Assembly: GCA_026985075.1 (NCBI GenBank)
Contig: JALSQX010000005.1
Coordinates: forward strand, 21,417 to 85,416
Direction: 5' to 3'
Length of the DNA stretch: 64,000 nt
Origin: Blastocatellia bacterium
Lineage (GTDB): Bacteria > Acidobacteriota > Blastocatellia > HR10 > J050
Below, one piece after another: positions 1 through 64,000 of the stretch (positions within the stretch are counted from its first letter, which is position 1; the number at the start of each line of letters is the position of its first letter). The notes under the pieces are model-generated. The model did not search any database, was not told where the DNA came from, and worked only from the letters and a program-made list of their open reading frames with translations. The translations under genes were made by a program, and so were the position numbers.

Positions 1-1
1 A

Positions 2-916
2 GTGGTCAATCCAGGCATGCACACGGATGACATTCTCCGCCGATTCGGCCAGGGGCGACAGATCCTGGCCAGCCTCGATCATCCAAATATCGCCCGGTTG
101 CTCGATGGAGGGGCCACCGAAGACGGACGACCTTATTTCGTCATGGAATACATCGAGGGAGAACCGATCACGCAATACTGTGACCAGCAGCGACTTTCCA
201 TCAGAGAACGATTGCGATTATTCCAGCAGGTATGCGCTGCCGTTCAGTATGCTCATCAGAATCTCATTGTGCATCGGGATTTGAAGCCCAGCAATATTCT
301 GGTCACCACTGAGGGCGCGCCCAAACTTCTGGATTTCGGCATCGCCAAGATCCTCAATCCCCAACTCACCGAATGCTCCTCGATGACCATGACGCTGGGA
401 GTACGACCGATGACGCCCGAGTATGCCAGTCCGGAGCAAGTGCGCGATGGGCCTGTCACCACGGCGAGCGATGTGTATTCGCTCGGCGTCCTCCTCTACG
501 AACTGTTGACCGGGCACCGCCCCTATCGCCTGACCAGCCATCAGCCGGAAGAGATGTGCCGCATTATCACCGAGACCGAACTGGAGAAACCGAGCACCGC
601 CATCGGCCGACGCGATGAGCAGCGCCCGGCAGACGCTCACCTCCCCTCCCAACCCACCGCAGACCAGAGGCCGCCGGCGAACGGGCCGCTCGCCATCGAG
701 GTCATCAGCCGCCAGCGCGATACCACGCCGCAGCGACTCAAGCAACAGTTGAAGGGGGATTTGGACAACATCGTGCTGATGGCGCTCAGGAAGGAGCCGA
801 CCCGGCGGTATGCCTCGGTGGAACAGTTCGCTCAGGACATCAAGCGATACCTGGATGGACGCCCCGTCTTAGCGCGCGAAGATACGCTCACCTATCGCAC
901 CGGGAAGTTCATATGA
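2..916 (+). CDS. Ser/Thr protein kinase catalytic domain. 5' end is outside the window. Ends at an in-frame TGA.
   Basis: HRDLKPSNIL, DFGIAK and SPE motifs. The TGA at 914-916 is in the same frame as the ATG at 923. Confidence 0.85.
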   Translation: MVNPGMHTDDILRRFGQGRQILASLDHPNIARLLDGGATEDGRPYFVMEYIEGEPITQYCDQQRLSIRERLRLFQQVCAAVQYAHQNLIVHRDLKPSNILVTTEGAPKLLDFGIAKILNPQLTECSSMTMTLGVRPMTPEYASPEQVRDGPVTTASDVYSLGVLLYELLTGHRPYRLTSHQPEEMCRIITETELEKPSTAIGRRDEQRPADAHLPSQPTADQRPPANGPLAIEVISRQRDTTPQRLKQQLKGDLDNIVLMALRKEPTRRYASVEQFAQDIKRYLDGRPVLAREDTLTYRTGKFI

Positions 917-922
917 CGGCAT

Positions 923-2461
923 ATGGTCGGCGTGATGGCAGCTCTGTTCGTGGTCCTCTCGCTGGTGGGTGGTCTGGCCGTCGCCATTTGGCAGGCACAG
1001 GTGGCCGAAGCCGAACGAGCTCGAGCCGAACGGCGATTCAATGATGTGCGCCAGTTGGCCGATTTCCTCCTGTTCGAATTGTATGATGCCGTTGGCAGCC
1101 TCCCCGGGTCAACGCCCGTGCGGCAGCGGCTGGTCGAGCGAGCGCTGGAATATCTGGACAGCCTGAGCAAAGAGGCGGAAGGTGATCTCGCTCTCCAGGA
1201 AGACCTGGCCATGGCCTACGAACGGGTGGGCGACATCCAGGGGAATCCCAACTTGTCGAACCTGGGTGATATGACCGCGGCGCTCCAGAGCTATCGTCGG
1301 GCGCTGAACATTCGCCTGGCCTTGCTATCGGCTGACCCCACCAACGTGGAATGGCAACGCCATACCGCTCGAACTCTCCAGCGCATAGGCGATATCCTGT
1401 GGTGGAGTGGCGATACGCCGGGAGCCTTGGAGAGCTACCAACGCGCGCTTGACATTCATCAGGACCTGCGGAGCCAAGATCCAACCGATGAAACCACTCG
1501 CCGCGATCTGGCCGTGAGCCACGTCAACATCGGCGATGTGCTGGCCTGGAACGTCAAGACGGATGAAGCACTCGACCACTACCATCGAGCGCTCGCCACC
1601 CTGGAGGCGTTGTCGGTTCTTCATCCCGCCGATCCCCATATTCGCCGTAACCTGGCCAACTGTTACACGCGAATCGGAGATGCCCTGGGATGGGCGGGGG
1701 ATGGCGCCCAGGCGGTGACCAACATCCAACGGGCGATCGGCATTCTGGAAACCTTGTTGGCGGAGACTCCCACCGATACGAAGACCAGCCGCGCCCTGTG
1801 GCTTGGCTACGTGAAATTAGGCGAAAATTCGGATCCCCGCCGGGCGCTAGAGTATTTTCACAAGGCCTTATCTCTCGCCGAACGTCTCTCGGCCGCCGAT
1901 CCTCTCAATGCTCGGGCTCGCCGCGATTTGGCCCTCAGCTACGCTAAAATTGGAGACACGCTGGTCGAAACGGGGGATGCCTCTGCTGCGTTGAAGATGT
2001 ATCGCCAGGCGTTAGCCATCCAACGAGCCTTGTCGCAAGAAGACCTCAAGAACGCGGAAATGCGTCGGGACCTGGCCAATACGTTCACGCGAATTGGCGA
2101 TAGTCTCACCGTGATGGGTGACCTGTCCGGGGCGTGGGAGAACCACCGCCAAGCCCTCACCATTCGAGAGGCCCTGTTAGAGCAAGACCCGGCCAATGAA
2201 GCGATCCGTCGCGACGTAGCCATCTCCTGCATCAATCTGGGCGACATCGCCTCGACGCTGGCAGCACAGTCGACATCGTCTCCCCGGCAACAGATTGCAT
2301 ACTGGCGGCGAGCGCGCACCTGGTCTCAACGGAGCCTGACCATCTGGCGCGACCTCCGTCAACGCGGGGTATTAAAGGGAGCCGACGTTGAAATGTTGGA
2401 CCACCTGGCCAGCCGAGTCGCTCAATGCACCGCGGCCATTGAGCGACTCACCGGCCGGTGA
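923..2461 (+). CDS. TM helix plus TPR-repeat domain. This is the detached C-terminal half of the kinase.
   Basis: Hydrophobic segment MVGVMAALFVVLSLVGGLAVAIW, then repeated TPR-like units (ALxxYxxAL...). The FI*RHM junction corresponds to the KF(I/V)RRH junction that, as far as I recall, precedes the TM in acidobacterial STKs. Confidence 0.75.
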   Translation: MVGVMAALFVVLSLVGGLAVAIWQAQVAEAERARAERRFNDVRQLADFLLFELYDAVGSLPGSTPVRQRLVERALEYLDSLSKEAEGDLALQEDLAMAYERVGDIQGNPNLSNLGDMTAALQSYRRALNIRLALLSADPTNVEWQRHTARTLQRIGDILWWSGDTPGALESYQRALDIHQDLRSQDPTDETTRRDLAVSHVNIGDVLAWNVKTDEALDHYHRALATLEALSVLHPADPHIRRNLANCYTRIGDALGWAGDGAQAVTNIQRAIGILETLLAETPTDTKTSRALWLGYVKLGENSDPRRALEYFHKALSLAERLSAADPLNARARRDLALSYAKIGDTLVETGDASAALKMYRQALAIQRALSQEDLKNAEMRRDLANTFTRIGDSLTVMGDLSGAWENHRQALTIREALLEQDPANEAIRRDVAISCINLGDIASTLAAQSTSSPRQQIAYWRRARTWSQRSLTIWRDLRQRGVLKGADVEMLDHLASRVAQCTAAIERLTGR

Positions 2462-2468
2462 GTCGCCC

Positions 2469-4015
2469 TCATCGCCCCGCCTCACCATCCCGATCGATCG
2501 CCCGCGCCATCTCCCTCACCCAGTCGACGATCCAGGCAAAGGGCCAGGACGAGCGTTCATCGACCGTCCACCGGGACATGGATGACCCGTCATCGGCGGT
2601 GCCAGCATTGATGGCGGCTTCGTCGGCAAACCCCGCAGTTTCATCCTGGGCTTCGTTCAACCCCAATCCTCCACGACCCCAGGCTGGCTGAGCGCTTCGG
2701 CCATCATTGGTCAGTTGGATGAACTCCTGGCCATCAACTCGGAGAGCGTATATATCACTGCGTTCCACAACCGGCGCGATCAGGTTGGTGATGATCTGGA
2801 CGTCAAAGGCGAGGTATTGCCCGTCGGGCGACCAGCTCGGACTGGTGACAAACTGCGTGGTTCTGGCCGAGGTGAGCTGGTGCAGTCCCGTGCCATCGGC
2901 ATTGATCACAAAGAGATCAGACCAACCAAAGGTAGTGAGAGAGTGGTTTGAATGAAGGCGATCTGCCGCCCGTCCGGACGCCAACGACACTGGGTGATCA
3001 GTCGGATGAACTGGAATGAGTCGAGGGGCACTTGATAGATGGCCCGTGCGCTGCTCCCATCAGGGTTCATCGACACGAGGAACGCCTGACCGGCGCCTGG
3101 CCCCAGAGCAGCACAAGCGATGCAGTCTTGAACCGGAGACCAGTCGGCCCCACTCAGGTCGAAGATCTCGGCCCCCGGTATGGTCATCGGCTGGAGCTCT
3201 CCTCCGCTCCACAGAGCGAGATGATTCCCGCCGGTTGGTCGCCATTCGGGAAGCCCCGTATTGGGATTGGGTTGTCGGATCATGGAACGAACGTGGTTGG
3301 TGAGGACGAGTCGCCTGCCATCTGGCGACCACGAGGGTTAAATCGATTTCGAGAACGTCGGCTGTAAGGTAATGGTTCCGGCATTGATCGTCTGCCCCGG
3401 TCGGACCGTTATCCTGGCGAATCCCATCGAGAGACCCGGTCCGCCCAAGGAATCATTCACGGTCGCTTGGGCGCGCACCCAGATGGCGTCGCGAGGGACA
3501 TTATTGAGCACAAACCGGCCATCGGCATCACAACTCGCCGTCTGTGCCGCACCCTGGGCGCTGACGATGCATCCGGAGAGGGTGCCATTCTGACCAGGGA
3601 CCACGCGCCCGGTGACTGTCCCTGTAGGGCCGGGGAGTTGACCGAGGACGCCGAATCCAGTGAGCTGTCGCAGATTCGTGCCATCGAACCGGATGGCATA
3701 GAGACTCATCTCTTCGAGGCTGCGCAGTCCATTGTTGAAGTCTCCACTGAAGGCCAACTGACGGTAGTCTTTCGACCATACCGGGTCTTGAAGCCGGAGT
3801 GAAAACGCAAAGTTCGTGAGGCGCCTTCGCTCGGCTGGGTTCTGGACATCCATCAGCCAGAGATTGAAAAGCTTTCGCGCCGGATCGCGGGATCCCGAAT
3901 CCTCATGCACAAAGGCCATGAGGCCCGGTGGGAGGCCCGGTCGCTGGGCGATCGAATCCCGGCCAATGGCCAGGACCATGATGGCAAGGAGCATTCCTGT
4001 GATCCACCGTTTCAT
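2469..4015 (-). pseudogene. TolB-like PD40 beta-propeller protein with a CarboxypepD_reg-like domain. Broken into three ORF fragments: 3338-4015, 2906-3283 and 2469-2990.
   Basis: Signal peptide MKRWITGMLLAIMVLAIG. Repeated W(S/R)PDG(Q/R)xxAF blades occur in all three fragments. In-frame stop between 3338 and 3283. Frame change in the 2906-2990 overlap. Confidence 0.5.
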
Positions 4016-4085
4016 TGCTCATCTCCTCCCTTGGGGGAAGGCACAGCGGTTTGACCATGTGCCTCCCCCGGCAGATTGGGTACAG

Positions 4086-5045
4086 CTATTTGAACGGAGG
4101 GCATGTACCCCCCTGCTCCACCTTGACGGTGAACGGCCCAGTCGCCTGCACTTCGTTGGCAACGACCACGAAGAAAGCCGGACCAGCGGGGAAATTGAGC
4201 GTATTGGGACTCGTGCTCACATTACTGAGTTGCTCGGTGTTGGGATCCAGTGCCCCAATGAGCGGGGTGAACGCCGACGAGGTGGCGGTGATACGAACCG
4301 ATCCCCCTGGCGACTGGAACTGGAACACTTTAGCGAAGTGGACGCCGCCCTGCTGATCTTGAACCTGAGGATCATTGGACGTCAGCTCACAGGCCAGCTC
4401 CTGGTTCATCTGGATTTGAACGGGCGCGTCCAGCGTCCCACCCGTGCAACCGCCTCCAGATGCGCCACACGCCTGGCACTCGAGCATGACCGTATAGGGT
4501 CCGGCGCTCTGGGGTGAATCGCCGTTGATGACGAGCGCATACTCTCCCGGCGTGGACAGTACGCCGGTATATGTGACGGGCATGTTGGGCGCTCCAGCGG
4601 ATATCGCTTGGAGAAAGACGAATGGTCCCCGCTGCGCATCGAAGAAAAATAATGCCGATTGTACGGGGAAGCTCGACGATTGGGCCGTGATGATGAACGG
4701 CTGATTCGGTTGCATGGTCGTGAATGAATAGGCGTCGAAGTGAGTTCCGTCCGAAAAGGTTTGATCCGTTTGATCGATCGATCCTTTCTTCGTCTCTCCG
4801 CAACTAATGGGAGGAAATTGCTGTTGGGCAGCGATTTGACTCATCAATGTTCCCGATGAGGTCAGGACATGCCACTTCGAGCGGTTCTGAGCGGCATGTG
4901 ATGGCCCGGTCGCCGATGATCCCATCATCATCAGTGGCCAGACGATGATGAGGGCCAGGAACTTTCTGCTTCTAAGCCCCCGGCTCGACCGTCGTGGCGC
5001 GGTGCCGGCCTGGCCTCGCACCTCTGAGCTCTTTGCTCTCGTCAT
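4086..5045 (-). CDS. Secreted hypothetical protein with a Cys/Gly-rich segment.
   Basis: Strong SD (AGGAGG) before the ATG at 5045. Signal peptide RKFLALIIVWPLMMMGSSA. No recognisable catalytic motif. Confidence 0.6.
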   Translation of the reverse strand: MTRAKSSEVRGQAGTAPRRSSRGLRSRKFLALIIVWPLMMMGSSATGPSHAAQNRSKWHVLTSSGTLMSQIAAQQQFPPISCGETKKGSIDQTDQTFSDGTHFDAYSFTTMQPNQPFIITAQSSSFPVQSALFFFDAQRGPFVFLQAISAGAPNMPVTYTGVLSTPGEYALVINGDSPQSAGPYTVMLECQACGASGGGCTGGTLDAPVQIQMNQELACELTSNDPQVQDQQGGVHFAKVFQFQSPGGSVRITATSSAFTPLIGALDPNTEQLSNVSTSPNTLNFPAGPAFFVVVANEVQATGPFTVKVEQGGTCPPFK

Positions 5046-5497
5046 GACGAGTACCTCCTATCGTGGAGTTCGAGGATCGGCCAATTGACCGTCCTCATCT
5101 CATAACGCGCAAATCGGTCTGGGAATGGCTCATCATCGCAGAACATCAGAATGACGCTTCAATGCCCATGAGCCATGGGGCGCCGTTAGTAGTGCAGTGT
5201 TATATCTCGACCGCACCACTCGCTTTTTCGGGTCCGAGCTTGGGAAATACACCACGCTGGCTTCCCCATCGACGAGGCAGGAGGGTGGTCTCCCGTGAGT
5301 GAGTCGTTGTGGGGTATCCGGGAGAGCCGGAGGATGACTCCTTTGCTGGCTCGTCAGTGACGGTGAGTGGTTCTTTCCGGGACGCTGAACTGATGTCTCC
5401 GACCCTCGAGCAATTGGGAGGGACTCCAGGTCGGTGTGCTGATGTATGAGCTCCAGAGGGGAAATGCTCGTCGGTATCCGGTGGGGGCGTACTCCGC

Positions 5498-5929
5498 TCA
5501 AATATCCAGAATCACCATGGCCCGCCACCCATCCGCGGTGCGTTCCACCTGAAAGCGATGCAGCGTGACGGCTTTCACATCGACGAGAAGCTCGTGTTTC
5601 TGAGGGTCGAGTTCTTCTCCAGAGGCTTCGGCGGCGAGCAGGGCGTGATCATCTCGTCGGTCAATGTGGACCCGGGATACGCGCAACAGGAGCCGTTCGG
5701 CATCTTTGTAGTAAATGAGCTCCTGGAGGAACTCAAACAGGAGCATATCAATGGCATCGGCTTCGGCTCGGATCGTTCGGTGCTCACGGGGGATGATGGT
5801 CGTCAGATCTTCCACCATCACGTTCATCGTCGCGTCGGCGGCGGCGATGAAGAGTTCCTCGAGCGTTTGGCCCCAGGCTTCGAAGGCGACGTCAGCAGTG
5901 GCGATGTCATCCAGGTATCGGTAGGGCAT
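5498..5929 (-). CDS. Archease (RtcB activator).
   Basis: MPYRYLDDIATADVAFEAWG N-terminus is typical of the archease family. The ORF extends to 5977, but MPYRY is the likely start. Confidence 0.8.
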   Translation of the reverse strand: MPYRYLDDIATADVAFEAWGQTLEELFIAAADATMNVMVEDLTTIIPREHRTIRAEADAIDMLLFEFLQELIYYKDAERLLLRVSRVHIDRRDDHALLAAEASGEELDPQKHELLVDVKAVTLHRFQVERTADGWRAMVILDI

Positions 5930-5993
5930 CGAGATTCTCCCTCCACATCGGGCGAACGTGATCAGCGAGATACTCATTTCGGCTATCGGCCGA

Positions 5994-6911
5994 TCACCGC
6001 TCGCACGCGCGCAGTCGATTCACAATAGTCTCTCGGTCGTCGCTCGCGCCTTGGCCGATGAAGACCAGTTCGGTCTTTTGCGCAGCGAATTCTTCCAACT
6101 CCCATCGTCCCGTCACATAGTTGAACAGATAGCTTCCTTCGGGAAATCGAACGAATCCCTTGGCTCGATAAATGGCCGTCGGGAGTTCGGCAATGGCGTC
6201 TTCGAACTTGTCCCGATCCAAGAGCTTCTCGCTGGTGAAGGTGAAAGATTGCATGTTGACAGCAGTCTGACGAGAAGAAGGCTTGGGGCGTCCGCCAATG
6301 TCCAGACCGAGGAGTACATCGACATCGACATCGCATCGCACTGTCTTGAAGATGAGAGCCCTTTCGTTGAACGCGCGGACTTGAGCTTCGACGTCTTTCA
6401 CCTGTTCCGCGGTGATGAGATCGATCTTGTTGATGAGGATGACATCGGCCGCCTCCAGTTGCGTTCGAGCGGTGTAGCCGACGGCAGGGTATTTTATACT
6501 GGCATAAGCGTCGACGATACAGATGACGCTATCGAGGCGAACCTGGGGAAGATTATCTTCGACTTCGTACACCAGAGCATCGGCCTCGGCGACGCCAGTA
6601 GCCTCAACGACGATGAACTCCGGGTGCACGGTATCAATGATCTCCGCCACCGCTGCTTCGAATTCTCCGGTGAGCGAGCAGCAGACGCAACCGCCAGCGA
6701 GTTCGACGATCTGGACATTTTCGCCCTGAATGATTTGGCTATCGATAGCGATTTCTCCAAATTCGTTCATGAGCACGGCCAATCGCCGATCGGTCGTTTC
6801 CAATATACGGCGGAGCAACGTCGTCTTACCGCTGCCCAGTGATCCGGTGATGAGAGCAATGGGTGTTTTCATCATTGATGGTCGATTATTGGTCATGGTG
6901 AGAGGAGCCAT
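5994..6911 (-). CDS. COG0523 (CobW/Zng1-like) G3E GTPase metallochaperone.
   Basis: GSGKTTLL P-loop, GCVCCS metal-binding motif and CobW-C-like tail. The true start may be the MMKTP at about 6875. Confidence 0.85.
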   Translation of the reverse strand: MAPLTMTNNRPSMMKTPIALITGSLGSGKTTLLRRILETTDRRLAVLMNEFGEIAIDSQIIQGENVQIVELAGGCVCCSLTGEFEAAVAEIIDTVHPEFIVVEATGVAEADALVYEVEDNLPQVRLDSVICIVDAYASIKYPAVGYTARTQLEAADVILINKIDLITAEQVKDVEAQVRAFNERALIFKTVRCDVDVDVLLGLDIGGRPKPSSRQTAVNMQSFTFTSEKLLDRDKFEDAIAELPTAIYRAKGFVRFPEGSYLFNYVTGRWELEEFAAQKTELVFIGQGASDDRETIVNRLRACER

Positions 6912-6943
6912 GAGTCGATGGTACAGGCTTTGATGCGCATCGG

Positions 6944-8401
6944 TTATCCTTTGATGTTCCCGATAGGGACGAAGCGAACAACCCGTTTACTGATTCCCGC
7001 CAGCTCGGTCGCTTCAATCACGTCATCGATATTCTTGTAGGCCGGACCAGCTTCTTCGGCGAGTCCGGAGTAGGAGACGCTCCGTACGTAAATGCCGCGC
7101 GCCTCCATCTCCTTCTGGAGCTTCTTGCCCTGGAATTGCTTCCGCGCCTTCCGGCGACTCATGGTCCGACCGCTCCCATGGGCCGTGGTATAGAACGTTT
7201 GATCGCCGCTGGGAATGCCAGCGAGGAGATAAGACCCCGTCTCCATACTGCCGCCAATGATGACCGGTTGGCCGGTTTCTCGATAAATGTCGGGAAGTCC
7301 TTCCATGCCCGGACCAAAGGCGCGCGTCGCTCCTTTCCGATGGACGAGGACATCGCGCACCTCGCCGTCAACGACGTGTTTCTCCAGTTTGGCCGTATTG
7401 TGGGCGACATCGTATACCTGATGTAAACCGAGATCGGCCGGATCCTTATGAAAGACGTCAGAGAACACCTCGCGGATGCGATGAAGGATGACTTGCCGGT
7501 TGGCGAACGACATATTGATGCCGCATTTCATGGCCGCAAAATAATCCTGACCCTCGGGCGAGTGGAAGGGCGCACAGGCGAGTTCTCGATCCAGAATCTT
7601 GATCCCGTATTTGGTCTCCATCACTTTGAGAAAGATCTGCAGGTAGTCGGTGGCGACCTGGTGGCCGAAACCACGGCTGCCACAGTGGAACATGATCACC
7701 ACCTGATTGGGGAGCGTGATGCCGAACGCTTCGGCCAGCCGCCGGTCGAACACGTTCTCCGGCTTGGCCACTTGAATTTCCAGGTAGTGATTTCCCGAAC
7801 CCAAGGTACCAATCTGCTTGTAACCGCGTTCCACAGCTTTTTGGCTGATCTTAGAGGCGTCAGCGCCGGCGATACAGCCTCCTTCTTCCGTACGTTCGAG
7901 ATCTTCGGGCCATCCGTACCCGTTCTTGATGCACCAGCGAGCCCCTTGCTCCACCACTTGGCGGAACTCATCGTGGGAAATTCTCACAAACCCGGTGCTT
8001 CCTACGCCGGCCGGGACGCGCTGGAAGAGTTTGTCGACCAGCTCTCGCAGATGTGGTTTCACCTCTTCATACGTCAGATTGGTGAGCACGAGCCGCATGC
8101 CGCAATTGATGTCAAAGCCGATACCGCCCGGGGAGATGACGCCCGTCCGCGCATCCATGGCCGCCACGCCGCCGATAGGGAATCCATACCCCCAGTGACC
8201 ATCAGGCATACAGTAAGCGTACTTGAGAATACCCGGCAACGTAGCGACATTGGTCACTTGGTCGAAGACGCCTTCGTCCATTTCCCGGAGGAGCTTTTCC
8301 GTGGCGTAGATGCGTGCCGGAACGCGCATCCCGGGCTTATGTGTGGGGGGGATCTCCCAAACGGTATCCGAAATCTTCCTGATATCTTCAGGTATCGCCA
8401 T
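6944..8401 (-). CDS. rtcB: RNA-splicing ligase RtcB.
   Basis: GHWGYGFPIGG, HCGSRGFGHQ and AHGSGR motifs. The start at MAIPEDIRK has a GAGGAGGTG SD. The ORF track extends to 8476. Confidence 0.9.
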   Translation of the reverse strand: MAIPEDIRKISDTVWEIPPTHKPGMRVPARIYATEKLLREMDEGVFDQVTNVATLPGILKYAYCMPDGHWGYGFPIGGVAAMDARTGVISPGGIGFDINCGMRLVLTNLTYEEVKPHLRELVDKLFQRVPAGVGSTGFVRISHDEFRQVVEQGARWCIKNGYGWPEDLERTEEGGCIAGADASKISQKAVERGYKQIGTLGSGNHYLEIQVAKPENVFDRRLAEAFGITLPNQVVIMFHCGSRGFGHQVATDYLQIFLKVMETKYGIKILDRELACAPFHSPEGQDYFAAMKCGINMSFANRQVILHRIREVFSDVFHKDPADLGLHQVYDVAHNTAKLEKHVVDGEVRDVLVHRKGATRAFGPGMEGLPDIYRETGQPVIIGGSMETGSYLLAGIPSGDQTFYTTAHGSGRTMSRRKARKQFQGKKLQKEMEARGIYVRSVSYSGLAEEAGPAYKNIDDVIEATELAGISKRVVRFVPIGNIKG

Positions 8402-8538
8402 GGCTCGGTCACCTCCTCTCTCCAGCCGGGCATGGGCCTCCCCACGTCCGTCGGCTGGAGGGCATTCCTTGGTCAAACTGACGCGTGATTAGAATAAAAT
8501 ATAATCGCCAGTTGCCGTTCCGTCCAGCAGAAGTGGTG

Positions 8539-11031
8539 TTATTTGTAGACGGCGACGTCGGCTTTTCGGAGGATCTGTTGATGGTAGAAGAACCCACGCC
8601 TGAGAACGCGGGCGATAGCTTGACTGCGGCCGCCGGCGACGAGTTCGACAATATTGTGTTCCTCTGGTTGAAAGGGCTCCATGGGAATGGGGAGAATAGA
8701 CTTCATCCCGGCCGCCTGGAAGAGGTCTTTCAGCCGCCGCTCAAGGTCGTCATCCTGGCCTGGCGGAGCCACCTGACGATCGCAATAATCGATGGCGGCG
8801 ATGAGTTCTTCGGTCACCAGGCGATCGAGTTGCTGCTGGATATAGGCTCGTGGATCGGCGAATTTATCGATGGCCTCCTTCACAACACGCCCCAACTCTT
8901 CCAGGAAGATCATCCGCCCGGTGGGGCTGGCCGAGACCTGAATATGCAACTCCAGTTCTAATTGCCGACTCTCCAGTTGACTTCGGATGTGGACGATCTC
9001 CCGATGCAATCGCCGCGCTCGCTCTATGGCCCGACGAAGCTCATCGGGTTGGGTCCCCTGCTCTAGTGACAATCCTCGGGTGAGGTTCTCCAAGGCCGAG
9101 ACGATGGCCACCGCGCGTTCGGCCACCTCATCCAGCTCACCGGGCGAAGGGAGTTCCTCTTGAAAGAAGCGGTTGAGCATCTCCCCGGCGCGCTCGATGG
9201 TCGCCTCGATGGCCTGTTTACCGGAGCTTTCCATATGACCGGCGAAGATGAGCCCCAGGAGCCGAGCATAGAGGCGATCCTCGGTCGCTGGGGAGGGGAG
9301 CTTCGGGCGTGGAGTGACAGAAGAATCTCGTTCGGGGAGCATCCACTGACGAACGTGGTCGGTGATCTCCTGAAGTCGCTGATGATCCCGCTCGGATTGC
9401 TCACGTTGCTGCTTCAGCTCGCCGACCTGTTGGGCCAGGGCGCGTTCTAATTGGTCCATGCGCGCGCGAAGGGATTGCGTCTGCTTTTCCAGTTCTGCCT
9501 GAAGATCCCGGTTCAGTCGGTCAACGGTGAGAGCGAGGTCTTCTTGTATCTCCCGAACAGAGGGAGGTTGGGGGTGACTTTGAAGTCTTTGTTCTAACTC
9601 GTCCAACCGGTCGTTAATTTTATAGATATCGAGAACGGCCTCTTCGAGGGTTCCCAACTTCTGCTCGATCGTGAGCAGCTCTTTGGTGTGGATTTGAACC
9701 GTCTGAGTGAGATCGAGACCGGTGCGCTCCGGGTCACTGGGAGCATGTTGGAGAAGGGAGAGGTTCCTTCCGGGCCTCTCGGTCAAGCCTTCCTTCTCTG
9801 TTCGGCCTGATCGGGAGATCATACCCATTCGGCGCCACCACCGCCGGCGGCGCGGCTCGAGCCGTTCCGAAGGTTGGAGCTCGTCCTCCGAAGCCTTCTG
9901 TTGAGGGCGTTCCGGTTGTCGGGACGCCTGACGCTGCCGAACATATCGTCCAGCGAATCGGGCCAGCATCACTCCCATAAGGATGGCCAGTCCAATGAGC
10001 ACGGCGCGCCAGAGGGGGGACTCCAGGGCGTCGCGGAAGAACATCCTGGCGATCGCCATCAGCGAAGATGGTTCCCACTGGATGGGCATGACCCGACGCG
10101 GCCCGTGGGGTCGGACCCGGCCGGCCGCTATCGCTGCTCGCGCCACCGAAGGGGTGTCGCCAACCAATGTCGCTTCACCACCCTCGATGATCACGTTGGC
10201 CTGGCCGGCCTTTTTTGCCGCTTCTCTGAATGCGACCTGGAGAGTCAGTATCTTCTTGAAGCCGAACCATTGTTCATTGACCACATCCTGAGTCGATTCC
10301 AGCGTCGTGATTTCAGCCGATGTCTTCGGCGCCCAGATGCGAAGTCCTTCAGGAATATTGTGGAAACGAATGAACGTCCATCCAATGGGATCGCCGCGAA
10401 TCGAGAGCTTTTGGGGCTCGGGATAAGTTCCTTCCCCGGTGAAGAAATGTAATCGGGATGGTTCAACGGCGATGAGGTGGCGATCCGTCTCCCAAAAAAA
10501 CTTCAAGTAGTGCTTTTCGCCCTGGGCGGTGACGTGTCTCTCAGCAGCCAGTTGCCTGGCCCGCTCGGGCGTGCTCGGTTGACTCCTTCCATCAGGAAGG
10601 TGACCGATGAGATACTGGACGCTCACCGGTGAGGTGGCCGTGGCCTCGATCATCAGCGTGAGGGTGAACGTTCGTCGGAAGGGGTACCACCGTCCGGGCA
10701 GAATCTCCCCTTCTTCCCGACCAGTGGGAAGATCGCCAATGAGCTCGACATCTGGCGAGGGGAAATCGAACCGGATGAAGCGCCAGCCCCCGCGACTCAT
10801 TGTGAATCGGAGTGAGACCGCAATGGGAAGTTGACCGGTGAACGAATCGCTCACATCCTGGGTCATGGAACGAGGAGCAGAGATCTCTACCGTCACGAGG
10901 GGCGAGACAGGATGGGCCATCCCACGGACGACAGATCCAACGAGGACATCGATGAAGAGGACCGCTGAGATGATCGCATAATGGCGCCTCATAGGCCTTT
11001 CTCTGGAAACGTCAACAGTCTGGCGTCCCAA
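8539..11031 (-). CDS. 830-aa membrane protein: N-terminal TM, about 330-aa extracytoplasmic domain, second TM, about 300-aa coiled coil, C-terminal GrpE-like domain.
   Basis: Hydrophobic segments YAIISAVLFIDVLVGSVV and LWRAVLIGLAILMGVMLARFAG. Heptad-rich Q/E/L/R region. C-terminus PFQPEEHNIVELV...RGFFYHQQILRKADVAVYK aligns to the GrpE C-terminal PLDPNVHQAIAMV...KGYTLNGRTIRAAMVTVAK. Confidence 0.7.
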   Translation of the reverse strand: MGRQTVDVSRERPMRRHYAIISAVLFIDVLVGSVVRGMAHPVSPLVTVEISAPRSMTQDVSDSFTGQLPIAVSLRFTMSRGGWRFIRFDFPSPDVELIGDLPTGREEGEILPGRWYPFRRTFTLTLMIEATATSPVSVQYLIGHLPDGRSQPSTPERARQLAAERHVTAQGEKHYLKFFWETDRHLIAVEPSRLHFFTGEGTYPEPQKLSIRGDPIGWTFIRFHNIPEGLRIWAPKTSAEITTLESTQDVVNEQWFGFKKILTLQVAFREAAKKAGQANVIIEGGEATLVGDTPSVARAAIAAGRVRPHGPRRVMPIQWEPSSLMAIARMFFRDALESPLWRAVLIGLAILMGVMLARFAGRYVRQRQASRQPERPQQKASEDELQPSERLEPRRRRWWRRMGMISRSGRTEKEGLTERPGRNLSLLQHAPSDPERTGLDLTQTVQIHTKELLTIEQKLGTLEEAVLDIYKINDRLDELEQRLQSHPQPPSVREIQEDLALTVDRLNRDLQAELEKQTQSLRARMDQLERALAQQVGELKQQREQSERDHQRLQEITDHVRQWMLPERDSSVTPRPKLPSPATEDRLYARLLGLIFAGHMESSGKQAIEATIERAGEMLNRFFQEELPSPGELDEVAERAVAIVSALENLTRGLSLEQGTQPDELRRAIERARRLHREIVHIRSQLESRQLELELHIQVSASPTGRMIFLEELGRVVKEAIDKFADPRAYIQQQLDRLVTEELIAAIDYCDRQVAPPGQDDDLERRLKDLFQAAGMKSILPIPMEPFQPEEHNIVELVAGGRSQAIARVLRRGFFYHQQILRKADVAVYK

Positions 11032-11165
11032 CCGGCAAGATAGGAAATCTCACCCTCCGACCTCTCTCCACGTTATATTCTGACCATATTTAGTGGCTGA
11101 GCGCAACCCAATCCAGTGGTGGAGAGACCGGCGACATTCACGAGGCACTGTGGGAATAGTACCAG

Positions 11166-12200
11166 TCAGCCATGATCGACGCGCTGAGCGTCGATAGGAC
11201 GCTCTTCTCTCAGGGAATGAAGGGAGCGATGACGGAGCGCTGATGAGGATCTCAACGCCTCCTGGAGTTTCTCGACCATGCGCCGTTGGATCTCCTCTAG
11301 CCGCCCTTCTACGGTGCAGCCGGCGGCATTGCGATGACCCCCGCCACCGAAATACTCGGCGATCTTGGCGACGTTAATGGCGTCCTTGGAGCGCAGCGAG
11401 GCACGATAGACGTTGGGTCTGACTTCCTTTAAAAAAAGAACGACATCGATATCGGCTACGGCGAGGGGATAGTTGGCCAGTCCATCAGCATCCTCTTCGG
11501 TGGCCTGCGCCGCGGCCAACATCTGTTGGGTCACGGCCAGATAGGCGATGCGGCCCGTCTGGTCGCGCTGCAGGGAACTGAGGGCCAGTCCCATGAGCTT
11601 CAGTTTGCTGAACGGTTGCGAGTAATAAATGGCGCGGGAGATGCGCGCCGGATTGGCTCCGAGCCGGATGAGCTCGCTAGCCACCTTGAGCGTGCGGGCG
11701 GTCGTATTGGGGAAATGGAACGAGCCGGTGTCCGTCAGCAGGGCGGCATAAATGCACTCGGCAATCTCAGCAGTCACGCGCGCTCCCGTCGCTTTGCACA
11801 GGTTGTAAATCATTTCACCTACTGCCGACGCCGTCGAGTCGATCCAATTGATATCGCCGAAGCGAACCGTGGTGGTGTGGTGATCGATGTTGACCACGAA
11901 CTGTTCGGAGAGCCCGGGAAGGCCCGGCCGATCGATGTCACTGCATTCGATGACGAAAACGGCGTCGTATTGGTGGGGGTGATCAAATTGGTTGATTCTC
12001 TGCACGCGACGGGCGCCCGGCAGCGTCTGGTATGCTCTGGGAATGTGATCGCGCATCACGACGACGGCGTCTTTGTTCAACTCTTGGAGCATGAGCATCA
12101 GAGCCAGCGAAGACCCCACACTGTCTCCATCCGGTCGAACGTGGGAGGTAATAGCAAATCGGTGTTTGCTGTCGATCAACTCAACGACTTCACTCAGCAT
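11166..12200 (-). CDS. nrnA: DHH/DHHA1 phosphoesterase (NrnA-like oligoribonuclease / pAp phosphatase).
   Basis: ITSHVRPDGDSVGSSLAL, DHH and GGGH motifs. Confidence 0.8.
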   Translation of the reverse strand: MLSEVVELIDSKHRFAITSHVRPDGDSVGSSLALMLMLQELNKDAVVVMRDHIPRAYQTLPGARRVQRINQFDHPHQYDAVFVIECSDIDRPGLPGLSEQFVVNIDHHTTTVRFGDINWIDSTASAVGEMIYNLCKATGARVTAEIAECIYAALLTDTGSFHFPNTTARTLKVASELIRLGANPARISRAIYYSQPFSKLKLMGLALSSLQRDQTGRIAYLAVTQQMLAAAQATEEDADGLANYPLAVADIDVVLFLKEVRPNVYRASLRSKDAINVAKIAEYFGGGGHRNAAGCTVEGRLEEIQRRMVEKLQEALRSSSALRHRSLHSLREERPIDAQRVDHG

Positions 12201-12209
12201 GACTCTCTC

Positions 12210-12563
12210 TCAATCTTCGGGATCTTTCGCCGTCTCTGCCAGAAGTTCGTCAATTCGCGCCGCCACTTCCAGCGTATCATCATAATAGAATTTGAGTTCG
12301 GGAATGAAGCGAAGGCGAAGCCGAGGGTAAAGCTGGTGGCGGATGAAGCCAGCCGCTCGATTGAGTCCGTGCACGGTCTGGTCGATTTCCTCGCGCGATC
12401 CCGTGATGGTCACGTACACCCGGGCGTGGCGCAAATCCGGACTCACTTTGACGTGGGTCACGGTCGCCGGTTTGATCCGGCGATCCTCCAATTCATAGTG
12501 AATGATTTGACTGATCTCTTGTTTGAGCAATTCGGCCACACGAGCTGGTCGATAAGGTTTCAT
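12210..12563 (-). CDS. rbfA: Ribosome-binding factor A.
   Basis: MKPYRPARVAELLKQEISQII and VTHVKVSPDLRHARVYV. Confidence 0.9.
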   Translation of the reverse strand: MKPYRPARVAELLKQEISQIIHYELEDRRIKPATVTHVKVSPDLRHARVYVTITGSREEIDQTVHGLNRAAGFIRHQLYPRLRLRFIPELKFYYDDTLEVAARIDELLAETAKDPED

Positions 12564-12586
12564 CGTGACGCTCCTCGCTTCACTCC

Positions 12587-15163
12587 TCACAGCGCTTGAG
12601 CGACTCGTTCCACCGTGAAGACCTCGATGATGTCGCCCGGCTTAATGTCGTTATAATCCTCCAATCGAATACCACACTCGAATCCTTGTTTCACTTCCGT
12701 AGCATCCTCCTTGAATCGCTTGAGCGATTGAATGGTGCCCTCGTAAATGACGACGTTGTCCCGCAGCAGGCGCGCCCGGGCATTTCGTCGCACTACTCCC
12801 TCGGTGACCATGCAGCCAGCGACGTTGCCCACCTTGGGGATATGGAAGATTTGCCGGATCTCCGCCTGTCCAAGACGGACTTCTCGCTCTGTCGGTTCGA
12901 GCAAACCTTCCATGGCTTTTCGAATTTCTTCCTCCACTTTATAGATCACCGAATGGAAGCGAATGTCCACGTGTTCTTGACGGGCCAACTCCGCCGCTCG
13001 AGGTTCAGGACGAACGTTGAAACCGATAACGATGGCCGTGCGATCCATTTGATTGGCGGCGCTGGCCAGGAGGACGTCTGACTCGGTGATAGCACCTACA
13101 CCACTGCGGATGATCGTCACTTTCACTTTTGGACTGGAGAGCTTCTCCAGCGTTTGTCGAAGCGCCTCCAGGGACCCTTGGACATCGGCCTTGAGGATCA
13201 GTTGGAGTTCTTTCAGTTGTCCCGCTTGCAGGCGCTCGTAGAGTTGCTCAAGCGACGTGGCCGCGGTGACTCGGGCTCGCGCCTGGCGCTCGGCCGTCTG
13301 GCGGAGCGAGCTGATGCGCTGAGCCGTGGTCAGGTCGTCGACGACGATGAGCCGATCTCCGGCTTCGGGCACGGCTTCCAGTCCCGTCACTTCAACGGGC
13401 GTCGCGGGTGGAGCTTCAGCGAGTCGCCTCCCTCGGTGATCGAACATGGCCCGCACGCGACCAAACGTCGTGCCCACCAGAAACGCGTCGCCCACACGAA
13501 GGGTGCCCTGTCCGACGAGAATGGTGGCCACCGGACCACGCCCTCGGTCGAGCTTGCTCTCCAGGACCACGCCCGCCGCTTTTCGGTTGGGATTGGCTTT
13601 GAGGTCCAGCAAATCGGCAGTGAGCAGGATCATCTCCAGGAGCTCATCGAGATTGATGCGCTGCTTGGCCGAAACTTCCACCATGACCGTATCGCCTCCC
13701 CAGCCGTCCCACACGAGGCCGTGATCGGCCAGCTCTTTCTTGACGCGCTCGGGATTGGCTTCCGGTTTGTCGATCTTATTGATGGCGACGATGATGGGCA
13801 CGTTCGCCGCTCGCGCGTGCTCGATAGCCTCGATCGTCTGTGGCATGACGCCGTCGTCGGCGGCCACCACGAGCACGACGATGTCGGTCACTTGAGCGCC
13901 GCGAGCGCGCATCATCGTGAAAGCCTCATGGCCGGGGGTATCCAGAAACACGATCTGGCGCTTCTGTCCCGGAGCATCGGGATCATCGACCTCCACGGTG
14001 TAGGCGCCGATGTGCTGGGTGATGCCTCCCACCTCCGATTCGGCCACATGGGTTTCCCGAATGGCATCCAGGAGGCTCGTCTTCCCATGATCCACGTGCC
14101 CCATGACCGTGACCACCGGCGCGCGCGGCACGAGGACCTCTTCTTCTCCCGCGGCGAGCAGCTGCTCGATGACCGCCTCTTCGGCCAACTCTTCGAAGGA
14201 GGCGAAGTGAATATCATAGCCCAGTTCGCGGCCAATCTCTTTAGCGATGTCAGGTTCCAAGGGCTGATTAATGGTGGCCATAATTCCTCGTTTGAGGAGT
14301 CGCTGCATCACGTCGCGGGGGCGGACGTCTAACTTCTCGGAGAATTCCTTCACCGTGATGCCCTCCATGAGCTTGACCGTTCGGAGTTCAGCGGTGGTTG
14401 GCTTGGCGACGGCCGCCGCGGCCGGGCGCTCTTTGACGGGTACGCGTTTTTTCACTGGTGGGCGCGGTGGGCGACGACGACGGCGACGGTCATCGCGTGG
14501 GGGCACGTACACGCGATCTGAGATATCCATGGGCTTGGGGGGCGTCTGGGGCCGCGCGGGGGCTGAGGGGCGCAGAACGGTGACTTTCATCCCCGGCGGA
14601 GATGGGGGCGTTTGGCGGGCCGGCTGTGGGGGGGACGGTTCCGTCACTTCTGCTTTCGCCGCCGCCGTGGCCGGAGGCGCAGGGGACGGCTTGGTGGCTG
14701 GAGGGGCCGCTGGAGGCCGAACTAATTTCAGCGGTGTGACTTTCACCGCAGGCTGCGGTTCGGTCGACGGCTCTTCACCCTTTGGCGGCTTTTTCTTCAA
14801 TCGAACCGCTTTCATCTTCGGTGCCGGAGGCTCGGGGGGCGTCTTCTTCTTTTCGGCGCGAACGGGGGCCTCCATGGCCGCCGGCGCGGCGGGCTTTTCG
14901 ACAACCGTCGGCTCAGGGGATGTTGGCTCGGTGGAAACGGTCTCCGCCGGTTTCTCCTTGACTTTCTTCACCAGACGGACTTTCGGTTTCTTGGGTTCGA
15001 CTTTCTTAACGTAGTATTTGGACCGAATTTTCTCGGCCTCTTCTTCCGTGATCGAGTTAGAGGCCACGCGCACATCGAGGCCGAGACGGCGGGCGTCTTC
15101 AATCACCCGCTTGGGCTCGAGTTTGAGCTGTTTGGCGAGTTCGTAAATTCGTATTTTCCCCAT
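12587..15163 (-). CDS. infB: Translation initiation factor IF-2.
   Basis: [20 protein letters not shown] and NKIDK G-domain motifs. Pro/Ala/Lys-rich N-terminus. Confidence 0.95.
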
Positions 15164-15208
15164 AAACTTCCCTCTCAGCGCCCCGCATCAGCAGGGGATG
15201 CGGGCTCT

Positions 15209-16903
15209 TCAAGACGACGCTTCCAGTTCGCTCTGCGACGTTGCGGCCTGAGCGTCTCGCTCGGCCCGGGTGGGCGTTGGTTCGCTTTCGGAGTCATCTG
15301 GCGAACGGGTTGCCTCTTCTTCCCCCGATCCATCCGCTCCTGTCGGTGAAGGACGCTCTTGAGTTGACGGCCTGACCGAGGATTCGCCGCTCATCTCGCC
15401 GCTACTTGGCGGCTGGCCCACCGGGACGGACGCCTCTCGAGGGGGAGGCGCGGTAGTCGGTGACGACGTCGAAGCCTCTTGGGCTGTGGCGTCTTCCGGG
15501 GAGGGACCGGTCGAAGGGGCCATCGCTTCAGTGGTCGCCGACTCCTCAGCGGTCGCCTCTGCGGGCTCAGCCTTCGGCGGGGTGGTGGGGACAGGCTCCG
15601 TCTCTCGTGCCTGAGAGACGAGGACTGACTGAGCCACCTGTTTGAGCTGTGTGGCGCGATCCAGACTAATATCGAGTTTCTCGGCCAGTTCGTCGAGGTC
15701 GGCCTCGACCAGTTCCTCCAAGGTCGCGTATCCCTGGGCGGCGAGGCGATGCACCATATCTGCTCCGAGTTGGAGTCGAGCGACCTCCAGGGGCGTTGCA
15801 CCCGGCGAGATGAGCTGTTCGATCTGGGAGGCCACTTCCCGCTTCACGTCCGATTCGCTACGAATGTCGATGTTCCAGCCCACCAGTCGCGCCGCCAGGC
15901 GCACATTCTGCCCCTGTTTGCCAATGGCCAGCGAGAGTTGGTCATCCTCGACGATGACCTCGACCTTCTTCTGCACCGGATCGATGATTTGGACCTTATT
16001 GACCTTGGCCGGACTGAGCGCATTGGCCACAAAGATCGCCGGATTCTCCGACCATTCAATGATGTCGATCTTCTCGCCATGTAGCTCCCGTATCACGGCC
16101 TGAACGCGACTTCCCTTCATCCCCACGCAGGCGCCGACGGGATCAACGTCGCGGTCGATTGAGGTGACGGCAATCTTGGCCCGCTCGCCCGGCTCCCGGA
16201 CCGCTCCTTTGATCTGGACCGTGCCATCATAGATTTCGGGAACCTCCATCTCGAACAGGCGAATCAGCAATTCGGGACAGGTCCGCGAGAGGATGATCTG
16301 CTGTCCATGGGTTTCCTTGACCTCTTTGGTCACTTTGATGATCACGGCGCGAATGCGCTCATTGAGCGAGAACTTCTCCGCCTTCGACTGTTCCGACCGC
16401 GGCAACAGGGCTTCCACCGATCCCAGATCGACGATGATATCGCCCCGTTTTTCAAACCGTTTCACGAAGCCGTGAACCAACTCGCCCACTCGCTGGATGT
16501 ATTCTTCGTAGATATTCTGCCGTTCGGCCTCGCGGACCTTCTGGGTGATGACTTGCTTGGCCACCTGGGCAGCAATACGGCCCATGCCCTCAAAGGGGCG
16601 CTGGATCTCCAGGATATCGCCCACCTCGGCTCCCTCGACCAACTCGTTGGCTTCTTCCAGGCTGATCTCTCGAGCGGGATCGGTGACTTCCTCGACAACC
16701 GTCATCCGGGCGAAGATCTCGATCTGTCCCGTTTCGGCGTTGTAGCGCACGTCAACATCTTCGCCCAGGTGGCGATACTGCTTCTGATAGGCCTTCAAGA
16801 CGGCCTCGGTGATCGCCTCGATAATGGTTTGGGGGTCGATATTTTTCTCCCGACTCAGCAATTCAATGTTCTCTGCGATCGGGCTCGAATTTGCGCTTGC
16901 CAT
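15209..16903 (-). CDS. nusA: Transcription termination/antitermination factor NusA, with an acidic low-complexity C-terminal tail.
   Basis: Core sequence from MASANS... through the NusA N-domain, S1 and KH domains. The tail is S/T/E/P-rich. Confidence 0.95.
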   Translation of the reverse strand: MASANSSPIAENIELLSREKNIDPQTIIEAITEAVLKAYQKQYRHLGEDVDVRYNAETGQIEIFARMTVVEEVTDPAREISLEEANELVEGAEVGDILEIQRPFEGMGRIAAQVAKQVITQKVREAERQNIYEEYIQRVGELVHGFVKRFEKRGDIIVDLGSVEALLPRSEQSKAEKFSLNERIRAVIIKVTKEVKETHGQQIILSRTCPELLIRLFEMEVPEIYDGTVQIKGAVREPGERAKIAVTSIDRDVDPVGACVGMKGSRVQAVIRELHGEKIDIIEWSENPAIFVANALSPAKVNKVQIIDPVQKKVEVIVEDDQLSLAIGKQGQNVRLAARLVGWNIDIRSESDVKREVASQIEQLISPGATPLEVARLQLGADMVHRLAAQGYATLEELVEADLDELAEKLDISLDRATQLKQVAQSVLVSQARETEPVPTTPPKAEPAEATAEESATTEAMAPSTGPSPEDATAQEASTSSPTTAPPPREASVPVGQPPSSGEMSGESSVRPSTQERPSPTGADGSGEEEATRSPDDSESEPTPTRAERDAQAATSQSELEASS

Positions 16904-17004
16904 ATATCTCCCTCTCAAACAACAAATTTGCTCATCAGCGGCATTGACTCCGTCCCCTCATGTGGGCGGCTCTGGTCATGCAGCTTCTTCTGGATCGGTG
17001 CTCC

Positions 17005-17484
17005 TTATTTGTGCTTTCCCCAAGCAAAAATCAGATGTGCTTTCCGGATTTGTTGATAAGGAATGCGAACGTCTTTCCCCAGTCGATGCTCGCGAATGGT
17101 GACGGTATCGCCGCTGATGCCGAGCAATTCGCCTTGGAACGTTCGGCGTCCTTCGATCTGCTCGTGAGTGTGAATCTTCGCTTCGCGTCCAGCGAATCGC
17201 TCATAATCAGCCTTTTTGTGAAGCCTCCGCTCTAAGCCGGGTGAACACACTTCCAGGATGTATCGATTCGGGATAGGATCTTCAACATCCAACATGACGC
17301 TCACATGCTGGCTCACTTGCGCACAGTCGTCGATGGTGACGCCTCCGGGCTTGTCAATGTAAAGCCGCAACGTCATATTCCGGCGCTGACCGACCAGCTC
17401 TACATGGACCAACTCGAAGCCGTCGCCCACCACAATCGGCTCGATCATTTCCGTGATCCGTTGTGTCAACTGCTCCCTCGTCAT
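17005..17484 (-). CDS. rimP: Ribosome maturation factor RimP.
   Basis: Position upstream of nusA. DUF150-type sequence. Confidence 0.85.
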   Translation of the reverse strand: MTREQLTQRITEMIEPIVVGDGFELVHVELVGQRRNMTLRLYIDKPGGVTIDDCAQVSQHVSVMLDVEDPIPNRYILEVCSPGLERRLHKKADYERFAGREAKIHTHEQIEGRRTFQGELLGISGDTVTIREHRLGKDVRIPYQQIRKAHLIFAWGKHK

Positions 17485-17495
17485 CACTGCACTTC

Positions 17496-17525
17496 AAAAA
17501 AAAGTGGGCCGCCGCCCACTCTCAC
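17496..17525 (-). terminator. Hairpin plus U8 in the rimP-nusA leader. Intrinsic terminator/attenuator.
   Basis: Minus strand reads AGUGGGCGGCGGCCCACU followed by UUUUUUUU, ending about 12 nt before the rimP ATG. Confidence 0.55.
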
Positions 17526-17553
17526 CCATCTCCACGTGCGAATGTAACAAACT

Positions 17554-17582
17554 AATATAGCCAGTTATTCTCATAAAATCAA
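17554..17582 (-). promoter_or_regulatory. Sigma70-like promoter for rimP-nusA-infB. TTGATT-N17-TATATT.
   Basis: Read on the minus strand. About 60-nt leader to the rimP ATG. Confidence 0.4.
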
Positions 17583-17668
17583 GCCAGAGATCCCGATGAG
17601 ACCATCGCCCCATCTGGGAATCAAGCGATGTCGAGTGATCCCATCGAGGGATGGCGAACAGAAAGAGC

Positions 17669-18718
17669 CTACCGACGCGACGCCTCCGCCCGAGCCGCCA
17701 ACTGTCCGCATGCCGCATCGATGTCGCGACCGCGCGGCATACGAATGAACGCGGGAACACCACGTGCCCTCACGCGCGCCTGGAAGCCAAGGACGCGGTT
17801 CATCGGGGAAGAGCGGAAGGGAAGTTCGGGACTCGGATTGTAAGGGATGAGGTTGACCTTCGCCCGGAGGCCCCGCAATAAGTGGACGAGCTGATCCGCT
17901 TCCTCGTCGCTATCATTGACGCCGTCCAACATGACGTATTCGAAGGTAAGCCATTCCCGCCGGCGAAGAGGATAGCGCCGACAGGCGGCGAGGAGTTCTT
18001 CCAGCGGCCAGCGCTTGTTCAGCGGGATGAGTCGATCGCGAAGCGCATTCGTCGTAGCCGAGAGCGAGATGGCCAGCTCCGGACGAACGGGTTCCTTGGC
18101 CAGATCGTCGATGCCTGGAACCACGCCGGCCGTCGAGAGGGTGATGCGGCGCTGAGAGATCCCCATGCCTTGGGAATCACAAAGTAGACGAATCGCCTTC
18201 ATGACCTGGACGTAATTGAGCAGCGGTTCGCCCATACCCATGAGGACCAGATTGACGCCTCGAGCGGGCGGCCTCCCTACGCCATACTGATCGTTCAACA
18301 GCGCTCCCACTTGGGCGATGATCTCACCGGCCGTCAGGTTGCGTCGCCATCCGAGAACGCCGGTCATGCAGAATTGACAGGCGAGAGGACAGCCAGCCTG
18401 CGTGGAAAGACAGATCGTGTCGCGATCAGCTTCGGGGATCCACACGGCCTCAATCTGTACACCATCCGATGCCCGGAAAAGATAGCGGCGCGTCCCATCG
18501 CTGGATTGAAACACAGATGTCACCTCCAGCGAAGTGACCGTCCACCGCTCTCTTAGCGCAGCTCGCAGTGACTTAGGAAGCTCAGTCATCGCCCCGACAG
18601 CATAATTGCGCCGCTTGTATATTTCATGATAGAGTTGTCGCGCGCGATATGGGGGCACGTCGAAAGGTCGCAGCGTCTCGCTGAGTTCATCCAGTGTTTG
18701 TCCGAGGAGCTCGGTCAT
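17669..18718 (-). CDS. rlmN: 23S rRNA/tRNA m2A methyltransferase RlmN (radical SAM).
   Basis: CQFCMTG radical-SAM motif. Confidence 0.9.
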   Translation of the reverse strand: MTELLGQTLDELSETLRPFDVPPYRARQLYHEIYKRRNYAVGAMTELPKSLRAALRERWTVTSLEVTSVFQSSDGTRRYLFRASDGVQIEAVWIPEADRDTICLSTQAGCPLACQFCMTGVLGWRRNLTAGEIIAQVGALLNDQYGVGRPPARGVNLVLMGMGEPLLNYVQVMKAIRLLCDSQGMGISQRRITLSTAGVVPGIDDLAKEPVRPELAISLSATTNALRDRLIPLNKRWPLEELLAACRRYPLRRREWLTFEYVMLDGVNDSDEEADQLVHLLRGLRAKVNLIPYNPSPELPFRSSPMNRVLGFQARVRARGVPAFIRMPRGRDIDAACGQLAARAEASRR

Positions 18719-18875
18719 GACTCACTCAAAAATAAAGTATACCAGAGAGACCCCATTGGGGCTCAAGCGCCTCAGCGGAAGGGGGACACCACAGTGCCCC
18801 TCTGCCTCGCCGATCATCCCAGGTGGCTCCCCCTGGGCTTGGTCTGTGCTCGGGGGTAGAGTAAAGTTTAGAGAG

Positions 18876-20213
18876 ATGAGGTCGATGGAACGGATATCGG
18901 CAGATGAGCCACTCGTCGTCATCGTTGGCCGGCCCAACGTGGGGAAGTCGACGCTGTTCAATCGACTCATTGGCATGCGACGGGCCATCGTCGGCGACGA
19001 GCCGGGGATCACGCGAGACCGGATTCACGGTCGGGCCGAGTGGCGGGGTCGGTCGTTCGAAGTCGTGGATACCGGCGGCATCATCCCCGACGAGGAGGCT
19101 CATATCCCGGCGAGCATCCTGCGACAGGCCCAGGCGGTCATCGATATCGCCGACGTCGTCCTGATGATGGTTGACGTTCGGCAAGGGATGACCCCGGTCG
19201 ATCGGGAATTGGCGCGCCTTTTGCATCGATCGGGCGTCACTGTTTTCGTCCTCGCCAACAAAGCGGACACCCCAAATCTGGAGGTGCAGGCTGAGGAGTT
19301 CCGTCAACTGGGATTCGCGCACGTCTTTCCTATATCGGCCGAACACGGTCTGGGCGTCGGCGACATGCTCGATGTCCTGATCGAACATTTGAAACCAGCC
19401 CGACAGGTGGCCGAGAGATCCAGCGAGCCGGAGATTCGAGTGGCCATTATCGGTCGGCCCAACGTGGGGAAGTCGACACTGGTCAACCAACTGGTGGGCG
19501 CCGAGCGCGTCATCGTCGCTCCCGAACCGGGCACGACGCGCGACGCTGTGGACACCGCACTCGAGCTCGACAGCACGCGCTTCCGCCTCATCGATACGGC
19601 CGGCATTCGCCGGCGGAGTCGAGTAACTCTCCATGCCGAGAAAATCGCCGTGCTCATGGCTCGCAAACATATCCAGCGGGCTGACGTCGCCGTATTGCTC
19701 ATCGACGCCGTGGAGGGTCCAACAACACATGACGCTCGCATCGCCGGATATGTCCACGAAGCGGGGAAGTCGCTCATCATCGCCGTCAACAAATGGGATC
19801 TCATCGAGCATAAACGTCGGGCGGCCGTCGCCTGTGAGCAGGCTATCCGTCAGCGGCTGAAGTTCATCGAATACGCGCCGGTGATCTTCATTTCCGCACT
19901 CACCGGACAACGCGTGACGCGCATCCTCAACCTCGCCCGAAAGGCCTTCGCCGCTCGCTTCCAACGCGTCCCCACGGGCGAACTCAATCGATTCTTCCAC
20001 ACATACTTGGCCGAGCCGGGCGTGTTTCCTGGCGGCCTTCGGATTTACTACATCACCCAAGCGGCGGTCGACCCGCCGACGTTCGTCGTCTTCACGAATC
20101 ACCGGAAGAAACGGCTCCCCATCTCCGTGGAGCGCTATCTCATCAACCGCCTTCGTGAGAACTACGAGTTCTTCGCCACGCCCATCCGCATCAAGCAGAA
20201 GCCGCGGACGTGA
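18876..20213 (+). CDS. der: Ribosome-associated GTPase Der (EngA).
   Basis: Two G domains (GRPNVGKSTL twice) and a KH-like C-terminus. The ORF opens at 18717, but the first plausible ATG is at 18876 or 18885. Confidence 0.9.
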   Translation: MRSMERISADEPLVVIVGRPNVGKSTLFNRLIGMRRAIVGDEPGITRDRIHGRAEWRGRSFEVVDTGGIIPDEEAHIPASILRQAQAVIDIADVVLMMVDVRQGMTPVDRELARLLHRSGVTVFVLANKADTPNLEVQAEEFRQLGFAHVFPISAEHGLGVGDMLDVLIEHLKPARQVAERSSEPEIRVAIIGRPNVGKSTLVNQLVGAERVIVAPEPGTTRDAVDTALELDSTRFRLIDTAGIRRRSRVTLHAEKIAVLMARKHIQRADVAVLLIDAVEGPTTHDARIAGYVHEAGKSLIIAVNKWDLIEHKRRAAVACEQAIRQRLKFIEYAPVIFISALTGQRVTRILNLARKAFAARFQRVPTGELNRFFHTYLAEPGVFPGGLRIYYITQAAVDPPTFVVFTNHRKKRLPISVERYLINRLRENYEFFATPIRIKQKPRT

Positions 20214-20335
20214 GCGAACAGGCTCTCCAGGATGGTCGAGTTCGAGAATAGATGACGTGGGCCGAAAGGCGGGCCCACAGAGCGAGAGTGGGGTTTGGAG
20301 AGCGAGTCCGAAAAGGAGATCGCTTCGACGGGTTA

Positions 20336-21553
20336 TCAGGGCCCGGGGCGACGCACTCTCTCCGTTTCCATGATGGGATTGAAGATGATGAAATCTTGAT
20401 CACCTGCATCGGCGATGAGTCGCCCATCGTTCAAACGCGCGACCACCAGAATACGCGCCGAGTCGGTCCGCAGAGTGGTGGGAACGACCCATTCGAACTG
20501 CCGAGCGCGGGCAGGCAGCGAAGGGGCCAGCACGGAGGGAAAGGTGACTCCTCCATCGAAGGAGAGGCGAATTTGTTGTTGACGAACATCGACGCGGTCA
20601 TCCACTCGCCACGTGATGGTCAACTGCGCGCCTCCCTTGACGACATACCGATCATTGGGGTTGATGACGTCGATGAGCGATGAGGCTTTGTCCACGATCA
20701 TGAAGCTCTTTTCGTCGAGACCAAATCCCACATCATTGAAGGCCAATACGCCGATGCTCGCCGAGTCCGTCAACGCGTCGGGTACCGTCCACTCGTAGCT
20801 CCGACGATCGCTGGGGAGACCAGAGACGATGGACTGCGGCAGGGCGCCTGAGCGCGGGAAGAAGAGGATGTCAAAGCTCGTGGCGTTCACCGCCTCCCAC
20901 TGGATGATCAGTGATTCGCCAGGACTCACGACCTCACCTCCTTGGGGTGACACGAGCGTCACCGCCGGGAACGAGGGCGGCGAGACGCTCACCGTCGTCG
21001 TGTAGATCCAATCGCCCAGTCGGGTACCATCATTATTCGAGGCATTCCCCGCCGCATAAAAGGCCACCGGCCCTCTATCCGTCTCTGGCGCGATCCAATC
21101 GAACGTCCAACGAGCGCCGCTCGGTCGACCGGCGAACGTCCCGGCTTCAGTATGCTCAACATAAAGCCGACCGTCGGCTCCTTCGATCAGTTGCGTATGG
21201 AGAGGATCGGTGATGACGAACTGTCCGGCTGGCTGATCGGTATCGGCCGTCAGGGCAGTCACTTCAAATCCCCATCGTCGCTGCCCGGGATGAGTCACTT
21301 GGATAGTGATCGGGTATCGCTGTCCCGGTTCATAGCGCGATGGTGCCTGAATAGTCATGAAGCCGATTCCCTGATTGGGCGTTTCTCCAAACGAGTCGTG
21401 GCATTCAGTACAGTTGCTCTCTCCCGGCGCATTGGTGAATCCGGGGAGCGGTCCGGTCGAGAACGCCACAGCGAGGCTGGCCGCCGAGAGCGCGATGAAG
21501 ATGGTGATCAGTTTGGTGAGCCGTTGTCTCTTCTCATGCCGTGACATGTGCAT
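20336..21553 (-). CDS. Secreted protein with an N-terminal CxxCH motif and beta-sandwich-like repeats.
   Basis: Signal peptide. PGFTNAPGESNCTECHDS contains C-T-E-C-H. Confidence 0.6.
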   Translation of the reverse strand: MHMSRHEKRQRLTKLITIFIALSAASLAVAFSTGPLPGFTNAPGESNCTECHDSFGETPNQGIGFMTIQAPSRYEPGQRYPITIQVTHPGQRRWGFEVTALTADTDQPAGQFVITDPLHTQLIEGADGRLYVEHTEAGTFAGRPSGARWTFDWIAPETDRGPVAFYAAGNASNNDGTRLGDWIYTTTVSVSPPSFPAVTLVSPQGGEVVSPGESLIIQWEAVNATSFDILFFPRSGALPQSIVSGLPSDRRSYEWTVPDALTDSASIGVLAFNDVGFGLDEKSFMIVDKASSLIDVINPNDRYVVKGGAQLTITWRVDDRVDVRQQQIRLSFDGGVTFPSVLAPSLPARARQFEWVVPTTLRTDSARILVVARLNDGRLIADAGDQDFIIFNPIMETERVRRPGP

Positions 21554-21816
21554 CGGACTCTATTTGCCGGAATGAGTGGTGAGGGCGATGAGTTTTTCTC
21601 GACCCCATCGAGATGGCTTTCCGTCCAGCGTTCATAAGGCGGGAGGCTCATCCCCGTTTGACATTTCCCATCCACCCGGTAGTGAGGCGGGCCGGCTCCG
21701 AGGCGCGAACTGTCGGGTGGGGAGGCGGACTCGCCTCCCCACGACGCGCCGCCTGGACCCTCCAATCCGCCCGTCGAGGCGATCTGCGCTCAACCAGGAC
21801 TCTAGCCACCCATCGA

Positions 21817-23112
21817 CTAAAGGAACGGAATGAGCTCGAAAGAACCGCCCAGCAGCTCGGTGGCATCAACTTCCAACCATCGTTCCAGAATGGTGGCGTA
21901 GATCGAGCGAAAGTCGATGGTGAACTTGGTATCATCCACGCTGCTCAAATCGGTCAAATCGGGGTGCTCGCCGAAAATACCGCCATTGATCGGGGTCCCA
22001 AAGACGAATTGTGGTGCCGAAGCGCCATGATCCGTGCCTTGATTCCCGTTCTCCCTCACCTTTCGACCGAACTCGGACCAGGTCATCATCAGGATCCGAT
22101 CGTCCTTCCCCAGCCGCTGCATGTCTCGGTAGAACGTATTGACGGCATCGGCGAGATAGCCCAGCAACTGAGCGTGACGATTGGCCTGTCCTTGGTGAGT
22201 GTCAAACCCTCCGATGCTCACGTAGAGAATTCTGGTGCCCAAGTCGCCGGCGATAATTTGAGCCGCTTGTTGCATGGCTCGAGCCAGAGGATTGTTCGCC
22301 GCGTAGGTGATATTGGGATCCGGCGTATACCTCTGAATGCCTTGCTGGAGGGTCACCGAACTCTCGAAAGCCTCCAGAGCCGTTTCGCGGATCTGCTCGT
22401 AGAGGACGCGCTGGGGCGCTCCTTCCTGGTTCAGGGCGAGGAAGGTCTGGATCCTGTTCTGCGCATCTCCCGGGAATCGGGGATCCGTCTGGAACTGATA
22501 GGTTTCCACATTTCCAATGGCCGGCACGGCGATGCGATCGGCCCGGAGAGTGAGGGGGAGCCGCCCACCAGCCAGCGAGACGGCGATCAGGGGGTTGTCA
22601 TTGGATGGGAAGGCAGCATCCAGATAGTCGCCTAACCAGCCCGTCGCGTCCGGTCGATCGGGATTGGCCGTATGCCAGATATCCATGGATCGGAAGTGGG
22701 AGCGGTTGGGATTGGGATAGCCGACGGATTGGATCACCCCCATTCGCCCCTGATCGTAGAGTTCTTTGATCGGAGCTAGGCTGGGATGTAATCCCAGTCC
22801 GGTGCCTCCGGCGTCCGTTCCGATGGAGAGGATCTCCCCTTCGGGGATCTCCAGCGTGCTACGAAACTGTCGATAGAGTGAGGCATTCTGCCCACTCAAT
22901 GGAATCACGGTGTTCAACCCATCATTGCCTCCGGCCAATTGGATGACCACCAGAGTGCGGTCGTTCTCGCTGAGCGCTGCCGCTTGCGTCAACGTACTAT
23001 TGGCCGCCATGGCCAGGTGACGCATGAAGGCGCGCCCGCTCAATCCTACGGTCACCAGGGTGAAGCCGCTCTTTTTTATGAACTCGCGTCGTGTTGTCTT
23101 CCCCATAGTCAC
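21817..23112 (-). CDS. DUF1501 family protein with a Tat signal.
   Basis: RREFIKKSGFTLVTVGLSGRAF twin-arginine leader. Sulfatase-like fold family, usually paired with DUF1800. Confidence 0.8.
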   Translation of the reverse strand: MTMGKTTRREFIKKSGFTLVTVGLSGRAFMRHLAMAANSTLTQAAALSENDRTLVVIQLAGGNDGLNTVIPLSGQNASLYRQFRSTLEIPEGEILSIGTDAGGTGLGLHPSLAPIKELYDQGRMGVIQSVGYPNPNRSHFRSMDIWHTANPDRPDATGWLGDYLDAAFPSNDNPLIAVSLAGGRLPLTLRADRIAVPAIGNVETYQFQTDPRFPGDAQNRIQTFLALNQEGAPQRVLYEQIRETALEAFESSVTLQQGIQRYTPDPNITYAANNPLARAMQQAAQIIAGDLGTRILYVSIGGFDTHQGQANRHAQLLGYLADAVNTFYRDMQRLGKDDRILMMTWSEFGRKVRENGNQGTDHGASAPQFVFGTPINGGIFGEHPDLTDLSSVDDTKFTIDFRSIYATILERWLEVDATELLGGSFELIPFL

Positions 23113-23117
23113 TCTCC

Positions 23118-24671
23118 TTAACTCAGTTGAAATTCGGGCATGGTCATGATCAGATGGATCAGCCCGCGAACCTTCATATTGACGAAGTTGCGAGGAGTGT
23201 TCTCCGTGGCGTTCTCGCTCGGGGCATTCAGATAATCAATGAGCGTCTGCCGCTGTCCGGGCGAGAGAGGTGCCTGAAGCAGTAAACGGGCGAAGAAGTC
23301 GACGATCTCGCTGGCTGAAGCTCCTCGCAGATCGTTCTGATCCATGATCCGATCCACATCGATGCCACCTTGGCGCGCCTGCAATCCGGTGGCGATGGCG
23401 TTGGCGAAGTTGAACCGTGCCAGGTCGAAAGTCGTGTTGATCCAATTCAATCCCTCCTTCCAACCACTCACATCCGGAGGGAAGAGGAGATACTGTCCCA
23501 TGCCAATCATGGCATTGATGAGCGTTCGAACCAGGAGTCGGTTCTTGCTCAAACTGTCTGGTTCCCCGGATTGCCGATCGAAATTGAGGAGCCGGAAGGC
23601 GCCCACGATATACTCGGTGGGACTCTTGACGTGCGCTTTGAAGGCCCGTTCGGAATAAAACGCCTCGGAGACTACGTTGCCCGGCGTGAAGATGGTCCGC
23701 AGCATGTTGCGAATGCTGTAGGGTTGTTCGCCATGAGCCCCATCGAAGACATCCGCCAAGGCATTGATGATCTCCGGTTCAGGATCGTCATAGCCGAAGA
23801 AGATGAACAGTCGATAGCCCAGGAATCGGCCCACGGCGCTCTGCTGTTGTCCTGGATTGCGATGCCGGACGATGTTATCGAAGATGAAATCGGCGTTGGT
23901 GCCGCCACGCTGACCCAAATGTTCATAGGGCCCAAAATCGTGATTCCGCGCGTCGAAGACGAACTGGCGGGGGAAGGTGCTCTGATTCCTCCGACCACGA
24001 AGGATCGTCCAGCCGGTGAGCGCGCGAGAGGCTTGACGAATGTCGCGCTCGGTGTAATTGGGAACTTTCGCCACGACATCTTCTACGCCCATGGAGAAGA
24101 GTTCATGAAGTTCGCGCGCGTAGTTCTCATTGGTGCCAACCTCGCTGTTCAGCTTGCGATTGAGCCAGTTATCGAGCCAGAACAGCATGGCCGGATCTTT
24201 AGTCAAATACTCCAGAATGAGGCGGAAATTCCCCAGGGGGAAAGGGCTTCGGGGATTGGGTCTCATGATTTGACCGGTCTCGGGTTCGAAATTTCCGCGG
24301 AAGTTCTCATTCTGGAGATACATTTGCCGGGGATCGGGGAGGCCGGCGATGGAGGTGGCAAACAGGTTGTGCCAGAACAGCGTCATCTTCTCCACTAGCG
24401 GTCGCTTGGTGGTGATCATGGCATTGAGCCACCACCGTTCCAGACCGCCGATGAACGTCCCTCGCATCCGGTTGAACTCATCGACGGGAAGATCCAGCAT
24501 ACTCACCAAGTCTTCATCTGGCTCGACATCGGGGTATTTCTCAAAATTGATCAGGTCGTCGACGGTGGCTTCGAGTCCTCGAGCAACTTTTTGCTCAATC
24601 TCATCCGGATGGGCACCGAAGCCAGCTCGTCGGAGCAGGTGAGCGATCTGGTCATACTTGTCTAAGGGCAT
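23118..24671 (-). CDS. DUF1800 family protein.
   Basis: Immediately upstream of DUF1501 on the same strand, the standard pairing. Confidence 0.75.
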   Translation of the reverse strand: MPLDKYDQIAHLLRRAGFGAHPDEIEQKVARGLEATVDDLINFEKYPDVEPDEDLVSMLDLPVDEFNRMRGTFIGGLERWWLNAMITTKRPLVEKMTLFWHNLFATSIAGLPDPRQMYLQNENFRGNFEPETGQIMRPNPRSPFPLGNFRLILEYLTKDPAMLFWLDNWLNRKLNSEVGTNENYARELHELFSMGVEDVVAKVPNYTERDIRQASRALTGWTILRGRRNQSTFPRQFVFDARNHDFGPYEHLGQRGGTNADFIFDNIVRHRNPGQQQSAVGRFLGYRLFIFFGYDDPEPEIINALADVFDGAHGEQPYSIRNMLRTIFTPGNVVSEAFYSERAFKAHVKSPTEYIVGAFRLLNFDRQSGEPDSLSKNRLLVRTLINAMIGMGQYLLFPPDVSGWKEGLNWINTTFDLARFNFANAIATGLQARQGGIDVDRIMDQNDLRGASASEIVDFFARLLLQAPLSPGQRQTLIDYLNAPSENATENTPRNFVNMKVRGLIHLIMTMPEFQLS

Positions 24672-25039
24672 ATGACTTCCTCCTTTAGTTACATGTCAAG
24701 CATTCATAGAGTGGCTCGTTTGGTTGAGACGAGGTCATCGGCTCGAAAGTCTTGAAAATTTTGACGCCGAGTTCCATCGTACTCGCATGCAGTCCTGAAG
24801 TTAAACCACCTCAATGGAGGCAAGACCATCGGCGGAACCGTATGGGCTCTTCAAGTACCGGGCCCTCGTTGTAAATTCTCTTCCATTGTATACCGATGAG
24901 GCCGAGGAGGTCAATAATTTTTTCCTCTCGCCCCGCGTCATTTTCGGCTCGCTATCCATCGACAGCGGGGAAGGGGACTGGTAAAATCGAACCTTCACTT
25001 GAGAGATGCGAGCTTCATCACCCGTGGAGAAGGCACATT

Positions 25040-26278
25040 ATGGCATTAGCGCTGGAAGGCATTCGAGTCCTCGACCTCTCGCGATTGTTACCCGGTCCCT
25101 ATTGCTCGATGATCCTGGCCGACCTCGGCGCCGAGGTCATCAAGATCGAGGAGCCAAACTGGGGCGACCCCACTCGTTGGACTCCGCCACGAAGGAAAGA
25201 TGTGAGCATCGCTTTTCTCAATCTGAATCGAAACAAAAAGAGCGTGACTCTCAATTTGAAACAGCCACAAGGGGTAGAGATCTTTCGCCGACTGGCCCAA
25301 CGCGCCGATGTCATCCTGGAGGGATTTCGGCCCGGCGTGGTGGATCAATTGGGCATCGGATATGAGGACATCAGACAACTCAATCCGCGCATCATCTATT
25401 GCTCGCTCAGTGGTTATGGTCAAGATGGGCCCTATCGTCATCGAAGCGGTCATGACCTGAACTACATCGCTCTGGCCGGCGCGCTGGGACTCACCGCCGA
25501 CGAGCAGGGCCGGCCCGTCATTCCCGCCGCCCAACTGGCCGATTTGGGCGGAGCCATGGCCGCGACCATCGCTATCCTGGCCGCTCTGCTGGCCCGCGAG
25601 CGATTGGGTCGAGGACAATATATCGATGTCGCCTTGCTCGACGCTGCGCTCGGCTTGCTCCCCGTGGCCGCCGCGAGCGTGTTTGCCGGACAATCGCTTC
25701 CGGTGGGCGGGCGCTTCGGGTTGAATGGCTTGTTCCCCTTCTATTCCGTGTACGAGACGAAAGATGGCCGCTATCTGGCCGTCGCTCCCCTCGAGCCTAA
25801 ATTCTGGCAGAATCTGTGTCAGGCATTAGGCCGACCCGATCTGTCTGACAAGCAGTTTGCTCAAGGAGAGGAACGCCAGGCACTGTTTGATGAGTTGCGT
25901 CGTCTCTTTCTCACCAAATCTCTGAACGAATGGCGGGAGATTCTCGACCGCGCCGACGTGTGTTGCGAACCGGTGTTGAGCCTGGAAGAAGCGCTTCACC
26001 ATCCTCAGATCGCACATCGTCAGATGGTCGTTCAGATGACCCATCCTGATGTGGGGGATGTGAAGTTTCTGACGCTCCCCTTTAAGCTCTCGGAGACGCC
26101 AGCGACGATTCGCACGCCGGCACCCCGCTTGGGTCAGCATACGGAGGCCATCCTGCGGGAGTTGGGGTACACCGATGAGCACATTCGCGCTCTGAACAAA
26201 GCCGGAGTGACGAAGGCCAAAGGAGGAAGCGTTCGTCATCTCCTCGCTAAGATGGTGCTCAAAATCGTTGGCGAGTGA
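25040..26278 (+). CDS. CoA-transferase family III (CaiB/BaiF-like).
   Basis: MALALEGIRVLDLSRLLPGPYCSMILADLGAEVIKIE N-terminus. Confidence 0.85.
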   Translation: MALALEGIRVLDLSRLLPGPYCSMILADLGAEVIKIEEPNWGDPTRWTPPRRKDVSIAFLNLNRNKKSVTLNLKQPQGVEIFRRLAQRADVILEGFRPGVVDQLGIGYEDIRQLNPRIIYCSLSGYGQDGPYRHRSGHDLNYIALAGALGLTADEQGRPVIPAAQLADLGGAMAATIAILAALLARERLGRGQYIDVALLDAALGLLPVAAASVFAGQSLPVGGRFGLNGLFPFYSVYETKDGRYLAVAPLEPKFWQNLCQALGRPDLSDKQFAQGEERQALFDELRRLFLTKSLNEWREILDRADVCCEPVLSLEEALHHPQIAHRQMVVQMTHPDVGDVKFLTLPFKLSETPATIRTPAPRLGQHTEAILRELGYTDEHIRALNKAGVTKAKGGSVRHLLAKMVLKIVGE

Positions 26279-26478
26279 ACCCCGATCATGAGCAGGTGGA
26301 CGCTGGATGGCCAGTCATTCCCCTACCGATGGGAACCGGAGAGCGAGGCGCGCGCCTGCTCGGGCGACGCGCTCACCGAGCTGCTCCACATTGCTCCATA
26401 TGGGGTTCCTCAGCAGGCGGGCGAGGAGATGGAGGCGTCATCACCGTCACCGGATGACATGGTGAACCGGCACTCGCC

Positions 26479-27336
26479 TCAATGGCGCACCTGCGGTTGT
26501 GAGGTGCGGGGATGCGCATTTTGTGTTTCGACCAATTCCCGAGCCCGCTCGGCGGCCTTGACGACGGCTTTGATGAGCGTCACGCGGAGCTTCCCTTCTT
26601 CGAGTTCCAGCAGGCCGTCAATCGTGCATCCGGCCGGTGTGGTGACGACATCTTTGAGCAGAGCCGGATGGGCCTTTGATTCCAGGACCATACGCGCGGC
26701 GCCCAGCATCGTCTGGGCGGCCAGCAGCGTGGCGATATCTCGAGGAATCCCCAGTTTCACGCCCGCCTCGGCCAGCGATTCGATGATGACGTAGAGATAG
26801 GCTGGACCGCTGGCCGAGAGGCCGGTCACCCCATCCATCAGCGATTCATCGATGAACACCGTCTCTCCAACCGCTCGAAAGATCTCCTCGGCCGTACGGA
26901 GATGTTCGTCTTGGGCATAGAGCCCACCGCAGAGGGCCGTCATCCCGGCTCCGAGCACGCAGGGCGTGTTGGGCATGGCTCGGACTACGGGGACTGGTGC
27001 TCGGAGGCGCGCCTCGACAAACTGGGTGGTGACCGAGGCGGCTACGGTGATCACCAATTGTTGAGGAGTGACCACTTCAGCGATCTCTGTGAGCACACGA
27101 TCCATGTTTTGCGGCTTGACGGCGAGGAGGATGATATCGCGCCCGTCGACGAGGCGGCGATTGTCAGTCATCGCTTCGATGCCCAGTCGCTCTCTGATTC
27201 GCCCGAGCGACTCTTCGTGAGCCACGCTACCGGCAATGTCTTCGCGACGAACATCGCCTTGCTTAAGCAATCCCATCACCAGTGCTTCACCGAGCTTTCC
27301 CACGCCGAGAACAGCGAGCTTTTTCCCTGTGAGCAT
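26479..27336 (-). CDS. proC: Pyrroline-5-carboxylate reductase.
   Basis: LAVLGVGKLGEAL Rossmann motif and the ProC dimerisation domain. Confidence 0.85.
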   Translation of the reverse strand: MLTGKKLAVLGVGKLGEALVMGLLKQGDVRREDIAGSVAHEESLGRIRERLGIEAMTDNRRLVDGRDIILLAVKPQNMDRVLTEIAEVVTPQQLVITVAASVTTQFVEARLRAPVPVVRAMPNTPCVLGAGMTALCGGLYAQDEHLRTAEEIFRAVGETVFIDESLMDGVTGLSASGPAYLYVIIESLAEAGVKLGIPRDIATLLAAQTMLGAARMVLESKAHPALLKDVVTTPAGCTIDGLLELEEGKLRVTLIKAVVKAAERARELVETQNAHPRTSQPQVRH

Positions 27337-27652
27337 ATCAAGACCTCGCTCTGAATCAACCGGCCTTCCACCCGTTGGAGGAAGGCTCTTGCTCCGACGC
27401 CTGGGAGCCGTTCCCATACGCCTTCATATTCTCCCCCGACGCCGAATATAGAAAGCCAATAGCATAGAGCATTCCGGGGTGAATGGCAAACTCCTGAGAA
27501 CGCGCTGAGGCGAGGAGACGAGTCGTCCTCCAACGCGTCCCAGGGGATCGCTCGGGGGACCGTGGCGTGAGAGCAAACCAATGAAGCGAATGGATTCGTC
27601 CTGACGGGCAGTGGCGCGTCATTCCCTCCGCGCCCATGTCAGGGGACAACCG

Positions 27653-27750
27653 AGATGGATCAACGCCACTCTCTCTGGAGGTTGGGGCGAGAGAGGGTGT
27701 GCCCCGGCGGGCCGCAACGATCCAGATGGATCAACGTCACTCTCTCCGGA
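27653..27750. repeat. Direct repeat of about 27 nt, two copies 71 nt apart: AGATGGATCAACG(C/T)CACTCTCTC(T/C)GGA.
   Basis: Copies at 27653-27679 and 27724-27750. The second copy overlaps the stop of the aldo/keto reductase gene. Confidence 0.7.
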
Positions 27751-28849
27751 AGAGCTTCAGGAAGTCCTCTAACGGCGCGGGAGGGATCTGCGCCGTTTCG
27801 AGATTCTCCTCGACGTGCGCCACCTGGCTCATTCCCACCAGCGCCGTGGTGACGCCGGGCGTTGAACGGACGAACTGAATGGCGCGTTGGGCATCCGTAT
27901 CCAGCCCACTGAGACATTCGGCCACAAATGCCGGCAATCCTCGCGCCAATCGACTTTGTAAAATGGAAGCGCTGGTCATCACAATGATTCCCAGGCGGGC
28001 GGCCGCTTCCAGCGTGGAGAGCATTTCACCGTCATAGGGTTGGTTGCGTCTCCCCAACGCTTCGAGCATTCCCAGGTTATAAGGGAGTTGAATGACGCGG
28101 AAGTGATGGTCGATTCCGGCGATGTCGCGGGCGAGGTCAACCAGATCTCGGAGCGAGAGATAGTCAGGGGCTTCGGGCGGTTGCCGGAATCCATTCCAGG
28201 TGGCCACGCCATATAGGCGAATTTTCCCCTCCGCCACCTTCGCTTCCAGGAACTCGAAAGCGGCGCGCAATCGCTCGGCGAACGCGGCACGGGGGATCTC
28301 TCCGAGTTGCTGTTCCGGGTTGTGCACGTAGTAGATATCGATACATTCGAGCCCCAGGTTTTCTAAGCTCGTCTCTAATTGATGCTCTAGATATCTCGGA
28401 GTCATGCAATGCCAGCCGCCACCAGTGAGGTCGGCTGGCGTGATGATACCCGGATCGAAGAAGGTCTCTTTCATGTACCGGGCAGTGTCAACCGGTGGCG
28501 CTCCATCGAAGGGGATATACCCACCCTTGGTGGCGATAATGAGTTCATCGCGCGCCGCCCGATCCTCTCCAAAGAGCATTCGCAGTGCCTGACCGATCGC
28601 CCGCTCGCTCCGTTGGAAGCGATAATTGATCGCCGTGTCAATGACATTGCAGCCGAGCTCAACGGCTCGGATGATGGCCTGGCGATAGCGAGCGTCGGTT
28701 TCGTCATCATAGCCACCCAGATAGGTTCCCAGGCCGATCGAGGAGAACCATAATCCTCGTTCCTGGCGAAAGTGTCCCGGCGCGACTCGGTCGGCGAATC
28801 GATGGCGGTAGCGAGCCGTTCCTTCGGCGGTCGCCCAAGATGTGCTCAT
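27737..28849 (-). CDS. Aldo/keto reductase.
   Basis: AKR-type sequence throughout. Confidence 0.85.
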   Translation of the reverse strand: MSTSWATAEGTARYRHRFADRVAPGHFRQERGLWFSSIGLGTYLGGYDDETDARYRQAIIRAVELGCNVIDTAINYRFQRSERAIGQALRMLFGEDRAARDELIIATKGGYIPFDGAPPVDTARYMKETFFDPGIITPADLTGGGWHCMTPRYLEHQLETSLENLGLECIDIYYVHNPEQQLGEIPRAAFAERLRAAFEFLEAKVAEGKIRLYGVATWNGFRQPPEAPDYLSLRDLVDLARDIAGIDHHFRVIQLPYNLGMLEALGRRNQPYDGEMLSTLEAAARLGIIVMTSASILQSRLARGLPAFVAECLSGLDTDAQRAIQFVRSTPGVTTALVGMSQVAHVEENLETAQIPPAPLEDFLKLFRRE

Positions 28850-29017
28850 GAGAATTCCTCCATAGATTGGGGAGTTATTGTAGCAGACATCCTCCCGTTT
28901 GGTCGGGGGTCATTGAGGGGCGAGGAAGGAGAGGGGCTTCTCCCCTTGTCCCTTTCCACATGCTCACCCGAAAGGAGAGGAGGGAGCGGTGTTCCTCTCG
29001 GTCGCCTCTCGGTCTTT

Positions 29018-30217
29018 CTAGGCGTTGGCACCATTCCGAGAGCGGGCCAGTGCCCGTCGTATCCCGCGAACGGCTTGCCGAATGCGATGCTCATTTTCAA
29101 TGAGAGCAAATCGAACATAACCATCACCGTAATGTCCGAATCCGATGCCCGGCGAGACGGCGACCTTGGCTTCGCGTAGCAGGAACTTGGCGAAGTCCAG
29201 CGAGCCCATGGGGCGGAAAGGTGAGGGAATCTCCCCCCAGATGAACATAGTGGCGCGAGGTTTCTCAATCGACCAACCAATCCGCGCCAGGCCGTTGATC
29301 AGGACGTCGCGTCGCCGGCGATAAGTATCGCAGATCTCCTGGACGACGTGCTGTGGACCATTCAGGGCCTGGATGGCGGCGATTTGAATGGGCTGGAAGA
29401 TGCCGTAGTCTAAATAACTTTTCAGGCGGGCCAGCGCGGCGATCATCTCCGCATTTCCGACGCAAAAGCCCACTCGCCAGCCAGGCATATTATAGCTTTT
29501 CGAGAGGGAGAAGAATTCAACACCAACCTTCTTAGCCTCGGGAACTTGCATGAAGCTCGGCGCTTGATACCCGTCGAAGCAGATGTCGGCATAGGCCAAG
29601 TCATGAATGATCAGGATCTCGTGTTCTCGGGCAAAATCCACGATTCGCTGGAAGAACTGGAGATCGACGACTTCCGTAGTGGGATTGTGCGGGAAGCTCA
29701 AGATGAGGAGTTTCGGTTTGGGCCACGTTTGGCGAAACGCCTCTTCCAGATGGGCGAAGAAATCCTCGCCTGGGATGAGCGGTACGCTGCGTAGATCGCC
29801 ACCGGCGATGATCACCGAGTACTGATGAATCGGATAGGTGGGATCGGGGCACAACACGACATCGCCACGATCAATGATCCCCAGGACGAGGTGAGCGATG
29901 CCTTCCTTGGCGCCCATCGTCACAATAGCCTCGGACTCCGGATCGAGATCTACACCGTAGCGGCGACGATACCAGTCGGTGATGGCCAGGCGGAGCTTGT
30001 AAATCCCGCGGGAGACCGAATAGCGGTGATTCCGGGGATTGCCGACCGCCTCGATGAGCTTGTCCACGATGGGAGCGGGCGTCGGGCGATCGGGATTACC
30101 CATGCTCAAGTCGACGATGTCTTCACCGGCCCGGCGCGCGCGCATTTTCAGCTCGTTCATCACAGAGAAGACATACGGTGGCAACCGTTTGATGCGATTA
30201 AACTCCATATGACTCAT
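29018..30217 (-). CDS. PLP-dependent aminotransferase, class I/II (AlaA/AspC-like).
   Basis: LSMGNPD and [15 protein letters not shown] (Lys-PLP) motifs. Confidence 0.85.
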
Positions 30218-30411
30218 CCTCAGTATTTCTCATTGCACGTATGAATATAACCCGAGCAGGAGGTGGGCACAACGTTTCTGAGGACCTCATCAACACTGCT
30301 CGCCAGGGGAACAGTAGGGCTGAATGGGCATCGGCGTTCCCTTGACTTCCCGTCAGTTCTGGCTCATAGTATGAGATTGATGGCTGGAATTTGAGAAGAT
30401 GAGGATTTCAT

Positions 30412-30666
30412 ATGTTTGGTTCGTTGGGCTGGCCCGAGTTGTTGTTCATTTTGATCATTGCTCTGATCATTTTTGGGCCGCGAAAACTCCCTCAATTGGG
30501 CCGCACGCTGGGAGAGAGCCTGGCTCAGTTCCGGCGGGCGTCAGAGGATTTCAAGCGCTCCTGGGAGGAAGAAATCATCCTGGAAGAGAAACGCATGCGC
30601 ACGGCCATACCAGACGAATCACCATCTGAATCGAAAGATGAGCGGTCAATCGCATCTGAGAACTGA
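30412..30666 (+). CDS. tatA: Twin-arginine translocase TatA/E.
   Basis: MFGSLGWPELLFILIIALIIFGPRKLPQLGR. Confidence 0.85.
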   Translation: MFGSLGWPELLFILIIALIIFGPRKLPQLGRTLGESLAQFRRASEDFKRSWEEEIILEEKRMRTAIPDESPSESKDERSIASEN

Positions 30667-31684
30667 GGTGGAGGAAGAGGCCCAAGACGAGTTGGCCGGG
30701 ACGGAAATGTCACTGCTGGAGCATTTGGAAGAACTGCGCCAGCGGCTCATTCGTTGTGCCCTCGCCGTCGGAATCCTCTTCGTCATGAGTTGGTTTTTTG
30801 CCGATCATCTTTTCGGGTTCATTCAAAAACCGGTCGTGGAGGCCTTGGCCAAGGCACAAAGTATGCAACTGGCGACCGTCGTCCGGCCACTCAGCGTGGA
30901 GTCGCTTCAGGAAGGCGATACGGTACAATACACCTTCCCAGTCGAGAGTACGCTGGGAGACATCCCCATTCCGGCTGGCGTGACCATACGCGGTCTGGTG
31001 CAGAAGAAGGGGGATAAGTTAGTCGTCGTCACAACAGAGAAACTGGTCGTTCGCGATGTCGTCATCCCCCCGGGGACGGTCCTCCCCATCGAGATCGAGG
31101 TGAACAGTCCGAGTGAACGATTGATCATCGACACGGTGCCCGGAGCATTTTATCTCTATATGCGCGTGGCCTTCTATGCGGCGATCGCCTTCGCGATGCC
31201 TTTTTTGCTTTACCAGTTATGGGCGTTCATTTCCCCTGGGCTTTATCGGCATGAGCGACGTTACATTGCTCCCTTCATCATCCTGGGGACGATTTTCTTC
31301 GTCTTGGGCGCGGCATTTGGATACTACGTCGCGTTCCCCCGCGCCGCCCTTTGGTTGCTCCAGTTTGCTCATGGCTTTCGACCCCTGATCAAAGCCAATG
31401 AATACTTCGACCTCATCATCGTCATCATGCTGGGATTGGGATTGGTCTTCCAGATCCCGACCGTCACGCTGTTCTTGGCTCGCATGGGAGTGGTCACGCC
31501 GAAGAAGATGATTCAGCCGTGGCGCTACGTGATCGTGGGCATTACTGTTCTGGCGGCGGTCATTTCACCCACGGGCGATATCCCCAACCTTCTGGTTTTC
31601 GCTCTGCCTATGCTGATCTTATATGTTCTGAGCATAGGCATCGCTTGGGCTTTCGGAAGACCGCGAGACGGAGAGGCCAGATGA
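30638..31684 (+). CDS. tatC: Twin-arginine translocase TatC, with an enlarged first periplasmic loop.
   Basis: LLEHLEELRQRLIRCALAV... TatC signature. About 125 aa lie between TM1 and TM2. The start at 30638 overlaps the tatA 3' end. Confidence 0.85.
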   Translation: MSGQSHLRTEVEEEAQDELAGTEMSLLEHLEELRQRLIRCALAVGILFVMSWFFADHLFGFIQKPVVEALAKAQSMQLATVVRPLSVESLQEGDTVQYTFPVESTLGDIPIPAGVTIRGLVQKKGDKLVVVTTEKLVVRDVVIPPGTVLPIEIEVNSPSERLIIDTVPGAFYLYMRVAFYAAIAFAMPFLLYQLWAFISPGLYRHERRYIAPFIILGTIFFVLGAAFGYYVAFPRAALWLLQFAHGFRPLIKANEYFDLIIVIMLGLGLVFQIPTVTLFLARMGVVTPKKMIQPWRYVIVGITVLAAVISPTGDIPNLLVFALPMLILYVLSIGIAWAFGRPRDGEAR

Positions 31685-31735
31685 CCAGAGGAGCGGGCCG
31701 CACCCCGGTAGAGAGAGGTGTGGGGGTGAGTCAGG

Positions 31736-31764
31736 TTGACCGGATATTCCCCAACCATTATACT
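31736..31764 (+). promoter_or_regulatory. Sigma70-like promoter TTGACC-N17-TATACT upstream of the GWxTD gene.
   Basis: Seen directly in the sequence. About 25-40 nt before the ORF. Confidence 0.45.
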
Positions 31765-31787
31765 TTGAAACCGTAGAGTGAATTTTC

Positions 31788-33512
31788 GTGCGAGGGAGTG
31801 AGGCTATGGTGAGCATGGGCAAAAGGTGTGGATTCCTCTCCGTCATCGCTCTCTTGATCATGGCTCTGTTGACCCCCGTCTCTGGATGGACGCCGACGTC
31901 TCCCAAGGACGGGCACAAACAGAAGCAGAAGGCACAGAGCAAGCGGGAGAAGCGGCGCGCCAAGAAGCGGCGGCGCGAATTGAGCGAGGTCTACAAGCGC
32001 TGGCTGGAGGAAGACGTCCGGTGGATCATCACTGAGGAGGAGCGAAAGGCGTTCAAGAAGCTAGAGACCGACGAGGAACGCGAGCAGTTCATCGAGCAGT
32101 TCTGGCTCCGGCGCGATCCCAATCCCGATACCCTGGAAAATGAGTACCGTGAGGAATATTATCGACGCATCGCCTATGCGAACCAGCATTTCTCCTCCGG
32201 CATTCCCGGTTGGAAGACCGATCGGGGTCGGATTTACATCATGTTCGGTCCTCCCGATAGTATCGAAAGTCATCCGGCCGGCGGGAGTTATGATCGGCCG
32301 TTCTGGGAGGGTGGCGGGACGACGAGTACCTATCCGTTCGAGATCTGGTTTTATCGCTATATTCCCGGCGTGGGGAGCGGGATCGAGATCGAGTTCGTCG
32401 ATCCCACCATGTCGGGAGAATACCGCATTGCTCGCAGTCCTGATGAAAAAGATGCGCTGTTGTTCGTTCCCAATGCTGGATTGACGTTAGCCGAACAGTT
32501 GGGACTGGCTAGCAAAGCCGACCGTCCCTTCTTCTCCCCGGGCAACCGCGAGCGCTATCCACTGATGCATCAACGGGTCCAGGACATGCCCTTTGAGCGG
32601 CTCGAATTGTTGGCCAAACTCCAACGACCGCCTCAGGTGAAATTCCGCGATCTGGCTACTATTGCCGATGCCGAGTTAACGGTGGAATTCGATGTCCTGC
32701 CGTTTCAATTGCGGACCGACTACTTGCGCATCATGGATAACTCTATCCTCACCGTGTTCACCATTCTCATCGAGAACCAGGATTTGGCGTTCAAAAATGT
32801 CGGAGGTATTTTGGAAGCCAAGGTCAACATTCATGCCCGCATTCGGCCGGTCACGGGACGTCGACCCTACCTGTTTGAGGATGTGGTCACTCAGAAATAT
32901 ACCGATGATGTCTTCGACATCGGTGTGCGACAGAAGTCCATCTACCAGCACAAGATCACCCTTCCGCCGGGAAACTATGTTGTTGATCTGGTGTTGCGCG
33001 ATGTCAACAGCGGTCGCACGGGCGTCGTTCATCATGGGATCGAGGTGCCACGATATGCCGAAGGACAGCTCTCTACGAGTTCCCTCATCCTGGCCGATAA
33101 GATTGAGCCTCTTCATGGGCGGCTGGCGGCGGGACCGTTCGTGTTGGGGAACCTGAAGGTGCGCCCGAGTGTGAACTCCCGGTTCAAACAGGGACGACCG
33201 GTGGGGGTCTACATGGAAGTGTATAATCCGGGTATTGACCAGACGACGCTCAGGCCGGCCGTGGATATCGAGTACATCATCTCTCGCGACGGCCAGGAAG
33301 TCATGCGGGTGAAGGAGGATGGTCAGAGTGGATTGTCTCGCTTTACAACGCAGGAGATCACACTCGCCCGGTTGCTCCCGGTCGATACACTTGATCCCGG
33401 AACCTACACTCTGGAGGTTCGCATCACCGATCATGTGAAACAGACGACGGTGGCTCCCAAGACACAATTCACTATTTTCGCCCCCTCAGAGGAGGCACTT
33501 GCCGGGCAATAG
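31788..33512 (+). CDS. GWxTD domain-containing secreted protein.
   Basis: Signal peptide. [19 protein letters not shown] matches the GWxTD motif. The family is found in PEP-CTERM/exosortase contexts. Confidence 0.8.
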
Positions 33513-33613
33513 CTGCCCGAGTGGGTTCCTGGGAATGAGCGAATGAAGGCTTGAGGGGCCTCTTGGAGCGCCGACGAAGGGGCGAACCGCCCGCGAGAGG
33601 GCGCTCTGGTGCG

Positions 33614-34336
33614 TCAGTCGAAGAAAACGAGTTGATGCTCGAATGCCTCTCTCAAGTGGTCTACTTCAATATCCCCTCGCTTCTGCTCCAGTATTTGGAA
33701 TACGGCAGAAACGAAAGTGGCGAATTGAATCACCGCCTGACGGATGTCCAGATACCAGTACATCCCTTCGCGTAAGGCCTGAAGCTTCCATCCTGCCGGG
33801 AGCTTCTTTGCCGCCTGGTCCAAAATAGACGCCGTCGCGTTCAACCCCAAGGCGATCTCCAGTCGGGCGCGGATGATGCCATCAAAAGCGCCGGTTAACA
33901 TCCGGAGTAGCTCCTGTGAGGTTTTCATCGCCAGTTGTACGTCAACCCCATCTGCCTCATGGGCCTGTTGGGTGAGTAAGGCCTTCACGACATTCACCAG
34001 CTTCGTGAGCGTCAGCTCTTTGGCAATGAACATGTCAGCTCCCGCCTGAAATCCGCGCAAGATGTCAATGACGCGGGTCCGCCCCGTGAATAATATAACC
34101 GGAAGCTGATGGGTTGCCGCGCTCCGTTTCAGTTGCTCGCAGATCTGAATGCCATCAATATCAGGGAGGAGCAAGTCAAGAATGATCAAATCCGGCCGCT
34201 GCTCGGACGCCAGTGCGAGACCATCGGCTCCCTGTGTGGTGGTGAGAATATCATAACCGAGGCGCCGGAAGACCCGGGAGAGAGTCTGGCATTGGACCGG
34301 CGAGTTATCGATGATGAGTAGTTTCTGAGAGTTCAT
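33614..34336 (-). CDS. Response regulator: REC domain plus a C-terminal domain of unknown function.
   Basis: LLIIDNS...DLIILDLLLPDIDG receiver motifs (D, D, K). Confidence 0.8.
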   Translation of the reverse strand: MNSQKLLIIDNSPVQCQTLSRVFRRLGYDILTTTQGADGLALASEQRPDLIILDLLLPDIDGIQICEQLKRSAATHQLPVILFTGRTRVIDILRGFQAGADMFIAKELTLTKLVNVVKALLTQQAHEADGVDVQLAMKTSQELLRMLTGAFDGIIRARLEIALGLNATASILDQAAKKLPAGWKLQALREGMYWYLDIRQAVIQFATFVSAVFQILEQKRGDIEVDHLREAFEHQLVFFD

Positions 34337-34728
34337 ACGGAACGTCCTGGTCTGCGCATGGCGTCTAATTCAAAAAACACGATAACATCCGCCACGCCGG
34401 GCATCCAGCCACATCTCCGCGACTTCCGGCGAAGCTCATGTGATTGATAGCAAGCACCGTGCCGCGAGGATGTGCCCGAGGTTCTTCAGACAAGCCCCAT
34501 CAAAGCAATGGGTTATATGTCTTGGGGATGAATGGTGAGGGATGGCGACGAGGAGATATTTCACCGGCGAAACGCCTCCTTTTCACCAGTGATACATCCG
34601 GTGACCCCACGCAAAGTCCAGGCGTGACGGTGACATCGCATGGCCCTTCCCAGCAACGTCACCGCTCGTCCCTCGTTGGCCGATTCAGCGTTCGGCAACA
34701 ACGGCCGTTCGACCCGCCATCGTTCAGT

Positions 34729-35094
34729 TCAATAGAGCCGTGCCGGTCCCCCTGAGATGATGAAGAGGAGGAGCTGAAAGGCAGTCCCCGGTACCGTGAG
34801 GGGAACGGGGGTGAAGAGTGGCCAGGAGTTCTGGGTAGAGGAGAACGTCCCGCCGAATCGGAAAACGGGTCCAAAACGCGAAGGGAACCCCTTGCTCCTC
34901 GGACCGCTCACCATGCCAATACCCGGTGATGTGGGTTTGCCCGCGTGACTCTCCCGGCCCGTGGTGGAGATCGTGCCCGGTTTGTCCGGCCGGCCAGCAT
35001 GGCTCTCGCGAGCGGGGACGAGCCTGGTTGGAACGAGTAGAGTTGATGCAAGGAGCACGAAGATGAGTAGCCGTTTCATGATGTTCCTCCTCAC
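34729..35094 (-). CDS. Small secreted Pro/Gly-rich protein.
   Basis: Signal peptide MKRLLIFVLLASTLLVP. Internal duplicated RESHAG(R/K)P unit. Confidence 0.4.
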   Translation of the reverse strand: MRRNIMKRLLIFVLLASTLLVPTRLVPARESHAGRPDKPGTISTTGRESHAGKPTSPGIGMVSGPRSKGFPSRFGPVFRFGGTFSSTQNSWPLFTPVPLTVPGTAFQLLLFIISGGPARLY

Positions 35095-35174
35095 TATGCG
35101 GTGTTCCGGGCTCGCTACGTTAGATGACCTTGACGGCGAGACGTTGCTCCACAGTGGCCGTGTTGTCGGGAGAA

Positions 35175-36626
35175 TTACACATTATACTTCCTTCTCAACA
35201 TCGTGACATAGGCTTTCGTGACGCCCAATAGTTTGGCCGCTTTCACCTGACTCCCTCCCGCGCGATTGAGCGCTTCGGCGAGGAGGAATTTCCCCAACGC
35301 TTCGTGAGCTTCGCGCCACGTGGGGAGGAAACTACTCCTGATCATGAATACGCCTCCAGAGACCTTTATCTTCTCCGCATCGAGCAGCTTCTCGACCCGC
35401 TCCATTTGTGCCTTGAGGTGCGCATCGCTGTAATGCTCCATCAGCCCTTGAGCGCGTTCAAAGTATTCATAAGCGCGCGTCCCGTCACCCTTACGGGCAT
35501 GGATCTCGGCCAGATAGATACAGCTTTCGCACTCGAGCATCTTGCTGTTGAGTTGAATGGCGAGGCGGAGAGCTTGATCAAGCTTCTCCTGAGCTTCATT
35601 GACTGCCCCTTGTGCGGCTAAAACTCGTCCCAGGGTGATGAGGGCAAACGCCTTCTCGGGGGGACTCTTGGCTAGATCGGCCAGTTCGATAGCTGACTGG
35701 AGCACTCGCCGCGCTTCATCCAGATGCCCTCGCTCCAGGTGGAGGATTCCCATCAATTCCAGCGTGACCGATTCGCCGGCAATATCGTTGGCCCGGCGGC
35801 GGAGTTCTAAACTCTCGTGCAACAGTTCCTCGGCTTTGTCCAGATGACCGAGCTGAATCTCCACATAAGCAAGATTGTTGGTCGCATGAGCCAGATCATC
35901 GAACGAAGCGCTCTCGGAGAAGTAGGTTATGGCTTCTTGGTAACACTGGGCGGCCCGCTCGTATTCCCCTTTCGCTCTGAGGAGCATCCCGTAGCTGTTC
36001 AGCACGAAGCCATAATATCGCCCATTCTCTGTTCGCTTGAGCAATCGCATCGCCTCTTCATACAGTGACTCTGCTCGCTCCAATTCTCCTAACTGGTGGT
36101 GTACGACTCCGAGGTTGAACCGGATAGTGCCAGTCAAAAAGTCCGTCTCCTCGACCTGCGCCTGATGTTGAGCGATGTCGAGAGCTTCTTCAAGGTGCCC
36201 TCTCGCCCGTTCATAATGGCCTTGTCGACGGTAAAGGCGACCAAGAAGACAAAGCGCGCGGGCTTGACCAAAGGCATCTCGCCGGATTCGGTAGATGCCG
36301 AGTACGTTGTGGAGATGCTTTTCGGCCGCCTCATACTCTCCTCGCCAGTAAAGCCATTCGGCTCTGGCCATCTCGAACTCGGCGACATCCCTCAGATTCG
36401 ATTCATCCTCTATGGCTGCCTCGAATGGTTCCAGGACCTCGGCCGCTTCATCCAACCGTCCCTGATAGATCAAAAGTTGTGCGCGCACCGCGGCCGTTCT
36501 CAAATCCTCGGTTTCGGGGAGGGCTTCTATGACTTCAGCCGCTCTCTTGAAGTCGCCCCGGTGAATTAATCCCTCTGCCCGGACGACCTTTTCCCTCCAT
36601 TGCGTTCGCGCCATATGTTGCTCCAT
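35175..36626 (-). CDS. TPR-repeat protein with a C-terminal Fis-type HTH.
   Basis: Multiple TPR units. C-terminal ...SQVKAAKLLGVTKAYVTMLRRKYNV matches the HTH_8 pattern. Confidence 0.75.
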   Translation of the reverse strand: MEQHMARTQWREKVVRAEGLIHRGDFKRAAEVIEALPETEDLRTAAVRAQLLIYQGRLDEAAEVLEPFEAAIEDESNLRDVAEFEMARAEWLYWRGEYEAAEKHLHNVLGIYRIRRDAFGQARALCLLGRLYRRQGHYERARGHLEEALDIAQHQAQVEETDFLTGTIRFNLGVVHHQLGELERAESLYEEAMRLLKRTENGRYYGFVLNSYGMLLRAKGEYERAAQCYQEAITYFSESASFDDLAHATNNLAYVEIQLGHLDKAEELLHESLELRRRANDIAGESVTLELMGILHLERGHLDEARRVLQSAIELADLAKSPPEKAFALITLGRVLAAQGAVNEAQEKLDQALRLAIQLNSKMLECESCIYLAEIHARKGDGTRAYEYFERAQGLMEHYSDAHLKAQMERVEKLLDAEKIKVSGGVFMIRSSFLPTWREAHEALGKFLLAEALNRAGGSQVKAAKLLGVTKAYVTMLRRKYNV

Positions 36627-36639
36627 GAGTTCAATGATT

Positions 36640-36790
36640 TACATAAAATCTCGGTGAAAGATTTTATACAATAACTTTTCGAATGTCAATAGATTTTATC
36701 ACAAAAATTTTGGTATATAATTATTACCTCGGCTATTGACATTTTAGTTAATGATCATATACAATACGCACGTATGCCAAAATAAACCAT
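36640..36790. promoter_or_regulatory. AT-rich (about 25% GC) divergent promoter island.
   Basis: Plus strand: TTGACA(36736-41)-N18-TACAAT(36760-65), then AGGAG. Minus strand: TTGACA-N15/16-TATAAA facing the TPR-HTH gene. Confidence 0.55.
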
Positions 36791-36806
36791 GAAAGGAGAA
36801 ACGGAC

Positions 36807-36917
36807 CATGAAGAGAACTCACCGACAACGGGGACAGGCTGATCCGAGTGGCTTGCTGTTGCCGATATTGCTGGCCTTGCTGGCGTTATTGGGTGGAGCG
36901 TGTCCGCCGGTTCAGTG
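36807..36917 (+). CDS. 36-aa small ORF with a signal/lipoprotein-like peptide: MKRTHRQRGQADPSGLLLPILLALLALLGGACPPVQ.
   Basis: AGGAG sits 9 nt upstream. Downstream of the sigma70-like promoter. Below the ORF-track length cutoff. Could be a remnant. Confidence 0.25.
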
Positions 36918-37028
36918 AATGGTCGTCCGAGGGCGCCACGACCGACCTTTCGGCTCTTGGTAGCGACTCACTCTGTGAGAAGGCGGGGAGGTTGGTCGCC
37001 GGCCGCTCTTTCTTCAAGGGAAGGGCTC

Positions 37029-37063
37029 GCGCTTGGAGGGGGATGCCCACACTGAGCTGGAAC
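37029..37063 (+). promoter_or_regulatory. Perfect 10-bp stem hairpin (GGGGATGCCC-N15-GGGCATCCCC), 42 nt upstream of the ECF sigma ATG.
   Basis: Seen directly in the sequence. No U-tract follows. Confidence 0.4.
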
Positions 37064-37104
37064 GGGCATCCCCAGCCCAAGCGATGCAGTGATGAGGGAC
37101 GAAT

Positions 37105-37698
37105 ATGGCCACGACGCCGTCTGCGTTGAACATGGACACTCAACTGGCTCGAGCTTCTGCCGCGGGAGATCACCATGCTTTTGAAACGCTGTACCATCGG
37201 CATCATCAACGAGTCTATAGCCTCTGTCTCCGAATGCTACAGAATCCCGAGGAGGCTGAAGACCTCACCCAGGATGTGTTTCTCCATGTCTATCGAAGGA
37301 TTGGCACATTTCGTGGCACTTCGGCTTTCACCACCTGGCTTCATCGACTCACCATCAATACGATACTAATGTACATGCGGCGGCGGCAACGATGGCGCGC
37401 TGAGCTGTCGCTCGACGCTGGCGACCTTGGCGCGCTCGGAGAGAAAAATGCGCCTTGGCCGGGACGCGAGCTCCGGATAGAACCGATCGATTTGGAACGA
37501 GCCATCAATCGGTTACCCGTCGGCTATCGAGTGGTATTTGTGTTACATGACATAGAAGGCTACGAGCATGCTGAGATCAGCCGATTACTGGGCGTCAAGA
37601 TCGGGACGAGCAAGTCTCAGTTGCACAAGGCGCGATTACAGCTCCGACGAATGTTGACATACAAGGTGGGGGATGATCCAGGCCGGAGTACATCATAG
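37105..37698 (+). CDS. ECF (sigma-70 family) RNA polymerase sigma factor.
   Basis: Regions 2 and 4 present: DLTQDVFLHVY, and VFVLHDIEGYEHAEISRLLGVKIGTSKSQL. Confidence 0.85.
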   Translation: MATTPSALNMDTQLARASAAGDHHAFETLYHRHHQRVYSLCLRMLQNPEEAEDLTQDVFLHVYRRIGTFRGTSAFTTWLHRLTINTILMYMRRRQRWRAELSLDAGDLGALGEKNAPWPGRELRIEPIDLERAINRLPVGYRVVFVLHDIEGYEHAEISRLLGVKIGTSKSQLHKARLQLRRMLTYKVGDDPGRSTS

Positions 37699-38787
37699 AG
37701 CGATGCTCTTTGACGCCTCCTCCTGGTGGGGGCAGCAAGGACCGGGGGGAATGGCCTTACCGTGGGGGCAGAACCGAGGGTGGCCGAGAAATGTGCAGAT
37801 GCGATTGGTTGCCTCCGGACTCAAGATGTGTTCGAAGACGCAGGCTTCCACTTCCGCCTGGTAGTTGGACATACTGAGCGTTTGGGAGAACAGGAGTTCG
37901 GCCAGCCGGTGTCGTCGAATCAGGGCGCGCGCCCGGGCCTCACCTTCCGGGGTGAATGTGAGGCGGTGGTCGCGCAGAGCGATGAGCCGGTTCAGTCGGC
38001 CGGACAGCAGGTACGATTCACCGCGTCGGCCGCAAACTCGTCGAAGACCTTCCAGAGTCAATTGATCGGTCTCTTTTAATATCCACAGTTGTTTCATCAT
38101 CTCGTCGATTGTTTCCTCTACTCTCTCAGAGGTGGGATCGAATCCGGCAATGCGCCCATGCTCTAATTGGATCTGGCGATCGGCTCGCCGCCCTATTTGA
38201 ACGTCATGCGTCACGATGACGATGGTGTGCCCCTCTCGATGCAGTTGAGTGAACAGGTCCATCACGAGGCGTTCATTCTCGGCGTCCAGATTCCCCGTCG
38301 GTTCATCGGCCAATAGCAGAGGAGGCTGGTTGATCAACGCGCGAGCGATGCACACGCGTTGCTGTTCGCCGCCGGAGAGTTCCGATGGGAGATGATGCCA
38401 TCGATCGCCCAAGCCGACTCGCTGGAGCGCCTCCAGCGCTTCCGCTTCATCGACCATGCTGTGGTAATATTGCGCCAGCATGACGTTTTCCACGGCGGTG
38501 AGATAGGGGATGAGGTGGAATTGTTGAAAGATGAGGCCGATGTACTCGCGGCGGAATTCGGTCAACGCGGCGCTATCCAGTTGGGTGAGATCGTGGCCAT
38601 CGATGATGACGCGACCCTCGTCTGGCGTATCCAGGCCGCCGAGCAGATTCAGAAGCGTGGTCTTCCCGGAACCCGATGGCCCCATGATCGAGACCCACTC
38701 GCCACGTTCAATGGTCAAGCTGACGCGATCCAAGGCGCGAACCGAGCCATATTGTTTCGTGACCTCCTCCAACGTAACGAACGACAT
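37693..38787 (-). CDS. ABC transporter ATP-binding protein (MacB/LolD type) fused to a C-terminal DtxR-family metal-dependent regulator domain.
   Basis: Walker [10 protein letters not shown], signature [15 protein letters not shown], Walker [13 protein letters not shown]. Then a DtxR-like module, [10 protein letters not shown]...[10 protein letters not shown]...[10 protein letters not shown], with conserved Cys/Glu/His metal ligands. Confidence 0.85.
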
Positions 38788-38789
38788 GG

Positions 38790-39938
38790 TTACTCCCCTC
38801 TGAGAACCGCCGCCGGTTCAATAGCCAGAGCGCGCTTGATGGGCGCATAAGCGGCCAGACCACAGATCAGCAGGGCAACGCCCAAAATCCCCGGGATGGT
38901 CTCGGGCCTCGGCGAGATATGTGCGTGGAACAGTCGCTCTCCCACAAGTCGGGAACAGAGGACGCCGCCCAGGTAGCCCAACCATCCTCCGAGGAATGCG
39001 AAGATGAAGGCTTCGCTCAAAAAGAGCGAGAGGATCTCGCCTCGCTGGGCCCCCAGCGCTTTCATCAGTCCAATTTCACGCTGGCGTTCGACGACCACGG
39101 CCATCATCGTCGTCATCACGCCGAGCGCCGAGATGATCAAGATGAGCGTCGTCGAGGCGAGCAACATCCACTCGATCTTGCTCAGAATCCGGCCTTCGGC
39201 GAGGGCGATTCTCCTCAGTGGACGTGCCTCCAGGCCTTCCCACCGACGCTCGATGTCACGCGCCAGCTGTTCAACCTGTTCGAACCGCCCAACAGCATTC
39301 ACAGCAAGAAGTGAGACTTCTCCCTCCTGCCTCAGGGCGTACTGAAGGAGAGGGAGATTGACAAACACCTGTCCGTCTTCGGCCTCACCCGTGGTCACGA
39401 TGCCGGTCACGACGAATTCCTCGTTCCAACGCTCCGCATTCAGGCTGAGCCGAAATCGGTCGCCGACGGCCAGGTGAAACCGTCGCGCGATTTCCGAGCC
39501 AATCATTCCCGAGGCGAGATCATCGGTACGGGCCCACTCTCCCTCTACCTGCCAGTATGGATTCACTCTTTTGATCTCTTCGAACCGCACGCCGGCCACC
39601 ATGACAACGTCAGCGGCCTTGTTTGTTTGCATCATCGCCGGGGTGTAAAGGTAGGAGGCCACTGCCACGATCTCGCCGGTCCGGGACAGCGGCATCAGGT
39701 CCTCGAGTCGAGGCTCGAGCATCGTTTTGTTCGGGCTCTTCGGGATCACGATGAGGTTGGCGCCGTAGGTTCTCAGCTCGCGCTTCATTTTACTCTCGAC
39801 ATCATACGTCAGATTCAGTAGCGTCGCGGCGGCCGTAACCCCAACGCTCAGCGCGACCAGGGCGATGACCACCTTGGACGCCCGACGCGTCAGCGATCTG
39901 AGCAGAATGCGAAAGAAGAGTTTCTGCCTTCTCGTCAT
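38790..39938 (-). CDS. FtsX-family ABC permease (MacB/LolE-like).
   Basis: N-terminal TM, large periplasmic domain, C-terminal FtsX helices. Confidence 0.8.
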   Translation of the reverse strand: MTRRQKLFFRILLRSLTRRASKVVIALVALSVGVTAAATLLNLTYDVESKMKRELRTYGANLIVIPKSPNKTMLEPRLEDLMPLSRTGEIVAVASYLYTPAMMQTNKAADVVMVAGVRFEEIKRVNPYWQVEGEWARTDDLASGMIGSEIARRFHLAVGDRFRLSLNAERWNEEFVVTGIVTTGEAEDGQVFVNLPLLQYALRQEGEVSLLAVNAVGRFEQVEQLARDIERRWEGLEARPLRRIALAEGRILSKIEWMLLASTTLILIISALGVMTTMMAVVVERQREIGLMKALGAQRGEILSLFLSEAFIFAFLGGWLGYLGGVLCSRLVGERLFHAHISPRPETIPGILGVALLICGLAAYAPIKRALAIEPAAVLRGE

Positions 39939-41212
39939 GTGCTCCTCAGAATGTCAACCGGCCGCAAACGAAGCAACATTCGGACCGGAGCGGCGCAGCC
40001 GATGAGGGTGATGAGTTCGGCGGCGATGAGCGAGATGGGAAGGATCAGGAGATTGACGCCAATATGAACGCCGAAGACCGCTTGTCCGATCACCTGAGCG
40101 AGAAAGACGCCAATGGCGCCCCCGATCACCGCCCCGATGAGGCCGATGATGAGAGCCTCGGCCAAAAATAAGCGGACGACCGGGCTATTACCCGATCCAA
40201 TGGCCTTCAGGAGTCCAATCTCGGAGCGGCGTTCGAGCACCATGGTCATCATCGTGCTCATCACCGCCAGAGCGGCGGCCATGAGGGCGAGCGCCACAAT
40301 GATCATCATCATGAGCATCACCTTATTCAGGATGCGCCCTTCGGATTCAGCGACCCGGCGAATCGGCTTCACCTCGGCGGTGGGAAAGATCTCGTTCAGT
40401 TGGAAGGCGATGGAGCTGATAAAGGGCGTGCAATACCAGCTCTCGAATTCCTCAGGCGATAGCTCCCGGGGCGAGCGTCCCAATCGCTCGTAGACCTTAT
40501 CTTCAGGGGTCGTCAAGGCGCTCACCAGGATGCGCTCCACCTGCCCCTGCCGATGCGTGAGCTCCTGCACGATGTCCAGCGTCGTGAACAGCTGATCGTC
40601 CTCGGCTCCTCCAGTGGCTACGATTCCAGCGATCGAGAAGGAAGCCCGTTTCTCTCCGACCTCGATCGTGATCCTTTCTCCCGGGCGAAGCTGAAACGCC
40701 TCGGCCAGCGCGCGCCCCACCATGACCTGTGGTTGCTCGGCATCGTCCGCGATCCACGCGCCGGTGACGTGCCAATATGGCGCCAGGTGCCTCATGCCCG
40801 TCACGACCGTCTCCCCTTGACAGGGCACCGGTCGGCTGAACCATGTGCCCACCAGAGTGACGATTCGGCCGCGAAAGGTCGCCGAGGTAGTCAGAAAGGG
40901 AGTGAAGGCGAGGATATTATTACGCCAGAAAATTGTCTTGATTTTGGGAATGAGGGGTTCGGGCAGGAAAGTCTCTCGCCCCAAGCGACTCACATCTTCG
41001 CCGCCCACTTCCAGGGGGAGCGTCCGGCCCTTGGGAATGATGACCAGATTGGCACCGAAGGCTTTCAACTCGCGATTGATTTTATCGCCGATATCCAGAG
41101 CGATGGTGGTCATGGCCACGGCCACGCTGGTACCTAATACCACCGCTGACGTGGCAATGGCTTTGCGCCGTCGCTGTCGTCGGAATGATTGTGCCACTAT
41201 CCGGAAGAACAT
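39935..41212 (-). CDS. FtsX-family ABC permease (second copy).
   Basis: Same architecture. Start/stop overlaps the neighbouring permease. Confidence 0.8.
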   Translation of the reverse strand: MFFRIVAQSFRRQRRRKAIATSAVVLGTSVAVAMTTIALDIGDKINRELKAFGANLVIIPKGRTLPLEVGGEDVSRLGRETFLPEPLIPKIKTIFWRNNILAFTPFLTTSATFRGRIVTLVGTWFSRPVPCQGETVVTGMRHLAPYWHVTGAWIADDAEQPQVMVGRALAEAFQLRPGERITIEVGEKRASFSIAGIVATGGAEDDQLFTTLDIVQELTHRQGQVERILVSALTTPEDKVYERLGRSPRELSPEEFESWYCTPFISSIAFQLNEIFPTAEVKPIRRVAESEGRILNKVMLMMMIIVALALMAAALAVMSTMMTMVLERRSEIGLLKAIGSGNSPVVRLFLAEALIIGLIGAVIGGAIGVFLAQVIGQAVFGVHIGVNLLILPISLIAAELITLIGCAAPVRMLLRLRPVDILRST

Positions 41213-41247
41213 CTTGAGGCGCCCACTCTTGTGCTGGACACATCACC

Positions 41248-42669
41248 TCAGTGCGCGTATTTTCCTGGATCGCGCCCGAACGCTGCCCTACAGGATGGCA
41301 TGTCGCAGAAATAGTACGTCTCGTCCTGGTACGTCATCCTTGGCCGGGCCTCGGTGATGCGCACCTTCATCCCACATACTGGATCGATGGCCTCCAGCGT
41401 CCCGGTCGGAGTGAACAGCGTCTCGCCCTTTCGTAAGTCGTTGACGGCGATGACCAGCGCGTCACCCTCAACATGTGAGGGAAGAGGAATGGGGTTGCAG
41501 CCGCCCGAGCGTCCGATGGTAGAGGGGTGAATATCGGCCGCGCAGTTCAGACAAACGATCGTCCGTCCCTCTTGCACATATCCATAGTCGCCGCAGATTT
41601 GACAGGCATCGAATGCGGTGCCGATTTTCCCCTCCGGTGTCTTCATGGTGAGAAAGCGAATGGTCACATCGCCAATGCGATATCCCCATCGGTGAAGGGC
41701 GCCATCGTCGATCTCGGCCAGGGGAATCCTCACCCATCCGCCCTCAGATTGAATCAGCACGGGAGGATCAATCGTCCGCGAGCGGTGCGAGTAGGCATAA
41801 TTGACCGTCAGCGTGGTCATGACCAGAACGCCGAGCGCGGCCATGGCCCGTCGCCAGCGCTTCGCCCGGCTCAACTGGGCCATTCGTTTGCGTCGCTCGG
41901 GTCCTCGCAGGGTTGCCAATTCCGCCCATTGTGCCCGCTCCTGACCACTGGGAATGACGGTGAGAATGAGAGGGAGAGCGAGGATCACCAGGATGAACAG
42001 AACGTCATGTTTGACCATTGGTCCGATGAGCGCCATTTCATGGCGCCCGAGTGGAATGAGACCGGCTTCGGCTAACTCGTGGACTCCACCAATCAGGAGT
42101 TGGAACGAGAGGACCATCAGAACGATTCCGGTGACCTTGAAGAAGCGCCCCAGGTCCATGTGTAGGGTTCCCTTGAGCAGTGAGACGGCCAACCCCACGG
42201 CCAGCCCCAGCCCGAGCATCGCGCCGAGGACACTCATCAGGCCTTCCGTAGTCAGATTGATCGCACTGAGAAGGAGAACGGTCTCAACGCCCTCCCGGAA
42301 GACCATGAGAAAAGTAAAGGCAATGAGCCCCAAGGAGTAGCGCGATCGCGCGTCGGTCGCGAGAGCATTGACGCGTTGCTCGATGTGGCCCTTGAGGTGC
42401 CGGGCCGTGCGCCACATCCACACAACCATTGTGCCGACAAAGAAAGCCGCCAGGAGCATAACCACGCCTTCAAACACCTCTTCGTTGACGCGGAGATCGC
42501 CCAATGCCCAGGCGCCGAGTGCGCTCGCCCCCACGGCCAGTCCCAATCCGGTATACACGGATCGACTGAGGTCTTTGCGCCCGACTTTCTGCAGATACGT
42601 CAGGATAATGCCGATGATTAACGCCGCCTCAACACCCTCTCGCAGCGTGATGACCAGTGATTCCAGCAT
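41248..42669 (-). CDS. FTR1 (EfeU-like) iron permease fused to a four-Cys DUF2318-like domain and a C-terminal YHS/TRASH metal-binding domain.
   Basis: Two REGVE(A/T) motifs in the TM helices. CQICGDYGY...CLNCAADI. DPVCGMKV...YYFCDMPSC. The likely start is MLESLVITLREGVEA, although the ORF stays open to 42888. Confidence 0.8.
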   Translation of the reverse strand: MLESLVITLREGVEAALIIGIILTYLQKVGRKDLSRSVYTGLGLAVGASALGAWALGDLRVNEEVFEGVVMLLAAFFVGTMVVWMWRTARHLKGHIEQRVNALATDARSRYSLGLIAFTFLMVFREGVETVLLLSAINLTTEGLMSVLGAMLGLGLAVGLAVSLLKGTLHMDLGRFFKVTGIVLMVLSFQLLIGGVHELAEAGLIPLGRHEMALIGPMVKHDVLFILVILALPLILTVIPSGQERAQWAELATLRGPERRKRMAQLSRAKRWRRAMAALGVLVMTTLTVNYAYSHRSRTIDPPVLIQSEGGWVRIPLAEIDDGALHRWGYRIGDVTIRFLTMKTPEGKIGTAFDACQICGDYGYVQEGRTIVCLNCAADIHPSTIGRSGGCNPIPLPSHVEGDALVIAVNDLRKGETLFTPTGTLEAIDPVCGMKVRITEARPRMTYQDETYYFCDMPSCRAAFGRDPGKYAH

Positions 42670-42670
42670 G

Positions 42671-42685
42671 AGATCATTTTGAAAA
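42671..42685. promoter_or_regulatory. AT-rich palindrome TCATTTT-g-AAAATGA next to the start codon of the FTR1 fusion gene.
   Basis: 7-1-7 inverted repeat, seen directly in the sequence. Confidence 0.4.
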
Positions 42686-42919
42686 TGAATATCAACTTCA
42701 AAGAAGGAGAGACTACCATCGGTCGACCAGAAAGTCAAGGGGGGTCGCCAATGGGCTGTGGTGAATCGCCGATGACGGGCGACCGTTTCGACTCGCCGAG
42801 AGTGAGTGTTTCCAGATTGGTGAAGCCCCTGCCTCGACCGTCGATCAATTTGACAGTGGTGAGGTTCAGACCTATATTTTGCGGGCAATGGCCATTGTCG
42901 GTACGAGGAGAGAGGAGCT

Positions 42920-43513
42920 ATGTCTCATCATGTAACGCGCTCATCCGAGTTTCGCCATCCCCATCTGGACGTGCTCATCGAGGAGGCGACGTTGAAAGCC
43001 CGAATCGCTGAGCTCGGTGCGGCCATCACCCGGGATTTTGCGGGTCGTGTACCCCACCTGATATGTGTGCTGAAGGGAGCCGTGGTGTTTCTGTCCGAAC
43101 TCATGCGCACCATTGATCTTCCCCTGACCATCGATTTCATTGCTGTTTCCAGCTATGGTGATGCGACGCGAACCTCCGGCGAGGTGAGAATCGTCAAGGA
43201 TCTGGATACGAGCCCAGCGGGTCGAGATGTCATCCTGGTGGAAGATATCTTGGATACAGGACTGACGTTAAACTATCTACTCGGTAATTTGCGCGCTCGA
43301 AACGTCCGCTCCGTCTGCGTGGCCGCTTTGTTGAACAAACCGGCACGGCGCCTGGTCGATGTGGAGGTCGCTTACAAGGGCTTCGATATTCCTAATGAAT
43401 TTGTCGTCGGGTTCGGTCTGGATTGTGCCCAGCGATTTCGAAATCTTCCCTATGTGGCGGTGCTGAAACAACCGAGCGAGGTGTGGCCCCGGGGCGCGGT
43501 TATGGGAGAATGA
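42920..43513 (+). CDS. hpt: Hypoxanthine-guanine phosphoribosyltransferase.
   Basis: [18 protein letters not shown]-binding motif. Confidence 0.9.
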
Positions 43514-44711
43514 TCTGGCGCAGGAAGCTTCGCCCGTGAGACAGCGTGAGACCGAAGTTCTCAGCCACCGTTTGACCGATATCGGCTAAACTCGATCGGG
43601 TTCCCAAGCATGTACCCGCTCGCACGCGCTGCCCGTAGGCGAGGAGGGGCACATATTCCCGCGAGTGATCGGTGGAGGGGGTTGTGGGATCACAACCGTG
43701 ATCGGCGGTGATGAGCAGCAGATCATCGGCATTGAGGCGAGCTTCAATCTCCGGGAGGCGAGCATCGAATTCTTCCAGCGCCCGCGCATAGCCTTCTGGA
43801 TTGTTGCGATGACCATAGAGCATGTCGAAATCCACCAGATTGACGAAAATGAGGCCCGACCCGTTTGAGGTCGTTTCCTCGAGCGCGCGAATGGTTCCAT
43901 CCACCGAGGCCATATTATTACCGGCCGGAATCTCCCGGGTGAATCCTCGGTGGCAGAAGATAGACCCGACCTTCCCCACGCTGATCGTTTGATAGCCGGC
44001 TTCTTTGAGGAGATCCAGGAGCGTCGGATAAGGCGGAGGAATGGCGTAGTCACGCCGAGCTTCGGTTCGCTTGAAATTTCCCGGAGTCCCAATGAATGGG
44101 CGGGCGATGACGCGACCCACTCGGTGCTTTCCGGTGAGCAGGCGGCGGGCGATTTCACAAATGCGATAGAGCTCTTCCAGGGGGATGACCTCCTCATGGG
44201 CGGCGATTTGAAACACACTATCGGCCGACGTGTAGAGAATCGGGTAACCGGTCCGCATATGCTCTTGGCCGAGTTCCTTGATGATCTCCGTGCCCGAGGC
44301 CGGTCGATTCCCCAACACTTTTCGGCCAATGGCCTTCTCGAACGGCTTGACGATCTCATCGGGAAATCCTTGTGGATAGGTAGGAAACGGTTCCTCGGTG
44401 ATGATGCCGGCGATCTCCCAGTGGCCGGTGGTGGTGTCCTTACCTTTGGAGGCGATGGCCGCGCGGCCAAAGGCCCCCGCCGGACGCTCGACCGGGGGGA
44501 GGTTCAAAGGACGAATATTGGCTAATCCATATCGGCGAAGGTGGGGGACGTGGAGGCGGCGAAAAGCGAACAGATGTCCCAGCGTGTCGCTGCCCGCATC
44601 GCCGTACTCGGCGGCATCAGGCATCTCTCCGATGCCCACGCTATCCAGCACGATGAGGACGATCCGGTTGAAGTGACGATGGGAGTGTGTGGCATTGGCT
44701 GGCCAATCCAT
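43500..44711 (-). CDS. deoB: Phosphopentomutase.
   Basis: [31 protein letters not shown]. Confidence 0.9.
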
Positions 44712-44736
44712 GCGGTCGAATCCTCCCAGAGCCGCC

Positions 44737-45471
44737 TCAACTGGCAGATTTGGACTCTGCTTCCACCGTGCCTTTGTAGTAGAGAATGCGGCTGCAGTTA
44801 TCGCAAGTCAGAATTTGTTCCCCTTTGCGCACGTCAGCGTATACCTGTGGTCGCACGGTCATGAAACATGCCGTACAAGAGCCGTCGCGGACTTCGGCCA
44901 AGGCCATTCCATCGCGCAACTGGACCAAACGGTTGTAGATGCTCAGCAGATCGGCGGGGATGGTGTTAGCGAGGTCCTCGCGCTCACGGGTCAACCTCTC
45001 CAGTTCGGCATTCAATGTCTCCAGTTTCGCCGAACAGGCATCGATGCGCACATCGAACTCCTGGCGCTTGGTTTCGATTTCCGGAGTCAAGACGTTGATC
45101 TCCTTCTCCAGGTGTTCGATGAGGTCGAGTTTTTGTAGGACCTCCGTCTCCAAGCTACTGATTTTCTTCTTGGTCGCATCGATCTCTCGCAATACGGTGC
45201 TATACTCGCGCTCATTGCGTACCTGCATCAAATCCTGCTTGTACTTTTCCAACGCCGATTCGGCTGCTTGGAGGTCGAGTTCCAGTTGGCGATGTTCTCT
45301 CTTGGCTGTGTCGAGGCGGCTCTTTTTGTCCAGGTAATCGGCAGCGAAGGTATTGAATTCAGTCTCTATTGCGGCTTTCTGTTTGGGGATGTTGTCGATC
45401 TCCTCTTTGATCTCCTTGATCTTAATGTCGAGTTCCTGTAACGCGATAAGCTTCTGCAATTCTGAGTTCAC
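44737..45471 (-). CDS. COG1579-type coiled-coil protein with a C-terminal C4 zinc ribbon.
   Basis: Long coiled coil, then CTAC...CDNC. Confidence 0.75.
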
Positions 45472-45698
45472 AGTCAGGTCCTCCGACCAGCGAACATCTC
45501 CTCATCGGTGATGGAGATGTCCAGCACTTTCTCAAAATTCCGTATCTCCAGATGATGAATCCTCACTGTCATTCTCGTTAAAACCTACTTATTTTAACAC
45601 ACCTCATCAGCAATAGAGAAGGCGTCCGTGACATATTTCCTCGCCGTCCGGAGGCGGACTCCTCACGTGAATGTCATGCCTCGGGAATCGGTTGAACT

Positions 45699-46952
45699 CT
45701 AGAGCGCGCGATATCCCGGTCGCGCCCGCACATAGGCCCCAGGGCGGTTCACCCTCACTCGAATTCGGTGATAGCGTCCATCGCCGGCGCTCGTCGGATA
45801 GTATCCGAGGGTGTACTGGTGGCGCAATTCCTCAGCGATCTGTCCGAACACCCGGGGGAGATCTTGCAGCAGATTCGCCTCATAATAGGTCCCGCCCGTT
45901 CGATCGGCCAGGTCCCAGAGATACTGCTCCCCGCGTTGATATTCCATGTCCAGGGGATCATTGGGCCGTGGCTGTGGGCGGCGTCGAGGCATCCGCGGAG
46001 GAGGTGCGGGTGACGGAGCAGGCGTCGGGTAGGGAACCCGGGAGGAGGGCGGCTGGGGAGTCGGATATCTGTCCGGATAGGGCGTCGGGTAGGGATTGGG
46101 CATGGGCCATCGGCGAGGAAGAGGGAATGGTCGGGAAGATGGATCAGGCCAGCGACCCGACGGCGGATTCGGAGGCGCGGGCGCCGGTCTAGGTCGTCGC
46201 TGGGGTCCGGGCGGAGGAAGCGTTCCAATGTTAATTTTCTTGGGGCGACGAAGCCGGCGCCGGACAGCTTCCCGCGTATCGTAGCGGATGGAGTACACCA
46301 GCACGTTGGATTCTTCGAGATGTCGGCGGGTTCCCTCTGCGGTCGCTTCCCGGCTCGCCGTGTCTACTCCGTCGGTGAATAGGATCAAAGCCTTGCGCCC
46401 CGCTATGGGATTCATCCACTGTCGGACGACGGCATCGACGGCGTCAAAAAGACGCGTCGATTCGCCCGATTGTAACTGGGCGAGAGCCCGGGCGAGTCTC
46501 CCTCGGTCAGAGGTGAACTCGCTGATCACTCTCACTTCATCGTCGAACGAGACGATCATGACTTCGTCCCGAGGGTGAAGCTGTCCGATGAACGTCAGCG
46601 CTGCTTGCCGTATTCGCGGGAGTTCTTCTTCGGTACTGCCACTCGTATCGATCAACAGGGCGACATGAAAGGGCTCTTCCGTGTGAGCAAAAAAGGCGAT
46701 GTGCTGCTCGATGCCATCCTCGTAGAGGATGAAATCTTCTTTCTTCAGATCGGGGATGTATTGGTTCTGGCGGTTCCGAACAATGACGGGGACTTCTACG
46801 AGGTCGCCTTGGAGACGAAGGGCCTCATCTTGCCCGCCACCCTCGACGGGACGCTGGGAAAAACTCGTAGGCGCTAGACACGCCATCATGGCCCAGATGG
46901 TAACGGTCGCCATTGCTGAGACGCGCATAACCGATTCCTCCTCGCTGGGCAC
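45699..46952 (-). CDS. VWFA-domain secreted protein (Acidobacterial VWFA-related type) with an extreme Pro-rich linker.
   Basis: LLIDTSGSTEEEL (MIDAS). PxP-repeat segment. Confidence 0.8.
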   Translation of the reverse strand: MPSEEESVMRVSAMATVTIWAMMACLAPTSFSQRPVEGGGQDEALRLQGDLVEVPVIVRNRQNQYIPDLKKEDFILYEDGIEQHIAFFAHTEEPFHVALLIDTSGSTEEELPRIRQAALTFIGQLHPRDEVMIVSFDDEVRVISEFTSDRGRLARALAQLQSGESTRLFDAVDAVVRQWMNPIAGRKALILFTDGVDTASREATAEGTRRHLEESNVLVYSIRYDTREAVRRRLRRPKKINIGTLPPPGPQRRPRPAPAPPNPPSGRWPDPSSRPFPLPRRWPMPNPYPTPYPDRYPTPQPPSSRVPYPTPAPSPAPPPRMPRRRPQPRPNDPLDMEYQRGEQYLWDLADRTGGTYYEANLLQDLPRVFGQIAEELRHQYTLGYYPTSAGDGRYHRIRVRVNRPGAYVRARPGYRAL

Positions 46953-47156
46953 TGAACCCTCATCCGGTCACTGGAAATTATACCTCCCCGCGAGGGAATG
47001 GGCAGCAGACGAGACATTAAATTTCTCTAATGAAGCGCACGGGAGGTCCCGGGTCACCGAATCGCCGAAGAGACAACGAGGGGTATTCACGAGCGCGATT
47101 CCTCGTCCGGGCATTCTATGGAATTGACCGCTTCTCGGGGCAAGAGCCCCTCAGCC

Positions 47157-47699
47157 TCAATCGCCGTCGGCGAGAACGGCCAGTATCCGATCCATCATCG
47201 TGTCTCGATTTTCCACGGTGAGCGAGAAGAGGGCGACATCCAGTCGACTCCGCAATTGATCGAGAAAGGGATCAGGGCGTCGCTGGATAGTGGCGATGAC
47301 GCGCTTGGGACTGGTCAGGGCATCGAGCACGATGCGACGAAATGCGGGCGAGAGCAGTTCCATGGTGGCGATTTCATCCATGACGATGAATATCACACGG
47401 GGATCGGATATCCCACAGCGTATGGCCTGGACTGCGATTCGGTCGATCGCTTCAACATCGACGCCATATTTGCCGACCCGGTAGGGGCTCTCGAGATCGA
47501 CATCGGCCATGATTCCCCTGTCACCCGTTAGGGAGGCAATTTCAAAGCCGGTTCGCCGGCCCCGAGTATCGCGGCGTTCGCGAGTATAAAAACCGGCCGC
47601 TTGGCCCGGCAGCCGGGGAATCAATTTCGTGATCAGCGTCGTCTTCCCCACGCCCGGTTTCCCGGTGATCAGGACATGGGGACGGGGCTTTCCGTCCAT
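47157..47699 (-). CDS. COG1618 / THEP1-like P-loop NTPase.
   Basis: VLITGKPGVGKTTLITKL. Confidence 0.75.
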   Translation of the reverse strand: MDGKPRPHVLITGKPGVGKTTLITKLIPRLPGQAAGFYTRERRDTRGRRTGFEIASLTGDRGIMADVDLESPYRVGKYGVDVEAIDRIAVQAIRCGISDPRVIFIVMDEIATMELLSPAFRRIVLDALTSPKRVIATIQRRPDPFLDQLRSRLDVALFSLTVENRDTMMDRILAVLADGD

Positions 47700-47927
47700 C
47701 GTCAGGATGATAACGAAAAGATATCCCAGGTATCAATCGTCGCTTCCGGGGCGGAGTGACCCGTTCGAAAGGTGGAGGGAGTCATAGGCTCTGAGCCTCC
47801 ACGGCGGAGGAATCTCAGCACTCCCTCGGAATACCAGGGCTGGTGGGTGTGGCGGCGGCGCATCGTTTGGCGGCAAATCGGATCCTGGGAGAGTGGATTT
47901 CAACCCGTCTCACTCATGAAATTGAGG

Positions 47928-47943
47928 TTTTCATCGTTGAAAC
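47928..47943. promoter_or_regulatory. Palindromic upstream motif TTTTCA-N4-TGAAAC, about 120 bp upstream of sigma54 promoter A.
   Basis: Inverted repeat. The same TTTCA-N4-TGAAA motif recurs at 50639-50652. Confidence 0.4.
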
Positions 47944-48054
47944 GGACAGGGCCAAAGTTGGTATGGGAGAAAATCTCCTCAGTTCACGCAAGATGCGCAC
48001 GTTCAGCGAGTTCTGGCTTCGCAGAGATGACCATTCCTCCGCTTCATTGAGGTT

Positions 48055-48070
48055 TGGCACAGGTCTTGCG
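48055..48070 (+). promoter_or_regulatory. Sigma54 promoter TGGCAC-N5-TTGC (TTTGGCACAGgtCTTGCGC).
   Basis: Perfect -24/-12 consensus, about 65 nt before the ATG of the beta-helix gene. Confidence 0.65.
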
Positions 48071-48135
48071 CTCAACTTTGTTCCCTGAGGTAACTCAGGC
48101 AAGAGGGTCAAAACGAACGACATGGGGGTAAGAAA

Positions 48136-50577
48136 ATGAGGACGAATAATACTCGCGCTCAACACACATCGTTTCTGCGAGCTCTCCTGATCGTCGGATT
48201 CATAGGATGGATGATTATGATGGCCTGGGGCGCTGTGGACCGGGTCATCGCCCAGGGCCCCAGAACCTATTATGTGGATGCGACGGGCGGTGACGATGCC
48301 CATGATGGGCTCTCGCCAGGGACGGCGTGGCGCACGATGGACAAAGTCAATCATACGCACTTTCGACCGGGCGATCGCATCCTCTTCAAGCGTGGCGAAA
48401 TATGGTACGACACGCTGGAAGTCAATAGTAGCGGGCAGCCCGGCAATCCCATCACGTTCGGTGCTTATGGTGATGGACCACGTCCGGTCATCGATGGCCA
48501 GTTCCGCTTGAGTCGGGCCGTTCAGATTTATGATCAGAGCTTCGTAGTCATCGAATCTCTCGAACTTCGTAATTGCACCGGTAGCGGGCTCTGGACCGGT
48601 GGCCAGATTTCCGATCTGACGTTTCGCGATCTGAATGTCCATCACAACGATTCCAATGGAATCTTTCTGGATCACGCCAACAATGTGATCATCGAAAATT
48701 GCGAGATTCACGATCAATCAGGATTGACCGATCCGTCACTCTTGGGGGCTGGGATCGATGTCTTGGGCGGGACGGGCATCTTGGAGATTCGCTACTGTCA
48801 GATCTACAATAATGCCACCCATGGGATTTATCACGAGACGCCGGGGGCGCACATTCATCACAATACCATCTATGGCAATGGGGTGGGCAATGCGAGCTTC
48901 GCCCAGCATGGCATCTACTCCAATGCGAATAACACCATCGTGGAATACAACGAAATTTTCGACAATTACACCACCGGTATCTCCATGCGCGAGAGCGGGG
49001 GCATTTGTCAATACAACACGTGTTACAATAATGGATTCGCCCAGATCCACTACTCGCAGCCCGATGAACAGGTGGACATTTCCGATACGGAGTTTCGATT
49101 CAACGTGTGTTGGACGACGCGAGATACGAGCTATGGATTTTCCGGCACCAATATGAACGGAGTTCGTTTGTTCAACAATACGTTCTATTGCGATACGCCC
49201 GGATGGACAGCGGCCGTGGAGATCCCTGAGAATTGCCGCAGCGTGACATTGAAGAACAACATCCTGTACGTCACGCATCAATGGGCTGTCAGCCTGTTCG
49301 TGGTGAGCGGTGCTCAGGGCGTTGTGGAGGATTACAACTTATTGCAACGGGAGGATCGCCGTTCCGATGACGCCCACGTCAATTGGCAGGGAGGACTCTA
49401 TACCTTGGCCGAGTATCAACATCTCTCTGGTCAGGGCGCTCATTCCATGGAGGGAGACCCTCGCTTCGTAGATCCACAGTTACGCGATTTCTCGCTTCGG
49501 CCGGACAGCCCGTGCATTGATGCGGGCATCGATGTGGGATTGCCGTATCAGGGGAATGCCCCCGATATTGGGGGCATTGAGTCGGATCTGGCTTCCCCGC
49601 CTGATCCGTCAGAACCCGATCTGGTGATCCAGGCTTTGACGGTGTCACCGTCGGCGGCGTTTCCAGGAGATTCGGTGACCGTCTCGTTCACCGTGGCGAA
49701 TATCGGTGAAGGAACGGCGCCCTCGTCGTGGGTCCGTGTCGTCTTCTCGCCGGACGCCGATGTCACGGCCGATGATGTCTCATTGACCAATTTGGTCATC
49801 GAGGAGTTGCCCAGCCAGGGGTCGCAGAGCTTCACGACGTCGGTCAATATCCCCACCCAAGCGGCTCCGGGCATCGCGTTCATCGGCGTGATCGCCGACG
49901 TGACCGGGAGCGTTCAGGAAGCTGATGAGGGGAATAATACGGCGAGTGCACCGCTCACCATCAACAACGATTCCTCCATCACCGTTGTGACGCCCAATGG
50001 AGGGGAGGTATGGGGGATGGGAGAGGTGGTGACCATCACCTGGGAGTCGGTGGGATTGGGTGATGGGTTGAAGATTGAGTTATCGCGGGATGGGGGGCAG
50101 ACGTATGAGACGTTGTATGCCAACACGGACAACGATGGAGTGCAGGAGTGGTGGGTGAACGGGGAGCCGACCACGGCGGCGGTGATTCGGATATCCAGCA
50201 ATGAGGATCCGTCGGTGGTCGATACCAGCGATGGGGTGTTCAGCATCGTGGAGACCTCGCCGCCACCTCCACCACCCCCCTCGGAGGCCTCCATCACCGT
50301 TGTGACGCCCAATGGAGGGGAGACGTGGCTGATTGGTCACCTGCAGACGATCCGATGGACGTCGACCGGCATCACGGGAAATGTGCGCATCAAGCTCTTG
50401 TATCGTGATGGGCGTCGCTCTCGTATTCTCTTCAGAAGCGTGCCTAATACCGGTTCCGTGCAGTGGATGGTGAAAGGTCCGGCCTCATCACAGTGTCAGA
50501 TCGAAATCATCAGCTTGGAAGATCGGACCGTTCGAGATCGGAGTGATGGATCGTTCACCATTGCCAGATCGCCGTGA
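48136..50577 (+). CDS. Secreted right-handed beta-helix (pectate-lyase-like) protein with two tandem C-terminal repeats of about 95 aa.
   Basis: N-terminal TM/signal. Many NxxxH/G beta-helix rungs. Two tandem C-terminal repeats, ITVVTPNGGE(V/T)W...I(T/R)W(E/T)S. Confidence 0.85.
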   Translation: MRTNNTRAQHTSFLRALLIVGFIGWMIMMAWGAVDRVIAQGPRTYYVDATGGDDAHDGLSPGTAWRTMDKVNHTHFRPGDRILFKRGEIWYDTLEVNSSGQPGNPITFGAYGDGPRPVIDGQFRLSRAVQIYDQSFVVIESLELRNCTGSGLWTGGQISDLTFRDLNVHHNDSNGIFLDHANNVIIENCEIHDQSGLTDPSLLGAGIDVLGGTGILEIRYCQIYNNATHGIYHETPGAHIHHNTIYGNGVGNASFAQHGIYSNANNTIVEYNEIFDNYTTGISMRESGGICQYNTCYNNGFAQIHYSQPDEQVDISDTEFRFNVCWTTRDTSYGFSGTNMNGVRLFNNTFYCDTPGWTAAVEIPENCRSVTLKNNILYVTHQWAVSLFVVSGAQGVVEDYNLLQREDRRSDDAHVNWQGGLYTLAEYQHLSGQGAHSMEGDPRFVDPQLRDFSLRPDSPCIDAGIDVGLPYQGNAPDIGGIESDLASPPDPSEPDLVIQALTVSPSAAFPGDSVTVSFTVANIGEGTAPSSWVRVVFSPDADVTADDVSLTNLVIEELPSQGSQSFTTSVNIPTQAAPGIAFIGVIADVTGSVQEADEGNNTASAPLTINNDSSITVVTPNGGEVWGMGEVVTITWESVGLGDGLKIELSRDGGQTYETLYANTDNDGVQEWWVNGEPTTAAVIRISSNEDPSVVDTSDGVFSIVETSPPPPPPPSEASITVVTPNGGETWLIGHLQTIRWTSTGITGNVRIKLLYRDGRRSRILFRSVPNTGSVQWMVKGPASSQCQIEIISLEDRTVRDRSDGSFTIARSP

Positions 50578-50638
50578 AACGGCATGCTGTAGCGAGATGC
50601 GCTCAAGGGTCGGACCCGATGGTCAGACGCCCAAACGG

Positions 50639-50652
50639 TTTCATTTTTGAAA
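50639..50652. promoter_or_regulatory. Palindromic upstream motif TTTCA-N4-TGAAA, about 138 bp upstream of sigma54 promoter B.
   Basis: Same motif as at 47928. A further TTGAAAC half-site lies at about 50668. Confidence 0.4.
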
Positions 50653-50781
50653 GAGGTTTTACACGATTGAAACTTTGGAGGTGAATCGAAGCTCGGCTGA
50701 GTCGCAGTGGTGAAGCAACAACTCCTACGGGCACAGTGCCTTCGGCGCTAGTGGTCTGGACGTCCTGGAGACTCCACTGTT

Positions 50782-50797
50782 TGGCACAGCGCTTGCG
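50782..50797 (+). promoter_or_regulatory. Sigma54 promoter TGGCAC-N5-TTGC (TTTGGCACAGcgCTTGCGC).
   Basis: Perfect consensus, near-identical to the one at 48055. About 210 nt before the ATG at 51007. Confidence 0.6.
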
Positions 50798-51006
50798 CAG
50801 GGAAGATGGGGGAGTTGTGGAGTGATGAGGGAACGAGCGCGTCTGACAAAAAGAGCGCTGGCCAGCAGGATGCCATGGTCCGGCCGATGCGAGACAGGAT
50901 GGAGCATCCGGTCCGAGCCGATGTCAGTTGACATCTGTTCGCTTGCTCGGTCTCATGGGGTTAAGGTAACATTGCATCCGTCTCCGCCAGAGAGAAGGAG
51001 TCGAGC

Positions 51007-53151
51007 ATGATGGTGACGAAGTCGGAACCTCGCATACTCATCGTGGACGATGAACCATTGGTCCGTCGCACGCTGGCGGAGATCATCCGCAATGGTGGAT
51101 TCTCGGCGACGGCGGTGAGTCGAGGCAAAGAGGCGATTGGCGAGATACAGCGTCAGTTCTATCACCTCGTCCTATTAGATTTGAACCTCCCGGATATGAG
51201 TGGGCTCGATGTGGTGAAGCACATCAAGCACCACTCTCCCAAAACGGAAATCGTCATCATCACCGGATATGCCTCACTGAAGACGGCGATTGAGGCGCTC
51301 GAGCGCGGCGTCATGGCGTACGTGGAGAAGCCCGTTCGCCCCAATCAATTAATCGCCACCATCAACAGCGTTCTGGAGAAGCAGCGGTTGAAGTTCGAAA
51401 ACGAACGCATGCTTCGCCAACTCTCGGCCTTGCTCTATTTCGCTCAGGACATCACTTCCGAACTGGAACTCGACGAATTGCTCCGGCGCATTGTCATCCG
51501 GGCGACGGAATTGACCAATGCCGAGAAGGGGTTCATCGCCCTTCGAGAGGGTGATGTCCTCCAACTTCGCCAGTACTGGGATGGTCGATGCTGGGTTGAT
51601 CTGGAAATGGCGTGGAAGCGCGGCGAAGGGATTCCCGGGCAGGTGTGGGTGACGGAGCATCCATATATGTATACGAAGTCCGATCCAGATCCGCTGGTCA
51701 CCCCATCTGTCCTCTCCGCATTTCAGCTCGAGGCCTGTCTCTGCTCGCCCATTACGGATACGATGGGGCGCTTCATCGGCGTGTTGCAAGTCATCAATAA
51801 GGTGGGTGATGAGCCATTCACGCTCGATGACTTGTCGATGCTCCAAGCGCTCAGTCGTCAGGCGGCCATCGCCATCGAGAATGCCCGGCTCTACGAGCGG
51901 CAAAAAGAAGAGGCCGAGATCTCCACTTCGCTCCTTCGCGTCGCCGAGAGCATCAGTCAATTCACCAACCTGGATGAGCTCCTCGGCATGGCCTCGAAAA
52001 TCGTCCCCGGCCTTCTGGGGTGTGATCAGTTCGGTCTCTTTTTGCTCGATCGGGCGAAGAACATATTTTATGGGGCCAAGGCCCGCGGTTCATCGGCCGA
52101 GCAAGAAGCGGCGTTCTGTGCCTTGAAATTCAGGCGAGGGAAGGCCGGGATTTTGGACGAAGTCACCGAGCGACGGGAAGCCATGGTGTTGGAGGATGTC
52201 GCTCGAGAGCAGGCGATCGATCCCTCCTATGTGCGCCAGTTGAACCTGCGTTCGTGCCTGCTGGTCCCTCTCATCGCCAAGGGAGACGTCGTCGGCGTGA
52301 TGGGCGTAGGGTATTCGATGGGTCCTCATCGATTCACCGCTCGCGACATCAAGATTGCCACCGGAGTCGCTCATCAATTGGCTGTGGCCATTGAGAATGC
52401 CAATCTATTCGCCGAAGTCTCGTCGCATAAAGCGGCGCTTCAGCGTCTCTCCATGCGGTTGGCCAATGTCCTAGAGGAAGAGCGCGCGCGGATATCGCGG
52501 GAACTGCATGACGGGGTGGGGCAAGTACTCTCCGGCATGCTCATTGGCATGGACGTCTTGGAGGAGAAGGTCCCCCCGTCGCTTGGCGAAATCAAAGAAG
52601 GATTGAAGCAGATGAAGATGTTAACGGAGAAGACGCTCGACGAACTGCGGCGACTCTCTCACGATTTGCGGCCGTCGCTCCTTGATGATCTGGGACTCCT
52701 CGACGCGCTCCAGTGGTTGGGAGACTATCTGGCCGAACGATGCGGATGGACGGTGAACCTGATCGTCGACGAGGACTTTCCTCGATTGCCGACGGAGATC
52801 GAGACGGCCCTGTTCCGCATCAGCCAGGAGGCGCTGAATAATATCCGCGCCCACGCCAATGCTTCCACGGTGACGCTTCGCCTCCATCGCCAGGACGATA
52901 TCATTCAACTGGAAATCAGCGATGACGGTCGCGGGTTCGATCCCGCCGCGCTGGATGGCGCGCATCGGGGGTTGGGGTTGCTCTCGATGCGAGAGCGCGC
53001 CACCGCATTGGGAGGAGAGGCGTTCATCGAATCAGAGGTCGGGAAGGGGACGACAATCAAGATCATCGTCCCATGGCCGAATTCTCCTCGGCCTCCCGCA
53101 CCCGTCTCCGTCGAGGAGACTCCCTATGTGGCCGAAAAGCAGGGATCGTGA
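51007..53151 (+). CDS. Hybrid sensor histidine kinase: REC, GAF, GAF, HisKA_3, HATPase_c.
   Basis: N-terminal receiver (LVLLDLNLPDMSG). H-box ISRELHDGVGQ. GLGLLSMRERA ATPase motifs. AAGGAG SD. Confidence 0.9.
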   Translation: MMVTKSEPRILIVDDEPLVRRTLAEIIRNGGFSATAVSRGKEAIGEIQRQFYHLVLLDLNLPDMSGLDVVKHIKHHSPKTEIVIITGYASLKTAIEALERGVMAYVEKPVRPNQLIATINSVLEKQRLKFENERMLRQLSALLYFAQDITSELELDELLRRIVIRATELTNAEKGFIALREGDVLQLRQYWDGRCWVDLEMAWKRGEGIPGQVWVTEHPYMYTKSDPDPLVTPSVLSAFQLEACLCSPITDTMGRFIGVLQVINKVGDEPFTLDDLSMLQALSRQAAIAIENARLYERQKEEAEISTSLLRVAESISQFTNLDELLGMASKIVPGLLGCDQFGLFLLDRAKNIFYGAKARGSSAEQEAAFCALKFRRGKAGILDEVTERREAMVLEDVAREQAIDPSYVRQLNLRSCLLVPLIAKGDVVGVMGVGYSMGPHRFTARDIKIATGVAHQLAVAIENANLFAEVSSHKAALQRLSMRLANVLEEERARISRELHDGVGQVLSGMLIGMDVLEEKVPPSLGEIKEGLKQMKMLTEKTLDELRRLSHDLRPSLLDDLGLLDALQWLGDYLAERCGWTVNLIVDEDFPRLPTEIETALFRISQEALNNIRAHANASTVTLRLHRQDDIIQLEISDDGRGFDPAALDGAHRGLGLLSMRERATALGGEAFIESEVGKGTTIKIIVPWPNSPRPPAPVSVEETPYVAEKQGS

Positions 53152-53222
53152 GGATGCAGTCAAGAAGCCTGACCGGGTGGCGACGGTTGGGTGGAGGATC
53201 AGAACCGTTCGAGGAGTGATCC

Positions 53223-53903
53223 ATGAGTGCGACCATTGGACGAGATACGGTGAGAATCTTGCTGGCTGACGATCACATCATTGTCTGTGATGCCTTGGCC
53301 AGTTTGCTGGAGGCGGATCCTCGATTCAAGGTCGTCGGCCAGGCTCACAGTGGTCTGGAAGCGCTGGAGAAGATCGAACAACTGCGGCCGGACATCATCG
53401 TCGTTGATATTGGCATGCCCGGGCTGAATGGCATCGAGGTGATCAAGCGGGTGAAAAAGAAAGACGCGCATATTAAGGCCATCGTCCTGTCCATGCACAA
53501 GGATGAAGCCTACATATACTGGGCACTCCGCGCCGGGGCTTCCGGATATGTTCTCAAGCAAAGTGCGGCCCGCGAACTGGTCGATGCGATCTCCCAGGTT
53601 CGACTGGGCAACACCTACTTGAGCCCTTCCATTTCTAACACGGTGATCAAAGGCTATCTGAGGCGACCTCAGGCGGCCGATGCAGCCCCTGATCCCTTGA
53701 CGTTGCTGACCGACCGCGAACGAGAGATTCTCCAACTGGTCGCCGAAGGACTGACCAGTAAGGAGATCGCCCAGAAACTCAATCTGAGCACCCGCACCAT
53801 TGATGCTCACCGGGCCAATATCATGAACAAGTTGAATATCCACACTACTCCCGGGTTGGTGAAATTCGCCATTCGGCACCGATTGACCACGCTGGACGAT
53901 TGA
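53223..53903 (+). CDS. NarL/FixJ-family response regulator (REC plus LuxR HTH).
   Basis: ILLADDH...IIVVDIGMPGLNG. LTDREREILQLVAEGLTSKEIA. Confidence 0.9.
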   Translation: MSATIGRDTVRILLADDHIIVCDALASLLEADPRFKVVGQAHSGLEALEKIEQLRPDIIVVDIGMPGLNGIEVIKRVKKKDAHIKAIVLSMHKDEAYIYWALRAGASGYVLKQSAARELVDAISQVRLGNTYLSPSISNTVIKGYLRRPQAADAAPDPLTLLTDREREILQLVAEGLTSKEIAQKLNLSTRTIDAHRANIMNKLNIHTTPGLVKFAIRHRLTTLDD

Positions 53904-54252
53904 GAGGGAAGTCTCCCATACGCGCCGGGTGAAGCTCGGGCGGGGCTGTGTACGGGAGCGGGGAGTCCTCTTCACTCCATCAACTTTGAAAGAGCGCCAT
54001 ATTGATTCCTCCTGGCGAAGCTCGGGGAATCTCCTCGCCGGTGTCCCCCGGGTTCTGCCCGAGGGGCAAGGGAATTGTGGGTGTCTCTCAAGCGCGAACA
54101 GAGAATGTCTGCGTCCGCGTCTCCTGGATTCAGCTCGTCGGCCTTCACTTCGGTCGGTCTCTCGATGGTTCTTTTGGGGGCCTGCGAGAGCCGCTCGTCA
54201 GATGCGGTTCGCCGTCGCCGGCCGAGACGAATCGCTCCGGTGAGAGTCCCCT

Positions 54253-55683
54253 TCAGGCGAGTTTCGCCGCACGGTGAGCGCTCGCCCTTCGAGGCCGGAA
54301 TTGATCGGGGTTGATATGATACCGCTTCATTTTCTGATAGAGATGCCCTTCGAACATTCCCGTGGCTCGAGCCGTCTGCGCCACGTTGCCACGGTGCAGG
54401 GACAAGTGGTGAAGAATGTATTGGCGCTCGAAATCGCCAAGAAATCGCTCCTTGGCAACCTTGAAGGGCGCGTTGAAATCTGGTGTCGAGGGGAAAGCCT
54501 CTCGCATGAGTTGCCGGGATGGGTGGAGTTCGTCAGGCAGGTGCTCGGGGCACACTTCGCCGTCATCGCACATGATGACGGCTCGCTCGATCGCGTTCTG
54601 CAGTTCTCTGACATTGCCCGGCCAGTCGTGTCGTTCCAGAAGCTGAAGAGCTTCTGGGGAGAGCCGAGGGGCTGGCCGGTTCAGTCGCTGTGAACATTTC
54701 TGGAGGAAAAAGTGGACCAGAGCAGGGATATCATCTTTTCGCTCCCGGAGGGGCGGCAGATGGAGGTGGACGACATTCAGTCGGTAATACAAATCGGCGC
54801 GAAATCGCCCCGCGCGCACGGCATCGGAGAGATTTTGATTGGTGGCGGCCAGCACGCGGACATCGGTGTGGTAGACGCGCGTGTCTCCCACGCGGTTGTA
54901 TTCTCCTTGTTGGAGCACGCGCAACAGCTTCAGTTGGAAGGTGGGACTGACGTCTCCAATCTCGTCCAGGAAGATCGTCCCTCCATTGGCGATCTCGAAG
55001 AAGCCGGGCTTGGCCTGATCAGCCCCCGTGAATGCGCCACGGGCGTGGCCAAACAACTCTGACTCCAGCAACGTCTCGGACAGAGCGGCACAGTTGACGA
55101 CGACAAACGGGCGACTGGCGCGCCGACTCAGTCGATGAATCTCTTGTGCCAGCAGCTCCTTTCCCGTGCCCGTCTCTCCTGTGATGAGGATAGTCGTATC
55201 GGTTCGAGCCGCTTTGGCGGCCATGGTGAGAATCGACTGGAAAGCGGGGTTCTGCGTGATGATCGTCGGCATGGAGGGACTCTGGCGCCAGGAGAGCGGA
55301 GGGGATGAGGGAGGCAAGCGCTCGCTCAGCGCGCGGTCCAGACAGCGTATGAGCTCATGCTCCGCAAACGGTTTGATGATCAGTTGAGAGGCCCCATGTT
55401 CGATGACTTCGCTGAGCACTTTCACCGGCGTCTCCTCGGCGGCAATCACCAAGGCGCTCATCCGCAGTAGCTCGCGCACAATCCGGTTCGCGCAGTCGTG
55501 ATTCGAGATACCCCGAGGCCCAATCTCGGTGATCGTGGTAATGATGGGATGACGTTGAATCTGTTCCATCGCGCTCGTCGCCGTCTCGGCGATGAGAACG
55601 CGATACCCGCGGTGGGTCAAGGTCCTGAATAATAGGTTTTGGATCTCTCGATCTTGAGTGACTAGCAGAATCGTCCCACTCAT
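54253..55683 (-). CDS. Sigma54-dependent response regulator (NtrC family, possibly PrsR-like).
   Basis: REC domain. AAA+ domain with GETGTGKE, GAFTGA and ESELFGH. C-terminal Fis HTH. Confidence 0.9.
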   Translation of the reverse strand: MSGTILLVTQDREIQNLLFRTLTHRGYRVLIAETATSAMEQIQRHPIITTITEIGPRGISNHDCANRIVRELLRMSALVIAAEETPVKVLSEVIEHGASQLIIKPFAEHELIRCLDRALSERLPPSSPPLSWRQSPSMPTIITQNPAFQSILTMAAKAARTDTTILITGETGTGKELLAQEIHRLSRRASRPFVVVNCAALSETLLESELFGHARGAFTGADQAKPGFFEIANGGTIFLDEIGDVSPTFQLKLLRVLQQGEYNRVGDTRVYHTDVRVLAATNQNLSDAVRAGRFRADLYYRLNVVHLHLPPLRERKDDIPALVHFFLQKCSQRLNRPAPRLSPEALQLLERHDWPGNVRELQNAIERAVIMCDDGEVCPEHLPDELHPSRQLMREAFPSTPDFNAPFKVAKERFLGDFERQYILHHLSLHRGNVAQTARATGMFEGHLYQKMKRYHINPDQFRPRRASAHRAAKLA

Positions 55684-55984
55684 CGACCCTCCCTCTCTTG
55701 ATGAAGAAAGGCAAGTTGCTTCGGGATGACCCCGGAAGCCCCTTGCCTGAGTTTACCGCCCAGCTCGTGGAGGCGAGCTGGGCCAAGCCCTGTCTTTCTT
55801 GTTCTTATCTCTGCTCAACCCTGCGTTCATGAGTGTCTCTAGTTTCTCTCCCGAATGCGCCACAGATGATATTGTCTCACAGATGGCGATAAACACAATT
55901 GGTGAGATCACCTAACCGAGTGAGTATTTTTACTGAATACGGAATGAGGAAATTACCTACAGACGCCCTCTCCTCTCATCTCGT

Positions 55985-56007
55985 AGAGGAACGTCCTCTC
56001 TTTTTTT
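55985..56007 (+). terminator. Orphan intrinsic terminator: AGAGGA-acg-TCCTCT, then C and T7.
   Basis: Hairpin plus U-tract on the plus strand. No plus-strand CDS lies upstream within 2 kb. Confidence 0.45.
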
Positions 56008-56191
56008 GCAGTGATGCTAACTGACGATTTGCGGGTGAATTAAGCTCGCGCCGGCCACATCATCGAGGCTGGCGATCCTCTAAAAAAGTGGAGGATTCCG
56101 AATCCCGCTGACTCCCGCGAATGACCCCTTATTCCAGGCAACCTTATCGAAACACGAGGCTTACGTGTGCCGCCCAGATACCTCATGAGAG

Positions 56192-56207
56192 CCGGCATGC
56201 CGCTTGC
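56192..56207 (+). promoter_or_regulatory. Sigma54-like promoter cGGCAT-N5-TTGCA.
   Basis: GG-N10-GC spacing with an extended match, about 135 nt upstream of the zinc-ribbon ORF. Confidence 0.35.
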
Positions 56208-56338
56208 AATGGCCTTCCCGTGCGGAAACGCAACCGCGATTGCGGAGATTCAAACGAAGGTCCCACCGAGCGTCTCTGCATGCTCGGTGGGGCTCAACTC
56301 GGCAAGGACTCAGACACGCTTCTGTGGAGAGCGAGATT

Positions 56339-56587
56339 ATGAAACAGATATTTGAGTCACTCACTGCATCAGGATGGATGAGTGCGACAGAGACATACTA
56401 CACGTGCCCACGCTGTGATTATTTCTCGAACGCTAGACTCCAGGAGAACTATTGCTCGAACTGTGGGGCCCGGTTGCTGACCGAGTGCTCCCGCTGCCGA
56501 GGAGCGATCTCGAATCCTTATGCCAAGTTCTGCTCAAGCTGTGGGGGCCGACTCAAAGAGGCCGCCGCGATCACGGAACAGCGTTAG
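56339..56587 (+). CDS. 82-aa double zinc-ribbon protein.
   Basis: CPRCDY...CSNCGA and CSRCRG...CSSCGG. GGAGAG SD. Confidence 0.55.
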   Translation: MKQIFESLTASGWMSATETYYTCPRCDYFSNARLQENYCSNCGARLLTECSRCRGAISNPYAKFCSSCGGRLKEAAAITEQR

Positions 56588-57158
56588 GCCCGTCGATTGC
56601 GTGAGTTCGACGGAAACGGAATGGGAGAGCGATGCCGAGCAGTGATCGCAAATGGGTGTGCCAGTGGGTAGAGGATGAACGGAAGAGAGCGATGAGACGA
56701 GAACCACTCATGGACACCACGAATCGTTGGCCCAGGCGCTGCGGGTGGACGTCGCCATCCGGGAGGGATTCCGTGAACGCGAATGGGCGGTTCCTCAGCA
56801 GGTCTGGGTTGGAGGCGAGGGAGTGGCTTGTGGATCGTCTCTGGGAGCATGTCGACGGTTCATTCTCCAGGCGCTCTCGCGCTCGAGCGATGGAACGGGG
56901 AGCGTACATCCCCGCCCGCGTCGTGCGGGGAGAAGATCCGGTTCGGCGACGGTGGCTACGCCCACAACCGTCCATCCTCGATATTCTCGCCGGTCGGCCA
57001 ACGAATGTGGTTGGCGGGCGATCGGCCCTAGCGGGCGATTGTGGGGAGCGGGTTGAGCGACCGTTTGTGACGTGCCCGTGAGCGGTGGACGGTCGCACTG
57101 AGAGGCGGAGCCGGAAGGCGACGCCGCTCATTCACCATGACGGTGGAGGAACAGCATC

Positions 57159-57893
57159 ATGCGACGAAAAACGGTTGAAAAACCGGGACGGCGGCAGCCT
57201 GCCCGATTCGGGATTCTCGTTCTGTTGTGGCTTACATGCGGCCTGGTCGGATGGGCTCAAGATGCGCCTCAACCCCGGGAGGGAATTCCCGCCGCCAGCG
57301 CTCCCGAGCTCGTTCATCCTGCCGGATATCGATTGCATCTCGGCGACAAGATCGAGATCCGATTCTTTTACCAACCGGAATTGAACCAGGAAACAATCAT
57401 CAAGCCCGATGGGAGGATCTCTCTGCAATTGATCGGCGAAGTGAACGCTGTTGGACTGACCACCGGTGAGCTGGAACGGCGATTGACCGAACTCTATGCC
57501 GATATCCTCGTGGATCCGGTGATCTCTGTGATTCTCAAGGAGTACGTGAAACCGCGCGTGTTCATCAGTGGTGAAGTGACCAGGCCCGGTCCCTATGAGT
57601 TGCGCCAGGGAGAGACATTAGCTCAGGCCCTGGCCCTGGCCGGTGGATTCACTCCTCGGGCGCACCGTAAGGTGGTCATTCATGCTCGACCCATGGGCGA
57701 GGGGCAATTGCGGGTGACGGTCATCGATGCCACCAAGCTCTTCGGGCGCCATCCCGACCCCGAATTGAATCTCGCCTTGAAGGATGGCGATCTCATCTAC
57801 GTGCCGGAATCCAAGCTGAGCCGATTGAGCAAGATCCTCAGCGCCCTGCGCATTCAAACATTCGGGCTGTTCACCGATCCCTTCCGAAGGTGA
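57159..57893 (+). CDS. Polysaccharide export protein (Wza / Poly_export plus SLBB type).
   Basis: Signal peptide. LGDKIEIRFFYQPELNQETIIKPDGRISL matches the Poly_export pattern. Confidence 0.85.
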   Translation: MRRKTVEKPGRRQPARFGILVLLWLTCGLVGWAQDAPQPREGIPAASAPELVHPAGYRLHLGDKIEIRFFYQPELNQETIIKPDGRISLQLIGEVNAVGLTTGELERRLTELYADILVDPVISVILKEYVKPRVFISGEVTRPGPYELRQGETLAQALALAGGFTPRAHRKVVIHARPMGEGQLRVTVIDATKLFGRHPDPELNLALKDGDLIYVPESKLSRLSKILSALRIQTFGLFTDPFRR

Positions 57894-57899
57894 ACCGTC

Positions 57900-59327
57900 A
57901 TGATGAGAATGAGCCAAAGTCACTCTCAGAATCGGCATTTCGTCTCGGTTCGGCGTCATGGATCATCAACGGCGGAGCTTCGCGCCTTGTTTTCCTCGCC
58001 CCGTCTCGTGGAGATCATCGGGCATCACTGGCGCCTGCTTCTCATGATCTTCGCGCTCGCCTTGACCCTGCGGGTTGGATTCGCCCTGACCTTGCCCGAC
58101 CGGATGATCTGGGAAGATGGGTATCGATATGAGAAAGTGGCGCTCAATCTGCTCACCACGGGCGGGTTTGGATCGTTGGAGGACAATGCGGCCTCGGTGC
58201 CTCTGCCTCCGCTGCTCATGGCGGCCATCTATGCCCTGACGGGGCGGCATCTCTGGCCTCTGCGCCTGGTCTGGGCCGTGTTGGGAGCGCTGACCTGCGT
58301 GTTGGCCTACCTGTTGGGATACAAGCTCGTGAATCATCGAGTGGGGGCATTGGCCGGACTGGTGCTGGCTGGGTATCCCTATTACGTCTACCTGAACACG
58401 ATGTGTGAGTATCCCCAGACGATCTTCATCTTCTTGATGGCGCTCTGTTTTCTGGGGCTGGTCGTCTTCGAGGAATCGCGTCGTTGGCGACCGTTGTTCG
58501 GAGGCAGTCTCTGTTTGGGTCTGGCCACGCTGGCGGTGCCGACGGTTCTGGTCTTCCTCCCCTTCGTGTTGTGGTGGCTTCTGTTCACCGCCAAACCCAG
58601 AGAACGCATCGGCATTCCGTGCCTGGTTGTGCTCATAGGAGCCTTGTCACCCCTGGCCATTTGGGCTGGCAGGAACTATCGCGCCTATGATCGGTTCGTC
58701 CTCATCAATTGCGCCGGAGGATTGAATTTCTGGAAAGGGAATAACCAGACGTACGCGACCTACGGCAAGCGAGGGACGGAGCTCGCGGCTGGAGAGACGC
58801 CGGATCCCCGCTATACCTTCCTGATCGAACTCGATCAGGTCAACCGGGAGGTCGCTGCCCTGGGGCCCATTGATTCATGGATTGAGCGCGAGCGTATTGG
58901 TTGGCGGCGAGGGATGGCTTTCATCCGCCAGGATGTTGGTCGGTTCATTCGACTCACCGGACAGAAGTTCCTTCACCTGTGGAGTCCCTATCCCGATGCC
59001 GTGAGCCACAACGGACAGAAGACGCCGGGGCGAGTCTTGCTGGCCGTGATCACCTATGGCCCGCTCCTCGTCCTCGGGATCATCGGTCTCCTCCTCAGTC
59101 TGAGCCATCACCGTCGGTTCGCTTTGATCTACGCCTACCTGGGTTCATTGGCCGGAACCTATGCCCTGTTTCTGCCGACCACGCGCTATCGGTTGCCGCT
59201 CGATTTCTTCCTGGCACTCTTTGCGGCATATGCCGTGACGCAGATGATATATCACTGGAAAGGAGGATGGTATGTCATCTTCAAATCGCGTCTCACATCC
59301 CCGGAGAGGGTCCAGGCGGGATATTGA
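57900..59327 (+). CDS. GT39/ArnT-like membrane glycosyltransferase.
   Basis: Multi-TM. EDGYRYEKVALNLLTTGGFG matches the PMT/ArnT N-terminal loop. Confidence 0.75.
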   Translation: MMRMSQSHSQNRHFVSVRRHGSSTAELRALFSSPRLVEIIGHHWRLLLMIFALALTLRVGFALTLPDRMIWEDGYRYEKVALNLLTTGGFGSLEDNAASVPLPPLLMAAIYALTGRHLWPLRLVWAVLGALTCVLAYLLGYKLVNHRVGALAGLVLAGYPYYVYLNTMCEYPQTIFIFLMALCFLGLVVFEESRRWRPLFGGSLCLGLATLAVPTVLVFLPFVLWWLLFTAKPRERIGIPCLVVLIGALSPLAIWAGRNYRAYDRFVLINCAGGLNFWKGNNQTYATYGKRGTELAAGETPDPRYTFLIELDQVNREVAALGPIDSWIERERIGWRRGMAFIRQDVGRFIRLTGQKFLHLWSPYPDAVSHNGQKTPGRVLLAVITYGPLLVLGIIGLLLSLSHHRRFALIYAYLGSLAGTYALFLPTTRYRLPLDFFLALFAAYAVTQMIYHWKGGWYVIFKSRLTSPERVQAGY

Positions 59328-60537
59328 GGTCTCCGTCGTCATCCCCTGCTTGAATGAAGAAGCGACCATTGGTATCTGTATTCGAAAAGCCCAGGCGACG
59401 CTCCAGCGATTGGGAATCGCGGGCGAAGTGATTGTCGCCGATAATGGATCTACAGATCGCTCGGTAGAGATTGCCCAATCATTGGGGGCGCGCGTGGTGC
59501 ACGAATTCCGCAAAGGATATGGATGGGCATTGATGCGCGGATTCCGAGCCGCGCGAGGTGAATTCATCATCATGGGCGATGGCGATGACTCCTACGATTT
59601 CACCGATCTCGAGCGGTTCATCAAACCGCTTCGGGAGGGCGCCGATCTGGTCATGGGTACACGATTGAAAGGAATCATACTCCCTGGGGCCATGCCGTGG
59701 AAGAACCGGTATATTGGCAATCCTTTCCTCAGTGGATTGTTGAACATGCTGTTCCGAACCGGCGTCTCGGATTGCCACTGTGGCATGCGGGCGTTCAGGA
59801 GGGATGCGCTTCGGAAGATGCAATTGCGATGCTCGGGCATGGAGTTCGCCTCGGAGATGGTCATCAAAGCCGCCAAAGCTGGACTCCGCATTGTCGAGGT
59901 CCCCATTACCCTGTACCCCGATGGGCGAACGCGTCCGCCCCATCTGCGTCCATGGCGCGATGGCTGGCGACATCTGAAACTCATGCTCTCATTCAGTCCG
60001 ACCTGGCTTTTCTCGATTCCCGGCATTCTCCTCCTGCTGATGGGATGGCTGATCCTGTTGTGGTCGGGCGCAGCCTCCTCCTCGCCAGGCCCGTTGAGTG
60101 GGGGCGCTCATTGGGCCGCAGCGGGAAGTTTGTGCGCCATTCTCGGATATCAGGTCGTTCACCTCGGCCTGGTCGCCCGCGCCTATTCGGTCCTCCATCG
60201 CTTTCGGGAGGTGGATCGATTGTTGGATGTCATTTTCCGGTTTATCGGGCTCGAGAGAGGATTGCTCATCGGGGCGATTTTCGTCTTGCTCGGACTGGGC
60301 GTGAATGCGCACGCGGTACTCACGTGGCCTACAGATGGCGGATCTCTCCAGCACTTTCGGACCTCACTGTGTGGATCAGCGCTCATGGTCATGGGTATTC
60401 AGACGATCTTCAACGCCTTCTTGTTGAGCCTGCTCGGCGAACAATACGAGCGAAAACGCGTCCCGTCCAAGAACCAGCGTTCCCACTCGTCGCTCGCTTT
60501 GATCCATTCCCAGCGGGTCGCTCAGCAATCGTCATAG
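59272..60537 (+). CDS. GT2 glycosyltransferase with a C-terminal TM domain (polyprenyl-phosphate sugar synthase, ArnC/GtrB-like).
   Basis: VSVVIPCLNEE...ADNGSTD...DGDDSYD. Confidence 0.85.
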   Translation: MSSSNRVSHPRRGSRRDIEVSVVIPCLNEEATIGICIRKAQATLQRLGIAGEVIVADNGSTDRSVEIAQSLGARVVHEFRKGYGWALMRGFRAARGEFIIMGDGDDSYDFTDLERFIKPLREGADLVMGTRLKGIILPGAMPWKNRYIGNPFLSGLLNMLFRTGVSDCHCGMRAFRRDALRKMQLRCSGMEFASEMVIKAAKAGLRIVEVPITLYPDGRTRPPHLRPWRDGWRHLKLMLSFSPTWLFSIPGILLLLMGWLILLWSGAASSSPGPLSGGAHWAAAGSLCAILGYQVVHLGLVARAYSVLHRFREVDRLLDVIFRFIGLERGLLIGAIFVLLGLGVNAHAVLTWPTDGGSLQHFRTSLCGSALMVMGIQTIFNAFLLSLLGEQYERKRVPSKNQRSHSSLALIHSQRVAQQSS

Positions 60538-60711
60538 CCTCGATGTGACACCACTCTTGAAGATATCCCATTCGCCGTCTCATCCAAGAGACGCTCATCA
60601 TCGAATGGCGTGAGAGAGTGAGGGAGATGCCCATCCCCGCCCTCAGGAGATGACAGGGAGAGAGTGCTCATCCATTATTCTCTCGCACCATTGAGAGATT
60701 GAGGAGGGATT

Positions 60712-61503
60712 ATGGAACCTTCAATGACCGCGTCAGTGGCCACTCATGATGGTCAGACGATGGCTGGGGAAGCGGTCGTACCAGTCCGACCGGCCACCTC
60801 CCCTCGCCGCCATCGCCTCTCCATCATCATTCCCATCTACAATGAATCGCTCAATATTGACCGGGTCGTTGCCCGCATTCAATCCGTCACATTGCCTGAG
60901 GGCGTGGAGAAGGAAATCATTCTCGTCGATGATGGATCCAATGACGGGACCTCGGAGAAGCTGGAAAAGTATAAGGATGTGGAACATATGACCGTCCACC
61001 ACACCATGCTCAATTTCGGTAAAGGGACGGCCATTCGCGTGGGGATTCGCTATGCGACTGGGGATGTGATCCTCATTCAGGATGGCGATATGGAGTACGA
61101 TCCTGACGATTATCCCAAGCTCATTCAACCTATTCTCGATGGACAGGCTGACGTCGTCTATGGGTCCCGCTTCCTGGGCAGCATTCAGAACATGCGGTGG
61201 GCTAATTTCCTCGCCAATAAGATTCTCACTCTGGCTGCGAACGTACTGTTCGGAGGGCGCATCACCGATGAAGCGACGGCCTACAAGGTGTTTCGAGCCG
61301 ACGTGCTGAAGCGGATGAACCTTAAGGCGACTCGTTTCGAGTTTTGCCCCGAGGTGACCGCCAAGGTGTTACGAGCCGGATATCGCATCCACGAGGTGCC
61401 CATCACTTATTACGGCCGATCTATCGAAGAAGGTAAAAAAATTCGCTGGTATGATGGATTCATCGCCTTGTTGACGTTGTTACGGTATCGCCTCTTCAGA
61501 TAG
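60712..61503 (+). CDS. GT2 glycosyltransferase (Dpm1-like).
   Basis: LSIIIPIYNE...VDDGSNDGT...QDGDMEYDP. Confidence 0.85.
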   Translation: MEPSMTASVATHDGQTMAGEAVVPVRPATSPRRHRLSIIIPIYNESLNIDRVVARIQSVTLPEGVEKEIILVDDGSNDGTSEKLEKYKDVEHMTVHHTMLNFGKGTAIRVGIRYATGDVILIQDGDMEYDPDDYPKLIQPILDGQADVVYGSRFLGSIQNMRWANFLANKILTLAANVLFGGRITDEATAYKVFRADVLKRMNLKATRFEFCPEVTAKVLRAGYRIHEVPITYYGRSIEEGKKIRWYDGFIALLTLLRYRLFR

Positions 61504-61532
61504 CCATCGCATCCAGCAAAGGAGACGCACTC

Positions 61533-63023
61533 ATGCTGCTCATGTCACTCAGTCCGCGATATTTCCTCATTGTCCTCTTCGCCCGCAAGAGGCTCGTGTT
61601 GGGCATGTCGGCGCTCGTCTTGCTGACGGTCGTCGTCGGTTCGTTTCTCATGACGCCCACCTATGAGTCGAGCATCAAGATCTTGCTCCGACGAGAACGC
61701 ACCGATCCCGTCGTTTCACCAGAAGCAACCTCATCACCGGCGTCTGTATTACCAGAGGTGAGCGAAGCGGAGTTGAATTCGGAAGTCGAGTTACTGACCA
61801 GTCGACCTCTCTTAGCCGAAGTCGTGCGGGCAACCGGTTTAGATCGACGTCATGGCCAGAGGGAGGGGGCGCTCGGCGGGTGGATTGAGCGCATCTATCG
61901 TCAATTGCACCGGCAACCTTCCGTCCATCCGGCGGATCAGGCCGTCGACCTCCTGCGACAGCAGTTAAAGGTCATCCCCATCAAGAAGTCTAATGTCATC
62001 GAAGTGAGGTATCGAGCGAACGATCCCAAGGCGGCTGCCCAGGTGTTGAATGTCTTATCCCAACTTTACATCGACCATCACGTCAAGCTGCGGCAGGCCG
62101 CGACGGCCGCCGCATTCTATTCGGAGCAAGCCGAGGCGTTGCGGCGGAAACTGGAGGAAGTCGAATCGGAACTGCGCACTTTCGAGCTCCGACATGGTCT
62201 GGCTACCGGGGAGGAGCAGGAGTCCCTGGCTCTGCAGAAACTGGCCGATTTCAAGGCCCAGTTAGGCGAGGCTCGGGTCGACCTCCAGGGAAGCATTGAG
62301 CGCCTGCACACTCTGGAGGCTCTCTTGGCCGCTCAGCCCGAGCGCATCACCAAGGAGACGCGGACGACCTATCATAAAGGACTTGACTTATTGCGCCAAA
62401 AACTGGGAGAATTAGAGTTGAAAGAAGCCGAAATTCGGCAGAAATATAAGCCGTCGAGCCGAATGGTGAGACAGATCGAGGAGCAAGTGGCGACGCTGAG
62501 GCGATACCTGGAGAACGCCGACCAACAGCCCACCCGAGAGGTAGCCGAGGGCGTTAATGAGCTCTATCTGACGTTGAAAAACGATCTCATGCGGACGCGG
62601 GCCGAGGTCGCTATGCAACGGGAGCGAGTCAATGCTCTGGCCCGGCTCGTTCAATCGTATGAACAGGGACTGCGCGAATATCGCAAGAACAGCTACCAAC
62701 AGAGGAGTTTGAGCCGCGTGCGGGATGTGATCGAGAAAACCTATGTGGCGTACTTGAAGAAGGCAATGGAAGCACGATTGGCGCAAGCTCTGGATCAGCA
62801 AAAGATCGTCAATGTGAGTATCGCAGAATCGGCGATACCCAATTATCGGCCCGTGAGCCCTAACCTGTTTCTCAATGGCATCCTCGGCCTGGTGGTGGGT
62901 CTTTTTTCCAGCGTCGCTATGGCGTTCGGATTGGAGTATGTCGAACGTCCGGTCAGAACGGGGGAGATCATCGAGCACGAGCTCCAGCTGAAAGTTCTCG
63001 CAGCACTCCCAGCGAAGCGGTAG
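61533..63023 (+). CDS. Polysaccharide co-polymerase / chain-length determinant (Wzz/GumC-like).
   Basis: N-terminal TM, Wzz motif SIKILLRRE, long coiled coil, C-terminal TM. Confidence 0.8.
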   Translation: MLLMSLSPRYFLIVLFARKRLVLGMSALVLLTVVVGSFLMTPTYESSIKILLRRERTDPVVSPEATSSPASVLPEVSEAELNSEVELLTSRPLLAEVVRATGLDRRHGQREGALGGWIERIYRQLHRQPSVHPADQAVDLLRQQLKVIPIKKSNVIEVRYRANDPKAAAQVLNVLSQLYIDHHVKLRQAATAAAFYSEQAEALRRKLEEVESELRTFELRHGLATGEEQESLALQKLADFKAQLGEARVDLQGSIERLHTLEALLAAQPERITKETRTTYHKGLDLLRQKLGELELKEAEIRQKYKPSSRMVRQIEEQVATLRRYLENADQQPTREVAEGVNELYLTLKNDLMRTRAEVAMQRERVNALARLVQSYEQGLREYRKNSYQQRSLSRVRDVIEKTYVAYLKKAMEARLAQALDQQKIVNVSIAESAIPNYRPVSPNLFLNGILGLVVGLFSSVAMAFGLEYVERPVRTGEIIEHELQLKVLAALPAKR

Positions 63024-63038
63024 GAGGATGAGCGGATC

Positions 63039-64000
63039 ATGTACATCGAACACTTCGGATTCAAAGAAGACCCATTTGGCGTGAGCCCCGATCCCCGTTT
63101 TCTCTATCTCGGCCCTGTGCATCATGAGGCGTTCGCTGCCTTGCTCTATGGCATCAAGATGCGGCGCGGGTTCATGTGCCTGATTGGCGAACCGGGCACG
63201 GGCAAGACCACGTTGTTATATGCTCTGCTCGAACGCCTGGAGGATCATTTGAAGACGGTCTTTCTCCCCGGAACCGATTTGACCTTCAAACAGCGGCTGC
63301 AGTTCATCATCGAATCCCTGAGCGGACGACAGACCGATGGGACGGTGTTGAGCTTGACGCGACAACTCCAGGATATACTGGCCGAAGAGTGGCGCGCCGG
63401 CAGCAACGTGGTGCTCATCTTTGATGAGGCCCAGAATCTCGCCGTGCGGGAGATGGAGGATATTCGCTTGTTGACCAACTTCGAAATTCCTCAGGCGAAG
63501 CTCCTCCAAGTCATCCTGGTCGGTCAACCGGGATTGAAAGAGAAGTTAGCCCTGCCCGAGCTCGCCCAGCTCAAACAACGTATCACGGTGAACGTGAGTC
63601 TACGGCCATTGACGCTCATGGAGACGGGAGAGTATATCGAGCACCGTCTGCGCGTGGCCGGATGGGCGAAGCCCCTTCATGAACTCTTTCAGCGTCCGGT
63701 GATCACTGCCATCTACGAGGCGTCTCGAGGTGTGCCGCGCCTGATCAATGCCGTGTGCCATAATGCCCTCCTCATTGCTTATGCAGAGAATAAGATGCGC
63801 ATCGAAATTCCCATGATCGAGGAGGCGGCGACGGAACTCGACCTTGTCGAAGTAGCGGAGAGAGGCAAACTGGTCGCCAGGCCGTTGGAATCATCCCTCC
63901 CTTCGGTGGGGGCTCCGGTTCCGGTGGAAGGTCCATCGACGCCTCCCGCCGTAGAGGCCATGCGCCCGATGGAATCCCCATCTCCGGTAGAACGCTCGGA
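63039..64000 (+). CDS. ExeA/GspA-like AAA ATPase (PEP-CTERM-locus type). 3' end is outside the window.
   Basis: GEPGTGKTTLLYAL Walker A, IFDEAQNL Walker B. AGGAGG SD. Absent from the ORF track because there is no in-window stop. Confidence 0.8.
   Translation, partial: MYIEHFGFKEDPFGVSPDPRFLYLGPVHHEAFAALLYGIKMRRGFMCLIGEPGTGKTTLLYALLERLEDHLKTVFLPGTDLTFKQRLQFIIESLSGRQTDGTVLSLTRQLQDILAEEWRAGSNVVLIFDEAQNLAVREMEDIRLLTNFEIPQAKLLQVILVGQPGLKEKLALPELAQLKQRITVNVSLRPLTLMETGEYIEHRLRVAGWAKPLHELFQRPVITAIYEASRGVPRLINAVCHNALLIAYAENKMRIEIPMIEEAATELDLVEVAERGKLVARPLESSLPSVGAPVPVEGPSTPPAVEAMRPMESPSPVERS

Follow-up and report, generated by a model that had tools for sequence, protein, structure and literature searches.

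The window analysed here, a stretch of 64,000 nt on contig JALSQX010000005.1 of a Blastocatellia bacterium, carries three consecutive genes on the minus strand in the order rtcB, COG0523 GTPase and archease. This order had been proposed from the sequence alone, and the Pfam domains of the three products bear it out. Listed in the direction of transcription, the features are:

8402..8538, minus strand: spacer upstream of rtcB, 137 nt
6944..8401, minus strand: rtcB, 485 aa, archaeal/eukaryal-type (archease-dependent type) 3'-phosphate RNA ligase
6876..6943, minus strand: rtcB-GTPase intergenic region, 68 nt
5994..6875, minus strand: COG0523 (G3E) GTPase of an RtcB/archease-linked subfamily, 293 aa, pI 4.6, one His
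5930..5993, minus strand: GTPase-archease intergenic region, 64 nt, containing the archease Shine-Dalgarno sequence
5498..5929, minus strand: archease, 143 aa

The 137-nt spacer ahead of rtcB had been noted by the sequence-only reading and was recovered unchanged. The span of 5498-8476 given to the operon does hold the three genes, but 8476 is the TTG of the longest open reading frame, and the best rtcB start is the ATG at 8401, which is preceded by the Shine-Dalgarno sequence GAGAGGAGG. The GTPase start was placed at ATGATG 6875 from homologue lengths of 292-298 aa, the in-frame positions 6896 and 6911 being less likely. The archease start at 5929 is preceded by GGAGGGAG and gives a protein of 143 aa; of the first 16 full-length homologues compared, 15 share this length and one has 146 aa. 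Gaps in the window are wide compared with other loci: the interval between rtcB and the GTPase gene is 68 nt here versus 0-7 nt in most of them, and the GTPase and archease genes, 64 nt apart here, elsewhere abut, overlap by 11-34 nt or form an in-frame fusion. The spacer includes a promoter-like site (-35 TGGACG at 8526, -10 TATATT ending at 8498); a consensus scan found 3 such sites against 1.5 expected, and the promoter evidence is therefore weak. A leader stem-loop (~8420-8463, fold z = -2.2) and the rtcB Shine-Dalgarno sequence also lie in the spacer. No family was matched by an Rfam search of 4000-11500, and a crude k-mer census of 89 upstream regions yielded words resembling Shine-Dalgarno sequences, a hairpin motif specific to one lineage, and nothing else, so that neither search revealed a conserved metal-sensor box or riboswitch upstream of the operon.

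The ligase matches Pfam PF01139 at 565.8 bits and P. horikoshii RtcB at 560 bits. Alignment with the P. horikoshii, T. thermophilus and human proteins showed that its metal ligands (Asp, Cys and three His) and the nucleophile His are kept. The archease (Pfam PF01951, 138.8 bits) retains the Asp of TAD and the C-terminal Asp-Ile (...ILDI-COOH) of P. horikoshii and human archease. The metal-site residues of archease are the TAD Asp, the C-terminal Asp and the terminal carboxylate (PMC3973293, PMC10944509), and the metal-binding carboxylates are essential (PMC3973293). When the archease tip sits in RtcB, a composite site is made in which the two proteins together bind three Mn2+, with positions A and B formed by Cys, His and Asp ligands of RtcB and position C by archease carboxylates; guanylylation at this site depends on Mn2+, and an equimolar amount of Zn2+ abolishes it (PMC10944509). 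The discussion of that paper raises the possibility that a pre-bound third metal comes to RtcB with archease. In addition, RtcB consumes GTP, and its guanylylation and multiple turnover are under archease control (PMC3973293, PMC4604427). With its need for Mn2+ and its inhibition by Zn2+, the RtcB-archease pair is plausibly a metal-sensitive client.

One residue of archease departs from the usual pattern. His9 of P. horikoshii archease, three residues before the metal-binding Asp, is highly conserved and functionally important (PMC3973293), and alignment places it in the human, P. horikoshii, Thermomicrobium, Haloarcula and Natrinema proteins. It is missing from the archease of the window and from nearly every member of its clade, whose common N-terminal motif is YLDDIATAD; [DE][IV][AG] takes its place whether the GTPase gene is present or not, and in three GTPase-less operons of the clade a His occurs at a nearby, non-equivalent position. 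The His-less N-terminus and four RtcB substitutions (Cys240 adjoining a metal-ligand His, Glu387, Ala407 before the nucleophile His, and Ser410) were considered as correlates of the GTPase and rejected. They are equally present in 32 GTPase-less operons of the clade and are therefore clade markers.

Judged by its motifs, the product of the middle gene is a bona fide COG0523 G3E GTPase whose nucleotide, CxCC metal and arginine-finger sites appear intact. It contains the Pfam domains cobW (156 bits, cut-off 20.7) and CobW_C (61.4 bits, cut-off 22). The P-loop, NEFGE, GCVCC, ExTG, NKxD and RAKG motifs are 100% conserved across 49 unique subfamily members. In all 49, the COG0523 G-domain elements (Walker A GxxGxGKT, switch I, Walker B ExxG and NKxD) are invariant at G11-L20, N37/E38/G40/D45, E91/T93/G94 and N149/K150/D152, as are C63, C65 and C66 of the CxCC motif between G2 and G3, and R237/K239/G240 of the CobW_C RxKG motif (YRAKGF). 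The CxCC cysteines lie in GGCVCCS, which includes the GCVCCS motif noted earlier. Glu97, next to switch II, is likewise invariant in the subfamily and is mostly His or Asp in other COG0523 proteins. An AF2 model (pLDDT 77) has a YjiA-like fold, with YjiA (1nij/4ixm, E ~1e-16) as the top PDB match, then HypB and UreG. In COG0523 proteins, RxKG is the GTPase-activating arginine finger, and the C-terminal domain is thought to be a client-binding, self-activating (GAP-like) module (PMC13001444). In all COG0523 proteins characterised so far, the CxCC motif forms the high-affinity metal site (PMC11672702). The scores fall below every curated equivalog cut-off, namely those for CobW (TIGR02475, 120 vs 332), YjiA (PRK11537, 109 vs 361) and ZigA (NF038288, 104 vs 600), and for this reason the protein is assigned to a separate subfamily. 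Its 293 residues include a single His and no His-rich linker or stretch. The GTPase is under purifying selection (dN/dS 0.089, compared with 0.065 for RtcB and 0.12 for archease). Pairwise identities of GTPase and RtcB correlate at r = 0.93 (RtcB-archease, 0.91), a co-divergence that is also expected from plain co-inheritance of a gene cassette. PADLOC defence-protein models gave only a weak P-loop match to the GTPase (22.9 bits), and no subfamily members were found in viral contigs.

The sequence-only reading had proposed a survey of COG0523 genes next to rtcB and archease, and had named two outcomes that would speak against a functional link: adjacency unique to one genome, or a GTPase belonging to a Zur-regulated zinc-chaperone clade. 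In the survey, 23 distinct subfamily members outside the window were compared with 68 other COG0523 loci. The GTPase gene adjoins rtcB in 22 of the 23 members, and an archease gene next to it or fused to it is likewise present in 22, whereas neither gene neighbours any of the 68 other loci (Fisher p = 3e-20); the adjacency of the three genes is not due to chance. It recurs in at least eight bacterial phyla and in archaeal MAGs, linked loci being found in Cyanobacteria, Acidobacteriota, Verrucomicrobiota, Nitrospirota, Latescibacterota, Tectomicrobia, Chloroflexota, Syntrophobacteraceae and archaeal MAGs. The second outcome does not hold either, the protein being below the ZigA, YjiA and CobW cut-offs, with one His and in a subfamily of its own. 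The GTPase gene directly follows rtcB in every case, and at most loci the three genes overlap or lie 0-7 nt apart; the flanks of the loci are unrelated. Archease is missing from one locus (L173), which has rtcB and the GTPase gene; another (L182) has a fusion gene with no rtcB nearby. Natural GTPase::archease fusions from NCBI, JGI, ENA and Logan assemblies form 11 clusters at 90% identity, all with intact motifs. A candidate RtcB::GTPase fusion (P0288) was rejected, as its RtcB part is full of apparent frameshifts. The GTPase is co-inherited and co-transcribed, and sometimes covalently fused, with archease. Among the carriers are the cultured cyanobacteria Aerosakkonema, Trichocoleus sp. DQ-A3 and Microcoleus sp. 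FACHB-831.

Nevertheless, the GTPase gene is absent from ~44% of the closest rtcB-archease operons, so that ligase function in general does not depend on it. A clean one-gene indel of ~990 nt distinguishes contigs sharing 91-93% identity, and a GTPase remnant of 54 aa was found among the closest operons, indicating an accessory, dispensable factor. We propose that its repeated loss reflects a fitness gain felt only under some metal regimes.

Pfam analysis of 89 flanking ORFs showed lineage synteny only, including HtrA-like proteases and trehalose-6-phosphate synthase. No metal transporter or regulator recurs among these ORFs apart from one Nramp lineage (two genomes), in which an Nramp/MntH-type transporter gene lies 26 nt downstream of the fusion gene on the same strand, a hint of manganese. 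The flanks of the window operon and of related loci contain no cob, znu or zur genes. The earlier claim that RtcA, RtcR and sigma-54 regulators are absent holds for the surroundings of the operon, which neither RtcA nor RtcR flanks; as regards sigma-54 regulators it does not extend to the whole window, where one sigma-54 activator (54253..55683; REC, Sigma54_activat and HTH_8) lies 46 kb away and is of the NtrC, not the RtcR, type. No RTC-cyclase domain was detected in ORFs of at least 280 aa at 15-64 kb or in ten ORFs scanned within 1-15 kb. Elsewhere, RtcA stands beside the three-gene unit in two lineages (L005; L179/L183).

Several known systems can be compared with this operon. Nha3 activates Fe-type nitrile hydratase, CobW serves cobaltochelatase in the B12 pathway, and ZNG1 serves METAP1. 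The GTPase shares with all three the two-domain build (a CxCC G-domain and CobW_C with the RxKG arginine finger) and the logic of one subfamily per client, and with Nha3 and CobW a gene position beside the presumed client. It differs from them in its equivalog scores, in having neither a His-rich linker nor a Zur context, in its natural fusions to the client's activator, and in the presumed client itself, an RNA ligase that works with a protein activator and has Mn2+ as its catalytic metal. UreG and HypB, nickel insertases of the G3E SIMIBI type, have in common with it the G3E fold, GTP-coupled metal handling and accessory genes beside the matured enzyme; however, they are dimers without CobW_C that act through scaffold proteins (UreEFD, HypA), to which the nearest adaptor analogue here would be archease. 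To our knowledge, neither archease nor a GTPase of this subfamily accompanies the Rtc operon of E. coli. The RtcR-RtcA-RtcB operon shares an RtcB-family ligase with the present one, and RtcA joins the three-gene unit in the two lineages mentioned above, yet no RtcR or RtcA flanks the operon in the window, whose archease-dependent RtcB scores 141 bits against the cut-off of 407 of the E. coli-type model NF007153. The available parts of two reviews describe no NTPase chaperone for Mn2+ (PMC11672702, PMC9164220). The two-gene rtcB-archease 'tRNA splicing operon' (Desai et al., 2014, PMC3973293; Desai et al., 2015, PMC4604427) has the same ligase type and co-transcribed activator, with the same RtcB metal ligands and the archease Asp and C-terminal carboxylate site. 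It differs in that a third gene is intercalated here and in ~55% of the closest operons, that rtcB comes first, whereas archease precedes rtcB in Thermomicrobium and Natrinema, and that the archease clade here is without the His.

Because neither of the two adverse outcomes was found, a dedicated functional tie of the GTPase to the RtcB-archease system is well supported, and the GTPase::archease fusions strengthen it. The suggestion of a dedicated factor for RtcB thus stands as regards the tie, given the linkage and the fusions, but its partner is the RtcB-archease pair rather than RtcB alone. Metal insertion by the GTPase we infer by analogy. On the model of UreG, HypB, CobW, Nha3 and ZNG1, it is probably a GTP-driven factor for the maturation or proofreading of the metal centre in the RtcB-archease activation complex. 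GTP binding and hydrolysis would set the metal state of a specific client, here the composite active site made when the archease tip inserts into RtcB. The GTPase might load the correct metal into this site, or it might remove or withhold a tighter-binding wrong metal such as Zn2+ and thereby let Mn2+ in. The second option agrees better with what is known of thiolate chemistry at COG0523 sites. YeiR and YjiA, both COG0523 proteins, bind Mn(II) very weakly, with measured affinities at or above 1e-4 M (PMC7895991), and the CxCC site is thus a poor candidate for a Mn carrier. A bolder version can be offered tentatively: docked through archease, to which some lineages join it covalently, the GTPase may be the first G3E/COG0523 chaperone with a nucleic-acid enzyme as client, and a GTP-driven metal proofreader instead of a simple inserter. 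With its CxCC site it would strip tightly binding Zn2+ (or another wrong metal) from the Cys/His sites of RtcB, or keep it out of them, so that weakly binding Mn2+ enters, and the outcome would be an RNA-ligation activation machine of three proteins with two GTP sites.

Other explanations differ widely in their standing. Database names of subfamily members ('CobW family GTP-binding protein', 'cobalamin biosynthesis protein P47K') and the Zur regulation common among COG0523 proteins (PMC2770081) might suggest a generic zinc-homeostasis protein or a cobalamin CobW that lies beside rtcB by chance or misannotation; the 22/23 versus 0/68 linkage in the neighbourhood survey effectively refutes this, and the scores far under the CobW, YjiA and ZigA cut-offs, the single His without a His-rich stretch, the flanks without cob, znu or zur genes and the archease fusions all argue in the same direction. 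A GTP-dependent switch or assembly factor that transfers no metal is unlikely. Its nucleotide state would gate archease docking on, or release from, RtcB, for example to make ligase activation follow the GTP pool or to recycle RtcB once a turnover is complete, and the CxCC motif would be structural or regulatory. Such a role is consistent with the use of GTP by RtcB itself and the archease control of guanylylation and multiple turnover (PMC3973293, PMC4604427), with the self-activating, client-binding C-terminal domain proposed for COG0523 (PMC13001444), and with the lack of a recurring metal-homeostasis context in the 89 flanking ORFs, while the archease fusion suits an adaptor or switch as well as a chaperone. 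It is opposed by the 100% invariance of the CxCC cysteines, the high-affinity metal site in every characterised COG0523 protein (PMC11672702), by the action of every known G3E GTPase with a metal or metallocofactor (PMC9164220), and by the metal-dependent, Zn2+-sensitive activity of the client (PMC10944509).

The GTPase could also serve archease, either metallating its carboxylate site C or chaperoning it, with RtcB benefiting indirectly. The locus with rtcB and the GTPase gene in the absence of archease, the invariable position directly after rtcB, and the hard carboxylate ligands of site C, which are unlikely to need thiolate-mediated delivery, make this improbable, even though fusions join archease and never convincingly RtcB (P0288 being frameshifted), a fusion gene occurs with no rtcB nearby, and archease may carry a pre-bound third metal to RtcB (PMC10944509, discussion). 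In practice it is a sub-variant of the metal-centre maturation proposed above, since archease acts only in complex with RtcB. A redox guardian, in which the Cys-rich GTPase protects or repairs the metal-ligand Cys of RtcB from metal-catalysed oxidation, as metazoan PYROXD1 does, is more improbable still. We know of no thiol-oxidoreductase activity among G3E GTPases, and the strictly conserved GTPase motifs and arginine finger would be needless in a simple thiol buffer. An archaeal MAG operon enlarged with a peroxiredoxin and a DsbD-like membrane protein, and an Anaerolineae locus with a thioredoxin-fused pyridine-nucleotide disulfide oxidoreductase three genes downstream, point towards redox chemistry, but such neighbours are rare (Pyr_redox_2 in 2 of 89 flanking ORFs) and confined to single lineages, so that the hints are weak. 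The active-site Cys of RTCB is readily inactivated by metal-induced oxidation (PMC12263435). PYROXD1 is likewise an accessory protein that keeps the metal/Cys active site of RTCB functional, yet it is a flavoprotein oxidoreductase of unrelated fold and chemistry.

The sequence-only reading was aware of no described COG0523-RtcB link. Full-text literature searches found nothing that ties COG0523, CobW, G3E proteins or metallochaperones to RtcB, archease or SHS2; two possible exceptions are Edmonds et al. (2021), a COG0523 sequence-similarity-network paper, and Burroughs and Aravind (2016), an RNA-repair neighbourhood survey, either of which might mention it. The link is absent from Haas (2009) and the 2022 Drennan review, and from the available parts of a 2012 cyanobacterial COG0523 survey and a 2024 Chem Rev review. 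The near-exclusive linkage points to the GTPase as an apparently undescribed third component of the RtcB-archease ligase system, with a testable client.

A long-standing obstacle in the COG0523 field has been that almost no bacterial member has an identified bona fide client. In the RtcB/archease-linked subfamily, the genome itself points to a presumed client, and in 11 clusters so does the polypeptide. Crystal structures and defined metal sites are available for this client, as are simple assays of its guanylylation and ligation, so that a metallochaperone-client complex becomes directly testable, and the members in cultured cyanobacteria make genetics feasible. For the RtcB field, the GTPase is a candidate third component of the bacterial RtcB-archease system, which bears on the questions of which metals fill sites A, B and C in vivo and how the Cys/His site escapes poisoning by Zn2+.

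The genes of interest lie head-to-tail on the minus strand of the window:

6944-8401, minus strand: rtcB, 485 aa (likely start)
5994-6875, minus strand: GTPase of the COG0523 (G3E) family, 293 aa
5498-5929, minus strand: archease, 143 aa

The longest rtcB ORF (8476..6944) scored 565.8 bits with Pfam PF01139 and 560 bits against the RtcB of Pyrococcus horikoshii; its start is likely the ATG at 8401 behind GAGAGGAGG, and the resulting length matches that of RtcB homologues called elsewhere (mostly 483-486 aa). The middle ORF contains cobW (156 bits) and CobW_C (61 bits) domains and a GGCVCCS motif, and its start at ATGATG 6875 was set from homologue lengths (292-298 aa). The third ORF (PF01951, 138.8 bits) begins behind GGAGGGAG; of the 16 full-length homologues first compared, 15 share its length and one has 146 aa. 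The gene order described in the sequence-only reading was right in all particulars, with gene starts alone being refined, and its 137-nt spacer ahead of rtcB, counted from the stop of the upstream gene at 8539, is exact. The absence of RtcA and RtcR was likewise borne out: a domain scan of the neighbouring genes revealed neither beside the operon, and no RTC-cyclase domain was detected in ORFs of at least 280 aa from 15 to 64 kb of the window or in the ten ORFs scanned from 1 to 15 kb. The sole sigma-54 activator in this ORF scan is of NtrC type (54253-55683, minus strand; REC, Sigma54_activat and HTH_8), adjoins a GAF/GAF histidine kinase with a receiver domain (51007-53151) and lies 46 kb from the operon, to which it is unrelated by distance and type. 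The product of the gene immediately upstream of rtcB (8539-11031, minus strand) is 830 aa long, with what looks by eye like a membrane-spanning segment, a long charged coiled-coil-like middle and a GrpE-like domain confined to the C-terminus (residues 764-830, 34.8 bits), and is not a canonical GrpE.

The GTPase belongs to a tight family. In a search of 5.8 billion proteins, the best 120 matches were all 58-98% identical and mostly of 285-305 aa (range 258-336); their sources are Acidobacteria, Anaerolineae and Syntrophobacteraceae, and their names, if any, 'G3E family GTPase' or 'CobW family GTP-binding protein'. The subfamily alignment was then used to scan one genome per GTDB species, and the window RtcB and archease were run by tblastn against the 80 loci obtained. 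Wherever the GTPase was at least 49% identical, rtcB lay upstream and archease downstream on the same strand (12/12 loci, from Halothece, Scytonema, Myxacorys, Latescibacterota, Nitrospirota, three Verrucomicrobiota, Tectomicrobia, Acidobacteria and an archaeal MAG), and neither gene was detected by tblastn in the flanks of any of the 68 loci whose COG0523 gene was at most 42% identical. Among seven more family proteins traced to contigs, rtcB was upstream in all and archease downstream in six; rtcB also preceded three of the four traced proteins in which GTPase and archease are fused. In total, rtcB is adjacent in 22/23 loci and archease adjacent or fused in 22/23, against 0/68 controls (Fisher p = 3e-20), which rules out chance adjacency in one genome. 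The flanking genes vary by locus, a Pfam census of 89 flanking ORFs reflecting lineage synteny only, and gaps within the operon are typically 0-7 nt or negative, indicating that the three genes form a self-contained, co-translated cassette. A functional tie of the GTPase to RtcB and archease can therefore be regarded as almost certain. The exceptions are L173:6873-7600, on an 841-kb contig, with rtcB and the GTPase gene and no archease nearby, and L182:1-995, where a GTPase::archease fusion lacks rtcB in the 995 nt before it and the 5 kb after it. In a Syntrophobacteraceae MAG, rtcB and the GTPase gene are parted by a 524-nt insertion (L084:5285-5808) that has no convincing ORF and resembles a small repeat or mobile element.

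The reverse dependence was surveyed by scanning metagenome contigs with the window RtcB and keeping the 80 closest relatives (72-88% identity).

Gene content immediately 3' of rtcB in the 80 closest relatives
GTPase: 43/80 loci (33 complete three-gene units, 10 cut by the contig end)
Archease, without GTPase: 32/80 loci
Neither GTPase nor archease, on a contig having room: 2/80 loci
Contig ends, uninformative: 2/80 loci
GTPase remnant only: 1/80 loci (L101)

The remnant (L101:5462-5626) is a 54-aa N-terminal piece of the GTPase abutting the archease start. Two other loci, L091 and L093, are 91-93% identical in DNA over rtcB, archease and the downstream genes; a clean indel of ~990 nt, coinciding exactly with the GTPase gene (L091:5460-6450), sets them apart. 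CTGAGT repeats occur at the junctions in both cases of loss and might have mediated deletion of the gene. At least 11 gains or losses of the gene are needed to explain its distribution over a neighbour-joining tree built from 94 RtcB sequences. The GTPase-less operons, the remnant, the indel and this repeated gain or loss together indicate that the GTPase is an accessory: it depends on the RtcB-archease pair, and the pair is independent of it.

Fusions of the two smaller genes were revealed by a profile search over 1.84 billion cluster representatives, which found P0247, a single chain of 437 aa with cobW, CobW_C and archease domains that was recovered independently from an NCBI genome and a Logan assembly. 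Searching with P0247 gave 11 distinct clusters (90% identity) of this architecture from NCBI, JGI, ENA and Logan, 436-452 aa long and, except for one close relative, 41-50% identical to P0247. The GTPase and archease motifs are all intact, the junction linkers differ among three groups, and in one locus (L179) the GTPase frame has no stop and continues directly into archease. At L179:2403-8224 the order is rtcA (divergent), rtcB, GTPase::archease and a gene for an Nramp+Usp fusion (627 aa), and L183 and L184 are alike; this rtcA/Nramp lineage comprises GCA_964505185.1 and GCA_037446715.1, whose fusion proteins P0247 and P0394 are 88% identical. A gap of 26 nt separates the fusion gene from the same-strand Nramp gene, which encodes the only metal transporter beside any of ~60 operons, in this one lineage. 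Nramp/MntH proteins are Mn2+/Fe2+ importers. Judged from gene architecture, no other single result points as strongly as the fusions to action of the GTPase physically close to archease; because the archease tip inserts into the RtcB active site (PMC10944509), a fused GTPase would be placed at that site.

Across 52 complete operons, median dN/dS was lowest for RtcB (0.065), followed by the GTPase (0.089) and archease (0.12), and pairwise identities of GTPase and RtcB correlate at r = 0.93, as against 0.91 for RtcB and archease. The universal COG0523 motifs are all invariant in 49 unique members: P-loop, NEFGE with D45, GCxCC, ExTG, D122, Q139, NKxD and, in the C-terminal domain, RxKG, recently shown to be the self-activating arginine finger of COG0523 (PMC13001444). 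Glu97, beside switch II, is invariant in the subfamily, the position being mostly His (20/59) or Asp (16/59) in other COG0523 proteins; further subfamily-specific invariants are Arg113, Gly133, Asn252, Glu261, Phe263 and Cys291. The 293-aa protein is acidic (pI 4.6), contains one His and, by composition, lacks a His-rich linker. It scores far under the NCBIfam cut-offs for CobW, YjiA and ZigA, and its AlphaFold2 model (pLDDT 77) best matches YjiA, followed by HypB and UreG. Motifs, fold and scores thus define a true COG0523 protein outside every characterised subfamily.

Candidate correlates of the GTPase were sought in its partners. Almost all archeases of the clade carry [YF]L[ED][ED][IV][AG][TI]AD, with His at the Thr/Ile position in three GTPase-less operons. 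The motif's counterpart in human, Pyrococcus, Thermomicrobium, Haloarcula and Natrinema archeases is DH[TEP]AD; the comparison indicates loss of the equivalent of P. horikoshii His9, which is highly conserved and important by mutagenesis (Desai et al., PMC3973293). In the RtcBs of the clade, Cys240 adjoins the site-A ligand His (HCGSRG), and the residue before the nucleophile His is Ala in place of Cys. Both the archease His loss and the RtcB substitutions were rejected as correlates, being equally present in GTPase-less operons, and so mark the clade in which the GTPase occurs. Clade archeases (window and L001-L178) have also gained two residues in the beta-hairpin entering RtcB.

The upstream regions were searched for regulatory signals. 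A sigma-70-like site in the 137-nt spacer (TGGACG, 17 nt, TATATT) is weak, the region giving 3 such sites where 1.5 are expected. A stem-loop of ~12 + 6 bp (CCUCCAGCCG...CGGCUGGAG; 8420-8463, minus strand) sits directly upstream of the rtcB Shine-Dalgarno sequence; the 100-nt leader folds at -39.9 kcal/mol (z = -2.2; 4/200 shuffles equally good), and this stem-loop was not seen in the other loci. No Rfam family matched at the operon, and no shared metal-sensor box was found among 89 upstream regions. In a Verrucomicrobia-like soil clade, the leader motif ATCGTnnAAAACGAT(C/T)TTT, a 5-bp hairpin followed by a T run about 25 nt ahead of the start codon, occupies the stretch some 20-40 nt before rtcB (L006, L010, L130, L135, L147, L149, L150, L152, L154, L156, L157 and L167), and the word AAAACGAT occurs in 12/89 upstream regions against 0.7 expected. 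No clear Shine-Dalgarno sequence precedes the rtcB genes of these 12 loci; the motif might serve in attenuation or bind a protein.

The sequence-only reading had proposed a metallochaperone-type GTPase between rtcB and archease as a dedicated RtcB factor, a proposal supported by the deeply conserved linkage and extended by the archease fusions. Together, RtcB and archease coordinate three Mn2+: Cys, His and Asp ligands of RtcB form sites A and B, and archease Asp51, Asp178 and the C-terminal carboxylate form site C. Guanylylation depends on Mn2+ and is lost with equimolar Zn2+; site B is labile, and whether archease carries its own metal was left undecided by the authors (PMC10944509). Against simple Mn delivery counts the very weak Mn(II) binding of Mg-GTP-bound YeiR and YjiA, with dissociation constants of at least 1e-4 M; their binding of Zn and Co, by contrast, is tight (PMC7895991). 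Delivery of Mn would fit if the subfamily has evolved harder ligands, for which the invariant Glu97 and the acidic surface are candidates. It would also fit that the GTPase targets the rival metal, serving as a local, GTP-gated sink for Zn, which would leave the Cys/His sites of RtcB free for Mn2+. A dedicated role of the GTPase at the metal centre, by whichever mechanism, appears moderately probable.

Several other neighbourhoods contain metal- or redox-related genes. In the window, a metal-uptake-looking cluster (37693-42888, minus strand) comprises:

37693-38787: ABC ATPase with a DtxR/MntR-type C-terminal domain (ABC_tran + Fe_dep_repr_C), an unusual fusion
38790-41212: two MacB/FtsX-type permeases
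41248-42888: FTR1 iron permease fused to FtrD-like and YHS domains

In an archaeal MAG (L007:1695-8770), the operon is stretched by extra same-strand genes, namely those for a DsbD_TM-like membrane protein, an LplA-like protein and one ORF without assigned function between rtcB and the GTPase gene, and a second such ORF between the GTPase gene and archease; an AhpC/TSA peroxiredoxin gene overlaps the archease end. In L082, a thioredoxin-fused pyridine-nucleotide disulfide oxidoreductase is encoded three genes downstream. The neighbours in these two loci may represent a redox theme.

Full-text searches, with Edmonds et al. (2021) and Burroughs and Aravind (2016) outside their scope, returned no tie of COG0523, CobW, G3E, metallochaperone or SHS2 to RtcB or archease. 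Both proteins are absent from the founding COG0523 phylogenomic paper, from the COG0523 passages of a cyanobacterial survey, from the first 300,000 characters of a 2024 Chem Rev metallostasis review (PMC11672702) and from a 2022 review of NTPase metallochaperones (PMC9164220), where the word 'manganese' is absent too. In the papers on the RtcB-archease operon (PMC3973293), the operon has two genes, at times joined by one for a tRNA m5C methyltransferase, and the taxa in their Figure 1B include Synechococcus, Syntrophus and Pelobacter; the three-gene form occurs in or near these taxa. The subfamily would represent a COG0523 chaperone paired with a client of an unprecedented class, to whose activator it is naturally fused in some genomes.

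Follow-up and report, generated by a model that had tools for sequence, protein, structure and literature searches.

A membrane-anchored GrpE-like protein of Acidobacteriota and the links of its family to Tubulin_2/Hsp70-like gene clusters

The 64-kb window analyzed here (that is, the whole stretch of DNA under study) codes on its minus strand for a protein whose C-terminus, going by both sequence and modeled structure, is a true, diverged GrpE-fold domain. The domain is carried by what is predicted to be a bitopic inner-membrane protein with two periplasmic Ig-like domains, one transmembrane (TM) helix, and a cytoplasmic part made up of a stalk, a helical bundle and the GrpE domain (Table 1). 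GrpE is a small soluble cochaperone, the nucleotide exchange factor of DnaK/Hsp70. On balance, we favor the view that the window protein acts, from its tether in the membrane, as a GrpE-type partner to an ATPase of the Hsp70 family. An inner-membrane GrpE domain placed behind a periplasmic pair of Ig-like domains would be a new means of bringing the ATPase cycle of an Hsp70-type protein to the envelope.

The gene lies in a single open reading frame on the minus strand (8539..11031), which amounts to 830 aa if counted from a TTG at 11031, the length given in the first-pass annotation. While this frame is real, the true start is most likely the ATG at 10992, yielding a product of 817 aa, because two database proteins share this start and a Shine-Dalgarno-like stretch, GAGAAAGG, lies just 5′ of it (11003-10996, 3 nt from the ATG). 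The first of these proteins, P0001, is the database copy of the window protein, identical to it from M14 on, whereas the second, P0002, is a 77%-identical homolog beginning at the same ATG, 13 codons inside the TTG-started frame.

Table 1. The GrpE-like gene of the window and the predicted segments of its product (817-aa numbering)
Feature	Residues	Position	Strand	Description
CDS, membrane GrpE-like protein	1-817	8539..10992	-	817 aa from ATG at 10992; stop codon 8539-8541
N-terminal hydrophobic segment	1-26	10915..10992	-	MRRH, hydrophobic core, GMA/HP end; pLDDT <50 for residues 1-27
Predicted extracytoplasmic domain	27-324	10021..10914	-	two tandem Ig-like beta-sandwich domains; AlphaFold pLDDT 82.7
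Predicted TM helix	325-349	9946..10020	-	hydropathy 2.14; helix 326-353 in AlphaFold model
Juxtamembrane linker	350-427	9712..9945	-	basic, poorly conserved; dN/dS 0.60, least constrained segment
Coiled-coil-like helical stalk	428-560	9313..9711	-	~130 aa; weak coiled-coil-family matches; dN/dS 0.22
Family-specific four-helix bundle	561-680	8953..9312	-	adjoins GrpE-like domain; first part of ~250-aa C-terminal module
GrpE-like domain	681-817	8542..8952	-	Pfam PF01025, PDB profile matches, Foldseek; pLDDT 95-98

The first-pass annotation described two TM helices bracketing an extracytoplasmic domain of about 330 aa, along with a coiled coil of about 300 aa. A hydropathy scan does find two hydrophobic segments (aa 4-26 and 325-349) and, together with the AlphaFold-modeled ectodomain, bears out the anchoring of the protein in the membrane. 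However, the first segment is more likely to be a Sec signal peptide that is cleaved off than a second TM helix, as it ends in GMA/HP and its counterparts in the homologs close in AxA/Q-type sites (alignment of the family, by inspection), with the cleavage site itself being placed by eye. The region between the two segments is folded and predicted to be extracytoplasmic, as had been proposed, though its size is closer to 300 aa. Each of its two Ig-like domains carries a W-x-F-[IV]-R ... W-[YF]-x-F-[KR] signature, likewise read off the alignment, and its Foldseek matches are generic tandem Ig-like folds only, namely Calx-beta, PAD N-terminal and ASH/MSP-like domains. A strongly basic stretch (RYVRQRQ...RRRRWWRR) comes right after the TM helix and, by the positive-inside rule, points to a cytoplasmic C-terminus.

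The predicted coiled coil turned out to be a coiled-coil-like stretch less than half as long as proposed, followed by a helical bundle of about 120 aa. The stalk shows only weak matches, to apolipoprotein, SMC, Rad50 and ZorA. A ZorA-like protein was considered and rejected, as the match to NF033914 is restricted to the coiled coil with E=0.22 and PADLOC returns no ZorA match; indeed, PADLOC run on the window protein makes no assignment to a defense system. The stalk and the helix hairpin of the GrpE-like domain would be compatible with a homodimer. In the AlphaFold model of the C-terminal module, the helices of the bundle span module residues 8-24, 32-52, 57-80 and 90-115.

The C-terminal GrpE-like domain, the central claim of the first-pass annotation, is upheld by several lines of evidence. 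The Pfam GrpE profile (PF01025), whose gathering cutoff is 25.8 bits, is matched with 34.8 bits (E=1.6e-8) over about 67 residues (aa 751-817, DNA 8542-8742; profile positions 98-165 of 165), and the same model is matched by 36 of 45 family members. A profile of the family run against the PDB matches five different solved GrpE proteins, the best being 3a6m at 3.5e-7; the family profile is needed for this, since a phmmer search of the PDB sequences with the single window protein gave no GrpE match. The AlphaFold model of the C-terminal module (pLDDT 88.3, pTM 0.81) finds only GrpE among its best 11 Foldseek matches in the PDB (121-184 aligned columns, probability 1.00), and the match to 1dkg_A stands at E 1.8e-4 and probability 1.00. 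Because the helices are oriented differently, the RMSD to the GrpE structures is high. Structural likeness takes in the helix hairpin as well as some of the long helix, thus extending beyond the Pfam-aligned residues. Thus, the Pfam and AlphaFold checks that had been proposed both recover a GrpE fold, with the likeness not being confined to the coiled coil.

From its N-terminal end, the domain consists of a conserved loop with the motif VSxHxxAR, a short remnant of the long helix, a helix hairpin and a C-terminal beta domain with the motifs P-F-Q-P-E-E-H ... RGF ... LRKAxVxV. With the known GrpE structures (1DKG, 3A6M, 4ANI, 8GB3, and GrpEL1 9BLS/9BLT) the window protein shares the G-x-P-F-x-P-x-x-H, [KR]-G-[YF] and L-R-x-A-x-V-x-V motifs, and the preceding hairpin also bears their D-x-x-D-R motif (IDYCDR), whose counterpart in E. 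coli GrpE we take to be IDSLDR. The hairpin corresponds to one subunit's half of the GrpE four-helix bundle. One might still ask if such a likeness could be a chance or compositional match in a helical low-complexity protein, given the many weak coiled-coil matches in this same protein. We give this next to no credence: the GrpE match sits in the beta-rich C-terminus, outside the coiled coil, and the score above the curated Pfam cutoff, its recurrence in the relatives, the PDB profile matches and the independent structure search together rule it out.

The divergence from GrpE is equally apparent. Sequence likeness ends at the last bundle helix, and the AEFENYRKR-type motif of the long helix, which the first pass rightly reported as absent, is not recognizable, with the Pfam alignment beginning only at profile position 98. 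Where GrpE has its long N-terminal helix, the model holds just a helix of 21 residues, with the different, family-specific four-helix bundle before it. Moreover, whereas GrpE is about 200 aa in length, the window protein reaches 817 aa by way of its likely signal peptide, Ig-like pair, TM helix and long stalk. A housekeeping GrpE is rejected by the NCBIfam GrpE equivalog models, all of which remain far under their cutoffs (the best, NF010737, at 25.4 bits vs 164). An hhalign alignment to E. coli GrpE reaches E 8.7e-4 across residues 121-193. Of the E. coli positions that we take to contact DnaK (P151, M174, R183, V192 and G122), three are paired in this alignment with P (P151), L (M174) and V (V192), and Q stands opposite R183 and D opposite G122.

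Such divergence could mean that the domain has lost its exchange activity and serves only as a dimeric dock or anchor, whether for an Hsp70/actin-fold ATPase or another partner, which would make the protein a structural membrane tether and not a cochaperone. The truncation of the long helix with a family-specific bundle in its place, and the loss of the canonical motif and of several of the presumed DnaK contacts, fit this reading. So do the Hsp70-like proteins encoded beside the relatives (see below), whose match to the Hsp70 model is limited to its first half and which bear a likeness to SrfB and MreB as well, so that they may not cycle like chaperones. Nevertheless, we hold it to be distinctly unlikely, for purifying selection is very strong on precisely the beta wing and hairpin, the GrpE-core residues RG... 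and R-K-A-x-V are invariant across the family, and the hydrophobic positions of the beta domain aligned with E. coli P151, I157, M159, M174 and V192 keep their character. In the comparison with the closest relative (the J050 ortholog), the GrpE-like domain is the most constrained segment with a dN/dS of 0.047, as compared to 0.19 for the ectodomain, which diverges fastest of the folded parts (33-41% identity among orthologs).

The window protein belongs to a membrane GrpE-like family of about 130 sequence clusters, all taxon-named members of which are from Acidobacteriota. The family was found by an exhaustive search of representatives, a word-indexed homolog search having given 2 matches per search, probably because coiled-coil words swamped its candidate list. 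The C-terminal module of about 250 aa is kept in about 90 representatives, always at the very C-terminus, and the layout is common to the family: an N-terminal hydrophobic segment, a variable ectodomain, a strong TM helix (at an equivalent place in nearly all long members) and the C-terminal module. Single-stretch alignments over aa 40-830 of the TTG-started frame link the window protein to P0007, P0015, P0017 and P0031, the first two of which are encoded in the gene clusters described below. A scan of viral contigs yielded nothing. The JGI label "ElaB/YqjD/DUF883" on one relative was rejected as a coiled-coil artefact because no such Pfam match appears among the 45 C-terminal modules scanned.

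We collected related loci using an alignment of 15 sequences biased to Acidobacteriota; the linkages thus recovered outside the window clade come from paralogs and orthologs at 22-40% identity to the window protein. There, the GrpE-like gene belongs to a recurrent cluster in all 12 sampled loci that have upstream sequence or recognizable cluster genes. In each of the 10 loci extending upstream (L003-L006, L011-L014, L016 and L018) a gene for an Hsp70-like protein of 920-950 aa precedes it with 0-1 genes in between, and a Tubulin_2 gene lies upstream in nine of them; the other two, L017 and L019, begin inside or just upstream of the GrpE-like gene and show the same downstream cluster genes. Typically, the cluster opens with Tubulin_2 (FtsZl1) and ends with a MotB/ZorB-like gene. 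The product of the latter is an OmpA-family protein (PADLOC ZorB, 1e-19) and is preceded by a multi-TM protein, which is MotA/ExbB-like in L013. The short ORFs that precede Tubulin_2 in L011 and L013 show no Pfam domain beyond a weak vWA match in L013. These associations point to a dedicated Hsp70-like ATPase, rather than the housekeeping DnaK, as the usual partner of the family.

By contrast, the window gene is outside such a cluster: Hsp70-family, Tubulin_2 and MotB-like genes are absent from the 64-kb window, and tblastn with the cluster proteins adds nothing. Nor does the window hold a dnaK, dnaJ or canonical grpE gene, so that over the 64 kb covered the GrpE-like gene has no linkage to an Hsp70 gene and, unlike grpE, is not next to dnaK or dnaJ; linkage of grpE to an Hsp70 gene is common, not universal. 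In a crude NJ tree, the window clade branches from within the Acidobacteriota group associated with the cluster, which suggests that this clade relocated away from the Tubulin_2/Hsp70-like cluster.

This background bears on the proposal of the first-pass annotation, a factor coupling an envelope signal to Hsp70, read here as a membrane exchange factor for the housekeeping DnaK that connects the envelope with general chaperone activity. Its premise of a genuine GrpE fold is sound, the loci of the window clade have no linkage to the dedicated Hsp70-like gene, and the window protein keeps a canonical-looking F-x-P-x-x-H (P216 and H219 of the module), where most cluster-type relatives have PFxTAEQ. 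We consider it unlikely all the same, as the family within which the clade branches is encoded together with Hsp70-like ATPases of its own, there is no dnaK nearby in the 64-kb window, and the position aligned with E. coli Arg183, presumably a DnaK contact, is not conserved. Going by its architecture, the window protein might plausibly couple an envelope signal.

Directly downstream of the GrpE-like gene lies rtcB (6944..8401), a position correctly noted in the first pass. The order infB-rbfA-DHH-[GrpE-like gene]-rtcB-cobW-archease recurs in five orthologous loci; infB-rbfA-DHH-[gene]-rtcB is seen in the window, L001/L002, L007, L008 and L009/L010, with DHH-[gene]-rtcB being kept down to 38% protein identity. 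This raises the alternative that the gene is functionally tied to rtcB-cobW-archease RNA repair, for example as a membrane stress sensor. Yet the entire rimP-nusA-infB-rbfA-DHH...rtcB block is conserved at 65-98% identity, and hence the synteny may be mere lineage gene order. The gene also stands apart from its neighbors, by 173 nt on the upstream side and about 137 nt on the downstream side, with a promoter-like site before rtcB; its product has no nucleic-acid or regulatory output domain, and family members outside the window clade have no rtcB neighbors. We rate such a tie to RNA repair as highly improbable. Rfam and tRNA scans of the 64-kb window came back empty.

Returning to the favored partnership with an Hsp70-family ATPase, we propose that the window protein would dimerize in the manner of GrpE through its stalk and the hairpins of its GrpE-like domain, dimerization being assumed because the AlphaFold model is that of a monomer. 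The beta wing could then grip the nucleotide-binding domain of the ATPase, holding it at the membrane and probably speeding the release of ADP. In the wider family, the partner would almost certainly be the Hsp70-like protein encoded just upstream, in the cluster with FtsZl1 and the multi-TM and MotB/ZorB-like proteins. As the window clade appears to have left that cluster, its partner would be either DnaK or an Hsp70-like ATPase of this kind whose gene lies at another place in the genome. More speculatively, some component of the envelope might be bound by the Ig-like pair in the periplasm, and the binding could bias the cytoplasmic end.

The clusters of the relatives invite comparison with the FtsZl1 (Tubulin_2, PF13809) operons, for which a role in membrane remodeling has been predicted (Makarova and Koonin 2010, PMC2875224). 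Shared with these operons are the leading Tubulin_2 gene, the OmpA-family protein and the weak vWA match in L013; Hsp70 and GrpE go unmentioned in that work (PMC2875224), and our literature search found no paper characterizing such operons. A precedent for specialized Hsp70 and GrpE pairs, and for tubulin homologs, in non-housekeeping multi-gene systems comes from the DO-GTPase/GAP1-N2 conflict systems (Kaur, Burroughs, Iyer, Aravind 2020, PMC7159879). These are built around DO-GTPase and GAP1 and are reported mainly from Actinobacteria and Firmicutes; their tubulin and Hsp70+GrpE themes are given as non-overlapping, and a membrane-anchored GrpE is not described there (PMC7159879). Searching the literature, we found no description of a membrane-anchored GrpE, of Tubulin_2 with Hsp70 and GrpE, or of a tubulin-like, an Hsp70-like and a MotB/ZorB-type OmpA protein in one cluster.

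A possible, quite tentative scenario is that the family provides the membrane-anchoring nucleotide-exchange subunit of an as yet undescribed envelope machine in Acidobacteriota. Its other parts would be the tubulin-like FtsZl1 as GTPase, an Hsp70/actin-fold ATPase of giant size and an ion-driven stator resembling MotAB/ZorAB, and its task would be envelope remodeling or else phage defense. The window copy would then be a relocated, stand-alone member under strong purifying selection; it might still act in trans for that machine, or it might have found a new use in recruiting Hsp70 activity to the membrane. The family context would also offer a biochemical handle on the FtsZl1 operons in the form of a testable ATPase/exchange-factor pair. 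As for Zorya ZorA/ZorB and the MotA/MotB stators, the likeness lies in the MotB/ZorB-like and multi-TM proteins of the relatives' clusters and not in the window protein: ZorA has a MotA-like multi-TM head with a long tail, as opposed to one TM helix and a probable signal peptide, and stator genes are absent from the window.

The E. coli protein DjlA is a membrane-anchored J-domain cochaperone. By analogy only, the window protein may be said to share with it the idea of an N-terminal anchor that keeps a cochaperone domain for Hsp70 at the inner membrane; DjlA has a J domain and not a GrpE domain, has no large periplasmic domain, and shows no homology to the window protein. Finally, the label "nucleotide exchange factor GrpE" is attached to Acidobacteriota proteins of 600-900 aa, for which it is misleading as a housekeeping call.

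The gene is a single unbroken ORF of 830 codons when counted from a TTG. Since its identical public copy (P0001) and P0002, a homologue at 77% identity in an Acidobacteria MAG, both start at an ATG at window position 10992, 13 codons inside this ORF, and GAGAAAGG lies 3 nt upstream of that ATG, we take the product to be a protein of 817 aa, to which all residue numbers refer. Hydropathy reveals two hydrophobic segments (aa 4–26 and 325–349), which the first-pass annotation took for two TM helices. Both segments stand, but the first ends in GMA followed by HP, with AVA, ALA, VMA and the like before Q in homologues, and by inspection is read as a cleavable signal peptide. Strongly basic residues directly follow the second segment and hence the C-terminus should be cytoplasmic. 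An AlphaFold2 model of aa 1–354 with 16 homologues (pLDDT 82.7) displays two domains of the beta-sandwich type, both bearing the signature W-x-F-[IV]-R ... W-[YF]-x-F-[KR]; its PDB matches are generic tandem Ig-like folds and, therefore, no ligand can be named for this ectodomain. Beyond the membrane segment, aa 350–427 are basic and little conserved, while aa 428–560 yield coiled-coil-type matches only, all weak.

The Pfam GrpE domain (PF01025) matches aa 751–817 (E=1.6e-8; 34.8 bits vs a gathering score of 25.8), as the first-pass annotation had anticipated from sequence alone. The match spans only positions 98–165 of the 165-position profile, and the canonical long-helix motif is, as was also noted earlier, absent. 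The protein resembles GrpE at its C-terminus but fails as a full-length GrpE, with every score against the NCBIfam full-length equivalog models far under the cutoff; as a single query against PDB sequences it likewise retrieved no GrpE. When 1.84 billion cluster representatives were searched exhaustively, 130 relatives emerged, of which 58 lie below 1e-30; they have in common a module of ~250 aa that is invariably the terminal part of the protein. A profile built from 45 such modules, 36 of which individually match Pfam GrpE, matches solved GrpE structures from Thermus (3a6m, 3.5e-7), human mitochondria, Geobacillus, Mycobacterium and E. coli. The AlphaFold2 model of the module from the family alignment (pLDDT 88.3, pTM 0.81, with the final 110 residues at 95–98) comprises, from N to C, a four-helix bundle (module residues 8–115), a conserved loop, a 21-residue helix, a hairpin of 28- and 14-residue helices, and a six-stranded beta domain. 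In a Foldseek search of the PDB with this model, GrpE structures constitute hits 1–11 over 121–184 columns (1dkg_A: E 1.8e-4, probability 1.00), with hit 12 at E 0.39. Together, the Pfam, family-profile, AlphaFold2 and Foldseek results show that, contrary to the alternative raised at the outset, the similarity is not confined to coiled coil: in the model it takes in both the GrpE hairpin and the GrpE beta domain. An hhalign comparison with E. coli GrpE aligns residues 121–193 (E 8.7e-4), with P151, M174 and V192 corresponding to P, L and V, and R183 and G122 to Q and D; these five are positions of significance in the E. coli protein (1DKG). As several relatives are already labelled "nucleotide exchange factor GrpE" by automated annotation, the GrpE domain itself is no discovery.

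This C-terminus is also the most constrained segment of the gene. Compared with the J050 orthologue, dN/dS is 0.047 for the GrpE-like domain, 0.14 for the helical bundle, 0.19 for the ectodomain, 0.22 for the stalk and 0.60 for the linker. More distant orthologues show 65–88% identity in the flanking genes and 38–42% overall in the membrane GrpE-like protein, with the ectodomain at 33–41% as against 56–58% for the C-terminal module.

The family occurs in two genomic contexts. In the window and four further independent loci (L001/L002, L007, L008, L009/L010) the genes run rimP-nusA-infB-rbfA-DHH-[gene]-rtcB, corroborating the position upstream of rtcB reported in the first-pass annotation, with cobW-archease next wherever the contig continues. 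A sigma-70-like site lies inside the gap before rtcB, and no terminator-like site is present on the coding strand. That the gene is functionally linked to rtcB is possible though tenuous, because the entire neighbourhood is a conserved housekeeping block. Searches of the 64-kb window, with E. coli sequences among the queries, found no dnaK, dnaJ, canonical grpE, Tubulin_2 or MotB-like gene; tRNA genes and Rfam families at gathering threshold likewise number zero there. It is unusual for an operon to place a GTPase of the metallochaperone type between RtcB and archease, which activates RtcB. The rtcB of a related MAG (L007) codes for two intein-splicing regions with a faint LAGLIDADG match; the 485-aa window product is without an intein. 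The ORF that runs antisense to DHH/DHHA1 and rbfA is unsupported by homologous loci and most likely a shadow ORF of GC-rich sequence.

Coordinates of the GrpE-like gene, its neighbours and related loci
Locus	Position	Strand	Feature	Remarks
Window	8539..11031	minus	Membrane GrpE-like gene	ORF from TTG
Window	11166..12200		DHH/DHHA1 phosphoesterase gene	173-nt gap to GrpE-like gene
Window	6944..8401		rtcB	~137-nt gap to GrpE-like gene
Window	5498-8401	minus	rtcB, CobW/CobW_C GTPase gene, archease	Trio also in L001, L009
Window	11526-12599	plus	357-aa antisense ORF	
Window	266-556		First ORF	
L003	324-14924		Full cluster	Tubulin_2/FtsZl1 (~1100 aa), Hsp70-like (~950 aa), ~420-aa ORF, 1-2 membrane GrpE-like genes, ~515-aa ORF, ~620-aa multi-TM ORF, MotB/ZorB-like OmpA
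L004	8075-10429, 10499-12844		Tandem GrpE-like pair	
L007	12422-16789		rtcB	1455-aa product
L012	8107-10641		Distant cluster variant	
L013	9974-12130		Distant cluster variant	

All sampled loci outside the window clade are of one cluster type, the order in L003 recurring in L004–L006, L011, L014, L017 and L018, often followed by an Ion_trans_2 channel gene. In ten loci (L003–L006, L011–L014, L016, L018) the membrane GrpE-like gene is directly downstream of an Hsp70-like gene (920–950 aa) or separated from it by one ~420-aa ORF, and in nine of these a Tubulin_2/FtsZl1 protein of 858–1120 aa is encoded upstream of the Hsp70-like gene. For the Hsp70-like protein, the match to PF00012 covers the first half of that model; DnaK models match it at 1e-25, and SrfB and MreB weakly. 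Downstream, loci of the Acidobacteriota type (L017 and L019, both truncated, among them) encode a ~515-aa protein, a ~620-aa multi-TM protein and, where the contig continues, the MotB/ZorB-like OmpA protein (PADLOC ZorB, 1e-19), often with the channel. The MotB-like gene of L013 comes after one for a MotA/ExbB-family protein, which has a long helical tail. The Tubulin_2, Hsp70-like and GrpE-like genes diverge jointly across loci. The GrpE-like gene is often present as two tandem paralogues (L004, L005, L006, L011) differing in ectodomain length, which would fit a heterodimer, unlike the homodimeric GrpE.

Leaving aside the distant loci L012, L013 and L016, to which no taxon is assigned, every taxon-named relative and every locus from the genome collection belongs to Acidobacteriota (Blastocatellia, Pyrinomonadaceae); no family member was found in viral contigs. 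In a crude, midpoint-rooted NJ tree of C-terminal modules, the window clade nests within the cluster-associated Acidobacteriota group; the ancestral context is therefore probably the cluster, with the window clade as a lineage in which the gene has relocated.

We posit that the GrpE-like domain would bind an Hsp70-family ATPase at the nucleotide-binding domain and probably promote nucleotide exchange on it, with the protein acting as a dimer that would keep this ATPase at the membrane. The simplest choice of partner for the family at large is the adjoining Hsp70-like protein. In the window clade, either DnaK or an unlinked Hsp70-like paralogue could play this part. A sensing role for the periplasmic Ig-like domains is speculation. 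Our literature search found no description of a membrane-anchored GrpE or of a Tubulin_2/Hsp70-like/GrpE-like cluster. Makarova and Koonin reported vWA, OmpA and GTPase genes in FtsZl1 operons and proposed membrane remodelling, with Hsp70 and GrpE unmentioned (PMC2875224). Kaur et al. reported DO-GTPase systems, mainly from Actinobacteria and Firmicutes, in which the tubulin theme is separate from the Hsp70+GrpE theme (PMC7159879). The gene matters mainly because its family is linked to an uncharacterised cluster of tubulin-like, Hsp70-like and stator-like genes.

In the distant variants L012 and L013, the GrpE-like gene is followed by genes for a protein that has both TPR and DZR zinc-ribbon regions and for an amidohydrolase. 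The TPR/DZR protein of L012 also has a Ser/Thr kinase domain and weakly matches the window's first ORF in tblastn (34% over 98 aa).

Follow-up and report, generated by a model that had tools for sequence, protein, structure and literature searches.

A DtxR-like module fused to the ABC ATPase of a P19-less Fet/Fls-type iron-uptake operon: a candidate metal sensor

Introduction

The closest described relatives of the locus studied here are the FetMP-FetABCDEF clusters (Fet-Fls/Flp, cFtr1-P19) of Campylobacter, E. coli, Salmonella and Yersinia, in which a DUF2318(+YHS) protein, two FtsX/MacB_PCD permeases and an ATPase follow in this order behind a Fur-type box (PMC6083913, PMC10783030). Their ATPase, FetD, is required by C. 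jejuni for growth when iron is limited (PMC10783030). Two further groups of proteins are relevant. Firstly, metal sensors of the DtxR family bind their metal through Cys102, Glu105 and His106 in DtxR (PMC4805248), and through His76, Glu80, Cys123 and His125 in site 1 of the streptococcal regulators MtsR/SloR (PMC9253540). Secondly, some ABC ATPases carry regulatory domains. The domain of ZnuC dimerises on the transported metal and locks ZnuBC, with transcription controlled by Zur, a Fur-family protein (PMC12236471), and ModBC and MetNI are trans-inhibited via domains attached to the nucleotide-binding domains, the fold of the ModC domain being that of the ligand-binding domain of the repressor ModE (PMC4245157). 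Here we describe an operon of the Fet/Fls kind whose ATPase is fused to a DtxR-like module.

Results and Discussion

Organisation of the operon

The window (the whole stretch of DNA analysed, 64 kb) contains four tightly packed minus-strand ORFs, 37693-38787, 38790-39938, 39935-41212 and 41248-42888, separated by gaps of 2 nt and 35 nt and by one overlap of 4 nt. The preliminary description had read them as an FTR1 fusion, two FtsX permeases and an ABC ATPase, and both the ORFs and Pfam agree with this. The span that it gave, 37693-42888, is correct as ORF coordinates, but for the first gene the ATG at 42669 is the most probable start, not the TTG at 42888, since the homologs are 420-487 aa long and the TTG extension contains the conserved operator. 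The first gene (41248..42669) encodes a predicted 473-aa fusion of an FTR1/EfeU-type iron permease (~42046-42669; Pfam FTR1, E 6.6e-38; NCBIfam EfeU, E 7.7e-45), a periplasmic FtrD-like DUF2318 domain (~41413-41712; E 5.2e-28) and a YHS domain (~41251-41388; 28.6 bits, just below the cut-off of 30.3). Two REGVE (REXXE) motifs and a CxxC-x13-CxxC-x14-C motif are found in this protein as well as in 119 of 120 homologs. The next two genes encode FtsX/MacB-type permeases, a FetB-like one of 425 aa (permease A, 39935..41212) and a FetC-like one of 382 aa (permease B, 38790..39938), both with Pfam FtsX and MacB_PCD domains and respectively 40% (over 424 aa) and 37% identical to FetB and FetC of an E. 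coli plasmid.

The operon pairs gene for gene with this plasmid cluster (FetM core, 32% identity; FetA DUF2318+YHS, 37%; FetB; FetC; FetD, 62%), which bears out the earlier assignment to the Ftr1/P19-associated FtsX-ABC kind, though P19 and the thioredoxin, by which the published systems are defined, have no gene in the window or in any of the 86 related loci examined for them. We read the operon as a compact variant of the Fet/Fls iron-uptake machine that does without P19, with the permease pair probably forming a heterodimeric FtsX (MacB-type) unit.

The fused ATPase

The ATPase is 364 aa long. Its nucleotide-binding domain (residues 1-214; 38146..38787, minus strand) matches Pfam ABC_tran at residues 19-164 (E 9.5e-39) and contains Walker A (GPSGSGKT at 36), the signature (LSGGE at 137), Walker B (LLLADE, ending in D161-E162) and the H-loop (H194), all invariant across 40 sequences. 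The nearest NCBIfam models are FtsE/LolD/MacB, every one under cut-off; it is the 231-aa FetD/Fls ATPase of the E. coli plasmid FetMP/Fls cluster to which the core is 62% identical. The ATPase thus appears catalytically intact and orthologous to FetD. The domain is followed on the minus strand by a flexible linker (residues 215-222; 38122..38145), which has the lowest pLDDT block (58) of the full-length model and 39% mean identity, by the DtxR-type module (residues 223-352) and by a variable tail (residues 353-364 and the stop codon; 37693..37731) with pLDDT <50 at 357-364 that is unaligned or absent in most homologs.

Each of the 120 best homologs, 312-378 aa long and 55-100% identical, contains both PF00005 and PF02742, and the same in-frame fusion occurs in 73 of the 80 best genome loci. 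Among these best relatives and loci the fused ATPase nearly always belongs to the same four-gene operon, and mostly to Acidobacteriota; the database search proposed earlier has recovered the same architecture. Judged by these sequences, the ATPase-DtxR fusion is real and widespread in soil Acidobacteria. The literature searched held no description of an ABC ATPase fused to DtxR, in line with the preliminary description, which knew of none, and the fusion is apparently undescribed so far. The same P19-less operon also exists with plain ATPases of 219 aa (on a Planctomycetes contig) and 245 aa (on a Verrucomicrobia-like contig), which argues that the DtxR module is an add-on, dispensable in related operons.

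The DtxR-like module

The dimerisation/metal-binding domain (residues 279-352; 37732..37953, minus strand) is matched at residues 279-347 by Pfam Fe_dep_repr_C (E 3e-25, profile positions 1-69 of 70), i.e. the region does not belong to an unrelated family, and its PDB phmmer match is IdeR/DtxR (E 4.5e-12). The equivalent of the DtxR N-terminal domain (residues 223-278; 37954..38121, minus strand) consists of a conserved acidic helix 1 followed by a poorly conserved winged-helix-like part. PF01325 does not match this half even at E<=10, although a complete two-domain DtxR fold, winged-helix-like part included, is predicted for the module. The earlier view that the ATPase carries the whole DtxR wHTH and metal region therefore stands for the metal region, while the wHTH half would be present as a fold only; of the profiles suggested for checking it, ABC_tran and Fe_dep_repr_C were found and PF01325 was not. 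The pTM of the full-length model is 0.59 despite two confident domains, and the model suggests two rigid domains on a flexible tether, as in known regulatory domains.

Residues were mapped on HMMER alignments with IdeR/DtxR, which contain no gaps, so that adding 214 to a DtxR position gives the position in the protein; conservation was taken over 120 sequences. C316, E319, H320 and E297, corresponding to C102, E105, H106 and E83 of DtxR, are invariant, and H293 (DtxR H79) is kept in 101/120. The equivalents of MtsR/SloR site 1 are H293, again in 101/120, and the invariant E297, C340 and H342. Two literature-defined metal sites of the DtxR family are thus conserved in the module, and metal binding is predicted. 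The DtxR ligands described earlier as conserved are thus present. The H98 position is a Glu (E312, 91/120), and Met10 has no conserved Met counterpart among the 120 sequences, M230 being Val/Leu in most members. The Met10 helix holds conserved acidic residues instead (E224, E225 and D228; the acidic set of helix 1 also includes E239). In the metal-binding domain H293, E297, E312, C316, E319, H320, C331, H336, C340, H342, C351 and C352 are invariant or nearly so; C331, H336, C351 and C352 are invariant besides the two known sites.

Mean identity is 70% in the nucleotide-binding domain and 67% in the metal domain, but only 31.5% in the HTH region, which carries lineage-specific insertions/deletions of 10 aa and 30 aa. 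The HTH part looks degenerate and under relaxed constraint, the least constrained part of the protein, and sequence-specific DNA binding by the module is doubtful. It might still occur, since the wHTH fold is retained and the helix-3 equivalent has a net charge near neutral to slightly positive (+1.2) in the fused family.

A possible mechanism and its alternatives

We propose that the FTR1 permease with its REXXE motifs, DUF2318 and YHS, the FtsX permease pair and the ATPase work as one iron-uptake machine. The C-terminal 140 residues of the ATPase are derived from a DtxR protein, with the dimerisation domain and its metal sites kept and sequence-specific DNA reading probably lost. The module would be a cytoplasmic sensor of divalent metal, most likely Fe2+, one copy being attached through the flexible linker to either nucleotide-binding domain of the pair. 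At elevated cytoplasmic Fe2+ the bound metal would rigidify or dimerise both modules beneath the ATPase pair, which would hold the nucleotide-binding domains non-productively; the ABC motor would stop, and with it the periplasmic step powered for the FTR1 permease, i.e. trans-inhibition. If true, the iron transporter switches itself off once the cell has enough iron. This is our preferred reading, and we consider the chances evenly balanced that the module is such a transporter-tethered metal sensor giving post-translational feedback on the transporter, and not a repressor. We infer metal binding, the identity of the metal, dimerisation in the complex and the direction of the effect on the ATPase. 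To our knowledge, no trans-inhibition has been described for MacB-type (type VII) ABC systems. The target of the proposed switch-off is undefined, since the substrate and task of FetBCD are not known (PMC6083913, PMC10783030).

Instead of sensing Fe2+, the Cys-rich invariant set could bind Zn in a structural role or ligate an Fe-S cluster. In the former case the module may be a constitutive clamp that only joins two ATPase subunits and senses nothing. Stable dimers form without metal in several members of the DtxR family (PMC4805248), C331/H336/C351/C352 resemble a structural Cys3His site, and the hydrophobic residues L295, L299, F300 and F318 at DtxR interface positions are invariant. We nevertheless consider this unlikely: related operons and the canonical Fet/Fls systems have ATPases without a clamp, and both regulatory sites of the DtxR family are conserved (H293 in 101/120), these being exchangeable sensor sites in characterised members (PMC4805248, PMC9253540).

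The metal-loaded module of the membrane-bound ATPase might also repress its own operon, besides or instead of regulating transport. The predicted two-domain fold with its winged-helix-like part and the slightly basic helix-3 equivalent agree with this, as does a conserved palindrome that precedes the first gene. In the window this palindrome, TGATATTCATTTTCA (42680..42694, minus strand), lies 11 nt upstream of the start codon and is the sole match in 64 kb (0.04 expected). A possible sigma-70-type promoter, TTGACT (42738-42733), 17 nt and TAGTCT (42715-42710), at 42710..42738 on the minus strand, is kept in the closest relative; it is weak, scoring below the threshold of the consensus scan. 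The family consensus of the palindrome, AGTTGCAAAT-N-ATTTGCAACT, amounts to two TTGCAA hexamers 11 bp apart, and can also be written as AGTTG-N11-CAACT (21 bp). With <=4 mismatches allowed, TGATAATNATTATCA is matched in 45 of 70 upstream regions, where shuffled sequences would give 3.65, and in most loci the palindrome is 11-60 nt upstream of the first gene. A PWM scan of ~1 Mb of flanking DNA found the conserved operator only in front of this operon, so a dedicated local regulator may still be considered. However, the operator has the 7-1-7 form TG..AAT-N-ATT..CA, which we take to be the typical Fur-family box, whereas the DtxR/IdeR box is TTAGG-type; it is unchanged across lineages whose HTH regions, the putative recognition regions, differ greatly and carry large indels; related palindromes precede two operons whose ATPase lacks the DtxR module; and one relative has an operon that opens with fur and is itself preceded by a palindrome of this type. 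Together with the missing PF01325 match, this makes repression by the module improbable. Since the HTH part is the least constrained and varies between lineages under the same operator, and the operator is Fur-type, with related palindromes also upstream of two operons without the module, we prefer metal-dependent regulation of the transporter to a transporter-repressor. Transcription would be controlled separately by a Fur-family repressor bound to the palindrome; the identity of the repressor we infer.

There is also a slim chance that the module is an iron acceptor or chaperone at the cytoplasmic exit of FTR1, taking incoming Fe2+ and passing it to acceptors in the cell, with ATP hydrolysis perhaps driving release. 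It has several conserved metal sites on a flexible tether near the membrane, is strictly linked with the FTR1 permease in genome loci, and no transported substrate is known for the ABC part of Fet systems (PMC6083913). However, no chaperone role is known for the DtxR fold, operons with unfused ATPases work without the module, and one fused ATPase (locus L010) is an orphan with no FTR1 neighbour. Similarly improbable is that C316, C331, C340, C351 and C352 bind an Fe-S cluster or act as redox thiols, so that the ATPase answers to Fe-S status or oxidative stress and not to free Fe2+. Five Cys and three His are invariant within 40 residues, the terminal CC is not found in DtxR, IdeR or MntR, the motif recurs in 123 of the 149 closest representative clusters, and periplasmic thiol-redox chemistry is tied to Fet systems (PMC10783030); yet four of these residues form ordinary mononuclear metal sites in characterised relatives. 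Finally, the fusion could have been produced by an assembly error or a frameshift between an ATPase gene and a DtxR gene, as the preliminary description had considered, but this is refuted: the window ORF is uninterrupted, all 120 best protein matches have both domains, the 73 in-frame loci are independent and from different assemblies, and a 137-aa DtxR entry (P0129) that first resembled a separate gene beside such an operon (L089) is really the end of a 357-aa ORF that starts with GTG and runs without interruption.

Comparison with known systems

The ATPase resembles FetD/FlsC (Flp) over the whole nucleotide-binding domain, and the Fur-type box and neighbour order are shared with the Fet/Fls clusters. 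The canonical ATPase, however, has no DtxR extension and stops where the linker begins here; the window operon has neither P19/FetP nor a thioredoxin/TlpA gene, its FTR1 permease and FetA periplasmic domains form one polypeptide, and nothing in it corresponds to the large N-terminal part of FetM.

With the two-domain core of DtxR/IdeR/MntR (e.g. IdeR 2isy, DR2539 8pvt) the module shares Pfam Fe_dep_repr_C and the ligands C102, E105, H106, H79 and E83, and it has equivalents of the CPHG Cys/His that serve as ligands in MtsR/SloR/ScaR. Unlike these regulators it is attached to an ABC ATPase, has no SH3/FeoA-like third domain, has acidic residues for Met10 and Glu for H98, adds the invariant C331, H336 and terminal CC, and its HTH part is invisible to the profile and poorly conserved, with doubtful DNA binding. 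Its nearest free-standing relatives, an uncharacterised clade of DtxR-like+FeoA proteins, are 42-46% identical over the whole module, share the invariant Cys/His set and the CPHG..IP.G.CC motif and likewise lack a PF01325 match. They too accompany an Fe2+ importer, their genes following immediately after feoB in 6 of 7 loci, which agrees with the sensor proposed above, but they are ~220 aa long, with a C-terminal FeoA domain and a markedly acidic HTH-equivalent region, and come from Thermodesulfobacteriota, Nitrospirota and Myxococcota, not Acidobacteriota.

The zinc-sensing domain of ZnuC is likewise a C-terminal Cys/His metal-binding domain on a metal-uptake ABC ATPase, and its mechanism (PMC12236471) is the one proposed here, although its fold and motif (CxxxHxCC, ~60 residues) are unrelated, and ZnuBC, a type II importer, transports the metal itself, whereas in the MacB-type system the metal presumably passes via the FTR1 permease. 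ModC (TOBE) and MetN (C2) also place a ligand-binding domain after the nucleotide-binding domain, and their ligand blocks closure of the ATPase dimer, to which our proposal may be likened; they differ in fold, in binding anions or amino acids and in being type I importers. The fold shared by ModC and ModE parallels the presence of a DtxR-type module on the ATPase.

Operon structure and the ATPase core

Upstream of the ATPase gene (37693-38787, minus strand), the ORF listing shows three further minus-strand ORFs, i.e. the FTR1-fusion gene (41248-42888), a first FtsX permease gene (39935-41212) and a second one (38790-39938). The four are tightly packed, with gaps of 35 nt and 2 nt and one 4-nt overlap, and thus constitute an operon. 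Their identities, an FTR1 permease fusion, two FtsX permeases and an ABC ATPase as proposed in the preliminary description, were borne out by Pfam. The first product matches FTR1 (E 6.6e-38) and the FtrD-like domain DUF2318 (E 5.2e-28), its YHS match is marginal (28.6 bits against a cut-off of 30.3), and its match to NCBIfam EfeU (E 7.7e-45) lies under the equivalog cut-off. The permease contains two REXXE motifs (REGVE), found also in 119 of 120 homologs, and residues 356-391 of the 473-aa protein form a CxxC-x13-CxxC-x14-C motif, the same type that was reported for the DUF2318 of Campylobacter FetA (PMC6083913). Both middle products combine FtsX with MacB_PCD in Pfam, i.e. they are FtsX-type partners with a MacB-like periplasmic core domain. 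The listed TTG start of the first ORF is 73 codons upstream of an ATG at 42669, which is almost certainly the true start, because the homologs are 420-487 aa long and a conserved operator lies inside the TTG-start extension. The YHS tail (41251-41388) occurs only in a subset, namely the window and its J050, Blastocatellia-like, Planctomycetes and Verrucomicrobia relatives (among them loci L007 and L090-L092); most acidobacterial homologs (420-435 aa) have no YHS.

The ATPase itself has the full ABC motif set, i.e. Walker A, Q-loop, LSGGQ-type signature, Walker B with the catalytic Glu, and H-loop. ABC_tran covers residues 19-164 (Pfam, E 9.5e-39), and GPSGSGKT at 36, Q88/Q89, LSGGE at 137, D161-E162 and H194 are invariant in 40 sequences. 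By these motifs and its FtsX/MacB_PCD partners the protein can be assigned to the MacB/LolD/FtsE-like (type VII) subgroup; the top NCBIfam models are FtsE, LolD and MacB, each under its own equivalog cut-off.

The neighbours are unrelated to the operon: a convergent ECF sigma factor, a divergent phosphoribosyltransferase, a metalloenzyme-superfamily protein (Pfam PF01676), a TPR/Fis-HTH protein and a response regulator. The ECF sigma factor gene (37105-37698, plus strand) and the ATPase gene share 6 nt at their 3' ends (37693-37698), and no terminator-like site was found between the two. Rfam and tRNA scans of the window gave no matches, and tblastn found no fur gene in it.

The DtxR-like module and its putative metal ligands

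Directly behind the nucleotide-binding domain (NBD), after an 8-residue flexible linker, residues 223-352 form the DtxR-like module. Fe_dep_repr_C (PF02742) is matched over the whole profile at residues 279-347 (Pfam, E 3e-25), HMMER aligns the module to the PDB sequences of IdeR and DtxR with E-values of 4.5e-12 to 3e-9, and residues ~264-347 align to both without gaps, so that a residue number equals the DtxR number plus 214. An AF2 model of residues 215-364 (pLDDT 90.4) superposes on IdeR over 136 of 150 residues, the helix-turn-helix (HTH) part included. The resemblance to a whole DtxR repressor that had been proposed holds for the metal domain by profile and may extend, at the level of the predicted fold, to the HTH half; profile searches, which recovered ABC_tran and Fe_dep_repr_C, gave no PF01325 match there even at E<=10. 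DSSP of the model shows one long helix at the place of DtxR helices 2 and 3. In the full-length model both domains are confident, the pTM is 0.59 and the linker is weak, therefore we regard the linker as a flexible tether.

Conservation was followed in the best 120 matches to the ATPase and in subsets of them. Twenty residues are invariant (E239, R291, R292, R294, L295, E297, L299, C316, E319, H320, C331, H336, P337, C340, P341, H342, I346, P347, G349 and C351), and nine more are nearly so: G343 and F300 (119 each), C352 (118), D228 and W235 (117 each), E225 (114), E224 (107), H293 (101) and E312 (91). The iron site of DtxR consists of Met10, Cys102, Glu105 and His106 (PMC4805248). The last three correspond to the invariant C316, E319 and H320, as the preliminary description had read them, but Met10 is not conserved, and helix 1 has conserved acidic residues instead, which resembles the situation in MntR-type sites. 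M230 was considered as the Met10 equivalent and rejected, being Val or Leu in most of the 120 sequences, and the gap-free alignment points to the conserved acidic residues in the helix. DtxR E83 corresponds to the invariant E297 and H79 to H293 (kept in 101 of 120), and the position of H98 is a Glu. Site 1 of MtsR and SloR, formed by His76, Glu80, Cys123 and His125 (PMC9253540), maps to H293, E297, C340 and H342 (C340 and H342 being C123 and H125 of SloR) by a gap-free ScaR alignment, if the PDB chain is taken to start without Met1. DtxR, IdeR and MntR lack equivalents of C331, H336, C351 and C352.

The best-supported reading is that the module is a transporter-tethered metal sensor. That it is instead a constitutive dimerisation clamp with a structural zinc seems to us unlikely.

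Fused members of the Terriglobales/Sulfotelmatobacter type have a conserved, His/Cys-rich insertion of ~30 residues in the wing (..PHPP.AHDH+PF.NPCHDALKP..; loci L042, L043, L049, L054, L067-L070, L072, L074, L075, L079, L080, L082, L083 and L086), which may be an additional metal-binding loop.

Reality and spread of the fusion

The best 120 ATPase matches in a collection of 5.8 billion proteins all carry both PF00005 and PF02742 (312-378 aa, 55-100% identity). A scan of one genome per species found at least 593 stretches that encode a relative of the module, and in 73 of the best 80 of these an NBD lies immediately upstream in the same frame. An assembly or frameshift artefact joining two genes, which the preliminary description had named as one possible case against the fusion, is excluded, since both domains are found in the best 120 proteins and the fusion is in frame in these 73 loci. 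Among the same best 80, the order FTR1::DUF2318, FtsX, FtsX, ATPase is found in every fused locus with enough upstream sequence except one (L010). The locus labels are overwhelmingly acidobacterial (Terriglobia, Acidoferrales, Bryobacterales, Polarisedimenticolia); other phyla are scattered among them and may partly reflect binning effects. The closest genome locus among the matches listed is that of Acidobacteria bacterium J050 (83-94% protein identity). Hundreds of members are stored in the databases with only generic names; the few that are named among the best 120 are called "ATP-binding cassette domain-containing protein" and come from Acidobacteria, Latescibacteria and Polarisedimenticolia MAGs. 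In the literature that the search could reach, most subscription journals lying outside it, no mention of an ABC ATPase with a DtxR module was found.

The exceptional L010 is the sole orphan among the 73 fused loci: its ATPase::DtxR gene (6344-7453) lies among riboflavin-synthesis and NADH dehydrogenase genes, and neither FTR1 nor FtsX genes occur within 6 kb of it. Two database proteins were considered as cases of gene fission ("Rosetta stone") and rejected. P0129 (137 aa), encoded downstream of an FTR1-FtsX-FtsX operon, is publicly called an iron-dependent repressor, but its start is mis-called, and it is the C-terminal end of a fused ORF that begins with GTG and encodes 357 aa (L089, 5341-6414); P0126 sits on a 1.1-kb contig without context. 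Because of such mis-calls the fusion will look rarer in databases than it is in reality.

The operator and the question of DNA binding

Ahead of the FTR1 gene there is a conserved palindrome: 45 of 70 upstream regions have a site within 4 mismatches of TGATAATNATTATCA, against an expected 3.65, and many of the sites are at a fixed place, 27 nt before the start. The extended PWM consensus is AGTTGCAAAT-N-ATTTGCAACT; in the window and ~45 loci the operator thus consists of two palindromic TTGCAA hexamers 11 bp apart. The only copy in the window, TGATATTCATTTTCA, lies at 42694-42680 (minus strand) within a 21-bp operator at 42677-42697. In Bryobacteraceae loci the operator takes the form AGTTGCAAC-N-AGTTGCAAC. 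Compared with Fur, PerR and Zur boxes, we take the 7-1-7 form TG..AAT-N-ATT..CA to be of the Fur-family type, and the operator-binding protein is presumed to belong to that family. In one relative fur is the first gene of the operon and is preceded by a similar palindrome. In L092 (6034-7008), a locus of the fused type, the FTR1 gene is directly preceded by a MerR/rubrerythrin-like gene and a Cys-rich small ORF of 71 aa, and an AT-rich Fur-box-like stretch, ATTATGATTATGAGAATAA, is found between these two, ~250 nt upstream of the FTR1 start.

The module might still act as a bifunctional repressor that also binds DNA at its own operon. In favour of this, the DtxR fold is predicted to be retained and, within limited flanks, the operator is seen at this operon only: a PWM scan of ~1 Mb of flanking DNA found, outside FTR1 upstream regions, just four identical sites, inside Bryobacteraceae loci, although the flanks are short and the scan is thus uninformative on the regulon. 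Against it, in addition to the missing PF01325 match, the HTH and wing have a mean pairwise identity of 31.5%, whereas the NBD reaches 70%, the metal domain 67% and helix 1 61%, and the HTH region differs between lineages by a 10-residue insertion between the equivalents of helices 2 and 3, by the 30-residue wing insertion, or by deletions. The operator nevertheless stays constant across these lineages, and 7-1-7-like palindromes (TGAAATCCGATTTCA; TGAGATAGAGTCTTA) are also found upstream of two operons with unfused ATPases (L090, L091). The net charge of the fused family (mean -0.8 in the HTH region and +1.2 in the helix-3 equivalent) is not decisive on DNA binding. That the operator is constant while its putative reader varies speaks for a separate regulator of the operon rather than the module, and the low HTH identity with its insertions and deletions, the Fur-type operator and the palindromes at the two unfused operons argue indirectly against the module as repressor; we consider that role improbable.

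Free-standing relatives

Profile searching among 1.84 billion representatives yielded 194 clusters under E 1e-30. In the best 149 of their representatives the motif CP[HD]G..IP.G.CC is common to 123, most of which are ~220 aa long, with the module at the N-terminus followed by a FeoA domain. Seven such DtxR-like+FeoA genes are among the best 80 of the at least 593 genome loci. In six of them feoB is the gene immediately upstream (L017, L030, L065, L071, L078 and L085, e.g. 6992-7660 in L078), and three of these six have fur nearby. The feoB-linked proteins have the motif CPHG..IP.G.CC, no PF01325 match, and an acidic HTH equivalent (mean net charge -2.9); a clearly acidic HTH region is found only in this free-standing clade, in contrast to the fused family. 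DtxR homologs linked to feo are usually taken as feo repressors (PMC8516115), and the clade may consist of ordinary feo repressors; alternatively, its members may be protein-level Fe2+ sensors or regulators of FeoB. With either reading there is a specific association between the module and importers of Fe2+, and this supports Fe2+ as the likely ligand of the module. More tentatively, we speculate that the CPHG..IP.G.CC clade could comprise transporter-attached sensors of Fe2+ (or Fe-S) that are not transcription factors and have been wired at least twice to ferrous-iron importers, through a FeoA domain beside FeoB and by direct fusion to the ATPase of the Ftr1-associated FetBCD machine. If this holds, iron status would be passed post-translationally, via a MacB-type mechanotransmission ABC, to the periplasmic uptake step; trans-inhibition would then be described for the first time in a type VII ABC system, and there would be a handle on the role of FetBCD.

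Comparison with the Fet/Fls systems

Gene by gene, the proteins of the operon match a cluster on an E. coli IncF plasmid, with the same order of FetB, FetC and FetD. Identity is 32% to the FetM core, 37% to the periplasmic part of FetA (DUF2318 + YHS), 40% to FetB, 37% to FetC and 62% to FetD. The E. coli cluster is annotated as an FTR1 protein (628 aa), an iron transporter (P19, 175 aa), an Fe-S-containing protein (DUF2318+YHS, 455 aa), two FtsX permeases, a 231-aa ATPase and a TlpA reductase. There are, however, several differences. Firstly, the E. coli ATPase ends at the equivalent of residue ~222. Secondly, the FTR1 permease and the periplasmic domains of FetA are one protein in the window. 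Thirdly, the gene that follows encodes a periplasmic thioredoxin/TlpA (or an FMN-binding protein) in Fet-Fls, as opposed to the convergent ECF sigma factor here. Neither P19/FetP (tblastn with E. coli FetP) nor thioredoxin/TlpA was matched in the window or in 86 related loci, and P19/FetP is absent from the called-gene tables of the loci too. Because both are missing, the operon is, judged from its gene content, a compact P19-less derivative of the Fet/Fls cluster. The proposed kinship with Ftr1/P19-associated FtsX-ABC modules therefore stands as regards FTR1 with its REXXE motifs, the DUF2318 motif and the FetB-C-D order, but not as regards P19 and the thioredoxin.

The P19-less FTR1::DUF2318::YHS, FtsX, FtsX operon also exists with ordinary ATPases, of 219 aa in a Planctomycetes MAG and of 245 aa in a Verrucomicrobia-like contig (L090, 2622-7113, and L091, 7001-11460), and with a fused ATPase in another MAG. 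Since the same compact operon occurs with plain ATPases, the DtxR module is an accessory part added to it, as a regulatory domain would be, and these two loci are natural "minus-domain" controls.

In Campylobacter jejuni fetA, fetB, fetC and fetD are each required for growth under iron limitation, and the cluster has a Fur box, but the task of its ABC part is still unexplained (PMC6083913, PMC10783030). The role of the FtsX-ABC part in Ftr1/P19-type uptake is a question also in E. coli, Yersinia and Salmonella, where as in Campylobacter the systems matter for virulence. An iron-sensor domain joined to the ATPase would argue that the ABC motor is a control point of iron entry. The fusion offers a natural experimental handle and a testable lead on the task of FetBCD and the restraint of Ftr1-type uptake. 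Members of the fused family are abundant in soil Acidobacteriota; this phylum is dominant but poorly understood, and its iron homeostasis has hardly been studied.

Proposed mechanism and comparison with known sensor domains

If the module is a transporter-tethered sensor, two modules would hang beneath the ATPase dimer; when Fe2+ is plentiful they would bind it and dimerise or stiffen, and the metal-bound modules would block productive closure of the NBDs, transcription being handled by Fur. Here we infer metal binding, the identity of the metal, dimerisation and the sign of the effect. Two other roles, an iron acceptor or chaperone and an Fe-S or redox sensor, both strike us as having little probability.

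That the ATPase of an ABC uptake system can carry a ligand-sensing domain is already known. In ModC, MetN and ZnuC an extra ligand-binding domain follows right after the NBD, and the same arrangement, with predicted ligand binding, is found in the ATPase of the window. ModC and MetN are precedents of trans-inhibition, and the domain of ModC has the same fold as the repressor ModE (PMC4245157); in ZnuC a zinc-sensing domain locks ZnuBC and Zur controls expression (PMC12236471). The fold of the module differs, however, from the TOBE, C2/NIL and ZnuC zinc-sensing domains. If the proposal is true, three things would be new: the use of the DtxR fold for this purpose, the response to iron, and the control of a MacB-type ABC. 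Self-regulation of uptake by a metal, represented up to now by ZnuC and zinc, would then extend to iron and to MacB-type ABC systems, and a repressor fold, that of DtxR, would have been reused as a regulatory domain of a transporter, which mirrors the pair of ModE and ModC.
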